From: Nemertoderma westbladi
Lineage: Eukaryota > Animalia > Xenacoelomorpha
DNA: 64,000 nucleotides
Assembly (NCBI GenBank): GCA_032718475.1
Contig: JAUCBJ010007042.1
Span: 50,814 to 114,813 of the forward strand
Direction: 5' to 3'
Part shown: piece after piece, positions 1 through 64,000 of the stretch
Layout: each line of letters begins with the position of its first letter
Numbering within the stretch: position 1 is the stretch's first letter
Position numbers and translations under genes: made by a program
Notes under the pieces: model-generated
What the model was told of the DNA's origin: nothing
Seen by the model: only the letters and a program-made list of their open reading frames with translations
Database searches by the model: none

Positions 1-374
1 TTAGCATACAGTGTAGGTGTGTCTGGGGGACTGTATGACTAGACTGTTGCCATACACAGTGTATGGTGAGTCTATATGGGGGACTGTATGACTGAGTCTG
101 TTAGCATACAGTGTAGGTGTGTCTGGGGGACTGTATGACTGGATCTGTTAGCATACAGTGTAGGTGTGTCTGGGGGACTGTATGACTGAGTCTGTTAGCA
201 TACAGTGTAGGTGTGTCTGGGGGACTGTATGACTAGACTGTTGCCATACATAGTGTATGGTGAGTCTATATGGGGGACTGTATGACTGAGTCTGTTATCA
301 TACAGTGTAGGTTTGTCTGGGGGACTGTATGACTGAGACTGTTAGCATACAGCGTAGGTGTGTCTGGGAGACGG
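1..374. repeat. Tandem minisatellite, ~47-bp unit with ~54-bp variants; runs off the window start
   Basis: Repeated GTTAGCATACAGTGTAGGTGTGTCTGGGGGACTGTATGACTGAGTCT; each unit has an internal inverted pair CATACAG...CTGTATG. Abuts the LTR at 375. Confidence 0.9.
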
Positions 375-2460
375 TGTTAAACAAACTACCCCGGCCTAAC
401 CAATAAAGACACAAAACTGCAAACTGCTCTATTTATTAGACAGGGCAATCAGGAGCGTATTATTGCTAATGTGAGGGGCTGCTAAATACAAAACCGCTAC
501 TTACCGTTAGATGGCGCTAACCTGCCGTCCGCTAATATGTTTTACTAATTTTCTACCAGTCTACGGCTCCTGCTAATTTCTTGTTCCTTTCTCTACCAAT
601 TACTCGATAGAGAGCTAACTGTTCGAATATATGAGCCACGCGGGAATAACCAAAACAACAAACCCGAATCGGCTCCCTAAGCTGACTTAAAACGAGTGTG
701 AGAGGTTTTACACTCAGAGTATATTCTTACGCCTAATCTTACTGTTAAAGTACGCCAATGCCTACGTCTTTTCTAATCGCGAATACTGGGGGTTCCCTAA
801 CGGAATGTGTGAATGCGAGAATATTTAAAATAATCAAAGTGGTACAGTGTTTATTAGGGCTAATACCTATAGTGGGACTAAACTTGTCTGCGGCTGGCTT
901 TAGGCCAGCAAATTACTAATGCGTTTTGCGTACTGAATACTGCTATCTAGCTTATTGCCCGCTAATTAAAATAACCGCTCAGCGTGAATAGTTTACGGTA
1001 CTCTAATTATTACCTTAGCTACTCTCCGCTATGCTGCGTACTAATTCTTAATTTTACTAATTAATTACAGTCACAAATATGTAACAGCCTAAAATACTGT
1101 ATTACTTTGACCTAATCAGTAATTATTTACAGTAAACTAAGAGATAGAAATCAATCAAAGGGAAAAGAGCGCCTATCTAAGCATTCGTAATCTTAGGCAC
1201 ACTTTAGTAACACACCAATCAGCGTCAGCAATCACAGCTCGCAATGCGCGATTCACAATTGTACAATCCGCAATGCACGCAATTAGCAATTACACAGCAC
1301 AATATAATAATTCGCAATACTGCAATACATGCAATTCGCAATTGTAAAGCACGCAGACCTCTCCCGGGTACATCTAGGCTTCCTAACTAACCCAATTCCT
1401 GCCCCCCTAATACTAAATAGAGACAAAACCTGGATCATCAGCCCCCTAATTACTGTACCAGCGAGCTGCCCCCACGCTACAATGCAAATTGCCCGACCGC
1501 AACGGTGACCCCCCGCCAGCGTTGCTCGCCTTTGAATCCTCCGCTCCCTTCGTCGCTAACCCCCCGATGTGCCCACCGCCCACTGGCGCCTTAGCCCTCC
1601 ATTATGCTAATAGCTACCGTAGCGGCGCATGCAAATCACAAAGTCTGACAGTCTCAGAAATCCCTTAGGATTATTGCGCAGAAAGGAATCACATAGAACC
1701 ATTAATCAAAGAGTAGAAATCATAGTTCAATTGTAATTAGCAGTAATCGAAGGAATTATTGAGAAACACAAGCAAGTAATCGCACTAGCAAATCATTTCA
1801 AGAAATTAATCAAATTAGCAAATTGCAGAAAAAATAAGTATCAAGAAAAAACAGCAAGACAGGTGCTAGGGCTAGGTGTCATGTGATGAGTTGGTGAGGC
1901 TCTACCGGCACACCGCCAATTTATAGGTGATCCGGATGGGGTGATGCAATAGGGTGACTCAATCGCTTTCTTATTGGCTCTCCAGTCCGTGCTAGCACTA
2001 GACCAACCTGGAAGCAGCTAGTCCAATAAGGAGGCCGGATTGTAGCCCTATTTGCTCCCCTTCCTCGAATTATTACCATATATGGTAATGGTTCACGTCT
2101 CTGGCTGCTGAATGGCCAGGACAGCGTCCCTATATGCTAGCCCTACTAAAGCTAATATCAGCAAGCACGGAATCCAGGGTCCGAATAAACTTACCCTGGA
2201 ACTATCTACATATTACCTAATACAAAATTACGTAGGTAGGGCTACATACTATACAAAATGGATGGATTCAAATATATGGGTGTTTCGATTTCCCTATCTA
2301 AATACCACTGCGTTATTATGCCTTATCTAAAATATCATGCTGCACAACGGACTAATATTACATACAGTATAACGGACTAATATTGCATACTGCATAACGG
2401 ACTAATATTGCATACTGCATGATGACTAATATTATGGATACAGCGCCATATACCGTAACA
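375..2460 (-). repeat. 3' LTR of BEL element 1 (2086 bp)
   Basis: Matches 14326-16411 with no differences seen by eye; 5-bp terminal inverted repeat TGTTA/TAACA; short purine-rich tract (GGAGCGG on minus, 2461-2467) immediately upstream in element orientation. Confidence 0.95.
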
Positions 2461-3372
2461 CCGCTCCAAGGGAAATCATACAATGTTTCCCTCCAATTGT
2501 AGAAGAGTATAAGGTGATGTATACAAAACAAAATAAATTTCTTCCAACCAATCTAAATAACATAATAATTCTACTATTTACAAATATTGCCATAGATATT
2601 GCATAATGAATTTACATACAAATTAAAATTACAAAATACTGTTTCTCGTTCGTTCTACATAATGATTACTACATACAAAATTAAATTACAAAATATTACT
2701 TCCTTTATTTACTTACAAATTGACGATCTACATATTGAAATGAAACATGGCTAGGACAATGTCCCCCATTTCCCATTATTTCCAATCGGACTACAAAATA
2801 AAGGTATTTCCTTTCAATATTTTTCGGCCTTCGAAAATAAATTTCTAAAATATGGATACGACTAGTGTATATGAGTCCAGTCGAATGATTGATCAAAACC
2901 TACGATATACATCAGAGCGACGATGATGTATATATCTAGAGTCTGTCGCTCCGTGATATTATAGTCTCATCGGCTAGCTCCTGGGTCTCTCGGGCTCGCT
3001 CCCCTCCCCAGATACACCAGTCTACCCCCTGTAGACTCTGTTGACGGCGTTCTTGAGGCGTCACTTCCCGGAACCGGCGACGACGTTCCCTGGGCACCGA
3101 CGATCTCCCGACTGGTGCTCCTCCCTCGGCCTCGTCCCATTTGCCGTGTCCCTGTGGGCGCCTCCGCCAACTCCTCCTTCAACTTTATAGAGTGGAACTG
3201 CTCGTCCTTGGCTTGACGCTTGCCAAGGACTCCTCCTTCTGGTACATGCCGCGAGCTGTGAGCTCCGGCTGTTGTCGCTGTGGGCGCGGCGGTCCTGATC
3301 CTCCACTCGTTCAGAGGTCAATGACCCCAAACGAGTCTCCTTAGGCCGCCAATTGTGCGCTGGGTAATAATT

Positions 3373-4089
3373 CTAGACGTATATATCAGAGCGACGATGA
3401 TATATAAAGGATTGGACATATTCGGGCTTAATAATGCGTTCGTCGAAACTTCCCGAAATAATTTGGAGTAAATATCGTATAAACCGCGGATCTTGGATAT
3501 AGTTAGTAGACGGATGGACGGCGCGAATCTCGTCTGGATACTCAGGCGTGAGCTTCCTCTCCTGGTGAAGCGAAGTGAACGTGGTCCAGGAACTCGAGTC
3601 CCGTACCGCTTCGCGCCGCGCCTCTAGATCCTTATAGGCTCGGTACAGCGAAATGGCCGCTGCCGTCTCTATCAAACTGGGTGTCGAACAGGGTTTAATC
3701 TCCGTATACGGATCTAATGTCGTAACGGTCGGCGTAATGGGTCTCGGAGGTCGCTTTCCGCTGAAGTCGATACTGATCATCGGGTTGCTCATCGGGTAAC
3801 CTCCCTCGTTATATCTAAGGAATTGGTGAGCTGGACATCGCGTTAATATCGGTTCTGGATGTTGCTCGTCTAGTCGGTCGGGAATCGTGGGTTTGTATTT
3901 CCCATTTAGCTCCATCACCGACCGCCCATGGTAGTAAACGTTCGAGTCTTTACATCCCGGTCGCGCGAATGGTAACTCCGCCTCCTCTCTGGCAGTAAAT
4001 CCTCTGCGCGGTTGCGCTCTAATATCCTTCTCCATTATGCCCGCGTATACACATATATATCCCAATAAGTGTTCCGTTACGCAAACCAA
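3373..4089 (-). CDS. Orphan accessory ORF of BEL element 1 in the env position (238 aa; first ATG gives MEKDIRAQ...)
   Basis: Open frame between the pol stop and the 3' LTR, same strand as pol; no recognisable domain, signal peptide or TM segment. The frame continues past one TAG to 3061. Confidence 0.55.
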   Translation of the reverse strand: MVCVTEHLLGYICVYAGIMEKDIRAQPRRGFTAREEAELPFARPGCKDSNVYYHGRSVMELNGKYKPTIPDRLDEQHPEPILTRCPAHQFLRYNEGGYPMSNPMISIDFSGKRPPRPITPTVTTLDPYTEIKPCSTPSLIETAAAISLYRAYKDLEARREAVRDSSSWTTFTSLHQERKLTPEYPDEIRAVHPSTNYIQDPRFIRYLLQIISGSFDERIIKPEYVQSFIYHRRSDIYV

Positions 4090-4796
4090 TTACACTGTGG
4101 GTAATCAGTTAGATGTCGCCGAAGGACAGACTTCCCGAACCCCCCTTCCAGCTGCCTTCCAGCAGTTCAGGTTCGACTCTCTAGATCCCGTCTCTTCCTA
4201 ACTATCCTCTAACCTATTCCCATGCATAGCGCAAAAACTTTGGAGATAAACTGGCCGTGACCAACTCACTTTTTGATGCCCAAACTACTCCCATTACTCG
4301 TACTAAACTACAGTAGTTAGAAAGGACTATAGCCACAATACTCGACTATACCAAACCCACAGGTTTGATAATCGAACATCACACATCCTGCAAACTACTG
4401 AGTGGGGTCCATGTACGCCTCTGGTGCTACTAACCTTTAGCACCTTAGTTGCACTGTTGGCACCAATCTGTGGAAGTTGCTAAACTCAATTTACACTCCT
4501 ACGTAATATAGCCGTCACCATGGTTTCTAAATGCTATTTTCCAGGCTTCACGACTTTTCAAATTACTGTTTATCTATAGACGAATTCTAAAACGCGTCTA
4601 TACACAGCGTCTGGAATTGTCTTGGGTTCACTTTTCTAATTTTAAAATTTTCTAATTTTTCCAAAAATTTTTGAAAATAAAATTTTGTTTTGATACCCAC
4701 CAGACAAAACTCAACGCAAATCACCACAACCCCGCTCCTATGCATTTCCTTGTATTTGCATACGAGGAATGCATACGAAGTGAGTTGCGTCCAACA

Positions 4797-7700
4797 CTAA
4801 TTCTGTTTTGAGGCAGGAGACAAATTATAATCTCCCGTCTCGATACGTGTCTCCTCTAATAACACAATATCTTGGACCGGTCGGTCCAAGGTGTGTAAAC
4901 CATTAGTTTTACACTTTTTTGGGTGCGGACACTTGCACCTAATTTTCACAGTGACTGTGCGCACTATGTTTTGCACGTCTGGGTGTGTGTGCAAGATCAC
5001 TCCCGTCTCCCAATACTTTCTCTTGATAATCGGCTCGGTTATCAACACGTAATCTCCCCTTTGGAGACTCCGAACCGTCTTGTACCACTTTGTTCTGGTG
5101 GATATGGTGGGAAGATAGTATTCCCGCCAATATTCCCAGAATGTGTACGCCACAAACTGTGTTACTTTCCAGCTTTTACGACTATATAGGTCGGCACTAA
5201 TGGGTTCTGATGCCGGCACAAGAAATGCTGGACTCTGCATTAGCAAATGATTCGGCGTTAATGCAACACCGTCTGGCAACATAGCTATCGGCCTCGAGTT
5301 TAGGGTATGCTCGATTTCAATGAAAGCTGTGACCAGTTCGTCGTCGGTAAGTTGTTTGTTTACAGGCAACGTTTTGGCAATGGCCTGCTTCACAGAGCGA
5401 ACTAAACGCTCCCAACTTCCTCCTCTCCAAGGACTTTCTGGAGTATTGAATCTCCACTCTACTCTTTGCGGCAAAAGTGCTGCAGAAATTTCCTTATTCT
5501 GTGCTGCTTTATGAGCCGCGTTCAACTCGCTATTCCCTCCGACAAAGTTTGTACCCTTGTCAGAGTAGAACGCCTTTACTAGTCCTCTCCTGGCCATAAA
5601 TCTCTTCAAGGCCAGGAGCAGAGATTTGGTCGACATGTCTGCCACACGCTCAATGTGTATGGCTCTACTCGCCATACATGTCAGTAGCAGACCCCATCGC
5701 TTGTGGGTCAGCCGTCCACTCTTTGCTTCAATCGGACCAAAACAATCCACCCCTGTGTTCGTAAAGGGTGGGTCATATGCCTGCACTCTCGCTTCCGGGA
5801 GTTCAGCCATCTCCTGTTCCAATACTCTGGCGTTCACTCTCTTGCAAACCAGACAGGCGTCGTACATAGTGCCTACTGCCCTGCTTGGCTGCAATAGAAT
5901 GAATCGCTGTCTCGCTGCCGACAGACAGTGTAACTTTCCCGCGTGATGCAACCTCTTGTGTATATCCCATAGAATCGCTCTTTGCAATTCTATTGGGTGA
6001 CTAGGGATTATCACTGGGAACCGAAACTGTGAGTTTATGTCGACAGTCTGGATTCTCGATCTATGACAAATTAAACCCTTATGGATTAATGGACTCCATT
6101 TTCTAAGGGGTTTATAGAGAACTGGTCGTTGAGCCGATAATAGATGGAATTCTTTAGGGAAGGCACACATTTGATAATGTCTCAAATGCCTTAATTCCGC
6201 TTGATCAATCTCATCCTCTGTCAGAGGTTGTTTCAATTTTCGAATTCGCTCACTATTGGTGCTCGTTCGTTCTCTCAAATGTTTCGAATGTTTTAAACAA
6301 AGGTACGAAACGTATCGGCTTAACCACGCAGTTCTTTTACAAATTGTCAGCCAAGAGGCAGACGAATTTAGTAATTTGTCATAAATACTGCATGACTCTA
6401 ATGCCAGCGACGGTTGTCCGCTAATTAACGGAAGTTTCGAATCCAAACCCGCAGGTTTGGAAACCAAAGGATCCATTGTGTCGGTCATTTTCTGTCCGTC
6501 ACTTACCAACTGTGACTCCGGTTTAGTCTGTAAGGGCGGTTTTATGTCATAACTTACCCTTCCTGACCTAGTAGTCACGTAAGTCTGTTGGTCTGACAGG
6601 TCTCCGGGCCGCTCCAATGACTCTTCAGGCCGCTCCAATGACTTAAGTTTGGCTTTAGACTTTGACTTAGAGACTTTCTCCACCTTGACTTCTGCATCTT
6701 CAGGCATCGGATTGGTCACTATCTTTAGTCGCTCTGGCCAATGTTCCTGTGTCCTCGTTAGAAAATCAGGTCCATGCAACCAAAACTCCTGCGACTCTTC
6801 CCGACAGAATTCCGCCGGCATTGCACCTCTTGAAGTTATGTCGGCCGGGTTCAACACTCCCGGACAATGTCTCCACTGTTCCTTCGTCGGAAAATCAACG
6901 ATCTGAGCGCGTCTATTGGCCACAAATGTCTTTAGTGCAATATTGTCGGCCGCAATGTATACTAACACCAAGGATGCGTCCGTCCAATAGAATAAGGTCA
7001 ATGTCGTGTCTAACTCCTCAATTATTTGCTTACTTACCTCGACCGAAACTACAGCCGCCTGTAATTCTGCACGAGGGACAGTCATGTATTTGACCGGCAT
7101 TGTCTTTGATCTAGAAGTCACAAAGGCCGTCTCAAACTTGTCCTGACTTACCTCTCGGCGAAGGTAGGCTACCATACCAAAGCCGGTGTCACTTGCGTCA
7201 CTGAATAAGTGGAGTTCGAGATCAGCTGGAAATACCAGCTGATTCGGAAAGTAGGATCGGGGTACATCTATATTTTTCAATAGATGCAACTCGGCTTCCC
7301 ACTCCCTCCACTGTTTTGCATGTATAGGAGATATTGGTTCGTCCCACTCTAAGTCGGACAACCAAATTTTCCTCATGCACGCTCGTGCCTGTAATATAAC
7401 CGGACTGATAAAGTTCATCGGGTCAAATAGTCTACTCAATGTCGATAAGCAAATCCTCTTAGTCAAAACTTTGTCTGGGCTACTGGGCTCAAATCTAACT
7501 CTTACCTGGAACTTATCTGAGTTCGGGTTCCAAGCGAGTCCCAGTACTCGCGCCATGGGGATTGGTTCTACCCCCAATTCTATGTCTCCGCTCCCGCGAT
7601 CTTTTACCGGGAACGATTCTAATAGGGCCTCCGAATTAGTAGTGAACTTGGTCAGAGGAAAACCCCCTGTAGCCAAGCACTCTTGCAGGCCGTGAGCCAC

Positions 7701-10700
7701 TTCTATGGCTTGTTCCGCCGTGTCCTTGGACACCAATCCGTCGTCCATATAGAAGTTTCTCAATATAGACTCGATTACTTCTACTGGATACTTACCAATC
7801 TGGGCTGTTGCCGTTTTCTTTAGAACAAACAGCGTGCCGTTTGGACTATCGCGGGCGCCAAATATCCTAACGTACATCTGATATGTAACCACTGGGCCGG
7901 ATAAGTCTTCATTCTCATACCAGAGAAAGCGAAGGCTATCCTGGTCTGCCTTACAGGCTCTTACCTGGTGGAACATCGCCTCGATGTCACAAGTAAATGC
8001 GAATCGCCGCTGTCTAAAACGCAACAGTATTCCAATCAAATAGTTATTCAGGTTGGGACCATCCATCAACTCTGAATTCAGGGACATACCTCTATAGACT
8101 GCTGCGCAGTCGTTGACTACTCGGACTTTGTCTGGCTTGTCAGGGTGAGTCACATAGTGGTGTGGAAGGTAATAAGTCTGGTCTGTCACTAAGTCAGGGT
8201 CCTCTACCTTCCCAGCAAATCCCTTGGCGAAATAGTTGTTGATCTGGGCGCAATACTTCTCCCTAATGTCCGGATTCTTCAACAACCGAGCCCTTACTCC
8301 GTTTAATCTTTTCAAGGCTAAGCTGTAGTTGTTCTCCAACTTAGGTGGTTGTCGACGCCACAACATTCCAACTTCAAAATGTCCAGTCGGTAGCAGACGT
8401 ATGGTATCTTCCATCATCTCCAGCGACCGCTTCTCATCAGTAGACATGGCTAGGTCATATCCACCGGGTTCCATTGCGTCCCTATCCAGCCATTCGACGG
8501 TTCTGGCTCCTGTCTCGAGGTCCTGGCGTATCAATTCCTTCTGTAATTCCTCCTCACTGTATTGGAAAATGTCTAGGTCTCGATATTTAGCCACCTGACC
8601 CTCCACTATGTCTGTATAAGTCAAAACGTTAGTCAAATAGGTAGCGTGGGCCGCTGAACCAGACCCACGGGTCTGATAACAGTAGTCCTCGGGTTCACTA
8701 TCTGTCCGGTCGTTGTGAAGTGGTTCCGACAACCTAACATTATCGGGAATCAACTCCTCGTCCGACTCGCTAAAGTCACTATAGTGGTCAATACAGGTTC
8801 TCCTAAACTCGTCTATGTCTGGTGGTTCTACTAACGGTGGTTGAATTATAGGCTGTAATTCATCGTATCTGTTCATTGGCTTGTCGCCACCTGTAAACTC
8901 ATAAGACATGGGTACTCTTGTATACCAACCTAGTATGGTCCTATGGGCATGTGGTCCATTGACATGCGGCTCAGCTGGTTTCGTTTCCCATATCTGGTGT
9001 GCGATCAGCTGTTCTGCACCAATCAACATAGAAACATTCCTATAACCTACCTGGTGTCTGGGTATCCTGAGCTTGTCAAAATACTCCTGTGCTATGGGAC
9101 TCATCGGCGGCACCTTACCTAACTGCCTGCCGAATCCCTTCATAGCTAGACACTTAAATCCGTCCAATGGCAAAGCTTTCCGTTCTTGTCGAGTGTGTTG
9201 GTCTCTCGGAAGTAGGGAATCAAGTTCTACCGAAATTCTGTGTCCCTTGAGGTCTCCTACCCCATGCATAGACTTCAACTCTATTTGGATCTCCTCTGCG
9301 TCCTGGAAGCTAGAAACAGCTCTCGCCACTTCTTCGTCGATATAAGATAATGTGGACGCAGTGTCCAACATCACATATATTCGCTTCGATCCCTTATCGC
9401 CAGTGAGTTTCACCGGAATCACGCTAAATATTTCCGACGTGGCCGATGATAAATACGTCCGCGCGCTGGTCGATGAACTATCCGCGGTGAAACCTTGGCA
9501 GGTCACTTCTCTTGCGCTCGACTCGCCATCTTCGTCCGACGAACCTGGTTGGTAACCATCGTCCTGGATGCCAGTATACGTATTCCTCCTTATCGATACG
9601 GGTTCTTTGCTCCCCTTCCTGTGAGGATTTCGCTGTAAGTAACGGTCCGTTGGGGTGTGGAAATCCGCATGTAGCAACTTGTGATGTAGTCTGCCGCATT
9701 CCATGCATCCGTCCTTGCTGTTCGGGCACTGCCGCCGTACATGGCCTGGCGCAAGACATGCCCAACAGGTGTCCAACGTCCGAACTTGAACTCTTCTCTG
9801 TTCCGAATTTAATTCTTTGAACCGTCTGCAACTATCTAACTTATGGTCGTCAGATCTTACCTCCTTTAGTAAACAGTATTGGCAACCTACAAATCCATCC
9901 GGCAACTCCTGTTGCTTTAACCTAGGTCTATCTAACCGCTCACCTGACCATACTCGCGAGTCTGATCTAAAGGCTGGGGTACTCGAATTATATCTGTCTA
10001 CTGAGTTATAAGTCACAGTGGTCCTGTCATCGTCAAAACTTACCATAGACTTACCGGTAACAGGTTTAGACTCCCTCATATTCTCCTCTGAGAAGTTTGA
10101 TTTCATCTCTGCTACTGCGTCTGTGGCTATCATGTCATGAATATGCTGAAGTGTCAATACTTTACCTTGGCCCTCCAACTTATTCTCTAATTTGCGCCAT
10201 TTCTGTCGGTAACGCATGTTTAGACGTCTTATTACGCTTTTCAAAACCTCGGCGTGATCACCATGATGAGGTAGATTCACCGTCCTCAAGATGTCCAATG
10301 CGTTCGAAATAGCGTTCGCTAAGTTCAACAGCTCTAACGGAGTTGTAATCCTTCCGCCCTTACCCAAGTCTTCTACTATCGACTGCGCCATCTTGGTTTT
10401 ATTCCCGTAGATGTCACTAAGTGTCTTCATCGCTAACTCAAACGCTCTCTCGTTGCCGACGAAGTTGTCAGCAATGGCTCTAGGTTCTCGATGGAGCATC
10501 TGAAGCAAATAGTTGAACTTCTCGTTGGGAGTAAAGGTGCTGTTGGTTAGCTGCTCGTCGACATAGGTTTTAAAGGTCCTCCAGTGCTTATGGTTGCCCA
10601 TAAACTTCTGGGGTTGTTGCGTCGGCAGTCCTTGCCTAGCAGCAAACTTACCTATGTCCCTAAGGGTTGCGTCGTTCCGGGTTAACAAATGGTTTAGTTC

Positions 10701-13142
10701 CGCAGGGTTGTTAAGTCTGGTCCTTTCCCGGTGGTTCCAACTTACCTGCTCCGCGTCCGTCCTTCTTTCCTTATAGTTTCGGGACTTCTGACGTCTCATG
10801 TCTTCCTCTTCATCGCTTGACTCAGTGTCAGTCCTTAGCGCTCGCGATGGTTTGCGCGCCGAGGCCCTGACCCAAGCATCCTGAATAAATCTTTCTGCCG
10901 AATTTTCGAAATTGGGATTATGGATATTCGGGACAGGCGTCCTTACCTGAGGTCTATGTGGTATAGTTTCCTCCGATATGCGTACTCGTTGACTAGGCTG
11001 GACTTTATCTAACTCAGGCCTGCTGGGATTAGAATTACTTCTTACCTGGGCTGCTTCCTTTAACCGTAGGTTGCTAAGCATGTCCGTTATAGGTTGGATG
11101 TGCGGCGATATAGCTTGCGCTAAACTAGCACTTAACTCATCCCTCGTAATAAATTCCTGGCTAGGGTTCTGTTGTATAGTCGGCTCTATCTGAGTAATTC
11201 GTTGTCTCTCATATGATCCCTCTTCCGGTTTAACCCGGAAGTTCTCCGTCGAACTGGGTCGGCGCTCCGTCCGCGTATTCCAAACCCGCGGGTTCGGTTC
11301 GCCAAGTACTCGTCCCGTCGGAGTTTCTCTAAACTCTTCATTCTCTCGTTCGGTGTATAGTGGTGCGGTGTTCCGATGACGTAGATCCTGCGCGATAGGT
11401 GAAGCACTAATACCAACTGGCGTGCGATATGTAGAGAACGGTTTAGCGATCCGTGTACTCGTAATAGCTGGACCGGGTATAGGAATTCTGGTCGTCGTCG
11501 ACTCGCGTATAGCCGGAGTTCTCGCTTCCTGTTCGGCCTTCTGCAGTGCGAACAGTTCTCGTAACTCTGTCCCTACACTCGCCCCACATTCTTCGATCAT
11601 TCGCATCCCCTTCTCGGCGATTTCGTTCGCCTTCCTAGTCCGTTCTTCGCTCTCTAAACTTAATCTCGCACTTTCCAACTGCGCCAGTTTACGTTCTTCT
11701 TCTTCCCTCGCTCGTCTCGCTACGCTCTCTTCTTCCAGTCGCGCCTTTTCTTCATATAACATCTGTCGCTCCTTCTCGATCTCGAGTTCGCGTTCCTTGC
11801 GTTCGCGTTCAAGTTCGCGTTCTTTCTGTTCGCGTTCGAGTTGGAGTTCGCGTTTCTTCGCTTCCTGATCGCGTTCGAGTTGGAGTTCGCGTTTCTTCGC
11901 TTCCCGTTCGCGTTCAAGTTGGAGTTCGCGTTCTTTCTGTTCGCGTTTCAGTTGGAGTTCGCGTTCTTTTCGTTCGCGTTCCGCTTGCTCACGCTTACCT
12001 TTGTCTTCCAACTCCCGCAACTTTGCGTCTAACTTACGTGCGCGCTCCCGTTCCCGCTCAGCTTCCTTCCGTGCTTCCGATGCACGCAAAACTTCCGCCT
12101 GCTGTTCGTCTAGTCGGCGTCTTCTCTCCTCCGCCGAGTTGTGAGAAACAAGGGATCTAGCACATATAACTTTCCCTCGCGCGCGACTAACCTGGGAATC
12201 GCCACTGTCTCTGGATGCGTCGTCGGGTGGAGTTAACGTCCTCTGTTGAATGTTCTCCGTCGTCGGTAGCACCTGGCCTGGTACCACCACTCCATTCTGC
12301 ATCAGCCAGCTAGTAACTTCCCTCTGATAACGGCGCTCTTCCTTATCTTGGATCTCTTCCCGCTCCACTAAGTCTCTTAAATCTGCGTCACTCACCTGAG
12401 TCGCCTGCGTTTGTGATGCCCATAGCAGCCAGTTCTCCGTCCTAACTCGTCGGAATCGCTCCGATAACTCGCGGTGCTCCAACAAGGCTGCTAAAACCCT
12501 GTCGTAAATCCTCGTCGCCACGTCGCTCGACTGAGACTCTACTGCCTTCTTCGCTAGGACTGCAAGCTCCTCCGTCTGCTTGAATAACGCTGAGTTATAT
12601 CCTCTTCTAATCTCTACTAACCCTTCCCGTCCGATGTTCGCTGAGTCGGCTAACATCTTCCTTACCTTGTCCGTCGTCCGAGTTATATGTCCGGCGTGCG
12701 CGCGAAGTTTCTTCTTTATCGCGATATCAAGTTCTCTCTCGCTTACCTGACTCACACTCGGTGGACTTGAAGGATTATTTCGGGAACTACGGGTACTCCT
12801 AACAGCCGTTGGGACCACGGCACTTACCATACCCACAGGTCTGGAAACCGGGCTCCGGGCTCTCGCTTCTGCTACACTACCCTCCCTATCACTCACCTCT
12901 GTCCGGGTTGCTGTACAATCCTTCCTTACAGTAGCGGTAGGGGATCCTAATACTATTACCTGAGGTAGTTCTTCTTCCTCACTAGTCACTGTCTCGTCCT
13001 CCTGTTCACTTACGTCAGCGTCGCTCGCTGCGTCGTCATAGTCGGCATTGTCGTCAACAGTAATATTTACGCTATCGTCAGTCGGCGGTCCAGCCGCCGT
13101 CTCATAGCTGTCCTCTAGTGCCTCTTTGTCTGAGACACTCAT
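4797..13142 (-). CDS. BEL/Pao Gag-Pol polyprotein (probable ATG 13142; ORF open from 13181)
   Basis: Coiled-coil gag; KFMGN..WRTF capsid-like region; CQYC..H..C / CWAC..GH...C / CMEC..HH..LH knuckles; protease LDTAS; RT YLPHH, FGARDSP, YMDD; RNase H FSDAS, ELQA, WTDA, NPAD; integrase H..H/C..C, VDCFGP, SDKGTNF, WERLV. No stops or frameshifts. Confidence 0.97.
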   Translation of the reverse strand: MSVSDKEALEDSYETAAGPPTDDSVNITVDDNADYDDAASDADVSEQEDETVTSEEEELPQVIVLGSPTATVRKDCTATRTEVSDREGSVAEARARSPVSRPVGMVSAVVPTAVRSTRSSRNNPSSPPSVSQVSERELDIAIKKKLRAHAGHITRTTDKVRKMLADSANIGREGLVEIRRGYNSALFKQTEELAVLAKKAVESQSSDVATRIYDRVLAALLEHRELSERFRRVRTENWLLWASQTQATQVSDADLRDLVEREEIQDKEERRYQREVTSWLMQNGVVVPGQVLPTTENIQQRTLTPPDDASRDSGDSQVSRARGKVICARSLVSHNSAEERRRRLDEQQAEVLRASEARKEAERERERARKLDAKLRELEDKGKREQAERERKERELQLKREQKERELQLEREREAKKRELQLERDQEAKKRELQLEREQKERELERERKERELEIEKERQMLYEEKARLEEESVARRAREEEERKLAQLESARLSLESEERTRKANEIAEKGMRMIEECGASVGTELRELFALQKAEQEARTPAIRESTTTRIPIPGPAITSTRIAKPFSTYRTPVGISASPIAQDLRHRNTAPLYTERENEEFRETPTGRVLGEPNPRVWNTRTERRPSSTENFRVKPEEGSYERQRITQIEPTIQQNPSQEFITRDELSASLAQAISPHIQPITDMLSNLRLKEAAQVRSNSNPSRPELDKVQPSQRVRISEETIPHRPQVRTPVPNIHNPNFENSAERFIQDAWVRASARKPSRALRTDTESSDEEEDMRRQKSRNYKERRTDAEQVSWNHRERTRLNNPAELNHLLTRNDATLRDIGKFAARQGLPTQQPQKFMGNHKHWRTFKTYVDEQLTNSTFTPNEKFNYLLQMLHREPRAIADNFVGNERAFELAMKTLSDIYGNKTKMAQSIVEDLGKGGRITTPLELLNLANAISNALDILRTVNLPHHGDHAEVLKSVIRRLNMRYRQKWRKLENKLEGQGKVLTLQHIHDMIATDAVAEMKSNFSEENMRESKPVTGKSMVSFDDDRTTVTYNSVDRYNSSTPAFRSDSRVWSGERLDRPRLKQQELPDGFVGCQYCLLKEVRSDDHKLDSCRRFKELNSEQRRVQVRTLDTCWACLAPGHVRRQCPNSKDGCMECGRLHHKLLHADFHTPTDRYLQRNPHRKGSKEPVSIRRNTYTGIQDDGYQPGSSDEDGESSAREVTCQGFTADSSSTSARTYLSSATSEIFSVIPVKLTGDKGSKRIYVMLDTASTLSYIDEEVARAVSSFQDAEEIQIELKSMHGVGDLKGHRISVELDSLLPRDQHTRQERKALPLDGFKCLAMKGFGRQLGKVPPMSPIAQEYFDKLRIPRHQVGYRNVSMLIGAEQLIAHQIWETKPAEPHVNGPHAHRTILGWYTRVPMSYEFTGGDKPMNRYDELQPIIQPPLVEPPDIDEFRRTCIDHYSDFSESDEELIPDNVRLSEPLHNDRTDSEPEDYCYQTRGSGSAAHATYLTNVLTYTDIVEGQVAKYRDLDIFQYSEEELQKELIRQDLETGARTVEWLDRDAMEPGGYDLAMSTDEKRSLEMMEDTIRLLPTGHFEVGMLWRRQPPKLENNYSLALKRLNGVRARLLKNPDIREKYCAQINNYFAKGFAGKVEDPDLVTDQTYYLPHHYVTHPDKPDKVRVVNDCAAVYRGMSLNSELMDGPNLNNYLIGILLRFRQRRFAFTCDIEAMFHQVRACKADQDSLRFLWYENEDLSGPVVTYQMYVRIFGARDSPNGTLFVLKKTATAQIGKYPVEVIESILRNFYMDDGLVSKDTAEQAIEVAHGLQECLATGGFPLTKFTTNSEALLESFPVKDRGSGDIELGVEPIPMARVLGLAWNPNSDKFQVRVRFEPSSPDKVLTKRICLSTLSRLFDPMNFISPVILQARACMRKIWLSDLEWDEPISPIHAKQWREWEAELHLLKNIDVPRSYFPNQLVFPADLELHLFSDASDTGFGMVAYLRREVSQDKFETAFVTSRSKTMPVKYMTVPRAELQAAVVSVEVSKQIIEELDTTLTLFYWTDASLVLVYIAADNIALKTFVANRRAQIVDFPTKEQWRHCPGVLNPADITSRGAMPAEFCREESQEFWLHGPDFLTRTQEHWPERLKIVTNPMPEDAEVKVEKVSKSKSKAKLKSLERPEESLERPGDLSDQQTYVTTRSGRVSYDIKPPLQTKPESQLVSDGQKMTDTMDPLVSKPAGLDSKLPLISGQPSLALESCSIYDKLLNSSASWLTICKRTAWLSRYVSYLCLKHSKHLRERTSTNSERIRKLKQPLTEDEIDQAELRHLRHYQMCAFPKEFHLLSAQRPVLYKPLRKWSPLIHKGLICHRSRIQTVDINSQFRFPVIIPSHPIELQRAILWDIHKRLHHAGKLHCLSAARQRFILLQPSRAVGTMYDACLVCKRVNARVLEQEMAELPEARVQAYDPPFTNTGVDCFGPIEAKSGRLTHKRWGLLLTCMASRAIHIERVADMSTKSLLLALKRFMARRGLVKAFYSDKGTNFVGGNSELNAAHKAAQNKEISAALLPQRVEWRFNTPESPWRGGSWERLVRSVKQAIAKTLPVNKQLTDDELVTAFIEIEHTLNSRPIAMLPDGVALTPNHLLMQSPAFLVPASEPISADLYSRKSWKVTQFVAYTFWEYWREYYLPTISTRTKWYKTVRSLQRGDYVLITEPIIKRKYWETGVILHTHPDVQNIVRTVTVKIRCKCPHPKKCKTNGLHTLDRPVQDIVLLEETRIETGDYNLSPASKQN

Positions 13143-14325
13143 AGTCTTAATAATGTTTGCCTTCCGGCAAAAATCTCGCAAAAGTTCGAGATATAATTAT
13201 AATTTAACCGAAATACGGTCAAATTAATTGTCAAATAATCAGTTGGTCCAAATGTCAAATAAATTCGCAATGCAATATTGTGAATTTAATGGGGTATATA
13301 GTTATAGCAAATACTAACACAATATTTAAACAAAATATTATTATATAGCTACTATATAATATTAAATACCGGTATAGCACAAAATAACCTTGAATCTAAT
13401 ACAAAATATTCAAAATAAACTTGCCACCCGAATATTTCTAATTTTATATATAGCTCTAATCAACGTAATTTTAATTTCAAATATTATATGTATCCACTAG
13501 CGCGTGGCTACATCTTCGGGTTGCGACTCTCTCTAACTCTCTCTCTAACTTGAGCGATTCAAAAACCATGGCCGGCTAAACCTAAATATCCTAACTAATA
13601 AATTGAGTTCAGCTTCGCAGTTAAACAACCGATAATTTTTTACTGCTTCCACAAACACACTGGCGCCAACAGAACAACTAACCTTGTTTGCTGTGAGATT
13701 CCACGTCCGCGTCCAAAGATTCAGGCCCTTCGCTGATTGCAAACCGAACCCGCAGACCCACACGAACCCCAAACTCAGAAGTTCCGTCTTGCCATGTATC
13801 TCCAGATGGTATAAAATAACTAAGCGGTTACCTAACATACCGGTACAAAACTCTAGAATTTTACAAAATAATTTTGACCGAAACTGAATTCTCGCAAACC
13901 TAGCTAATAATTTTCAAAAAACTTACTAATTACAGTTTGCCCTAAGGCCTAAGGAACTGCTGTATTCGCAATTAGTAAAAACGCACTACCGTACATCCAC
14001 TTTATGCAGTACAGTAAGTAAAACAGTACACCAACCTAACAGCCTAATGATACTGTGTGTGGTACGGCAAAACAAATGTCCTTCTACCGTACGCAGTAAC
14101 AGCAATCAGCCTAATGTACTACTGTACTAGTGTACGCAGCCAGTGAATACAGTAATCTAAACAACAGCCTAAGAATACACTATTGACCGCTGCAAGCAAC
14201 AGCCAATAAAAAACATACCTTACTGTTACGAAGTATCAGTAAATCTAAATCTTCACGGCCTAAGAATATACTCTATGTCCTACTGTACGCGGTAGGCCTA
14301 CAGCAGACAATAACACGTGCTTTAC

Positions 14326-16411
14326 TGTTAAACAAACTACCCCGGCCTAACCAATAAAGACACAAAACTGCAAACTGCTCTATTTATTAGACAGGGCAAT
14401 CAGGAGCGTATTATTGCTAATGTGAGGGGCTGCTAAATACAAAACCGCTACTTACCGTTAGATGGCGCTAACCTGCCGTCCGCTAATATGTTTTACTAAT
14501 TTTCTACCAGTCTACGGCTCCTGCTAATTTCTTGTTCCTTTCTCTACCAATTACTCGATAGAGAGCTAACTGTTCGAATATATGAGCCACGCGGGAATAA
14601 CCAAAACAACAAACCCGAATCGGCTCCCTAAGCTGACTTAAAACGAGTGTGAGAGGTTTTACACTCAGAGTATATTCTTACGCCTAATCTTACTGTTAAA
14701 GTACGCCAATGCCTACGTCTTTTCTAATCGCGAATACTGGGGGTTCCCTAACGGAATGTGTGAATGCGAGAATATTTAAAATAATCAAAGTGGTACAGTG
14801 TTTATTAGGGCTAATACCTATAGTGGGACTAAACTTGTCTGCGGCTGGCTTTAGGCCAGCAAATTACTAATGCGTTTTGCGTACTGAATACTGCTATCTA
14901 GCTTATTGCCCGCTAATTAAAATAACCGCTCAGCGTGAATAGTTTACGGTACTCTAATTATTACCTTAGCTACTCTCCGCTATGCTGCGTACTAATTCTT
15001 AATTTTACTAATTAATTACAGTCACAAATATGTAACAGCCTAAAATACTGTATTACTTTGACCTAATCAGTAATTATTTACAGTAAACTAAGAGATAGAA
15101 ATCAATCAAAGGGAAAAGAGCGCCTATCTAAGCATTCGTAATCTTAGGCACACTTTAGTAACACACCAATCAGCGTCAGCAATCACAGCTCGCAATGCGC
15201 GATTCACAATTGTACAATCCGCAATGCACGCAATTAGCAATTACACAGCACAATATAATAATTCGCAATACTGCAATACATGCAATTCGCAATTGTAAAG
15301 CACGCAGACCTCTCCCGGGTACATCTAGGCTTCCTAACTAACCCAATTCCTGCCCCCCTAATACTAAATAGAGACAAAACCTGGATCATCAGCCCCCTAA
15401 TTACTGTACCAGCGAGCTGCCCCCACGCTACAATGCAAATTGCCCGACCGCAACGGTGACCCCCCGCCAGCGTTGCTCGCCTTTGAATCCTCCGCTCCCT
15501 TCGTCGCTAACCCCCCGATGTGCCCACCGCCCACTGGCGCCTTAGCCCTCCATTATGCTAATAGCTACCGTAGCGGCGCATGCAAATCACAAAGTCTGAC
15601 AGTCTCAGAAATCCCTTAGGATTATTGCGCAGAAAGGAATCACATAGAACCATTAATCAAAGAGTAGAAATCATAGTTCAATTGTAATTAGCAGTAATCG
15701 AAGGAATTATTGAGAAACACAAGCAAGTAATCGCACTAGCAAATCATTTCAAGAAATTAATCAAATTAGCAAATTGCAGAAAAAATAAGTATCAAGAAAA
15801 AACAGCAAGACAGGTGCTAGGGCTAGGTGTCATGTGATGAGTTGGTGAGGCTCTACCGGCACACCGCCAATTTATAGGTGATCCGGATGGGGTGATGCAA
15901 TAGGGTGACTCAATCGCTTTCTTATTGGCTCTCCAGTCCGTGCTAGCACTAGACCAACCTGGAAGCAGCTAGTCCAATAAGGAGGCCGGATTGTAGCCCT
16001 ATTTGCTCCCCTTCCTCGAATTATTACCATATATGGTAATGGTTCACGTCTCTGGCTGCTGAATGGCCAGGACAGCGTCCCTATATGCTAGCCCTACTAA
16101 AGCTAATATCAGCAAGCACGGAATCCAGGGTCCGAATAAACTTACCCTGGAACTATCTACATATTACCTAATACAAAATTACGTAGGTAGGGCTACATAC
16201 TATACAAAATGGATGGATTCAAATATATGGGTGTTTCGATTTCCCTATCTAAATACCACTGCGTTATTATGCCTTATCTAAAATATCATGCTGCACAACG
16301 GACTAATATTACATACAGTATAACGGACTAATATTGCATACTGCATAACGGACTAATATTGCATACTGCATGATGACTAATATTATGGATACAGCGCCAT
16401 ATACCGTAACA
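14326..16411 (-). repeat. 5' LTR of BEL element 1
   Basis: Direct repeat of 375-2460; interrupts the protease-coding frame of element 2 at 16411/16412. Confidence 0.95.
15835..15930 (-). promoter_or_regulatory. Candidate LTR core promoter (CCAAT, TATAAA, initiator)
   Basis: Minus-strand TATAAA at 15876-15871, AGCCAAT ~50 bp upstream, CTCATCA initiator-like sequence ~30 bp downstream. Candidate AATAAA near the LTR end (432-437 in the 3' copy). Confidence 0.45.
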
Positions 16412-19400
16412 CTTCGGCCACCCAATCCTCGACTAATGTGAAGGCAGCTCCACTATCAACCAGCATTAGTGTTGTTACTGATCGATTGCCTTCTCCAATC
16501 ACTCGCACGGGTACTACCCCAAGTAACACCGTTCCTCTCTTCTTCGCCCCTACTGTGCTCGTTGCCATCGTTTGGCCTTTCCTTTGACCGAACTTGACCG
16601 GCTTCTCCTTGCATTCCCTAGCTCTATGTCCACTCATCACACATCGCGAGCAGATCTTATTGCTCGACGCATAATCTATCTGATCTTGCCTAGGTAGCGC
16701 TTGCCAGTACCTGCAGTTCATGGTTTGATGAAGCGCATTTGTATGTAGCTGGCATTTGCTCTTTGGGTCGTAGCCCTCCTTATACAGTGCATCGCGTATC
16801 GCAGCTGCGTTTGTACCAAAGTCCCTACTATTCTTATTGTTTGGATTCGGCCTACTGGACGTACTGGGGTTATATTTATTCGTGTTGTTATTGTTCCCCT
16901 GTCCGTTCCATGGTGTGGTCTTACTTTCGGCTATCTGTGGACTTGCAGTCCCCTGCGTCGCTGCATATGGCAATGATTGCCTGAGCCTCGGTAATGCGTT
17001 TGATGTATTGTGCTCTGGTTTCGGTCTATGGTAATCCGTCTTCGGTCCCTTTCCCAGGCTATCTTCGCTATAGACTGGGTCGGTTATTAGTTCAGCCTCG
17101 TAGTTTAAGAAGCTTGACATTTCTTCTAAACCCGGTTCCACACCCTTCTTGTCTCGAGTGGAGAAAGCGATTTTCCTCCACTTGTTGCGCAGCCAGTTCG
17201 GTAGTGCCTGCGCTATCGTGGTGATGTTATTGGACGCGTTGAGCTCGTATGGCGCGTCTAGCGTCTTCAGCACGATTAGCGCCTTTTCGACTTTGTTAGC
17301 GAACGTCTTAATGCTAACGGGATTATCCTGTAGGCCACCCGATGTTATGCCTCTCAGTGTCTGTCTGATGATCTTGGCCGGGTGCCCGTATTCCCTGTCC
17401 AGTGCCCGCCATGCTGTCGTGAAGCCGCCCTCTATGCCTTGATATTGCCTCACGATGTCGTATGCTGGGCCTCCCGTGTATACTTGCAGATACTTTAGGC
17501 ACTCCGCCTGCGTTAAGTTCTTTGTTAGTATTTCATTACTATACATGCGCCGAAACTGTAGATATTCTTCCGGCCTACTCCCATCGAATTTGAATGGTTC
17601 CACGGGTGGTAACTCGATCCTCGTTTTCAACGCATCGATCAACGTGGCCATCCCCATCGCCTGCGCTTCCAATGGGTTCGATGGATGCTGTATGGTTTCT
17701 CCTGTCTGATGCGGTCCGTCCGTCCTATTTCTTGACTTTCTTTGACTTGGGTATGTCATTGGGGGTAGCGGCCCCCTCCATATTTCTGTATCACACGACC
17801 TATTTTCATCCAAGGGACTCGTTGTTCTTGCTCCTATCGGGGTATATTGTTGATATTGTGATGGGGGAATGTCACCCTGTCCCCCCCCCCCCCACCGGTA
17901 TGTTTGGTACTGGGGTTGATGTTAATATATTGGGGCCCATACACCTATCCGCAATAATTCCCCCCTCCCCTGGGTATATGTTATGTCCCTGCATGCTGTA
18001 GTCATACTGCTGTACTGGTACCGGTATAGGCCTATCAGCTTCTGGCCTACCCGCCGGTATGTATTCCGCGACTTCCGGGTTTAATCCCGTCGTCCGCGCT
18101 ATCCTATCGCCTACATTGCCTCTGTCAGTATGGCCTATGGTATGTGCAGTAAGGCCTACAGTATGTCCTACAGTCCGCATGTGTCGCTCGGGATCGAAGT
18201 TTATTCTTCTCGAATAGTCCTCCCCGCGGCTACCGTATTCTCGATCGGTAGGTATATTCCGTCGGAAAGTTTCTCTTCGACCCCCCCTCTCTACTGTTCT
18301 CGTCTTCGTACCGGTACATCGCGTACCCCTCCATCGGCGCGTAATGCGCCTCGCCAGGTCGCATCTCTCCGGGGCGACGGCAATCTCCCGGAGTCCGACC
18401 CCACTGACTCTCCGTTCTCATCTCGACTACCGACGGCTCGCTATCCGTCCTCGCTCTTCTATCGTTCGCGGCGATACTTCTACTACTGTCTTCTCTTCTT
18501 CTCCTTTCAGTGGAGTATTCCCGCTCGTGAGATCTCTCGTCGACCTCCCGGTTAAACCCCACTGTTCTTCTTCCCTCTTCTGATCGGGCTCGACGCTTCG
18601 TCCGCCCTCTCACGACGTCAACCTGTCTCTCTCTGCTCGGTCGCACGCCGCTGGGGATACTCGCAATCCCCCTATTACTCTCCGTCGCCGGGTGTTGCGG
18701 TTTACCTATTTCGGCCCGCGCATTATCCGTTGACGTCTGTGGGGCACTCTCTGCCCCCCCCCCTTTTCGCCGCTAACTCGCTGTTGTGGGGTTCTTGTAG
18801 CCCCCCCCCCCCCCCCACTCGCCACATCTAACTTCACTATCTCTCACCCCGCTACCATATCCCTCTCTAGTCGACACATCAACCCTACCGCGGTCGGGTC
18901 TATTCACCCCCGCCTCTCCCTCTGCTATTGCGTGGCCTACCAGGCCCTCTACTCCCTGCCTACCAGCTACGTGGCCTACCAGGCCCTCGCTGGGTCTACC
19001 CAACCCAGCCACTCCCTGCCTACCAATTACGTGGCCTACCAGGCCCTCTCTGGGTTGGATCAACCCCGCCTCCTCCGGCCTACCAACTGTACGGCCTACC
19101 AGGCCCCCATCTGCCTGGCCATACACGCCCGACGTGTTCACGTTAATAGCACCCATATTAGAAACGGAATTATTTTGTTCGTTCGAGATAAAATCATTTG
19201 AATTATTTTGCGCGACTACACTATCTGAATTATTTTGTAAATTATTTAAATTATTTGGATTATATTGCATAACTACGTTGTTCGGATTATTTCCTACGTT
19301 AATATTAGAATCGTTCTGATTTAAATTTAAATTACTACCACTAGGCAAAGTATTTCCTGCAATAAAGGTTTGGTTAGAGTTGTCTAATACGGTACTATTA

Positions 19401-21043
19401 ATATTAATGACGTCTACTATAGCATTATTATTACCCCCCCCCCGCCCGTACGGTCACACCAGTTTTGGGTCTGTCGTGCGGTCCCTGTAAGTGGGGTATT
19501 AATAAATGTATCCACGGCCCCTGGCTCCTCGAAAATACTCGAGCCAGCCCCACTCTCAGACGCCCCTATTCGCGCCAGTTCCCGTTCGCGCGTGTGTATA
19601 GCTTTGTACCCTGTAAGCTCACCTTGACGTTTCTCTAATTCTTTTCGCTCACACTCCTTCCTTGCCATTCTCTCCTTACACTCCCGTGCGTCCCGCTCGG
19701 CCAATTCCAACTCTCTTCTAGCCCCCTCCCTTCGTCTCGCCTCACGCTCTTTGCGTTCGTTTTCCTCTCTCGCCTCGCGTTCTTTGCACTCGTTTTCCTC
19801 TCTCGCCTCACGTTCTTTACACTCGCTTTCCTCTCTCGCTACACGTTCCCTGCGTTCGCTTTCCTCTCTCGCTACACGTTCCTTACGTTCCGCCTCACGC
19901 TCTTTGCGCTCATTTTTCTCTCTCGCTACACGTTCCCTACGTTCCGCCTCACGCTCTTCTTGTTCCTTCCTCCCTACTTCCTCACACTCCCTAAGGCTTC
20001 TCGCGGCCCTTTCGGCCCTCTCTCCGGTTTCTTTAATCAATGCCATTTCCCTCTCTAGCAGCACTCTCCCCTCCTCTAACCGTCTACCTACTTCCCTTTG
20101 ACCTTGCTCTATCAAATCGAGACGGTACGTGGCATTTATCTCTCTCACCCGTCTTTCTTTTACGGAGGATGTAGCAGACTTATCGGTTGTGACGGATTCC
20201 CTCCGCCTCCCCGTCCTACTAACTTTCCCCCGCCTCCCGGAACTTCCTCCGACCGACGAGGCCGAATCCTCGGGGTTAACCTCGGGTTCGCCCTCCTCAG
20301 GTCTCTCCCAACCCACTAATTTTACTCCCCGGGCATCGACTAAGTATGGCCCTACGTACACTACGCTAGGTTCCATACCCCTACACCGCCATAAGTCACA
20401 CAGTTCCTCGGCAACCCCTCTCGCTCTCTCCTTGGCCAGTTCTCTTTGCCCGAAGCGCATTAGATAATTAAAGTGTCTATTCGACTCACCTAGTCGTTTC
20501 CTCAGTCTCACCTCGTCTATCTTCGACCCCTCTTTGGCCTCCTTTAGTAGTTTCTGGGTCGCGTTGTAGGCCCGTCGAAGTCGATCAGAAACCCCGACGT
20601 CCTCGTCGCCGACCTCTCTTCCGTCTCTCCGGGTCCGACGTCGTACCGGCGGCCCCACCGTCGCCGTTTCGGTGGGCCGTTCGTCGCCCTCGGCCTGTAG
20701 CTGACCGGCGACATCGGTACCGACATCTCCTCCATCTCTCCGGGTCCGGCGTCGTACCGTCGGCCCCACCGTCGCCGTTTCGGTGGGCCGCTCGTCGCCC
20801 TCGGCCTGTGGCTGGCCGGCGACATCGGTACGTCGACCCACGTCCCGTGTCGACTCGTCTCCTTCTCCCTCCGTCTCGCTCTCTCCTTGCTGCTCGCAGA
20901 CGGCCCCCCTCATCCTGAACTGCCGGATGACCCGTTACCGATGGGTCCGGCATTGTGGGCCTGTACCGTCTGGTCGCGGCCTCGCGGATCGTTAGTTCTT
21001 CGTCCGGGGTCCGCGTCGGCGTCGTCTCTCCCGACTGACTCAT
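16412..21043 (-). pseudogene. Gag and start of protease of a second BEL/Pao element, frameshifted and truncated by element 1
   Basis: Consecutive minus ORFs (21043, 20913, 19348, 18646, 18180, 17813). Coiled coil, PFKFDGS..EYLQF capsid motif, CQLH..H..C and CSRC..GH...C knuckles, protease LVDSGA cut at ...WVAEV by the LTR. Several breaks lie near poly-C runs. Internal ~60-bp (18925-19110) and ~120-bp (20620-20830) coding repeats. Confidence 0.9.
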
Positions 21044-21366
21044 CTCGCTTGTATAGATTGGTGGCTGGTAGTCACTGAGTTTAGCTAGCTAGGGCGGCAG
21101 CTCTGATTCAATTACTAGGGCGTACCAGTCTACCGTTACTACTGTAACACCAATAACTAACACTGAGATAACTGAATGAAATGATTACTGCCAACTGGCT
21201 ATATTGCACGGGTTGGCCTTGTTACTGTACCTAATCGATGCCTTTCCCCCCTCTGATTGGTTGATGTCCCTATTGGCGCCCTTTGGAGTGTTTCCGTTCA
21301 CTCCACCTGTTGTCCCTCTGTTAGGGGTTTGGCCCCTGACCCTTACTGTGTTTCTCCTTCCCATTT

Positions 21367-21480
21367 TGTTAGGGTGACACGAGTTGGTTGGTTACCCAAT
21401 CTCGTGGCCCCCAATATTGCTTAACGGTTGACTTTATGGGTTTGTGTTAGCGGAATTGGATAAGCTAACACTCCCCCCCA
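21367..21480 (-). repeat. Candidate PPT plus start of an LTR of the element 2 family
   Basis: Minus strand reads GCATGGGGGGGAG then TGTTAG... (21470), with CTAACA at 21367. The far boundary is uncertain (21367, 21319 or 21143). Confidence 0.45.
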
Positions 21481-21489
21481 TGCTATCTT

Positions 21490-21780
21490 CCCGCCAACCC
21501 AGTCCGTGTCCGAGTGGCCAATCCTCTCGATGGGCGGCACCCCTCCGAACTCGTCGTCGTCTTCCTCCTCCTCTGGCAGTGGCTCCAACCCCGAACCCCG
21601 GTATCCCGATGGATCCACTATGTCCCTTCCCGCCTTGGCTCTCGCCCGTAGCTCTCCATCCCTCTAGCTCCCTTAGCTTCCTTGGCGGTTGGTCGCCTTC
21701 GGCACCCGCTGGTATGGGCATCGCTTGCAACCCCGACGTCGACTGTTTCGGCGTTCCACCGTCCATCCCAATTCTCGCCC
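21490..21780 (-). repeat. Inverted, slightly diverged copy of 25975-26258 (part of the accessory ORF)
   Basis: The same peptide PKQSTSGLQAMPIPAGAEGDQPPRKLRELEGW... and EEEEDDDEFGGVPPIERIGHSDTDW is encoded on opposite strands at the two sites. Confidence 0.9.
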
Positions 21781-21805
21781 TAGAGACTGGTAATTGACTG
21801 GGGTG

Positions 21806-23544
21806 GCCCAGCGGACTTGTTATCATGGGGCGTGGCACGCCACATTTTCTTAAAAAAGGAAAGATTGTGGCAACACGGGCCGCAGTTTCTGAGCGACAAG
21901 GAGGCCTGGCCGCCGATGAGAAAGGTGGACCCGGACTCAGGAGAGGTAGTGTCAGTAGGAGAAGAGGGAGATTCAGAGGGAGAAGAGATATACTCCTAGA
22001 TGGTGAGGGAGATAAGGGACGTGCAACCTAAATCAGAAGAACTGTGCGATAACCCGACAGATAAACTCCTCAGCTACAGCTCTAGTTGGTATAAGACCAA
22101 GAAATTAGTGGCGTACTGGAGAGCCTTTGGGAATTTCCTCGCGGGAGTTGGCAAAGACAAGAAGATCAGGACAACCATAGATCTGGAAGGAGCGGCCAAG
22201 GCAGTCATCCGCTATGAACAACGGAAGAACTATGGCGACGAGGTGGAACGCGTCGGTAACCAACAGCACCTTCGACGGGACAGCGAGCTGATCACGCTGT
22301 CGCCACAACTTAATGACGACCGGATTCTAGTAATGAATTCTAGGGTGGGATACAACAACAGCATAATCGTTCCACCGAAACCCATCATCATTCCCACAGG
22401 ATCGCCAATAGTCCACCAGATTATCTGGGACTCCCATAAGTCGATATTGCACGGGGGCACCAACAGAACTCTCACGGAGATAAGGAGGACCTTTTGGGTC
22501 AAGCAGTTGAGGAAGAAGGTAAAAGCGGTAGTGGGGCAGTGCCAGACCTGCCGACGAGCGAAGAAGGAGCGAGCCATACAAGAGATGGCGCCACTACCGG
22601 CGAGTAGAGTAAGACAGCACGACCCGCCATTTACACATTGCGGTGTGGACATGTTCGGGCCGATAAAGATCAAGGTGATGCGGCACACGGAGAAACGCTA
22701 CGGTATCATCTTCGTATGTAACAACACGCGGGCGGTAGGGATAGAACTCGCCCAAGATGCAACCACATCAGCATTTATTAATGCATTAGAAAGATTCAGA
22801 GACCGCAAAGGTGGGACGATCGCAGTAATGTACTCCGACAGCGGAACCAACTTTGTGGGAGCAGAGAATGAGATGGCAGAGGCCTTGGACATCTTGGAAG
22901 GGGAGGAAGTCAGGGCGGCCATGAGACGACGACAAGTAAAGTGGGAGAGAAGGACGCCGTATGCACCACATACACTAGGATGCGTCGAGAGATTGGTGGG
23001 CAGTTCAAAGCGTCTAATGACGAAGCTAATGAACACCCACATGGTCACTGAGGACGTCTTAAGGACAGTGCTTGCGAAGTGCGAGGGGATCATTAATAGC
23101 AGACCGCTATATCCGGAGAATGATGACCCTGAGTCATTAGATGTGCTGACACCCAGCCATTTTCTAATGGAAAGGCCAGCGACCATCGACATGCGGGGTG
23201 TAGACCCAGATGACATACACTCCCGCCAGAGTTGGAAAGTCGCTAAAGCAATAAGCGCAGAGTATTGGAGGAGGTGGGTAGAAGAATACCTACCCACGCT
23301 CCATAAAAGAAGCAAGTGGAGGAAGCCGAATAGGGAGTTAAGAGAGGGAGATCTCGTAATCGTTACGGATGATACTATCATCAACAACCAATGGCGGTTG
23401 GCGAGAGTTGTAGGCACTTACTCCGACGAGGACGGAAGAGTCCGATCGGTAGAAGTGCGGATAGGTGGTAAGATAGGTGCGAAGGACAGAAAAACCTACA
23501 GGAGAGCTGTAGGGAAATGCTGTCTGTTAGAAGGGGCACCTTAG
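21806..23544 (+). pseudogene. BEL/Pao pol 3' part (end of RNase H plus integrase) with one in-frame TAG at 21997-21999
   Basis: PADLLSWG..LWQHGPQFL; H..H/CQTC; VDMFGP; SDSGTNF; CVERLV; INSRPL; LTPSHFL; C-terminal WRLARV...DGRVRSV. Confidence 0.92.
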
Positions 23545-23659
23545 TGGAGTTAGAGAAGAGTTTAGTCGTCCAAGTTTTGGACTGAGGGGGGTGGGATTGA
23601 GGGCGAGACGCCCTTCCCACACATAAAAAATAGAAAATAAAAATAAAATAATAGTACAT

Positions 23660-24240
23660 AGTAGGTACGCAGTTAGTAGGCAGAAGTTAGTCAGTAAGAA
23701 GGTACGTAGTACCTAGAGTTAGTTAGTTAGTTAGGAGGTACGTAGTACCTAGAGTTAGTTAGTTAGTTAGGAGGTACGTAGTACCTAGAGTTAGTTAGTT
23801 AGTTAGGAGGTACGTAGTGCCGTTAGTTAAGAGAAGAGTTAGAGGGTACGTAGTACCGCTAGTTAGAGAGTTAGAGGGTACGTAGTACCGTTAGTTAGTT
23901 AGAGAGTTAGAGGGTACGTAGTACCGTTAGTTAGAGAAGAGTTAGAGGGTACGTAGTACCGCTAGTTAGAGAGTTAGAGGGTACGTAGTAGCGTTAGTTA
24001 GTTAGAGAGTTAGAGGGTATGTAGTACCGTTAGTTAGAGAGTTAGAGGGTACGTAGTACCGTTAGTTAGAGAGTTAGAGGGTACGTAGTACCGTTAGTTA
24101 GAGAGTTAGAGGGTACGTAGTACCGTTAGTTAGAGAGAGAGTAAGAGTTAGAGGGTACGTAGTACCGTTAGTTAGAGAGAGAGTAAGAGTTAGAGGGTAC
24201 GTAGTACCGTTAGTTAGAGAGAGAGTAAGAGGTAGAAGGG
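23660..24240 (+). repeat. Tandem repeat (~30-40 bp units) between integrase and accessory ORF
   Basis: Units of GTTAGAGGGTACGTAGTACCGTTAGTTAGAGA, each with the mini-hairpin GGTAC-GTA-GTACC. Confidence 0.9.
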
Positions 24241-24701
24241 TATATAATATAGATATTAATTAGCAGTTAGTAGCGAGAGGGGGGCGTATGAGTACAGTTG
24301 GATAGATCGTGTAGGCCGCGCGACATATACTGCTGTACTGCACAGGCCCACAGAGTAGGCCAGAATGTGGATTAGGAGATAGAATAATCCATAGGCAGTA
24401 GCAAGTGGTAAGACAGTAGGGTTAAAATAAATTAGAATAAATAAGAAAAAGGGCTAAAGAATTACAAATTATGGTAACAGCGATAAGAAAATTCTGGAAC
24501 ATAATTAAAGTAACAGACAGAAATTGTAAATTAGGCTCATTTATTAGCTAGGGAATTAAATAGTAAGAATTTAGATTAAAAGGCGCCACTAGATAGGAAA
24601 TAGGCCATTATCAGACCGTACAGAACATCTTAGCTACATCACTCATCTGTATTGCGCCTTGGTAAGGCACCACCTTACAGGTGAGCGAGTGAGTGTTCGG
24701 A

Positions 24702-26869
24702 ATGGCGAGCAAACTGATCAGAAAGAGAAAGGCGGAGTCAGGAGGAAAGGAGATACTGGTGGATTTCACCAAGAGGCATCCGGAAGAGAAGACAAGAGGA
24801 TATTACGAGCGGTTGGAAAAGGGTCACGCGGCACGAGCGCTGCAGGACCACTTCAGGGAGATGCACGAGCAGCGGCTGGTCGGGACCTACAGGACGCCGT
24901 CGCTGGACAACGCGATCTTCCAACACTTCCACTACGTGGTAAAAGGGGAAGAGGAGAAGTTCGGGATTCCGAAGTACCCGAGGGAGTCGCCGAAGAAGGA
25001 TTGGAAGAGGTTCATAGAGTCCATCAACAGGGGAGGATATATGATCCTAGACGACGAGGGAACCGTGGAAGACGAGGTGGGTTCGAGACGAGGATCGCGG
25101 GGTCGGCCAGGACCATACTCCTGCATTTGGCCGCGCCAAATGGGGACATTTTCTTATTCGACCTAGGAACGTATGGGAAGAAGGACGGGCCGAAATTAAA
25201 CCGGTTGCCGAAAGCGGTGCAAGTCCTGGTAAGAGAGAAGTCGACGACGAAGGTGGGATCGGCGATCCGCGACGACGCGGAAAGAATCATCGGTCGGGAC
25301 ACCCCCAACCTTTTGGACACGCAGACGGTCTTCATGGCTATGACAGCGACAGACGGGTTGGGAGTGGTGGAGAACACAGGCCAGTGCGGAGCGGTGGCGA
25401 TGGGCCAGCTATTGGGGCTCGTGTGCCACAAACCGACGGACTGGGGAAAGTTTAGAGAAGAATACGGAGCAGAACTAGCGAACTCGCTAAAGTGGGGAGC
25501 GAGACCAGGAAAGCAGGAGGTATATCAATTCCGCAGAGGAGCGATAAAGGTATATCAGAAGCGATATATCCTGCAGGAAGATTGGATGATGATAAGTTTG
25601 CTTAACTTATTCATGATCGTGGTTATCGAGAGGGAACCAGCGGCATTTCTGTTATCGGGATCACCCCTAAGCTACAGGAGAGCCTTTAAAACGGCCTTCG
25701 ACGGTCTGGTAGACCACCCGGGGCTGAAGGGCGAGTCGGTGTACTACAACAGCCGACATCTGATAGACGGGGAGACAGATACGCCGTATCAGAGATGGGA
25801 GCAGCTAGAGACGGATAGACGAGAAGCAAAGCGACTGGAAGAAGTCGCTAGACGGGAGAGGATAGAAGCAGAGGAGAGGGAGGAGGAGGCCAGGACGCAG
25901 AGTTACGGCTTCGAGGAACAGGCAGGCTTAGACGAACTTCGTTGGACTTCATCAGGGAGTTCGGGGGAGTCTCGCGAGAATTGGGATGGACGGTGGGATC
26001 GCCGAAACAGTCGACGTCGGGGTTGCAAGCGATGCCCATACCAGCGGGCGCCGAAGGCGACCAACCGCCAAGGAAGCTAAGGGAGCTAGAGGGATGGAGA
26101 GCTACGGGCGAGAGCCAAGGCGGGAAGGGACATAGTGGATCCATCGGGATACCGGGGTTGGAGCCACTGCCAGAGGAGGAGGAAGACGACGACGAGTTCG
26201 GAGGGGTGCCGCCCATCGAGAGGATTGGCCACTCGGACACGGACTGGGTTGGCGGGAGGGTGGTGACGGCCAGTGGGGCGAGGGCCTTCTGGGATAGACC
26301 CGACAAGCGGGCCTGGGTGCACGAGGAGCCGGCGATGGATTTCGCGGGGAGCAATATCAGGTTGGGCGAGCAACCGGGGACGGCACCACGGGTAGTATTC
26401 GGGGAGACGATGCCCGAGAGGGGCGGAGAGATCGACGTAGACAGGGACACCAACGTGCAGAAGTTCGCCTACCAGCGACTCCACAGACCGCGGAGATCGC
26501 TTGGGACGAAAGACGACGTGGGGCGGGAGACATTGGTACTCGGTTGCGACTACTGTGGGAGACAGACCCACCAGGAAAGGAGTTGTTTGTACCGGTTCCA
26601 AAAGGGAACCTTTTGTCTCTACTGCCGCGAGTCGAGCCACAGGATGGGGGCGTGTCCATGGTTGCATAACCGATGTCCGAAGTGCAACTTTCGGGGACAC
26701 TACGGACGCCAGTGCGACTGGATGGACGACGAAGAGAAGTTCAGAAGATTCGAGGAGTGGGCCGACGTCGGGGCCATGACGCGCCAGCGCATGAAGGCCC
26801 AGGAGTTCAAGTGGGGTTTCTTCCTTATCAATCAGGAGGCTCACATGGAAATCGTGGATCCCGTCACAA
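24702..26869 (+). CDS. Accessory gene of BEL element 2: DEDDy (WRN/EXD/Mut-7-like) 3'-5' exonuclease + coiled coil + three CCHC knuckles; two frameshifts, 3' end replaced
   Basis: ExoI ILDDEG (25044-25061); LLHLAAPNGDIFLFDL; LPKAVQVLVREKSTTKVGSAIRDD (ExoII); NLLDTQTVF; YQKRYILQED (ExoIII-like). Then CDYCGRQTHQERSC, CLYCRESSHRMGAC, CPKCNFRGHYGRQC. Pieced together from ORFs 24693, 24659 and 25942. Confidence 0.75.
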
Positions 26870-27098
26870 TTATCAAAAAAGAAAGACAGGCATCTGGCTG
26901 TTGAACTATTAGTAGTTGAACAGTTGAATTAGTACGATAGAGCTTGTTGTTGTTGCGAACCCTGAGGATGCCCCGAGGGGCGAAATTAATTGTTAATTGA
27001 ATTATATTTTATTGATATTATACAGTACTGCATTATATGGGCGTGTAAAACTCCAACTGAAATAGTTTTTATCATTAAGTTACAACAAAACGTATTAA

Positions 27099-27809
27099 GG
27101 GGGGGGTACACCATTTTCGGACAACTGTTCGATTTATCACTCTCAGCGTTTCAAAATTGTTTGATTTTGGCTAAAATTTGGCATATAGGTACCTAAGATG
27201 CTATTATACATGACAGGTCAGAAAATTTTTTTTTTCGCTATTTAATATTAGTTAATACTAGTTAACAACAAAAAAAACGTGATTGCGCTTAAAACCCTAA
27301 GGCTTTTACAGTTTTGAATCTAATAACATGAAAGTTTTTTTATATGATAGATCAAAGATGGGGCAACATAACTTTCAGGCGAAATTTTGTTAAAATAATT
27401 CTGCACCGCTAGGTGGCGCTGCAAATTTATGCAAATTTTTAGGTTTTTTATAAATAGTATTAAATTTTATTAACAAAAAATTTCGAAAAGTTGCCTGATA
27501 CTTTTATGCAGGGTGGCTATCTAGACACCCACAGGAAGTTTCAGACTAATTACTCAAAAATTGTAGAAGTAGTAGGGTTTTGAAGTTGACAATTTCATGA
27601 AAAAAATATTTGGAGATAATCGACCTTTCATTATACATAGTAATAGTAATTTCAATAGGATTCCGTAAATGGAAATTTACATAACTTGAAAACTAATTAA
27701 GAGCTATTAAATAGCGGTTTTCAGATTTGGACACACCATGCAATGGTGCATTATAGTAGACCATAAAAAAAAATCCGACATATTTTGGACCAAAATGGTG
27801 TCCCCCCCC
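27099..27809. mobile_element. Non-autonomous Kolobok-like DNA transposon
   Basis: TTAA on both sides (27095-27098, 27810-27813); imperfect TIR GGGGGGGG(T)ACACCATTTT. Purine termini with a TTAA TSD fit Kolobok rather than piggyBac. Abuts and truncates a LINE RT fragment. Confidence 0.75.
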
Positions 27810-27813
27810 TTAA

Positions 27814-28260
27814 ACTGTCATATATCTTGGCTAGAGTTGACATTATGCTAATTCCGCGATAATTGCCACAGATTAACCTGTTTCCGGATTTAAATAAAAT
27901 AACCAATTTTCTAACTACCCAAGTTGCTGGGAATAATGTGCTTGTAAAAATTACATTTAATATGAATAATATTGTTAATAGCCATGACCCTGGAAGTCTT
28001 GTTAAAAGCCCTGGGCTGATACCAATATACGCCTTACTGGTGTTCAGATCAGCGAGAACTTCAGCGAACTCGCGTTCCGTAAATTCATCATCTAATAGCG
28101 GGATATATGGTGCATCCGTTATATCCACATCTCCTACATCTACCACATCCTTGGGATTTAGTAGAGCTTGGAAATGGGATTTGAACTCTAAGTCGTCCGG
28201 TTTCTTAGTGCTCAGTTCCTGATCACAAGTTGACAGATTCCCATTCAAATCTAATGCGTT
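27814..28260 (-). pseudogene. Non-LTR retrotransposon (LINE) RT fragment
   Basis: LDDEFTERE...KAYIG...FPATW...LFKSG...NYRGISIMSTLAKIYD, typical of RT domains 0-2. Confidence 0.8.
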
Positions 28261-29342
28261 CCATATTGATTTATATACATATCCTATACATTGCTATCAG
28301 CTGATGAACTACTTGTGAATTAGTAATTGCACTAATAATGGTGGCCTTAGAGTTGATGCACCCTATCCATTGGCTGCCTGTATCACGCCACTTTCCCTGG
28401 GCAATATTAGGCAATATTAAATCAAAACAAAGCAAATTTGAGGTCAATCAATTCTGCAATTTTGTGAAATTAAATTATTAATACTCCTATACTTTGTGAG
28501 TAATTCCAGAACGTTAATCAAATAATCAAACCAAAAATTTGATTAAACTAGCTACTGGAGTAAAAGATCATATAACTAAACATTTTAATGCTAAATTTGT
28601 TAATAATTACCAACGTAATTACTGTTCTAGAATAAATAATGAGAAATCAACAGAGAAATCTTCTAAATCATTGATTGGATAAATATTTAATTATCCACAT
28701 TTATGGAAGTTTCATTGGCTGTTCTTTATTGTCCGCAAATGCGGATATTAAAGACTTTATAATCCACACTTTTACGGATAATAAAAGGGATAATTTAAAG
28801 AATAATTATTTATTACATGGGAAAATAGTAGAACTTTTTTTCACTATTCTCGAGGCATTTTGATAAAGGGTCGAGAGAATATTTAAAAAAAAAATTTTAT
28901 TTTTCCTTTGTAATACGTAATTTTATTCTTAAATTGATACTTTTTTGTTGCTTTAATTCTTTAATAAAACGTACAGCGATATAGTGGTACAAAATCAATT
29001 GAACTGTAGTATTTTACAATATTGCTTCCATAGTTACTGCGATTCAAATTACTGTAATCTTCAACTTGTGATGCTGTCTTTCTCAATGTTAAATAAATAA
29101 ATTTTATTTTAATAAATTTTACAAATAACAATTTAGTTAATTTAATTAAGGTGACCGACCATTACCGGACCCCAATATATTATTTTATTTATAAAGCTAC
29201 TATTCTGAAATTTTAACACAATGATCTGTGATAATTTACTATGAAATTTAAGTAGGCCTTATGGATAGCTTCGTAAATCCATTCACACATTCACTCATAG
29301 TGTCTGCGCGGCGTACTCCAAAACGGAACTTAATATCGGTGT

Positions 29343-29512
29343 GCGGACACTCCCCCCCCCCCCGGACACTTCCCCCCCCCCCCCGGACAGTTCCCCCCGT
29401 TCATGTAGGACACTTCCCCCCCGGACAGTTCCCCCCGCTCAAGAAGGACACTTCCCCTCAGACACTTCCCCCCCAGACACATCCCCCCCGCGGACACTTC
29501 CCCCCCGACTGT
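29343..29512. repeat. C-rich minisatellite (CGGACACTTCCCCCC)n
   Basis: About 8-9 degenerate units, resembling a transposon subterminal array. Confidence 0.75.
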
Positions 29513-30033
29513 TCTTAACTTCGCACATTCGTATTTTTCATTTTGTAAGGTAAACGGACCGCTTATATCCAGATAAGTTGAATCCTATTTTCCTTTCGTA
29601 GCTCAGAAAGTGATCTTTTGCATCCCGATTTTACATTTTATATCCAAATTTTATTTATGGGTTTTATCAATGCAATTACATCGTATTGTTTGCTAATGTT
29701 TAAACAATTAATTAGATGACCTATAAATTCCATCCCCCGAATGATATACTGTTTTTATTAACTAATACCTCCCCAGGGTAAAATCGACATGCGTGTCGAC
29801 CTGTATTCTGTGTTCAGCATTGCATATTGATAAATTAATTAAATTTCCTGGTTACTTGCAATATTTGTAATAGGATTTTGTTGAATTATATAATATTGTA
29901 GTCATTTATATATTAATTTGGTTAACATTCAATACAGCTCCTACTTTAGGTATAGTCAATTTATTATCTGATAAAACAAACATTAATTGATTATTTAAAA
30001 TGGTCTCAAAGCTATTGCAACTGTAATTAATGG

Positions 30034-30285
30034 AGGCAGGGGGGGGGGGGGGGGGGACTGGACGCAAATCCCGCCTTGCAAATTAATATCCCGCCTCAAT
30101 GTTAAATTCTCAATTTAGGGAAAGGAGCAGGTTACAGTGGCACGTTATTTTAACCAAAACAATAAACTAAGCACAATAGAACAGGTTACAGTTTTATTTT
30201 TGAGAATAATCAGCGGTTATTTGCGTCGAATTTCCCCTGGAGAGGGGGGATGAATTTTTATTGCGTCCAGTTTCCCCCTTTTCTG
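30034..30285. mobile_element. MITE with ~9-bp TSD (Mutator-like), copy 1
   Basis: Inverted ends GGGG(AA)ACTGGACGCAA / TTGCGTCCAGTTTCCCC; flanks AATTAATGG / AATTAATGA; homologous to 33847-34103. Confidence 0.7.
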
Positions 30286-31279
30286 AATTAATGATGTAAT
30301 GTAAATGGTTTTTGTAATGTAAAACCATTTACATTACATCATTAATTACAGTTGCAACAACTCAACTCAAAGTTTTAAAATATAAACATTTCTTTCCTCC
30401 GTCAGTTTCTAGTTTTTTTTATCATGCTGTTGTCACATTCGCAACAAAAAATTCTAAGAATTAGTTTGGCCGATAAATAATTTATATGGAATCAGGGCAG
30501 ATATTAGGAATTACTGTTGATTGGCTGAGATTTCTATGAGGTTACCTAGCAACTGTGATGCATTCTGTGGGTGTTCATTAATCTTGGCAGTAGAACTGTG
30601 GAATGCCTATGTGGTAGTTAGTTTCCCAGCAACAAGTGATACAGCTTACAAGAATTCATTTCATCAGCCAATCTTATAACAACTTACTGGGAAGGATGCA
30701 GTTGTATTTTACGGTAGGGTGGCCGTTTATATATTGTAATATACCTTTGTACGCTTTGTTATTAAGCCAGCTACATTCAATGATTGTATTGTTAATTGAA
30801 AGTGATATATATTAATGTATTGCTCACCTAATTATATACCACATAAATTAATATTTATTTATTATCATTATTATGGTATATTAATTAATTGTGTGTTACC
30901 TTTTACAGTATTATCAGACTAGGCTACAACCGTGTTCCTTTCAAATTATTGTACCTTTCAGCTCCTGATAATGCCTTGCTCAATGTTAAATAACTCTAAG
31001 TTCTGAAATATATAAAGAAAACCGACCAATTACAGGCATCCAATATTGGATATTATTAAGTTCCATTTTGGTATAGACCGTGCACATTAAGTTTTAATGA
31101 GCTTTAAGTGTGGATGTAGTCATTTGCTTGCAATTTCGTGAAATTCTACCATAAAAATGTTATTGCCGTTAATTCCTTAAAACGCCGATGTAAGTTCGAG
31201 AGTGTTTGCGATCTCAGCGATACTAGTCACCGGTACCGGCTGACGGGGGTGGTTGTACTGTATAATTCTTAACTTTATA

Positions 31280-32866
31280 GAAGTAAAAGTGTCTGAGTCT
31301 GTACTTCCAGATATTCCCATTGGCGATATCTCCTTTGCAGAAATGAAGGCTGCTGCAAAGAGCATTAAGACCAATCGTGCCAGTGGAGTAGATGGTGTTC
31401 CCCCTAAGGTCTTAAAATACCTGAGTGGTTAAAGCTCATCTATCACATCATAGTAGAAATGTACCGAACAACAAGAGTCCCACAAGAAATGAAAACAAAT
31501 AAGTTGGTGCCAGTTCCCAAGAAGGGCAACCTAACACTCTATGGTTCTTTTCGGGGAATCTCATTGATCTCGATTGCTGCAAAGCTATACAATAGGATTC
31601 TATTAAATCGCATCAGGGATCCCATTGACAGACTGCTCCGTGGAAATCAGAATGGGTTCCGTAAAGGTCGTGGGACCATGGAGCCCATTTTGGCACTTAG
31701 AAGGATAATTGAAGAGTTATCAAAAAAGAAAGACAGGCATCTGGCTGTTATCTTTGTTGACTTCTTCAAGGCCTTTGATTCAGTCTCTCGCTCACGTATG
31801 TTCAGCATACTTTCATTATATGGGATTCCTAATGAAATTATTGCAGCAATCAGATCAGTATACGATGGTTCGACAACATTTGTCTCTACTGTTGACGGTG
31901 ACACAGAACCATTTGAAGTGTTATGGGGCGTCCTCCAGGGAGACACACTTGCCCCATTCTTGTTCATAATTGTGGTTGACTATATTCTACGCATGTCCTT
32001 AGATCATCATAATGATGATGGGGTGATGATAATTCCACCTACTGGCTCCAGAAGTCGAGGAAATCCTGCCAAGTACCTAACTAATCTAGACTTTGCTGAT
32101 GACTTAGGAACACTCTCAGAATCACTAGAGGGAGCCCAACGGCTCCTCAGCTCATTATAACATGCTGCTTCTAGTGTTGGTCTTTTTATTAACTCCAGAA
32201 AGACCAAAATTTTGACAGTTAACTTTGAAAGTCCTCAGCAAGTCTCTGATCGGATGAGCATAAGCTCACAAGATGGTATGCTTGAGCATGTGGACGACTT
32301 CTGTTACCTGGGACCATGGATCGGGAAGTCAGGTGAGGACCTTCGAATACATAAAGGAAAGGCATGGGCAGCCTTGAATAGGCTTTCCAGGATTTGGAAG
32401 TCACCGAGAATTAATCAGAAACGTAAGGTTCGATTATTTAGAGCAGCAGTAGTTCCAGTACTCCTCTATGGGAGTCCATGGAGGTCTATAACTGCTGAGG
32501 ACACCAAATCTCTGGATGGCACATTCACAAGAATGCTACGCCGGGTTCATTGTGTCAAGTACAATGCACACATCTTCAACCAGACACTATATAACATTGG
32601 AGGTGTCTCATTGGTTCCCCCAAGCTTGGCACTAGAACAAAATCGCCTCCGCTTTACAGGACATTGCTTTCGCCGTGAAGACCTGCCAGTGCATAATCTT
32701 GCACTTTGGCAGCCTCATGGAGTGAATAAGGCCTGAAGATGCGGATGATCTAGCAAATGTCATGGCTGATAGGGAGTTGTGGCGGCGCAATTTTGTCGAC
32801 AAGCCGGCACAGCATTCTTAATAATGCAGCTGCAATGCAGCATGCCGATCCTAGTAGTAGTAGTGG
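31280..32866 (+). pseudogene. 5'-truncated, degenerate LINE (RTE-like) with RT domain and (TAG)n tail
   Basis: RASGVDG, FRGISL, QNGFRKGR, FVDFFKAFDSV, GVLQGDTLAP, DFADD, FCYLG; stops and frameshifts; ends CCTAGTAGTAGTAG. Confidence 0.9.
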
Positions 32867-33846
32867 TTGTATAATACAGGAAAAATGAAAAACAAAAAGA
32901 ACGAGTTGTGTTGAATCATCAATTTATTCTAACTGATCTTGTTCTCTATTGGTTTTAACCATGATGTTTCACTGAGCTGACTTTATTTTACTAAGATTTT
33001 AACCCCCCAAACTACGTGTAAAACCCGACTGTCCAGTCCGCGTCTGTCATAAAGTTGGTCGGTAGGCCGTCAGCGGTCCGTCGGTAGTCCTGCGGGTCTG
33101 TTCCTTGCAATGTGTCACTGTAACCTGATTCCTTTTCAGGCTCGTGCTAAGCTGACCGGCGCCGCTTGTTGGCTGTCTGTTGGGTGTCTGTCAGGGTTGG
33201 CGAGTGGATACAGCAGTGATGCTGTATATCACTCCATCGGGATCCCTTAGTGTACCACTCGCCCCTTGCAATCCCTTTCGGGGTTGGTCCTAAGGCAAGT
33301 CAAGCGGCTTTGTCAGTTCCTTATGACGCCTATTGTTATCATGGCCCGATGTACCAAGCTGATCAGCGCCACTCAGGCGGTCGGTCCTAGTCCATTGGTC
33401 TGACCCTTGCTTTGCCTAGTGTCATCGTAACACGATACATTTTCAGGCTCGTGCTGCTAACCGGCGCTGCTCGGGGTCCGCTGTCCCTCTGGCGCTAGAC
33501 TAGCCCTTGGCCTTGGCAACCAGGAACTCTACCTTACTTATTCTTGGAACTCTGGCCCCCTTTATAAGCATGGTGAGTGACGGTTTTTTGTTTAGTTGAC
33601 CATCAAAACCGTCACAACTATAGTAATATTAGCTTTCTGGATTTCCGGTTTTTTGCAAACGGTGTCCAGGACATTGAAATTGGAATATGCCCGGTACCGG
33701 TATTGATAATAATGCTAACAAATGTTAACATTTTCTTATTTTTTTTTAACCGGTATCGTTAGCGTTCGGAAAAAGAGGGAATTATATTCAATCCTATTGG
33801 GTATATTTTTTCCCTACTGAAAATTGCCTCTTTCTCTCGATTTTGG

Positions 33847-34103
33847 AGACAGTAGTGGGGGAAACTTGACGCAAATCCCGTCTTGGCGAATTAATATCCC
33901 GCCTCAATGTTAAATTCTCAATTTAGGGAAAGGAGCAGCGAGCAGGTACAGTAACAGTGACATGTTATTTTAACCAAAACAATAAACTAAATACAATAGA
34001 ACAGGTTACAGTTTTATTTTTGAGAGTAAGCAGCAGTTATTTGCGTCCAATTTCCCCTGGAGAGGGATGAATTATTATTGCGTCCAGTTTCCCCCCTTTT
34101 CTG
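33847..34103. mobile_element. MITE with 9-bp TSD (Mutator-like), copy 2
   Basis: Perfect TSD CGATTTTGG (33838-33846 / 34104-34112); same internal sequence as copy 1. Confidence 0.75.
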
Positions 34104-34255
34104 CGATTTTGGGATACATCCGGGCTAAAAGTCACTATTTAAGAATAAAATAATTGACTTTACAGTACTGAATGCCTATGTAATTAATAATTTATTATAA
34201 ATGAAGCTTCTATTTACTTAATAAACTTAAACATCCCAATTAAACGAGCATCACA

Positions 34256-35092
34256 ATGGCTGTAAAACAGAGCAGCGGAGCCGGCTGTCTAAAAGCTCTT
34301 CTATTCTTCTTTAACTTCGCCTTCTTCCTTCTCGGTTTCGCAATCCTTGGCGTCGGTGTCTGGCTCACCTTAGACGTCGGACGACCTGAAATGCTCCAAC
34401 TATTAAACAGTGCGTTGGTCTCCAACTTAAAGTTTATCCTCATTGCCGTCGGCGGATTCATCACTGTAGTCGGTTTCCTCGGCTGCTGTGGAGCTATCAT
34501 CGAAAACAAGGTGATGCTTCTTATATTCGCGATTATAGTGATTGTGATTCTTGTAATAGAGTTGGTAATTCTTATAGTGGTAGCGGTAAACAGCGATCTA
34601 ATAGAATCGCCCATGAAGGATTACATGAACACAACATTAATAACAGATTACTCACCATCGGATAAACCTACAGACAACACGGCCTGGGATGTAACCCAGT
34701 TATCGTTACAGTGCTGTGGAGTAGAATCTTATACCAACTGGAAGGATTATAACTCTAAGTTCTGGCAGTATAACGAGGCCTCTACTGCTGTCCCTAAACA
34801 CGAATGGCCTCCGAGCTGCTGTCAATTCGACCCGGTTCCTCCAATAGCCGATATTATCTCTGGATCTTGGGTTATTTCCAGCGCTGAACAAACATTGTGT
34901 TACCGGAACCCGCCCCTGGTTAATCAACAAGGTTGTTACACGGCTCTTAAGGACTACATCAACAACCACCTTCTCATTATAGGAGTTATCAGCGGCATTG
35001 TCGGGGCTTTAGAACTTTTAGCTATTGTTTTCTCTATATGTCTGGTAAGATCGTTGAGTCACGCATACATTGGACCAAACAGCAAGGAATGA
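34256..35092 (+). CDS. Tetraspanin family protein (278 aa, single coding exon)
   Basis: Four hydrophobic segments; CLKALLFFFN start, GFLGCCGAI, large loop QCCG, PPSCC, QGC; AATAAA at ~35121 and ~35266. Confidence 0.95.
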   Translation: MAVKQSSGAGCLKALLFFFNFAFFLLGFAILGVGVWLTLDVGRPEMLQLLNSALVSNLKFILIAVGGFITVVGFLGCCGAIIENKVMLLIFAIIVIVILVIELVILIVVAVNSDLIESPMKDYMNTTLITDYSPSDKPTDNTAWDVTQLSLQCCGVESYTNWKDYNSKFWQYNEASTAVPKHEWPPSCCQFDPVPPIADIISGSWVISSAEQTLCYRNPPLVNQQGCYTALKDYINNHLLIIGVISGIVGALELLAIVFSICLVRSLSHAYIGPNSKE

Positions 35093-35959
35093 CTATAATT
35101 TTCTTAACAAATTGATATTTAATAAACTAAAGTTTGTTAATAACTCTAGACTAATGTATTTCTGCTATATTTTTTTCAACTTCCTATTATTTTTGTATTG
35201 TTATTTCCGATTATATTATCTTAAATTATTTGTAGTAAAAGCTTGAGTTACTGAGTTCACCAATTAATAAATAATGATAAAAAAATACATTAAATGCTAA
35301 GGAGTTGTGCAAAAAGAAAGTTTATTCGCTAAGGAGTGGGCTTTCATGCAATATAAATAAAAATTAATCTGTAACGTGTGCTATTGACTTTAGTTTATTG
35401 TTTTGGTTAGAATACCATGCCACTGTTATTGGAAAGTAAATTGAAAAGTATATAAGACAATCACCAAACTTACTTCATAAGAAAAATTACAAATCGACAT
35501 GATTATATTGGCGTTCTATCCCCATAAACTCTTAGTAAATGTGGCCGTATGGAGCTACGTAGCGACCTGTACGCAATGCCATTTTATATAGAATCACCTT
35601 TTTACGAGTAACTTCCCATAATAGTTATAAAGATTTTTTTTACATATAAATAATCCTGAATTACGTATCTTTCTAATATGCTTTCAAACATAAAATTCCG
35701 TTCATTAGAACGCGAGTTGCAAATTTTTTATTCATAACAATAAGAATATTGTTCATCAAATTGATTTTTTATTTTAAGAATTACTAACCAGCCAATGAGA
35801 ACCCTCGGATTCCGAGTTCCTTTGTTTGTCTGCGAGGAAGATTTATTTCATTATTGGTAGGCAGTTCATTCATTGGGGTTAATTTAATCTTCTGAATGTA
35901 AATAAACAGGAGTTGAGTCGGCATTATATATAATTCGATTCCGGGTGACTACAAAATAA

Positions 35960-36960
35960 AGACCCAAATAATAAAGACCTGTACAAAACACATGTGTTAA
36001 CTTTCGTATATTGTTTTGGTTCCTCCAACACGCCTCTGTAACCTTCTCCTTTACTAACCTGCTCGTTTTACATGGTATTGGAACCTAACGCTCTTTGGGA
36101 ACTGTACAAAACAAAGAGGTAAAGTCGCTTTAGGTCCCAAAGAGCGTTAGGTCCCAAAAAGCCTTTGTCAATCAAAAGTCTTTGTAAATGTACGGTCTCA
36201 GGAATTCTTGGCCCGCGAGTATTCTTAGTCCGTGGGTATTCTTAGCCTGCAAAACAATTACCTTTATTGTTTTGGTTCCCCCAATACGCCTCTGAATCCT
36301 ACTCCTTTGCTAACCTGCTCCTTCACTAACTCACGGGCTAAGAATACCCGCGGGCTAAGAATACCCGCGGGCTAAGAATACTCGCGGGCTAAGAATTCAC
36401 CCAACAAATGTACTTGTTCAGAGCTGTGAATTCTACATTTCTTATATATTGAATGTACAGCGCAGCAGGGCATTGGAATTTTTAATCATTGCTTCACGAA
36501 AAAGAAGAAAAGGATTATTGTAATATTTCGTTTTATTCCATATCGTAACATCCAATCTTTTAACACCCTATCTCGTATAATCATGCTTCCCCCATCTCGT
36601 AGCACGTAATGCATTATTGTCAAAAAATGAGCAAAATAAACTTGGTCTCTAATCCGATCTATAGACTCTTGGGTGTCCACAACGAGTACATAGAACAGCA
36701 GATTGGCAATAATAATTTGCTACAAGCGTGCAATAATAAATACAAAAGGGTGAGTACAAAACAAATACACAAGACCCAAAGACATAAGAACTGTACGAAA
36801 CACATGTGATAACTTTCGTTTATTGTTTTGGTTCCCCCAACTATGACTATGTAACCTGCTCCTTTACTAACCTGCTCCGTTAAATGGCAATGAGACCTAA
36901 CGCTACTTTACCTCTTTTTTTGTACGTCCTTGGTCTTAGTTTTGTACTGACCCAGATACA
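35960..36960. mobile_element. Cluster of nested short foldback/MITE-like elements sharing a core
   Basis: Core (T)ATTGTTTTGGTTCC...CTAACCTGCTC recurs at ~36010, ~36265 and ~36820, each between different inverted arms, e.g. 18-bp (GTATTCTTAGCCCGCGG)n arrays inverted at 36200-36250 / 36330-36400. Confidence 0.55.
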
Positions 36961-38344
36961 ACAGCAGAAAACCAGCTTTTTCTACCGCGGTGGGGTCAAA
37001 TGGGTCCAGATCCCTGTCCTGCTACAACGTTATTAACTTCAGCAACTGTATCATAGACCTATTTCCCTTTAACACTTTGCGTACCAACACGGTACGAGTT
37101 CATCACACGTATTGTCATGACACGTACTCGTGTTCATAATTCATGACCATGCTCATAAATGCCGCCATTATATACTGTAATTATAACTTAACCCCCATGG
37201 CGGCAGAGTGCCACCTTTACATATTTAAATGGGAAAGAAGTCGAAATGATGCCGTTCGTGGTGTATCCATATTTTTTAATTCAGGGATAATGACTGTAGA
37301 AAGGGTTTAATGCCACGTTTAACAAAAACAGTTGCTTTACATATATTAACCTGATCCCCAGGGCGGCAGGGTGCCGCCTTTATATAATTATAACCTAACC
37401 CCCAGGGCGGCAGAGTGCCGCCTTTATATATATTATCCTGACCCCAGGGCATTAGCGTGCCGCCTTTATTTAATACCTCTGGTAACTTTCTTATAACTAT
37501 TGGGGCGGAAAAATGGAGTTCATATTCGTGTTGGGCAGGAAAAACTGGTCTAGAAAATTTAATTTAATATTGCTTGAAGGGATTGGTTTGGTTCAATTTG
37601 AATTAAATAGTTTATGCAATTTAATTTAAATTTAGCCAATAATTATGTTACAAATGATTAAGGCTGCAGTAAGCCCCCCGGGGTTCAAATGAAAGATTTA
37701 TATATTTCGAAAATGGTTAAAAGGCAGCAGTGTGCCGCCTTTGAGGGTAGGATAAGTAATAATATGGTTATCCTCTTTATATATAACAATAAAATAAACC
37801 TTGGTACGATCAAATATACTTTCTTGGAAGTAAAAATTTACGTATTTTATCTTTGGTAGGCATAAGGCTACACTTATTTTCTTAAAATTTAATAATAGTT
37901 TGAGAAGGTTCTCGAGAATCCCGTTGCTATATTCGTAAACATGAAGATTGTAATGCTGTGATAGACATAAGAGCATATTGCTTAAAATATATTAAATATA
38001 ATATAAATATATTTATCTGTACAAATTTCTCGCTGCTTATATTGCATATAGTCCTGCAAAATTTCGTAACTATATTTTTTATATCTTATATTTATTTTTT
38101 TCCATTGTTACCAGTAACGTTGTTTTAACAATAACATCTGTTATCAATTAAAGCGGTATCAAGCCTCACACTGTTCATGTAGGAATAAGCAATCAAAGTG
38201 TAATCCATGTACCCCTTTCGATATCGCTTTAGTAATGCACTGATTCTTAATAATAAATATAGGCCTACAATTATTTCTTATATTTAATAAACTGTAATTT
38301 TATTAGGAAGAACTTTCACCTTACTGCAATATAGTATACTTCTG

Positions 38345-38475
38345 ATCCCGGTAACAGAAGTCGTCCACATGCTCAAGCATACCATCCTTTGAGCTTCTGC
38401 TCATCCGGCCAGAGACTTGCTGAGGACTTTCAAAGTTAACTGTCAAAATTGTGGGCTTTTTGGAGTTAATAAAAA
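38345..38475 (-). pseudogene. Short fragment of the same LINE family as 31280-32866
   Basis: Peptide INSKK..ILTVNFESPQQVSGRMS..SKDGMLEHVDDFCY matches 32190-32305. Confidence 0.85.
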
Positions 38476-39069
38476 TCATCCTGACATGGATGGCTCTATA
38501 CCTACAATAAGTCGTTGTAAAAACGGGCATAAATTTTAGCGAATTACTGTAAATTCCAATATATTGATCGGTAAGCACTCTATTGTCGTTACTCTATGTT
38601 TGTTGCTACAGATTTGCACAAAGTCATAGAGATTGCAACCTGCGATAATAATTTACGATTATTAAAATGGAACTCCCTCAGTTTCCTACAGTAATACAGT
38701 ACATTCAGTTATAGTGCGCTCAGTACACGCATAGACTCACAGGTGTGTCTGAGTCGTTTAGCTCATATGGTTGTTTATACTGCACATTCAAATCAATCGT
38801 TCAACATTATAGTTTTTATTGCCCGTGCAGGATACTGTATATACATAACGGTTAATTCGTTTAATACACTCACACGTATCTGCTACATTTTGTGAAAATA
38901 TTTTTTTTACCGAAAAGTTTCTCTAAATTTTCAAATACGAAAATAAGTTGAGGTACTGTATAACTATTTATTAATAAATTTTGTTAAATTTTTGTTAAAT
39001 TGAGGCAAATAAAGTGCTTTATATCACGCGAATCCAGTGGTGTACAATATACCAGCATTTAGGTTATTG

Positions 39070-39334
39070 AATGGGAGAATCTTTTAGGCTAGTTAAGCCA
39101 GGGAATGCCTGTTCACCACCATGGGTGATCTTCCACAGTAAACCCTTCCACTCTGTTTCCCAAGTTGCCTTGGTTCCCATTTATCGACCACTGAAGGATG
39201 AAAGCCGGGGTTGGGCTAGGCTGCAGCATTTAAAGCACTGTGCCCAAACAGTGCTGCCCCATTTAGGGATCGAACCCGGGCTCCCTAATCGGAAGCACAG
39301 TAATGTCACCACTAGACCAAGCTGCTGCTTGGGT
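39070..39334 (-). mobile_element. tRNA-derived SINE with Nin/Deu-like central domain
   Basis: A box TGGTCTAGTGG, B box GGTTCGATCCC; central GCTTTCATCCTTCAGTGGTCGATAAATGGGAACC; 13-bp TSD ATTTAGGTTATTG (39057-39069 / 39335-39347). Confidence 0.8.
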
Positions 39335-39709
39335 ATTTAGGTTATTGTACGTCGAATTGCTTATTCATCATCTGTAGACCTTTGTAAGTTACTTATCATC
39401 AAACACAAAGCGACCATCAGACAATCCTATGAGGTTTAGCTACTTTAGTGTTCCGAATTGTGTTCGGTGAAACAGTTAGTTGCCATGTTTAGGTTAGCCG
39501 ATACGTGCCTGGTTCGCGATTATGTTCGGTTTTTATTTCAAGTGGTTTGACATTATTGGCTTGACGACTGGACGAGTTTTCGTCATTCCGTTAACACTAC
39601 CGGAATCTGTGGCCTACCGGTAACTGTTTTAGATTGTTTGATGATCTGGTGTATGTTGATTAGAGCTGTAGGATTACATTGTAATGCACTTGTGCTTTAG
39701 GCCTATACT

Positions 39710-39951
39710 AAAAAGTAAAGTAAAAGTAAAGTTTTGTCTAGCCTTCAGTCCAAGGTTTATGCACAAAAACTGGTACTATTTCATCAACCAATTGAGGTTG
39801 ATATCCAAGGCAGAAACTCGCCCAGCTTAGACCCTGTAAAGCATTCTAGCAAAAACGATAACTCAGGATTCCCAAGCAGGGATCGAACCTACGACCAACG
39901 CACTGATGTGAACTCAAGGTTACGGATTTACCTACTATACCAAAGTGGGAC
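39710..39951 (-). mobile_element. Second tRNA-derived SINE
   Basis: A box TGGTATAGTAGG, B box GGTTCGATCCC, (CTTTA)n tail. Confidence 0.7.
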
Positions 39952-39960
39952 TTAAATAAT

Positions 39961-40260
39961 TTACTACTACTATTATTATAATCGGTCTGATGCATAGACC
40001 CATGGAGGTCTATGTCATCTCTACAAAAACTTGAGCCACCATTATGTAATCCATAATAGGCAGGCTGTAGAGCAGCGTGCATTAAGAATACTACTGTATA
40101 TCGGTTTCTCAACAAAATTAGGCTCCACAACTCCTTATCCCCCATGACTTTCGCGAGATTATCCTAAACTTCAAGGCCAGTGTCTGCTTGGATGTGTGCA
40201 TGATTGTACGTGACACTAGTACTTTTCTACTGGTATTTAATAAGTGCATTACTACATAAT
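39961..40260 (-). mobile_element. 3' end fragment of a LINE related to 31280-32866
   Basis: ATGGGGGATAAGGAGTTGTGG...AATTTTGTTGAGAAACCG resembles 32762-32807; ends CCGAT followed by a (TAA/TAG)n tail. Confidence 0.6.
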
Positions 40261-40498
40261 TTCCTTCACTTAATTACCTTCATACTGCACACTACTGTAC
40301 ATATTTTATAAGTAGTGTGTGGATAATACTGCTCTTTTCTCACTAACACTTTTGCAGACTTTTTATTTCTCCGTAATATAAAGGCCAGTAATACTGTATA
40401 TCCCGCACTTTCCCCCGCAATTAGGTATAGGTGGAGCTCCACCCAACTCAGACGCATCACGCGAGTCCGTAACGCTGGTTCGTCATGTGGACACGTCG

Positions 40499-42487
40499 CG
40501 CGTTAGGTGGACGCGTTAGTCGAACGCGTTAGGTGGACGCGTTAGTCGAACGCGTTAGGTGGACGTGTTAGTCGAACGGGTTAGGTGGACGCGTTAGTCG
40601 AACGCGTTAGGTGGACGCGTTAGTCGAACGGGTTAGTCGAACGGGTTAGGTGGATGCGTTAGTCGAACGCGTTAGGTGGACGCGTTAGTCGAACGCGTTA
40701 GGTGGACGCGTTAGTCGAACGCGTTAGGTGGACGCGTTAGTCGAACGGGTTAGGTGGACGCGTTAGTCGAACGCGTTAGGTGGACGCGTTAGTCGAACGG
40801 GTTAGTCGAACGGGTTAGGTGGACGCGTTAGTCGAACGCGTTAGGTGGACGCGTTAGTCGAACGGGTTAGTCGAACGGGATAGGTGGACGCGTTAGTCGA
40901 ACGCATTAGGTGGACGCATTAGTCAAACGGGTTAGGTGAATGCGTTAGTCGAACGGGTTAGTCGAACGGGTTAGGTGGACGCGTTAGTCGAACGCATTAG
41001 GTGGACGCGTTAGTCGAATGGGTTAGGTGGACGCATTAGTCGAGCGCGTTAGGTGGATGCGTTAGTCGAACGGGTTAGGTGGACGCGTTAGTCGAACGCG
41101 TTAGGTGGATGCGTTAGTCGAACGGGTTAGGTGAACGCGTTATAGTCGAACGGGTTAGTCGAACGAGTTAGGTGGACGCGTTAGTCGAACGGGTTAGGTG
41201 GAAGCGCTAGTCGAACGCGTTAGGTGGATGCGTTAGTCGAACGGGTTAGGTGGACGCGTTAGTCGAACGCGTTAGGTGGATGCGTTAGTCGAACGGGTTA
41301 GGTGGACGCGTTAGTCGAACGCGTTAGGTGGATGCGTTAGTCGAACGGGTTAGGTGAACGCGTTAGTCAAACGGGTTAGTCGAACGGGTTAGTCGAACGG
41401 GATAGGTGGACGCGTTAGTCGAACGCATTAGGTGGACGCATTAGTCAAACGGGTTAGGTGAATGCGTTAGTCGAACGGGTTAGTCGAACGGGTTAGGTGG
41501 ATGCGTTAGTCGAACGCATTAGGTGGACGCGTTAGTCGAATGGGTTAGGTGGACGCATTAGTCGAGCGCGTTAGGTGGATGCGTTAGTCGAACGGGTTAG
41601 GTGGACGCGTTAGTTGAACGCGTTAGGTGGATGCGTTAGTCGAACGGGTTAGGTGAACGCGTTATAGTCGAATGGGTTAGTCGAACGAGTTAGGTGGACG
41701 CGTTAGTCGAACGGGTTAGGTGGAAGCGCTAGTCGAACGCGTTAGGTGGATGCGTTAGTCGAACGGGTTAGGTGGACGCGTTAGTCGAACGCGTTAGGTG
41801 GATGCGTTAGTCGAACGGGTTAGGTGGACGCGTTAGTCGAACGCGTTAGGTGGATGCGTTAGTCGAACGGGTTAGGTGAACGCGTTAGTCAAACGGGTTA
41901 GTCGAACGGGTTAGTCGAACGGGTTAGGTGGACACGTTAGTCGAACGCGTTAGGTGGATGCGTTAGTCGAACGGGTTAGGTGAACGCGTTAGTCAAACGG
42001 GTTAGTCGAACGGGTTAGTCGAACGGGTTAGGTGGACGCATTAGTCGAACGCATTAGGTGGATGCGTTAGTCGAACGGGTTAGGTGGACGCGTTAGTCGA
42101 ACGCGTTAGGTGGATGCGTTAGTCGAACGGGTTAGGTGAACGCGTTAGTCAAACGGGTTAGTCGAACGGGTTAGTCGAACGGGTTAGGTGGACGCATTAG
42201 TCGAACGCGTTAGGTGGACGCGTTAGTCAAACGGGTTAGGTGAACGCATTAGTCAAACGGGTTAGTCGAACGGGTTAGTCGAACGGGTTAGGTGGACGCG
42301 TTAGTCGAACGCGTTAGGTGGATGCGTTAGTCGAACGGGTTAGGTGAACGCGTTAGTCAAACGGGTTAGTCGAACGGGTTAGTCGAACGGGTTAGGTGGA
42401 CGCATTAGTCGAACGCGTTAGGTGGACGCGTTAGTCAAACGGGTTAGGTGAACGCGTTAGTCGAACGGGTTAGGTGGACGCGTTAGT
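40499..42487. repeat. ~2-kb satellite of alternating 13-bp monomers
   Basis: GTTAGGTGGACGC alternates with GTTAGTCGAAC(GC/GG); variant blocks are duplicated at higher order (e.g. ~40860-41390 recurs at ~41390-41920). Confidence 0.95.
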
Positions 42488-42514
42488 AATTGGATAAAGA
42501 ACTCCCAGACTAAA

Positions 42515-42625
42515 TAGTAACCATAGTTAGTGCATAGTAACCATAGTTACTGCATAGTAACCATAGTTACCACATAATAACCATAGTTACCACATAGTAA
42601 CCATAGTTACTACTAGTAACTACAT
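42515..42625. repeat. 20-bp tandem repeat
   Basis: (CATAGTAACCATAGTTACNN) about 5 copies; quasi-palindromic GTAAC-CATA-GTTAC. Confidence 0.8.
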
Positions 42626-43038
42626 AGTGGTAGCCTAATAGTAAATAATAAAACCGCGATTATTTATTTATTTATTCTTTATTCCAGAAAATTAATTCCA
42701 TAAAATATACATTAATATTAAAATACATACGACCGGTAATAATTAGCACAACGATATTGTTATTATTATATACTTAATTTGCACTGTAATAGACTAGGAA
42801 AAATTTGTGAATCAGTTCTAGAATGACGGATATACACAAGAATATCATTGTTTGACATATCAATCCTTAATCCTTAATCGATTAAAATAGATTATTGTGT
42901 AATGTTGTGAGAAAGCGTGTAATTCTGATTCAAATAGGATTCATTTGAAAATTTAGATTTTTCCGACTATTTCGACTACCTCTTATAAATTGTATTGTTT
43001 TTAAGTATTGTTTGGTTAAACATAACGTTTCTGTCAAA

Positions 43039-43579
43039 ATGTTGAAACTATTGGTATTTGCAACATTTGTAGTAGTTGGGTTCAGTTTGAGGTGCAACGA
43101 GTCACTTCAAGATGGAGGTACCAAAGTTAAAGAAGATTGCGCTTTTTGTATGGTATGTTGTCACAGTGCATGTTTTTAGCATATAAGCGTTACACATACA
43201 GTAGTTGCCACAAAGAAGGAGTAAGGTTCAATGTAGCGGTGCCATTAAATAAGTTTAGTCTATATGGTAATCCTACCCGTAATTAAACTTGCCAATTCCA
43301 GCCAGATAGCCTCGTAACATATAAGCTAAATAAACATGTTTGATTACAGTACATTTGTGTTAAACCTTTTTATTTTATGTTAAAATTAAAATAATAAATG
43401 TATTATTCTTATTTCAGACTTTAAACATGAAAGATATAACACTGAAAGAATGTGTAAAAGAAGAGGGTGCAGTAGTGACAGATGTTCAACTATTTTGCGA
43501 CAAAGCAGAAGAACAAATATGTAAGAAAGATGGCGAAAACTGCGAAATAATTTGCTGTACTGAAGACCTTTGCAACTAA
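43039..43579 (+). CDS. Secreted Ly6/uPAR (three-finger fold) protein, 91 aa; exons 43039-43152 and 43418-43579
   Basis: MLKLLVFATFVVVGFS-LRCNESLQDGGTKVKEDCAFCM | TLNMKDITLKECVKEEGAVVTDVQLFCDKAEEQICKKDGENCEIICCTEDLCN*; phase-0 intron GTATGT...TTCTTATTTCAG; 10 Cys; AATAAA at the stop. Confidence 0.88.
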
Positions 43580-43662
43580 ATAAATAATTATTTTAACTGA
43601 ACTCTGTTCGCATGAGTACCGGTACTACTTGTGATAGGTGATGGATTTGTAAAGGAAAATAA

Positions 43663-43687
43663 TCTATCTATATATATAAATATCATG

Positions 43688-43722
<35 letters not shown>

Positions 43723-46700
43723 TTGTCTGTCCAAGCTATACGTTTCTACACACAAGCACCAATCGGAGCTCGCGATACATCGAACGAAAGCTCTCGTCAC
43801 GAGCACGTGCACTGTCGCTATCTCGAGTGTTATTTTACGCGTTTGTTTACGTGAATGCAGATTTCGTGAATTTGGTACCGGTAGCGCAGTAGGCCTAGCA
43901 GTTCATTCTGTAGGAAACTCTATAACAGCGGTTGCACCATCAGACTCAATCTGTTCTAAATGATACTTTGCAGATACGTTCCTGACCATAGACTGTGTGT
44001 TTGGGAAGACACTGATCAATCTGCAGTTCTCCAGTCTGCCGCTAGGGGGCGAAATGTCAGAAACTGAAAACCTTCTCCCATTTCGTTATTATTAATGCCT
44101 TTTAGCTGATACGTGGCAGAGGTCTACTACATCATAGGCTGTGTGTTTTCGGAGGATGCTGACCAATCTGCAATTCCCCAGTCTGCCGCTAGGGGGAGCA
44201 ATATCTGAAAGTGAAAACCTTATCCCATTTCGTTGTTTATAATGCTTTTTTGCTGATACTTGGCAGAAGTCGACTACACCATAGACTGCGTGTTTGTAGA
44301 GAACTCTGAATAATCTGAAATTCACCTGTCTGCCGGTAGGGGGCGCAATGTCTGAAAGTGAAAACCTTCACCCATTTCGTTGTTTATACTGCTTTTTTGC
44401 TGATACTTGGCAGAGGTCTACTACACCAAGACTGCGTGTTTGGGGAAGAGCTAGAACCAGTCTGCATTTCTCCAGTCTACCGCTAGGGGGCCAAATGTCT
44501 GAAAGTGAAAACCTTATCCCATTTCGTTATTAATAATGCTTTTAGGCTGACACTTGGCAGATTTGTATTACACCATAGGGTGTGTGTCTAGGTAAGACGC
44601 CGAACAAACTGCAGTTCTCCATTTGGCCGCTAGGGGGCGAAATGTCTGAACGTGAAAACCTTATCCCGTTTCGTTGTTTCTAATGTTTTTAGGCTGATAC
44701 TTGTCAGAGGTCTACTACATCAAAGACTGCGTGTTTGTGGAGAACTAAGACCAATTTGCAATAGCTCTGTCTGCCGCTAGGGGGCGCAATGTCTGAAAGT
44801 GAAAACATTTATGCATTTCATTGTTTATAATGCTTTTTTGCTGATACTCGACAGAGGTCTACTACACCATAGACTGTGTGTTTGGGGAGGAGTTAGAACC
44901 AGTCTGCATTTATCCAGTCTACCGCTTGGGGGCCAAATGTCTGAAGGTGAAAACCTTATCCCATTTCGTTATTAATATGCTTTCAGGCTGACACTTGCCA
45001 GATGTGTAATACACCATAGGGTGTGTGTCTAGGTAAGACGCCGAACAAACTGCAGTTCTCCATTCGGCCGCTAGGGGCCGAAATGTCTGAAAGTGAAAAC
45101 CTTATCCCGTTTCGTTGTTTCTAATGCTTTTAGGCTGATAATTGTCAGAGGTCTACTACACCATAGACTGCGTGTTTGTGGAAAACTCTGACCAATCTGC
45201 AATTTCTCAGTCTGCCGCTAGAGGGTGAAATGTCTCAAGTAAAATCCTTCTCCCATTTCGTTGTTTCTAATGCTTTTTTGCTTATACTTAGGAAAGGTAT
45301 GCTTGACCATAGGCTGTTTGTATGGGGAGGACGCTAACCAGTCTCCGGATTTCCAGTCTACTGCTAGGGTGCGAAATATCTGAATCTGAAAAGTAAAAAC
45401 ATTCTCACATTTATTTATTAAAAATGCTTTTACGCTTATAATTGTCAGAGGTCTACTGTACTACATCATAAGGCTGCATCTATGTGAAGGATGTTGACCA
45501 GTGCAGATATCTGAAAAAGTAAAACAGCATCAGTCTTTTCTTTGAGAGAACATTCTCAATCATATGAAGTTTTGTTAAGTTAATTAATTAATTCATGTTT
45601 GGAATGGTGAATAGGCTTGTGAACTAGAAAGCCGTGGCCCGAAGGGCCACTGGCTTTCTAGTCTAATATATATAAATATCGATTGTCTGTCTGTCTGTCT
45701 GTCTGTCTGTGTGTTTGTCATCGGCTATACAATCGAACCCATCTCGATGAAATCTCGCTTGCTATAGCTCGTTAGAAAGGTCTCGCTCTAACTCGTTGCA
45801 ACGTAATACTCAGAGTCGTCTGAAGTTCACCCGTCTGCCGCTAGAGGGCGATTTTCGTGATTTTCGGGCGAAATTTATCGAATTATTTCGGTTCTTCTAT
45901 CGGTAATTAATGATTTAGAGGGCTAACATTTATCCCATCTGGTATAAAATTAACATGGGTAGATTCGCCGTGTCCCATTCTCACAAAGTTTTTATTTTAT
46001 TCGAGTGTTTAATATAAATATGTATGATTATTTATTGATTAAAAATCAAATAGTGTATAAATATGTCATATTCGCCAAGCACGATCGAATTGGCCTATGC
46101 TGTATTATGCTGTAGTGAATAGGGAAGGATTTTTTTCTGTATCATAGCAACGTTAAGGTAATTATTGAAATCGCAGCTAGCTGGGCACAGATAAGGAGCA
46201 AGCCAGGCTGTAGTGTTGATTGGGGTGGGTTTGGGTTGTCTGTTGCGAACTGCTCAAGTGTAATTCTGCTTTCTCAATCATTGGCTGCATGGAAGGAGAG
46301 GTTTATAACATTTTTGTTTTACTGTTATGAATATTAAAAGTAAAATAATTATTTCTGTAGGCCTATACTTACTGTATTATTATTTTATCTAATATATTAT
46401 ACATCTAATCTCGATGAAATCTCGCTTACTATAGCTCGTTAGATAGCTCGCAACGTAATACTCAGAGCCGTCTGAAGTTCCCCCATCAGCCGCTAGAGGG
46501 CGAATTGTCCGATAGTGAAAACCTGATCTCATTGGGTTGTTTTTAATGCTTTTGAGCTGAAACTTGGTAGCTATATACTGCAGCATAGGCTGTATATTTC
46601 CGGAGTCACTGAGTTGTCTACAGTTCTCCAGTCTAACGTTAGAGGGCTAAATGTCTGAGAGTTAACATCTTCTCCAACTTTGTTATTTATAATTCATTTA

Positions 46701-49700
46701 GACTGAACTTGGTAGGCATCTACTACAGCATAGGCTATATCTTTACTGAGTCGCGCAGAGTTGTCTACAGTACCCGCGTATGCCGCTAGAGGGCGAAATG
46801 TATGAAAGTTAACATATTCTCCAACTTTGTTATTTACAATCCTTTTATACTGGAACTTGGTAGGCATCTACTATAGCTTAGGCCATATCTTTGCAGAGTA
46901 GTAGAGTCGTCTACAGTTCCACAGTCAGCCGCTAGAGGGCGAATTGTCTGATAGTGAAAACCTCATCCCATTTGGTTCTTTTTAATCATTTTGAGCTGAA
47001 ACTTGGCAGGTATCTACTACATCATAGGCTGTATCTTTACGGAGTTGCAGAGTCCTATACACTTCCCCAGTCTACCGCTAGAGGGTGAAATGTCTGAAAG
47101 TTAACATCTTCTCCAACTTTGTTATTTACAAACGGTTTAGACTGAAACTTGGTAGGCATCTACTATAGCATAGGCTATATCTTTGCGGAGTAGTAGAGTC
47201 GTCTACAGTTCCACAGTCAGCCGCTAGAGGGCGAATTGTCTGATAGTGAAAACCTCATCCCATTTGGTTCTTTTTAATCATTTTGAGCTGAAACTTGGTT
47301 GGTATCTACTACATCATAGGCTGTATCTTTACGGGGTTGCAGAATTTATTCACTTCCCCAGTCTACCGCTAGAGGGTGAAATGTCTGAAAGTTAACATCT
47401 TCTACAACTTTGTTATTTACTAACGGTTTAGACTGAAACTTGGTAGGCATCTACTACAGCATAGGCTGTACCTTTACGGAGTCACAGCGTTGTATACAGT
47501 CCCCCCATCTTCCGCTAGAGGGCGACATATCTGATAGTGAACACCTCATCCCATTTGGTTCTTTTTAATTCTATTGAGCTGGAACTTGGCAGGAATCTAC
47601 TACAGCATATTCTGTATCTTTACGGAGTCCCAGAGTCGTCTACAGTTCTTCAGTCTACCGCTAGAGGGTGAAATGTCTGAATGTGAACATCTACACCAAT
47701 TTTGTTATTTACAATCTGTTTAAGCTGAAACTTGAAAGGCAGGCATTTTACTTCACCATAAACCCCATCTTTACCAAACTGCAGCGCCGTCTGCATTTCA
47801 CCAGTCCGCAGGTAGAGGGTGGATCTGAAAGTGATCATTTTCTGGAAATTTTGTTATTTACAATCTGCCTAAAGTTGAAACTTGACAGTTATATCTTATG
47901 GGGGTGGTGTTTTATTTAATGATGGTGTCTATTCCGTATGCAGTTCTCAAATCTCCCACACATATTCATATATCATCTGCACGTGCACTAGAAAGCTGTG
48001 GCCCGAAGGGCCACAGGCTTTCTAGTCTATATATATAAATATCATGTGTCTGTCTGTCTGTTTGTCTGTCCAAGCTATACGTTTCTACACACAAGCACCA
48101 ATCTGAGCTCGCGATACATCGAACGAAAGCTCTCGTCACGAGCACGTGCACTGTCGCTATCTCGAGTCTTATTTTACGCGTTTGTTTGCGTGAATGCAGA
48201 TTTCGTGAATTTGGTACCGGTAGCACAGTAGGCCTAGCAGTTCATTCTGTAGGAAACTCTATAACAGCGGTTGCACCATCAGAATAAATCTGTTCTAAAT
48301 GATACTTTGCAGATACGTTCCTGACCATAGACTGTGTGTTTGGGAAGACACTGATCAATCTGCAGTTTTCCAGTCTGCCGCTAGGGGGCGAAATGTCAGA
48401 AACTGAAAACCTTCTCCCATTTCGTTATTATTAATGCCTTTTAGCTGATACGTGGCAGAGGTCTACTACACCATAGGCTGTGTGTTTTCGGAGGATGCTG
48501 ACCAATCTGCAATTCCCCAGTCTGCCGCTAGGGGGAGCAATATCTGAAAGTGATAACCTTATCCCATTTCGTTGTTTATAATGCTTTTTTGCTGATACTT
48601 GGCAGAAGTCAACTACACCATAGACTGCGTGTTTGTAGAGAACTCTGAATAATCTGAAATTCCTCTGTCTGCCGGTAGGGGGCGCAATGTCTGAAAGTGA
48701 AAACCTTCACCCATTTCGTTGTTTATACTGCTTTTTTGCTGATACTTGGCAGAGGTCTACTACACCAAGACTACGTGTTTGTGGAGGAGCTAGAACCAGT
48801 CTGCATTTCTCCAGTCTACCGCTAGGGGGCCAAATGTCTGAAAGTGAAAACCGTATCCCATTTCGTTATTAATAATGCTTTTAGGCTGACACTTGGCAGA
48901 TTTGTATTACACCATAGGGTGTGTGTCTAGGTAAGACGCCGAACAAACTGCAGTTCTCCATTTGGCCGCTAGGGGGCGAAATGTCTGAACGTGAAAACCT
49001 TATCCCATTTTGATGTTTATAATGTTTTTAGGCTGATACTTGTCAGAGGTCTACTACATCAAAGACTGCGTGTTTGTGGAGAACTAAGACCAATTTGCAA
49101 TAGCTTTGTCTGCCGCTAGGGGGCGCAATGTCTGAAAGTGAAAACCTTTATGCATTTCATTGTTTATAATGCTTTTTTGTTGATACTCGACAGAGGTCTG
49201 CTACACCATAGACTGTGTGTTTGGCGAGGAGTTAGAACCAGTCTGCATTTATCCAGTCTACCACTAGGGGGCCAAATTTCTGAAAGTGAAAACCTTATCC
49301 CATTTCGTTATTAATATGCTTTCAGGCTGACACTTGCCAGATGTGTAATACACCATAGGGTGTGTGTCTAGGTAAGACGCCGAACAAACTGCAGTTCTCC
49401 ATTCGGCCGCTAGGGGCCGAAATGTCTGAAAGTGAAAACCTTATCCCGTTTCGTTGTTTCTAATGCTTTTAGGCTGATAATTGTCAGAGGTCTACTACAC
49501 CATAGACTGCGTGTTTGTGGAAAACTCTCACCAATCTGCGATTTCTCAGTCTGCCGCTAGAGGGTGAAATGTCTCAAGTGAAATCCTTCTCCCATTTCGT
49601 TGTTTCTAATGCTTTTTTGCTTATACTTGGGAAAGGCATGCTTGACCATAGGCTGTTTGTATGGGGATAACGCTAACCAGTCTACGGATTTCCAGTCTAC

Positions 49701-52700
49701 TGCTAGGGTGCGAAATATCTGAATCTGAAAAGTAAAAACATTCTCACATTTATTTATTAAAAATGCTTTTACGCTTATAATTGTCAGAGGTCTACTGTAC
49801 TACATCATAAGGCTGCATCTATGTGAAAGACGTTGACCAGTGTAGATATCTGAAAAAGTAAAACAGCATCAGTCTTTTGTTTGCGAGAACACTCTCAATC
49901 ATATGAAGTTTTGTTAAGTTAATTAATTAATTAATGTTTGGAATGGTGAATAGGCTTGTGAACTAGAAAGCCGTGGCCCGAAGGGCCACTGGCTTTCTAG
50001 TCTATCTATATATATAAATATCCTCTGTCTGTCTGTGAGTCTGTCCAAGCTATACGCTCCGACACACATGCACCAATCTGAGCAAATGATACATCGATCG
50101 AAAGCTCTCGTCCTGAGCACGTAAACTATCGCAATCTCGAGGCTAATTTTACGCGTTTGCTTGCGTGAATGCGTATTTTGTGTTCGTTCGGGCGAAATGT
50201 ATCGAATTATTTCGGTTCTTCTATCGGTAATTAATGATTTAGATGGGTAACATTCATCCCATCTGGTATAAAATTAACATGAGTAGATTCGCCGTGTCCC
50301 ATTCTCACAAAGTATTTATTTTATTCGAGTGTTTAATATAAATATGTATGATTATTTATTGATTAAAAATCAAATAGTGTATAAATATGTCATATTCGCC
50401 AAGCAGGATCGAATTGGCCTATAGTTATTGAATAGGGAAGGATTGTTTTCTGTATCATAGCAACGTTAAGGTAATTATTGAACTCGCAGCTAGCTGGCTG
50501 GGCACAGATAAGGAGCAAGCAGGCTGGAGTGTTGATTGGGGTGGGTTTGGGTTGTCTGTTGCGAATTGCTCAGAGTAATTCTGCTTTCTCAATCATTGGC
50601 TGCATGGAAGGAGAGGTTTATAACATTTTTGTTTTACTGTTATGAATATTAAAAGTAAAATAATTATTTCTGTAGGCCTATACTTACTGTATTATTATTT
50701 TATCTAATATTATACATCTAATCTCGATGAAATCTCGCTTACTATAGCTCGTTAGATAGGTCTCGCCCTAACTCGTTGCAACGTAATACTCAGAGCCGCC
50801 TGAAGTTCCCCCATCTGCCGCTAGAGGGCGAATTGTCCGATAGTGAAAACCTGATCTCATTGGGTTGTTTTTAATGCTTTTGAGCTGAAACTTGGTAGCT
50901 ATATACTGCAGCATAGGCTGTATATTTCCGGAGTCACTGAGTTGTCCACAGTTCCCCAGTCTACCGTTAGAGGGCTAAATGTCTGAGAGTTAACATCTTC
51001 TCCAACTTTGTTATTTATAATCCATTTAGACTGAACTTGGTAGGCATCTACTACAGCATAGGCTATATCTTTACTGAGTCGCGCAGAGTTGTCTACATTA
51101 CCCGCGTCTGCCGCTAGAGGGCGAAATGTATGAAAGTTAACATCTCCTCCAACTTTGTTATTTACAATCCTTTTAGACTGAAACTTGGTAGGCATCTACT
51201 ACAGCATAGGCTGTACCTTTACGGAGTTACAGAGTTGTATACAGTCCCCCCATCTGCCGCTAGAGGGCGACATATCTGATAGTGAACACCTCATCCCATT
51301 TGGTTCTTTTTAATCATTTTGAGCTGAAACTTGGTTGGTATCTACTACATCATAGGCTGTATCTTTACGGGGTTGCAGAATCCTATTCACTTCCCCAGTC
51401 TACCGCTAGAGGGTGAAATGTCTGAAAGTTAACATCTTCTCCAACTTTGTTATTTACTAACGGTTTAGACTGAAACTTGGTAGGCATCTACTACAGCATA
51501 GGCTGTACCTTTACGGAGTCACAGAGTTGTATACAGTCCCCCCATCTGCCGCTAGAGGGCGACATATCTGATAGTGAACACCTCATCCCATTTGGTTCTT
51601 TTTAATCCTATTGAGCTGGAACTTGGCAAGAATCTACTACAGCATATTCTGTATCTTTACGGAGTCCCAGAGTCGTCCACAGTTCTTCAGTCTACCGCTA
51701 GAGGGTGAAATGTCTGAATGTGAACATCTACATCAATTTTGTTATTGACAATCTGTTTAAGCTGAAACTTGAAAGGCAGGCATTTTACTTCACCATAAAC
51801 CCCATCTTTACCAAACTGCAGCGCCGTCTGCATTTCACCAGTCCGCAGGTAGAGGGTGGATCTGAAAGTGATCATTTTCTGGAAATTTTGTTATTTACAA
51901 TCTGCCTAAAGTTGAAACTTGACAGTTATCTCTTATGGGGGTGGTGTTTTATTTAATGATGGTGTCTGTTCCGTATGCAGTTCTCAAATCTCCCACACAT
52001 ATTCATATATCATCTGCACGAGCACTAGAAAGCTGTGGCCCGAAGGGCCACAGGCTTTCTAGTCTATATATATAAATATCATGTGTCTGTCTGTCTGTTT
52101 GTTTGTCTGTCCAAGCTATACGTTTCTACACACAAGCACCAATCGGAGCTCGCGATACATCGAACGAAAGCTCTCGTCACGAGCACGTGCACTGTCGCTA
52201 TCTCGAGTCTTATTTTACGCGTTTGTTTGCGTGAATGCAGATTTCGTGAATTTGGTACCGGTAGCGCAGTAGGCCTAGCAGTTTATTCTGTAGTAGGAAA
52301 CTCTATAACAGCGGTTGCACCATCAGACCTAATCTGTTCTAAATGATACTTTGCAGATACGTTCCTGACCATAGACTGTGTGTTTGGAAAGACACTGATC
52401 AATCTGCAGTTCTCCACTCTGCCGCTAGGGGGCGAAATGTCAGAAACTGAAAACCTTCTCCCATTTCGTTATTATTAATGCCTTTTAGCTGATACGTGGC
52501 AGAGGTCTACTACACCATAGGCTGTGTGTTTTCGGAGGATGCTGACCAATCTGCAATTCCCCAGTCTGCCGCTAGGGGGAGCAATATCTGAAAGTGAAAA
52601 CCTTATCCCATTTCGTTGTTTATAATGCTTTTTTGCTGATACTTGGCAGAAGTCGACTACACCATAGACTGCGTGTTTGTAGAGAACTCTGAATAATCTG

Positions 52701-55700
52701 AAATTCCTCTGTCTGCCGGTTGGGGGCGCAATGTCTGAAAGTGAAAACCTTCACCCATTTCGTTGTTTATACTGCTTTTTTGCTGATACTTGGCAGAGGT
52801 CTACTACACCAAGACTGCGTGTTTGGGGAGGAGCTAGAACCAGTCTGCATTTCTCCAGTCTACCGCTAGGGGGCCAAATGTCTGAAAGTGAAAACCTTAT
52901 CCCATTTCGTTATTAATAATGATTTTAGGCTGACACTTGGCAGATTTGTATTACACCATAGGGTGTGTGTCTAGGTAAGACGCCGAACAAACTGCAGTTC
53001 TCCATTTGGCCGCTAGGGGGCGAAATGTCTGAACGTGAAAACCTTATCCCATTTTGATGTTTATAATGTTTTTAGGCTGATACTTGTCAGAGGTCTACTA
53101 CATCAAAGACTGCGTGTTTGTGGAGAACTAAGACCAATTTGCAATAGCTCTGTCTGCCGCTAGGGGGAGAAATATCTGAAAGTGAAAACCTTATCCTATT
53201 TCGTTATTAATAATGCTTTTAGGCTGACACTTGGCAGATGTGTATTACACCATATGTTGTGTGTCTGTGGAGGACGCCCAACTACCTGCAGTTCTCCATT
53301 CGGCCGCTAGGGGGCGAAATATCTGAAAGTGTAAACCTTATCCCATTTCGTTGTTTATAATGCTTTTAGGCTGATACTTGGCAGAGGTCTACTACACCAT
53401 AGACTGCGTGATTGTGGAGAACTCTGACCAATCTGCAATTCCTCTGTCTGCCACTAGGGGGCCAAATGTCTGAAAGTGAAAACCTTATCCCATTTCGTTA
53501 TTAATAATGCTTTTAGGCTGACACTTGGCAGATGTGTATTGCACCATATGGTGTGTGTCTGTGGAGGACGCCCAACTACCTGGAGTTCTCCATTCGGCCA
53601 CTAAGGGGCGAAATATCTGAAAGTGAAAACCTTATCCCATTTCCTTGTTTATAATTCTTATAGGCTGGTACTTGGCAGAGGTCTACTACACCATAGGCTG
53701 CGTGTTTGTGGAGAACTCTGACCAATCTGCAATTCCTCTGTCTGCCACTAGGAGGCCAAATGTCTGAAAGTGAAAACCTTATCCCATTTCGTTATTAATA
53801 ATGCTTTTAGGCTGACACTTGGCAGATGTGTATTACACCATAGGCTGTGTGTCTGAAGAGGACGCCGAACAACCTGCAGTTCTCTATTCGGCCGCTAGGG
53901 GGCGAAATGTCTGAACGTGAAAACCTTATACCATTTCGTTGTTTATAATACTTTTAGGCTGATACTTGGCAGAGGTCTACAACACCATAGGCCGCGTGTT
54001 TATGGAGAACTCAGACAAATCTGCAATTCTTCTGTCTGCCACTAGGGGGCGCAATGTCTGAAAGTGAAAACCTTTATGCATTTCATTGTTTATAATGCTT
54101 TTTTGCTGATACTTGGCAGAGGTCTACTACACCATACAGCGTGTTTGGGGAGGAGCTAGAATCAGTCTGCATTTCTCCAGTCTACCGCTAGGGGGCCAAA
54201 TGTCTAAAAGTGAAAACCTTATCCCATTTCGTTATTAATATGATTTCAGGCTGACACTTGCCAGATGTGTAGTACACCATAGGGTGTGTGTCTAGGTAAG
54301 ACGCCGAACAAACTGCAGTTCTCCATTCGGCCGCTAGGGGGCGAAATGTCTGAAAGTGAAAACCTTATCCCGTTTCGTTGTTTCTAATGCTTTTAGGCTG
54401 GTACTTGTCAGAGGTCTACTACACCATAAACTGCGTGTTTGTGGAAAACTCTGACCAATCTGCAATTTCTCAGTCTGCCGCTAGAGGGTGAAATGTCTCA
54501 AGTGAAATCCTTCTCCCATTTCGTTGTTTCTAATGCTTTTTTGCTTATACTGTACTTGGGAAAGGCATGCTTGACCATAGGCTGTTTGTATGGGGAGGAC
54601 GCTAACCAGTCTGCGGATTTCCAGTCTACTGCTAGGGTGCGAAAAATCTGAATCTGAAAAGTAAAAACATTCTCACATTTATTTATTAAAAATGCTTTTA
54701 CGCTGATAATTGTCAGAGGTCTACTGTACTACATCATAAGGCTGCATCTATGTGAAGGACGTTGACCAGTGTAGATATCTGAAAAGTAAAACAGCATCAG
54801 TCCTTTTGTTTGAGAGAAAACTCTCAATCATTATGAAGTTTTGTTAAGTTAATTAATTAATTAATGTTTGGAATGGTGAATAGACTTGTGAACTAGAAAG
54901 CCGTGGCCCGAAGGGCCACTGGCTTTCTAGTCTATATATATAAATATCATGTGTCTGTCTGTTTGTTTGTCTGTCCAAGCTATACGTTTCTACACACAAG
55001 CACCAATCTGAGCTCGCGATACATCGAACGAAAGCTCTCGTCACGAGCACGTGCACTGTCGCTATCTCGAGTCTTATTTTACGCGTTCGTTTGCGTGAAT
55101 GCAGATTTCGTGAATTTGGTACCGGTAGCGCAGTAGGCCTAGCAGTTCATTCTGTCACTCTACACGTTGTGTCTCGACTGAACTCTATGCAACTTTATAA
55201 TGCGCATCTACGTGATGCTTTAGAAAGGTATCACCCTAACTCGTGGCAACGTTATACTCAGAGCCGTCTGAAGTTCCCCTGTCTGCCGCTAGAGGGCGAA
55301 TTGTCCGATAGTGAAAACCTGATCTCATTTGGTTGTTTTTAATGCTTTTGAGCTGAAACTTGGTAGCTATCTACTGCAGCATAGGCTGTATATTTTCGGA
55401 GTCACTGAGTTGTCTACAGTTCCCCAGTCTACCGCTAGAGGGCTAAATGTCTGAAAGTTAACATCTACAACTTTATTATTTACAATCCTTTTAGACTGAA
55501 ATTTGGTAGGCATCTACTACAGCATAGACTATATCTTTGCAGAGTCGTAGAGTCGTCTACAGTTCCACAGTCAGCCGCTAGAGGGCGAATTGTCGGATAG
55601 TGAAAACCTCATCCCATTTGGTTCTTTTTAATCCCTTTGTTCTGAAACTTCGCAGGTATCTACTACAGCATAGGCTGTATCTTTACGGAGTTGCAGAGTC

Positions 55701-58700
55701 CTATACAGTTCCCCAGTCTACCGCTAGGGGGTGAAATGTCTGAAAGTTAACATATTCTCCAACTTTGTTATTTACAATCGGTTTAGACTGAAACTTGGTA
55801 GGCATCTACTACAGCATAGACTATATCTTTGCAGAGTCGTAGAGTCGTCTACAGTTTCACAGTCAACCGCTAGAGGGCGAATTGTCGGATAGTGAAAACC
55901 TCATCCCATTTGGTTATTTTTAATCCTTTTGAGCTGAAACTTGGCAGGTATCTACTACAGCATAGGCTGTATCTTTATGGAGTTGCAGAGTCCTATACAG
56001 TTCCCCAGTCTACCGCTAGAGGGTGAGATGTCTGAAAGTTAACATATTCTCCAACTTTGTTATTTACAATCCTTTTAGACTGAAACTTGGTAGGCATCTA
56101 CTATAGCATAGACTATATATTTTCAGAGTCGTAGAGTTGTCTACAGTTCCACAGTCAGCCGCTAGAGGGCAATTTCTCAGTCAGCCGCTAGAGGGCAATT
56201 TCTCAGTCTACCGCTAGAGGGTGAAATGTCTCAGTGAAATCCTTCTCCCATTTCGTTGTTTCTAATGCTTTTTTGCATATACTGTACTTGGGAAAGGAAT
56301 GCTTGACCATAGGCTGTTTGTATGGGGAGGACGCTAACCAGTTTGCGGATTTCCAGTCTACTGCTAGGGTGCGAAATATCTGAATCTGAACAGTAAAAAC
56401 ATTCTCACATTTATTTATTAAAAATGCTTTTACGCTGATAGTTGTCAGAGGTCTGCTGTACTACATCATAAGGCTGCATCTATGTGAAGGACGTTGACCA
56501 GTGTACAGTAGATATCTGAAAAGTAAAACAGCATCAGTCCTTTTGTTTGAGAGAACACTCTCAATCATATGAAGTTTTGTTAAGTTAATTAATTAATTAA
56601 TGTTTGGAATGGTTAATAGGCTTGTGAACTAGAAAGCCGTGGCCCGAAGGGCCACTGGCTTTCTAGTCTATATATATAAATATCATGTGTCTGTCTGTCT
56701 GTCTGTCTGTTTGTTTGTCTGTCCAAGCTATACGTTTCTACACACAAGCACCAATCTGAGCTCGCGATACATCGAACGAAAGCTCTCGTCACGAGCACGT
56801 GCACTGTCGCTATCTCGAGTCTTATTTTACGCGTTTGTTTGCGTGAATGCAGATTTCGTGAATTTGGTACCGGTAGCGCAGTAGGCCTAGCAGTTCATTC
56901 TGTCACTCTACATGACTACATGTTGGGTCTCGACTATTATGCTACATTTTGATGCGCATCTACGTGATGCAGACTGCCCCGAGTACATGGACGCGAAACG
57001 TCGTTATATCGAGGCGAATTATATGCATCATTTATGTGTGAATGCGTATTTGTGGTCAAATTGGGCTATTATTCCATAACCATTTTCAGCCAAATTTGTC
57101 AACCAGCAGGAAACTCTATAACAGCGGTTGCACCATCAGACTCTATCTGTTCTAAATGATACTTTGCAGATACGTTCCTGACCATAGACTGTGTGTTTGG
57201 GAAGACACGGATCAATCTGCAGTTCTCCAGTCTGCCGCTAGGGGGCGAAATGTCAGAAACTGAAAACCTTCTCCCATTTCGTTATTATTAATGCCTTTTA
57301 GCTGATACGTGGCAGAGGTCTACTACACCAAAGGCTGTGTGTTTTCGGTGGATGCTGACCAATCTGCAATTCCCCAGTCTGCCGCTAGGGGGAGCAATAT
57401 CTGAAAGTGAAAACCTTATCCCATTTCATTGTTTATAATGCTTTTTTGCTGATACTTGGCAGAAGTCGACTACACCATAGACTGCGTGTTTGTAGAGAAC
57501 TCTGAATAATCTGAAATTCCTCTGTCTGCCGTTAGGGGGCGCAATGTCTGAAAGTGAAAACCTTCACCCATTTCGTTGTTTATACTGCTTTTTTGCTGAT
57601 ACTTGGCAGAGGTCTACTACACCAAGACTGCGTGTTTGGGGAGGAGCTAGAACCAGTCTGCATTTCTCCAGTCTACCGCTAGGGGGCCAAATGTCTGAAA
57701 GTGAAAACCTTATCCCATTTCGTTATTAATAATGCTTTTAGGCTGACACTTGGCAGATTTGTATTACACCATAGGGTGTGTGTCTAGGTAAGATGCCGAA
57801 CAACTGCAGTTCTCCATTTGGCCGCTAGGGGGCGAAATGTCTGAACGTGAAAACCTTATCCCATTTTGATGTTTATAATGTTTTTAGGCTGATACTTGTC
57901 AGAGGTCTACTACATCAAAGACTGCGTGTTTGTGGAGAACTAAGACCAATTTGCAATAGCTCTGTCTGCCGCTAGGGGGCGCAATGTCTGAAAGTGAAAA
58001 CCTTTATGCATTTCATTGTTTATAATGCTTTTTTGCTGATACTCGACAGAGGTCTACTACACCATAAACTGTGTGTTTGGGGAGGAGTTAGAACCAGTCT
58101 GCATTTATCAGGTCTACCGCTAGGGGGCCAAATGTCTGAAAGTGAAAACCTTATCCCATTTCGTTATTAATATGCTTTCAGGCTGACACTTGCCAGATGT
58201 GTAATACACCATAGGGTGTGTGTCTAGGTAAGACGCCGAACAAACTGCTGTTCTCCATTCGGCTGCTAGGGGCCGAAATGTCTGAAATTGAAAACCTTAT
58301 CCCGTTTCGTTGTTTCTAATGCTTTTAGGCTGATAATTGTCAGAGGTCTACTACACCATAGACTGTGTGTTTGTGGAAAACTCTGACCAATCTGCAATTT
58401 CTCAGTCTGCAGCTACAGTGTGAAATGTCTCAAGTGAAATCCTTCTCCCATTTCGTTGTTTCTAATGCTTTTTTGCTTATACTTGGGAAAGGTATGCTTG
58501 ACCATAGGCTGTTTGTATGGGGAGGACGCTAACCAGTCTCCGGATTTCCAGTCTACTGCTAGGGTGCGAAATATCTGAATCTGAAAAGTAAAAACATTCT
58601 CACATTTATTTATTAAAAATGCTTTTACGCTTATAATTGTCAGAGGTGTACTGTACTACATCATAAGGCTGCATCTATGTGAAGGACGTTGACCAGTGTA

Positions 58701-61700
58701 GATATCTGAAAAAGTAAAACAGCATCAGTCTTTTGTTTGAGAGAACACTCTCAATCATATGAAGTTTTGTTAAGTTAATTAATTAATTAATGTTTGGAAT
58801 GGCGAATAGGCTTGTGAACTAGAAAGCCGTGGCCCGAAGGGCCACTGGCTTTCTAGTCTATATATATAAATATCATGTGTCTGTCTGTCTGTCTGTTTGT
58901 TTGTCTGTCCAAGCTATACGTTTCTACACACAAGCACCAATCTGAGCTCGCGATACATCGAACGAAAGCTCTCGTCACGAGCACGTGCACTGTCGCTATC
59001 TCGAGTCTTATTTTACGCGTTTGTTTGCGTGAATGCAGATTTCGTGAATTTGGTACCGGTAGCGCAGTAGGCCTAGCAGTTCATTCTGTAGGAAACTCTA
59101 TAACAGCGGTTGCACCATCAGACTCAATCTGTTCTAAATGATACTTTGCAGATACGTTCCTGACCATAGACTGTGTGTTTGGGAAGACACTGATCAATCT
59201 GCAGTTCTCCAGTCTGCCGCTAGGGGGCGAAATGTCAGAAACTGAAAACCTTCTCCCATTTCGTTATTATTAATGCCTTTTAGCTGATACGTGGCAGAGG
59301 TCTACTACACCATAGGCTGTGTGTTTTCGGAGGATGCTGACAAATCTGCAATTCCCCAGTCTGCCGCTAGGGGGAGCAATATCTGAAAGTGAAAACCTTA
59401 TCCCATTTCGTTGTTTATAATGCTTTTTTGCTGATACTTGGCAGAAGTCGACTACACCATAGACTGCGTGTTTGTAGAGAACTCTGAATAATCTGAAATT
59501 CACCTGTCTGCCGGTAGGGGGCGCAATGTCTGAAAGTGAAAACCTTCACCCATTTCGTTGTTTATACTGCTTTTTTGCTGATACTTGGCAGAGGTCTACT
59601 ACACTAAGACTGCGTGTTTGGGGAAGAGCTAGAACCAGTCTGCATTTCTCCAGTCTACCGCTAGGGGGCCAAATGTCTGAAAGTGAAAACCTTATCCCAT
59701 TTCGTTATTAATAATGCTTTTAGGCTGACACTTGGCAGATTTGTATTACACCATAGGGTGTGTGTCTAGGTAAGACGCCGAACAAACTGCAGTTCTCCAT
59801 TTGGCCGCTAGGGGGCGAAATGTCTGAACGTGAAAACCTTATCCCGTTTCGTTGTTTCTAATGTTTTTAGGCTGATACTTGTCAGAGGTCTACTACATCA
59901 AAGACTGCGTGTTTGTGGAGAACTAAGACCAATTTGCAATAGCTCTGTCTGCCGCTAGGGGGCGCAATGTCTGAAAGTTAAAACATTTATGCATTTCATT
60001 GTTTATAATGCTTTTTTGCTGATACTCGACAGAGGTCTACTACACCATAGACTGTGTGTTTGGGGAGGAGTTAGAACCAGTCTGCATTTATCCAGTCTAC
60101 CGCTAGGGGGCCAAATGTCTGAAAGTGAAAACCATATCCCATTTCGTTATTAATATGCTTTCAGGCTGACACTTGCCAGATGTGTAATACACCATAGGGT
60201 GTGTGTCTAGGTAAGACGCCGAACAAACTGCAGTTCGCCATTCGGCCGCTAGGGGCCGAAATGTCTGAAAGTGAAAACCTTATCCCGTTTCGTTGTTTCT
60301 AATGCTTTTAGGCTGATAATTGTCAGAGGTATACTACACCATAGACTGCGTGTTTGTGGAAAACTCTGACCAATCTGCAATTTCTCAGTCTGCCGCTAGA
60401 GGGTGAAATGTCTCAAGTGAAATCCTTCTCCCATTTCGTTGTTTCTAATGCTTTTTTGCTTATACTTGGGAAAGGTATGCTTGACCATAGGCTGTTTGTA
60501 TGGGGAGGACGCTAACCAGTCTCCGGATTTCCAGTCTACTGCTAGGGTGCGAAATATCTGAATCTGAAAAGTAAAAACATTCTCACATTTATTTATTAAA
60601 AATGCTTTTACGCTTATAATTGTCAGAGGTCTACTGTACTACATCATAATGCTGCGCTGCATCTATGTGAAGGATGTTGACCAGTGCAGATATCTGAAAA
60701 AGTAAAACAGCATCAGTCTTTTCTTTGAGAGAACATTCTCAATCATATGAAGTTTTGTTAAGTTAATTAATTAATTCATGTTTGGAATGGTGAATAGGCT
60801 TGTGAACTAGAAAGCCGTGGCCCGAAGGCCCACTGGCTTTCTAGTCTATATATATAAATATCATGTGTCTGTCTGTCTGTCTGTCTGTTTGTTTGTCTGT
60901 CCAAGCTATACGTTTCTACACACAAGCACCAATCGGAGCTCGCGATACATCGAACGAAAGCTCTCGTCACGAGCACGTGCACTGTCGCTATCTCGAGTGT
61001 TATTTTACGCGTTTGTTTGCGTGAATGCAGATTTCGTGAATTTGGTACCGGTAGCGCAGTAGGCCTAGCAGTTCATTCTGTCACTCTACATGTTGGGTCT
61101 CGACTATTATGCTACTTTTTGATACCAGACTTAATCTGTTCTAAATGATACTTTGCAGATCTGTTCCCGACCATAGACTGTGTGTTTGGGAGGACACTGA
61201 TCAATCTACAGTTCTCCAGTCTGCCGCTAGGGGGCGAAATATCCGAAACTGAAAACATCTCCCATTTCGTTATTATTAAAGCCTTTTAGCTGATACATGG
61301 CAGAGGTCTTCTACACCATAGGCTGTGTGTTTGGGGAGGATGCTGACCAATCTGCAATTCCCCAGTCTGCCGCTAGGGGGAGAAATATCTGAAAGTGAAA
61401 ACCTTATCCCATCTCTTTGTTTATAATGCTTTTTTGCTGATACTTGGCAGAGGTCTACTACACCATACAGCGTGTTTGGGGAGGAGCTAGAATCAGTCTG
61501 CATTTCTCCAGTCTACCGCTAGGGGGCCAAATGTCTGAAAGTGAAAACCTTATCCCATTGCGTTATTAATAATGCTTTTAGGCTGACACTTGGCAGATGT
61601 GTATTACACCATATGGTGTGTGTCTGTGGAGGACGCCCAACTACCTGCAGTTCTCCATTCGGCCGCTAGGGGGCGAAATATCTGAAAGTGAAAACCTTAT

Positions 61701-63317
61701 CCCATTTCGTTGTTTATAATGCTTTTAGGCTGATACTTGGCAGAGGTCTACTACACCATAGACTGCGTGTTTGTGGAGAACTCTGACCAATCTGCAATTC
61801 CTCTGTCTGCCACTAGGGGGCCAAATGTCTGAAAGTGAAAACCTTATCCCATTTCGTTATTAATAATGCTTTTAGGCTGACACTTGGCAGATGTGTATTA
61901 CACCATATGGTGTGTGTCTGTGGAGGACGCCCAACTACCTGCAGTTCTCCATTCGGCCACTAAGGGGCGAAATATCTGAAAGTGAAAACCTTATCCCATT
62001 TCGTTGTTTATAATTCTTATAGGCTGGTACTTGGCAGAGGTCTACTACACCATAGGCTGCGTGTTTGTGGAGAACTCTGACCAATCTGCAATTCCTCTGT
62101 CTGCCACTAGGCGGGCCAAATGTCTGAAAGTGAAAACCTTATCCCATTTCGTTATTAATAATGCTTTTAGGCTGACACTTGGCAGATGTGTATTACACCA
62201 TAGGCTGTGTGTCTGAAGAGGACGCCGAACAACCTGCAGTTCTCTATTCGGCCGCTAGGGGGCGAAATGTCTGAACGTGAAAACCTTATCCCATTTTGAT
62301 GTTTATAATGTTTTTAGGCTGATACTTGTCAGAGGTCTACTACATCAAAGACTGCGTGTTTGTGGAGAACTAAGACCAATCTGCAATAGCTCTGTCTGCC
62401 GCTAGGGGGCGCAATGTCTGAAAGTGAAAACCTTTATGCATTTCATTGTTTATAATGCTTTTTTGCTGATACTCGACAGAGGTCTACTACACCATAGACT
62501 GTGTGTTTGGGGAGAAGCTACTGTAGAACCAGTCTGCATTTATCCAGTCTACCGCTTGGAGGCCAAATGTCTGAAATTGAAAACCTTATCCCATTTCGTT
62601 ATTAATATGATTTCAGGCTGACACTTGCCAGATGTGTAGTACACCATAGGGTGTGTGTCTAGGTAAGACGCCGAACAAACTGCAGTTCTCCATTCGGCCG
62701 CTAGGGGGGCGAAATGTCTGAAAGTGAAAACCTTATCCCGTTTCGTTGTTTCTAATGCTTTTAGGCTGATACTTGTCAGAGGTCTACTACACCATAGACT
62801 GCGTGTTTGTGGAAAACTCTGACCAATCTGCAATTTCTCAGTCTGCCGCTAGAGGGTGAAATGTCTCAAGTGAAATTCTTCTCCCATTTCGTTGTTTCTA
62901 ATGCTTTTTTGCTTATACTTGGGAAAGGCATGCTTGACCATAGGCTGTTTGTATGGGGAGGACGCTAACCATTCTGCGGATTTCCAGTCTACTGCTAGGG
63001 TGCGAAAAATCTGAATCTGAAAAGTAAAAAACATTCTCACATTTATTTATCAAAAATGCTTTTACGCTGATAATTGTCAGAGGTCTACTGTACTACATCA
63101 TAAGGCTGCATCTATGCGAAGGACGTTGACCAGTGTAGATATCTGAAAAGTAAAACAGCATCAGTCCTTTTGTTTGAGAGAACACTCTCAATCATATGAA
63201 GTTTTGTTAAGATAATTAATTAATTAATGTTTGGAATGGTGAATAGGCTTGTGAACTAGAAAGCCGTGGCCCGAAGGGCCACTGGCTTTCTAGTATCTAA
63301 TATATATAAATCTCGAT

Positions 63318-63349
<32 letters not shown>

Positions 63350-64000
63350 ATCAGCTATACAATCGAACCCATCTCGATGAAATCTCGCTTGCTATAGCTC
63401 GTTAGAAAGGTCTCGCTCTAACTCGTTGCAACGTAATACTCAGAGTCGTCTGAAGTTCACCCGTCTGCCGCTAGAGGGCGATTTTCGTGATTTTCGGGCG
63501 AAATTTATCGAATTATTTCGGTTCTTCTATCGGTAATTAATTATTTAGAGGGCTAACATTTATCCCATCTGGTATAAAATTAACATGAGTAGATTCGCCG
63601 TGTCCCATTCTCACAAAGTTTTTATTTTATTCGAGTGTTTAATATAAATATGTATGATTATTTATTGATTAAAAACCAAATAGTGTATAAATATGTCATA
63701 TTCGCCAAGCACGATCGAATTGGCCTATTGGTATTGAATAGGGAAGGATTGTTTTCTGTATCATAGCAACGTTAAGGTAATTATTGAACTCGCAGCTAGC
63801 TGGCTGGGCACAGATAAGGAGCAAGCAGGCTGGAGTGTTGATTGGGGTGGGTTTGGGTTGTCTGTTGCGAATTGCTCAGAGTAATTCTGCTTTCTCAATC
63901 ATTGGCTGCATGGAAAAGGAGAGGTTTATAACATTTTTGTTTTACTGTTATGAATATTAAAAGTAAAATAATTATTTCTGTAGGCCTATACTGAGTCGCG
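43663..64000 (+). mobile_element. Head-to-tail array of non-autonomous Helitrons (9 complete units plus 1 partial)
   Basis: Each unit starts TC(TA)TATATATAAAT followed by (TGTC)n and ends with the hairpin CTAGAAAGC(C/T)GTGGCCCGAAGGGCCAC(T/A)GGCTTTCTAG. Unit ends at 45661, 48025, 50000, 52062, 54930, 56666, 58856, 60844, 63293. The first unit follows an A (A|TC). No Rep/helicase ORF. Confidence 0.88.
43960..63100 (+). repeat. ~146-147-bp internal tandem repeats of the Helitron units (two related monomer families)
   Basis: GAAAGTGAAAACC recurs at 44207, 44354, 44501 (period 147); type A core CCGCTAGGGGGC, type B core CCGCTAGAGGG(C/T). Confidence 0.92.

Follow-up and report, generated by a model that had tools for sequence, protein, structure and literature searches.

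A putative DEDDy exonuclease with CCHC zinc knuckles as a probable third gene of an abundant BEL/Pao retrotransposon family

DEDDy ORFs in rotifer retroelements, which the first-pass annotation of the present locus had named as known, are indeed described in the available text of the rotifer papers (PMC5408684, PMC6431247). According to the same sources and one further paper, rotifer gypsy elements gained DEDDy ORF3s at least twice, and such ORFs are common to Athena elements (PMC5408684, PMC6431247, PMC5718144). The main text of the rotifer paper contains neither 'CCHC' nor 'zinc' and states that the DEDDy ORFs carry no coiled-coil domains (PMC5408684). According to the available text of PMC6338049, which cites the rotifer work, the accessory domains known from LTR elements include a DnaQ-like exonuclease. 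For BEL/Pao elements, the third genes given in the ICTV profile are only env-like (PMC8742986); the same holds for the accessible sections of a 2011 BEL/Pao survey, where 'exonuclease' occurs 0 times (PMC3118150), and the word is absent from a 2026 env survey. In a cellular setting, deletion of the CCHC array of Trypanosoma brucei RNase D (TbRND) is reported to lower RNA binding and cleavage (PMC7797062, available text). The earlier remark that no BEL element with an exonuclease-knuckle fusion was known holds in one respect, since no BEL/Pao exonuclease was found in the accessible text of the literature searched (subscription journals and Repbase lying outside its scope), but the design itself is known from the trypanosome enzyme. 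On the side of host defence, no transposon-encoded factor against the piRNA pathway was known to a 2019 review, as far as its available text goes (PMC6719617).

In this work we analysed one window, i.e., the whole stretch of 64,000 nucleotides, which has the character of animal-like, repeat-rich DNA (Table 1). Two BEL elements meet in it: an intact one splits a second one just past the latter's protease motif (16463), and this insertion cuts the gag/protease region of the second element. The intact element is young, and its flanks show no matching target duplication; its own 238-aa frame behind its integrase (4089-3373) gave no Pfam, PHROGs or NCBIfam match. In the second element, DUF1759, Integrase_H2C2 and DUF5641 all score above the Pfam cut-off, so that BEL-type gag and integrase domains are present, and its integrase shares 38% identity with that of the intact element. 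Of the pol order (protease, reverse transcriptase, RNase H, integrase), the window shows the protease motif at 16463 on the minus strand and an RNase H tail ahead of the integrase, the reverse transcriptase lying outside the window. A TGG at 21127 is a candidate for the primer-binding site (tRNA-Arg or tRNA-Gly in BEL/Pao), and no second LTR of this element was found within the 64-kb window. Elsewhere in the window, an uninterrupted tetraspanin frame (34244-35092, plus strand, Pfam E 5e-50) represents a single-exon gene or a retrocopy amid repeats, and satellites occupy 40357-42487 (13/26-base units) and 43663-64000 (long 146-147-base units with higher-order repeats). An Rfam search over 12000-32000 returned miRNA-like hairpin matches only, all below threshold.

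Table 1. Features of the window that bear on the two BEL elements and ORF3.
Feature	Position	Strand	Evidence or remark
Intact BEL element	375-16412	-	LTRs 2087 bases, 100% identical; 2799-aa gag-pol frame
Second BEL element, gag and protease start	16413-21043	-	ATG 21043; several frames; DUF1759 E 2.4e-11 (Pfam)
LTR of second BEL element, ~340 bases	21134-21470	-	TG start at 21470; depth above internal regions; inner end approximate
Polypurine tract (PPT)	21471-21479	-	Purine tract beside TG at 21470
Inverted partial second ORF3 copy, joined to PPT region	21489-21788	-	Alignment and contig depth
Inversion junction and broken RNase H tail	21789-21999	+	Depth dip, loose contig ends at 21788
BEL/Pao integrase frame (zinc finger, core, DUF5641)	22000-23544	+	DUF5641 E 1.7e-24; Integrase_H2C2 E 9.1e-13
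Tandem array, 32-42-base units, between integrase and ORF3	23685-24242	+	TRF
ORF3 leader, untranslated; possible splice acceptor ending 24680 (inferred)	24243-24701	+	Sequence and contigs
ORF3 piece 1: basic N-terminus, uncharacterised region, ExoI D-x-E (25047-25061)	24702-25094	+	
ORF3 piece 2: rest of DEDDy-like domain, ExoII (25250-25276), ExoIII (25556-25585), charged helix (25790-25897)	25100-25972	+	
ORF3 piece 3: acidic/Gly-Pro linker and three CCHC knuckles; ends at 26853	25978-26853	+	
LINE piece, 33 bases, foreign to BEL element	26870-26902	+	Identical to 31717-31749

The three overlapping plus-strand frames that had been reported behind the BEL integrase are all present (24693-25166, 24593-26080 and 25852-26904), and the ATG of ORF3 at 24702 lies 1158 bases past the integrase stop at 23544. 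Their joining through two frame breaks also stands, but the other copies move the breaks from about 25080 and 25960-26000 to about 25096 and about 25973. A length difference from the window copy accounts for 59-90% of the depth at 25096 in three runs and for 27-37% at 25973 (main row), where it is seen in organism B as well; among the rows listed (12 of 30), these are the only two positions within ORF3 with such differences. The inverted ORF3 copy in the window likewise differs in length at the second break (~25973). The length differences of the other copies at 25096 and 25973 suggest that both breaks are likely faults of the window copy. The ORF end had been placed at 26869, which is wrong: family sequence stops at 26853, where the contigs diverge. 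Beyond this position, 24 contigs in 4 runs (7, 4, 12 and 1) continue with different letters; ORF3 is therefore cut short in the window copy, and its stop at 26904 is supplied by the LINE piece. Reading 24702-26853 with X at both breaks gives 716 residues, in agreement with the proposed ~720 aa, but this figure is a lower bound because the family sequence runs past 26853 in other copies. Judged from the sequence, the window ORF3 is likely a copy broken twice and truncated. As an observation on the flank, the LINE piece is an exact copy of LINE reverse-transcriptase sequence and resembles a templated repair patch.

The exonuclease motif series was located as described, with LDDEG at 25047, LLHLA at 25118, IFLFDL at 25148, KVGSAIRDD at 25250, NLLDTQ at 25307 and QKRYILQEDW at 25556. 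The charged coiled coil that had been noticed behind it corresponds to a helix-like segment of 36 residues, 23 of them charged, and the three CX2CX4HX4C knuckles lie in one frame with starts at 26545, 26614 and 26674. The knuckles are beyond chance, as none of 2000 sequences made by shuffling the bases here had two or more such motifs; just two further CX2CX4HX4C motifs occur elsewhere in the window, each of them in a gag frame, and the Pfam knuckle families gave matches on ORF3 below cut-off only. Each of the three ORF3 pieces shows a coding-like pattern, in which GC has its minimum at codon position 2 and its maximum at codon position 3. Env-like features were not found in the part of ORF3 in view: the N-terminus is basic and has no signal-peptide-like start, and the best 19-residue hydropathy mean, a borderline 1.63, falls inside the last nuclease helix, the C-terminus past 26853 being outside view.

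No exonuclease family reached cut-off when the ORF3 pieces were compared with Pfam, PHROGs and NCBIfam. Using 25100-25789 as query, we obtained 0 matches in the PDB by sequence, 0 of 1476 candidates (longer proteins) and 0 of 299 at E 1 (proteins near its length) in a 5.8-billion set, 0 of 245, 18 and 185 stretches of metagenome, viral and prokaryote contigs, respectively, and one phage match at E 3. Seven matches at E ≤0.001 in a 1.84-billion set were dismissed; the three of the seven that were examined are internally repeated proteins matching over short stretches. The blank library searches are partly due to the first break, which parts ExoI from the rest of the domain. We therefore report targeted comparisons with PF01612-type reference domains that were gathered independently of the query (61 rows below 55% identity, from 106). 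The 61-row profile scored 14.5 bits against the X-read ORF3 (HMMER, E 8.7e-7 for a single comparison, which would be ~0.02 if scaled to Pfam size), with the local match confined to the middle, residues 128-220. On the exonuclease region it gave 15.6 bits, where the highest of 2000 shuffles reached 6.4, and ORF3 came top of the 126 window ORFs (11.8 versus -0.2 bits for the next). A profile of 39 bacterial rows gave 10.4 bits for this region and at most 5.8 for any of 2000 shuffles; with an 18-row WRN-like profile alone, one shuffle outscored the real sequence. In hhalign the local comparison reached a probability of 88% (score 43.3, with no more than 20.9 in 60 shuffles) and the end-to-end comparison 80% (34.8 versus 4.8 for shuffles), its 165 columns reaching from ExoI to ExoIII; smaller profiles gave 23-34% (14-row subset) and 2.5% (10 rows).

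The end-to-end alignments place the ORF3 D-x-E on the ExoI D-T-E column, KVG...D on ExoII and Q-x2-Y on ExoIII, at 11-22% identity to the reference rows. The ExoI Asp-x-Glu is kept, and ORF3 also has the ExoII Asp, the Trp and the ExoIII Gln and Tyr that are invariant in 36/36 rows; at ExoIII, Tyr is retained and a Glu stands in the usual Asp column, with an Asp one residue on. A structure model from the single sequence had a pLDDT of 33. A model guided by 35 DEDDy rows had a pLDDT of 71 and superposed on WRN exonuclease with Z 10.0 (rmsd 3.1 over 133 residues) and on TbRND with Z 8.5; being built from DEDDy rows it is circular, and it speaks for compatibility with the DnaQ fold only. Foldseek with the guided model against PDB and viral structures gave no match at E 0.001, the top rows being exonucleases. 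The DEDDy-type assignment of the first-pass annotation is thus supported by the targeted profile with its shuffle controls but by none of the library searches. We consider ORF3 highly likely to be homologous to DEDDy exonucleases, and its nuclease is probably active, a prediction tempered by the Glu in place of the usual ExoIII Asp. In three unrelated proteins of the reference search (P0043, P0046 and P0041) PF01612 is joined to CCCH zinc fingers, i.e., fusions of exonuclease and zinc finger recur.

Next, we examined the linkage of ORF3 to the BEL element. The inverted partial ORF3 copy that had been said to run directly into a PPT and an LTR start was confirmed (21489-21778 versus 25974-26257, 96.6% over 291 columns): the fragment leads into the purine tract, read 21479-21471, and then the TG at 21470. 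At this junction the ORF alignment extends to 21489 and the PPT-side contig of organism B to 21493, an overlap of 5 bases (21489-21493) as expected from a deletion inside one element. Twelve contigs of another run part from the window sequence at 21489 and, on visual inspection, go on along ORF3; the ORF3-PPT junction is therefore a rare deletion form and not the common one. The simplest history would be two head-to-tail elements with a common LTR, the first internally deleted, and an inversion reaching from inside the ORF3 of the first to the RNase H of the second. Such a history would place ORF3 between integrase and PPT in an element of at least 12.9 kb, from which we infer the order LTR-gag-pol-array-ORF3-PPT-LTR over at least 12.9 kb. 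An assembly fault is a possible source of the rearranged locus. No contig spanning integrase, ORF3 and LTR was found in the runs compared over 20800-23720 and 24250-27300, and an integrase search returned one metagenome contig, whose 1459 bases do not reach into its surroundings. The proposal that ORF3 is internal to the BEL element is favored by its position, by the read depth and by the ORF-PPT-LTR junction, while the rearranged locus and the lack of a contig with the whole order weaken it; on balance ORF3 quite probably belongs to the element. A lower-copy piece lies past ORF3 at 26930-27088 (plus strand) and carries a hammerhead-core-like motif (26962-26985) with indistinct flanking stems and no Rfam match. 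A Penelope-like origin of ORF3, prompted by this motif at 26962, was rejected because depth drops ~30-fold between ORF3 and this piece and because the sequence of other copies departs from that of the window at 26853.

Six sequencing runs from 4 studies match part of 22000-26869, and four of them (at most 3 samples) were compared with the window. Over 24250-27300 the three organism A runs yielded 7974, 4399 and 4608 contigs and the organism B run 7. In one run the depth of ORF3 (9,000-90,000) is comparable in magnitude to that of gag (22,000-52,000) and integrase (39,000-119,000, high up to 23641), the LTR is higher (85,000-197,000), and the flank past 26902 falls to ~2,000; these are summed contig depths and not copy numbers. 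Thousands of contigs at 90-99% identity indicate a large family, in which copies often differ by 5-10%. Pieces of LTR, integrase and ORF3 are all present in the organism B run, the ORF3 pieces being gap-free over 164, 236 and 339 bases. Among the differences listed between the window copy and most others, 7/21 are silent in ORF3 and 12/16 in the integrase (Fisher p 0.02), a comparison made at unequal thresholds and with 40 rows shown per table (431 and 257 in total). As the ORF3 rows are near-fixed, most of them are changes private to a dead copy, and the sequence comparison gives a hint that ORF3 may be less constrained than the integrase.

We favor, by a modest degree of belief, the reading that ORF3 is an extra env-position gene of a many-copy BEL/Pao family, coding for a predicted DEDDy (RNase D/WRN-type) exonuclease with three CCHC knuckles. 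It would be expressed from its own, possibly spliced, RNA; the knuckles would grip RNA and pass its 3' end to the nuclease, which would act by two-metal catalysis. The substrate would lie inside the element's own ribonucleoprotein and would foremost be RNA 3' ends, with element transcripts, primer tRNA pieces and small RNAs paired with them as candidates; the trimming of guide RNAs by trypanosome RNase D offers an analogy. ORF3 is likely accessory, i.e., useful to the family and dispensable in single copies. A more specific version, in which the knuckles pick anti-BEL small RNAs and the exonuclease destroys them and thereby allows the very high copy number, is unlikely; its targets would be piRNA precursors, siRNAs, or tRNA fragments blocking the primer site. 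Mature piRNAs carry a 2'-O-methyl at the 3' end, which makes precursors or tRNA fragments likelier targets than the piRNAs themselves.

The same gene and fold could instead serve as an RNA-binding adaptor with dead or weak catalysis, comparable to Egalitarian or EXD1, which would bind element RNA or a host factor of silencing or transport but would not cut. The Glu for Asp and the long insertions around ExoIII would be in keeping with this, the charged helix and the three knuckles would fit such a role, and Maelstrom and EXD1 are inactive DEDD derivatives that still bind RNA (PMC5408684, available text). ORF3, however, retains the ExoI Asp and Glu, the ExoII Asp and the ExoIII Tyr and has an Asp right after the ExoIII Glu, and rotifer ORFs with an Asp-to-Glu change were read as possibly active in the same source; we regard the adaptor as rather unlikely. 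If the exonuclease is active, its substrate could also be DNA in reverse transcription, where it would clear cDNA 3' ends of mismatched or untemplated bases and so aid the copying of an unusually long element. Single-stranded DNA is also a DEDDy substrate (PMC5408684, available text), WRN exonuclease is among the best structural and sequence neighbours, the inferred length of at least 12.9 kb compares with 4.2-10 kb for Belpaoviridae (PMC8742986), and the DEDDy domains of Dada transposases are thought to process 3' ends (PMC3706591, available text). Yet ORF3 is separate from pol and unfused to it, the knuckle array suggests RNA by analogy with TbRND (PMC7797062, available text), and the 5-10% divergence of many copies indicates no special fidelity, copy age aside; we regard cDNA editing as unlikely.

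It is quite improbable that ORF3 is a captured piece of a host gene or an unrelated repeat, carried in or beside the element as neutral, decaying cargo. Such cargo would account for an ORF3 that is broken twice and truncated here although the integrase frame stays open, for the mostly non-silent differences and for the rearranged locus, and rotifer extra ORFs show no clear departure from neutrality in the available text of PMC5408684. Against it, the length differences at 25096 and 25973 are as expected from copies unbroken there, and the organism B pieces are gap-free and the base pattern coding-like. A chance likeness to exonucleases, with some other alpha/beta domain joined to knuckles (e.g., a second gag-like or LINE ORF1-like RNA chaperone), would explain why all library searches were blank and why the single-sequence model reached a pLDDT of 33 only, and LINE ORF1 proteins commonly bear CCHC arrays of three (PMC4120745, available text). 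But six motifs are correctly ordered and spaced and the scores are far over those of the shuffles and of all other window ORFs, so that we hold a chance likeness to be very improbable.

Compared with WRN exonuclease, EXD2, Mut-7 (Nibbler), EXD1 and Egalitarian (PF01612), ORF3 shares the motif series and the predicted fold, at an identity to the reference rows of just 11-22%. To our knowledge, the partner domains of these host proteins are absent from ORF3. The element resembles Belpaoviridae in its DUF1759 gag, DUF5641 integrase tail, LTR, PPT and third-position gene; in contrast, the third gene described for Belpaoviridae is env-like, whereas the part of ORF3 in view has no signal-peptide-like start and at most a borderline hydrophobic stretch, and the inferred length of the ORF3 element exceeds 10 kb (PMC8742986; PMC3118150, available text). 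Dada DNA transposons of Laccaria and Ectocarpus also bear a DEDDy exonuclease, but there it is inserted within the DDE transposase of a DNA transposon and forms no separate ORF (PMC3706591, available text).

TbRND (PDB 7c42; PMC7797062, available text) has, like ORF3, a DEDDy domain followed by a CCHC array, with knuckles spaced by 23, 23 and 18 residues (His positions) versus 23 and 20 in ORF3. It differs in being a cellular mitochondrial enzyme with four knuckles and a 28-residue linker, the gap between nuclease and knuckles in ORF3 being ~300 residues, and the likeness is likely a convergence. The bdelloid Juno and Vesta elements (Ty3/gypsy) and the Athena Terminons come close in arrangement, as they carry a separate RNase D-like DEDDy ORF behind pol in the env position; one catalytic Asp is replaced by Glu in the rotifer ORFs as in ORF3, and exonuclease activity is putative in both (rotifer papers, available text). 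Compared by description, ORF3 departs from the rotifer ORFs in that its carrier is a BEL/Pao element and in that a charged helix and three CCHC knuckles are added. The DEDDy capture by BEL/Pao is likely independent of the rotifer one. A second capture, knuckle-fused and kept in a very abundant family of two organisms, raises the possibility that retroelements repeatedly profit from a 3'-end nuclease, and it bears on the question whether enzymes encoded by animal transposons are used against small-RNA silencing. The fused knuckles, missing in the rotifer ORFs, make substrate choice approachable in vitro as for trypanosome RNase D. In the literature available to us DEDDy cargo had been described only in other transposon groups; what would be new here is such cargo with a CCHC array in BEL/Pao.
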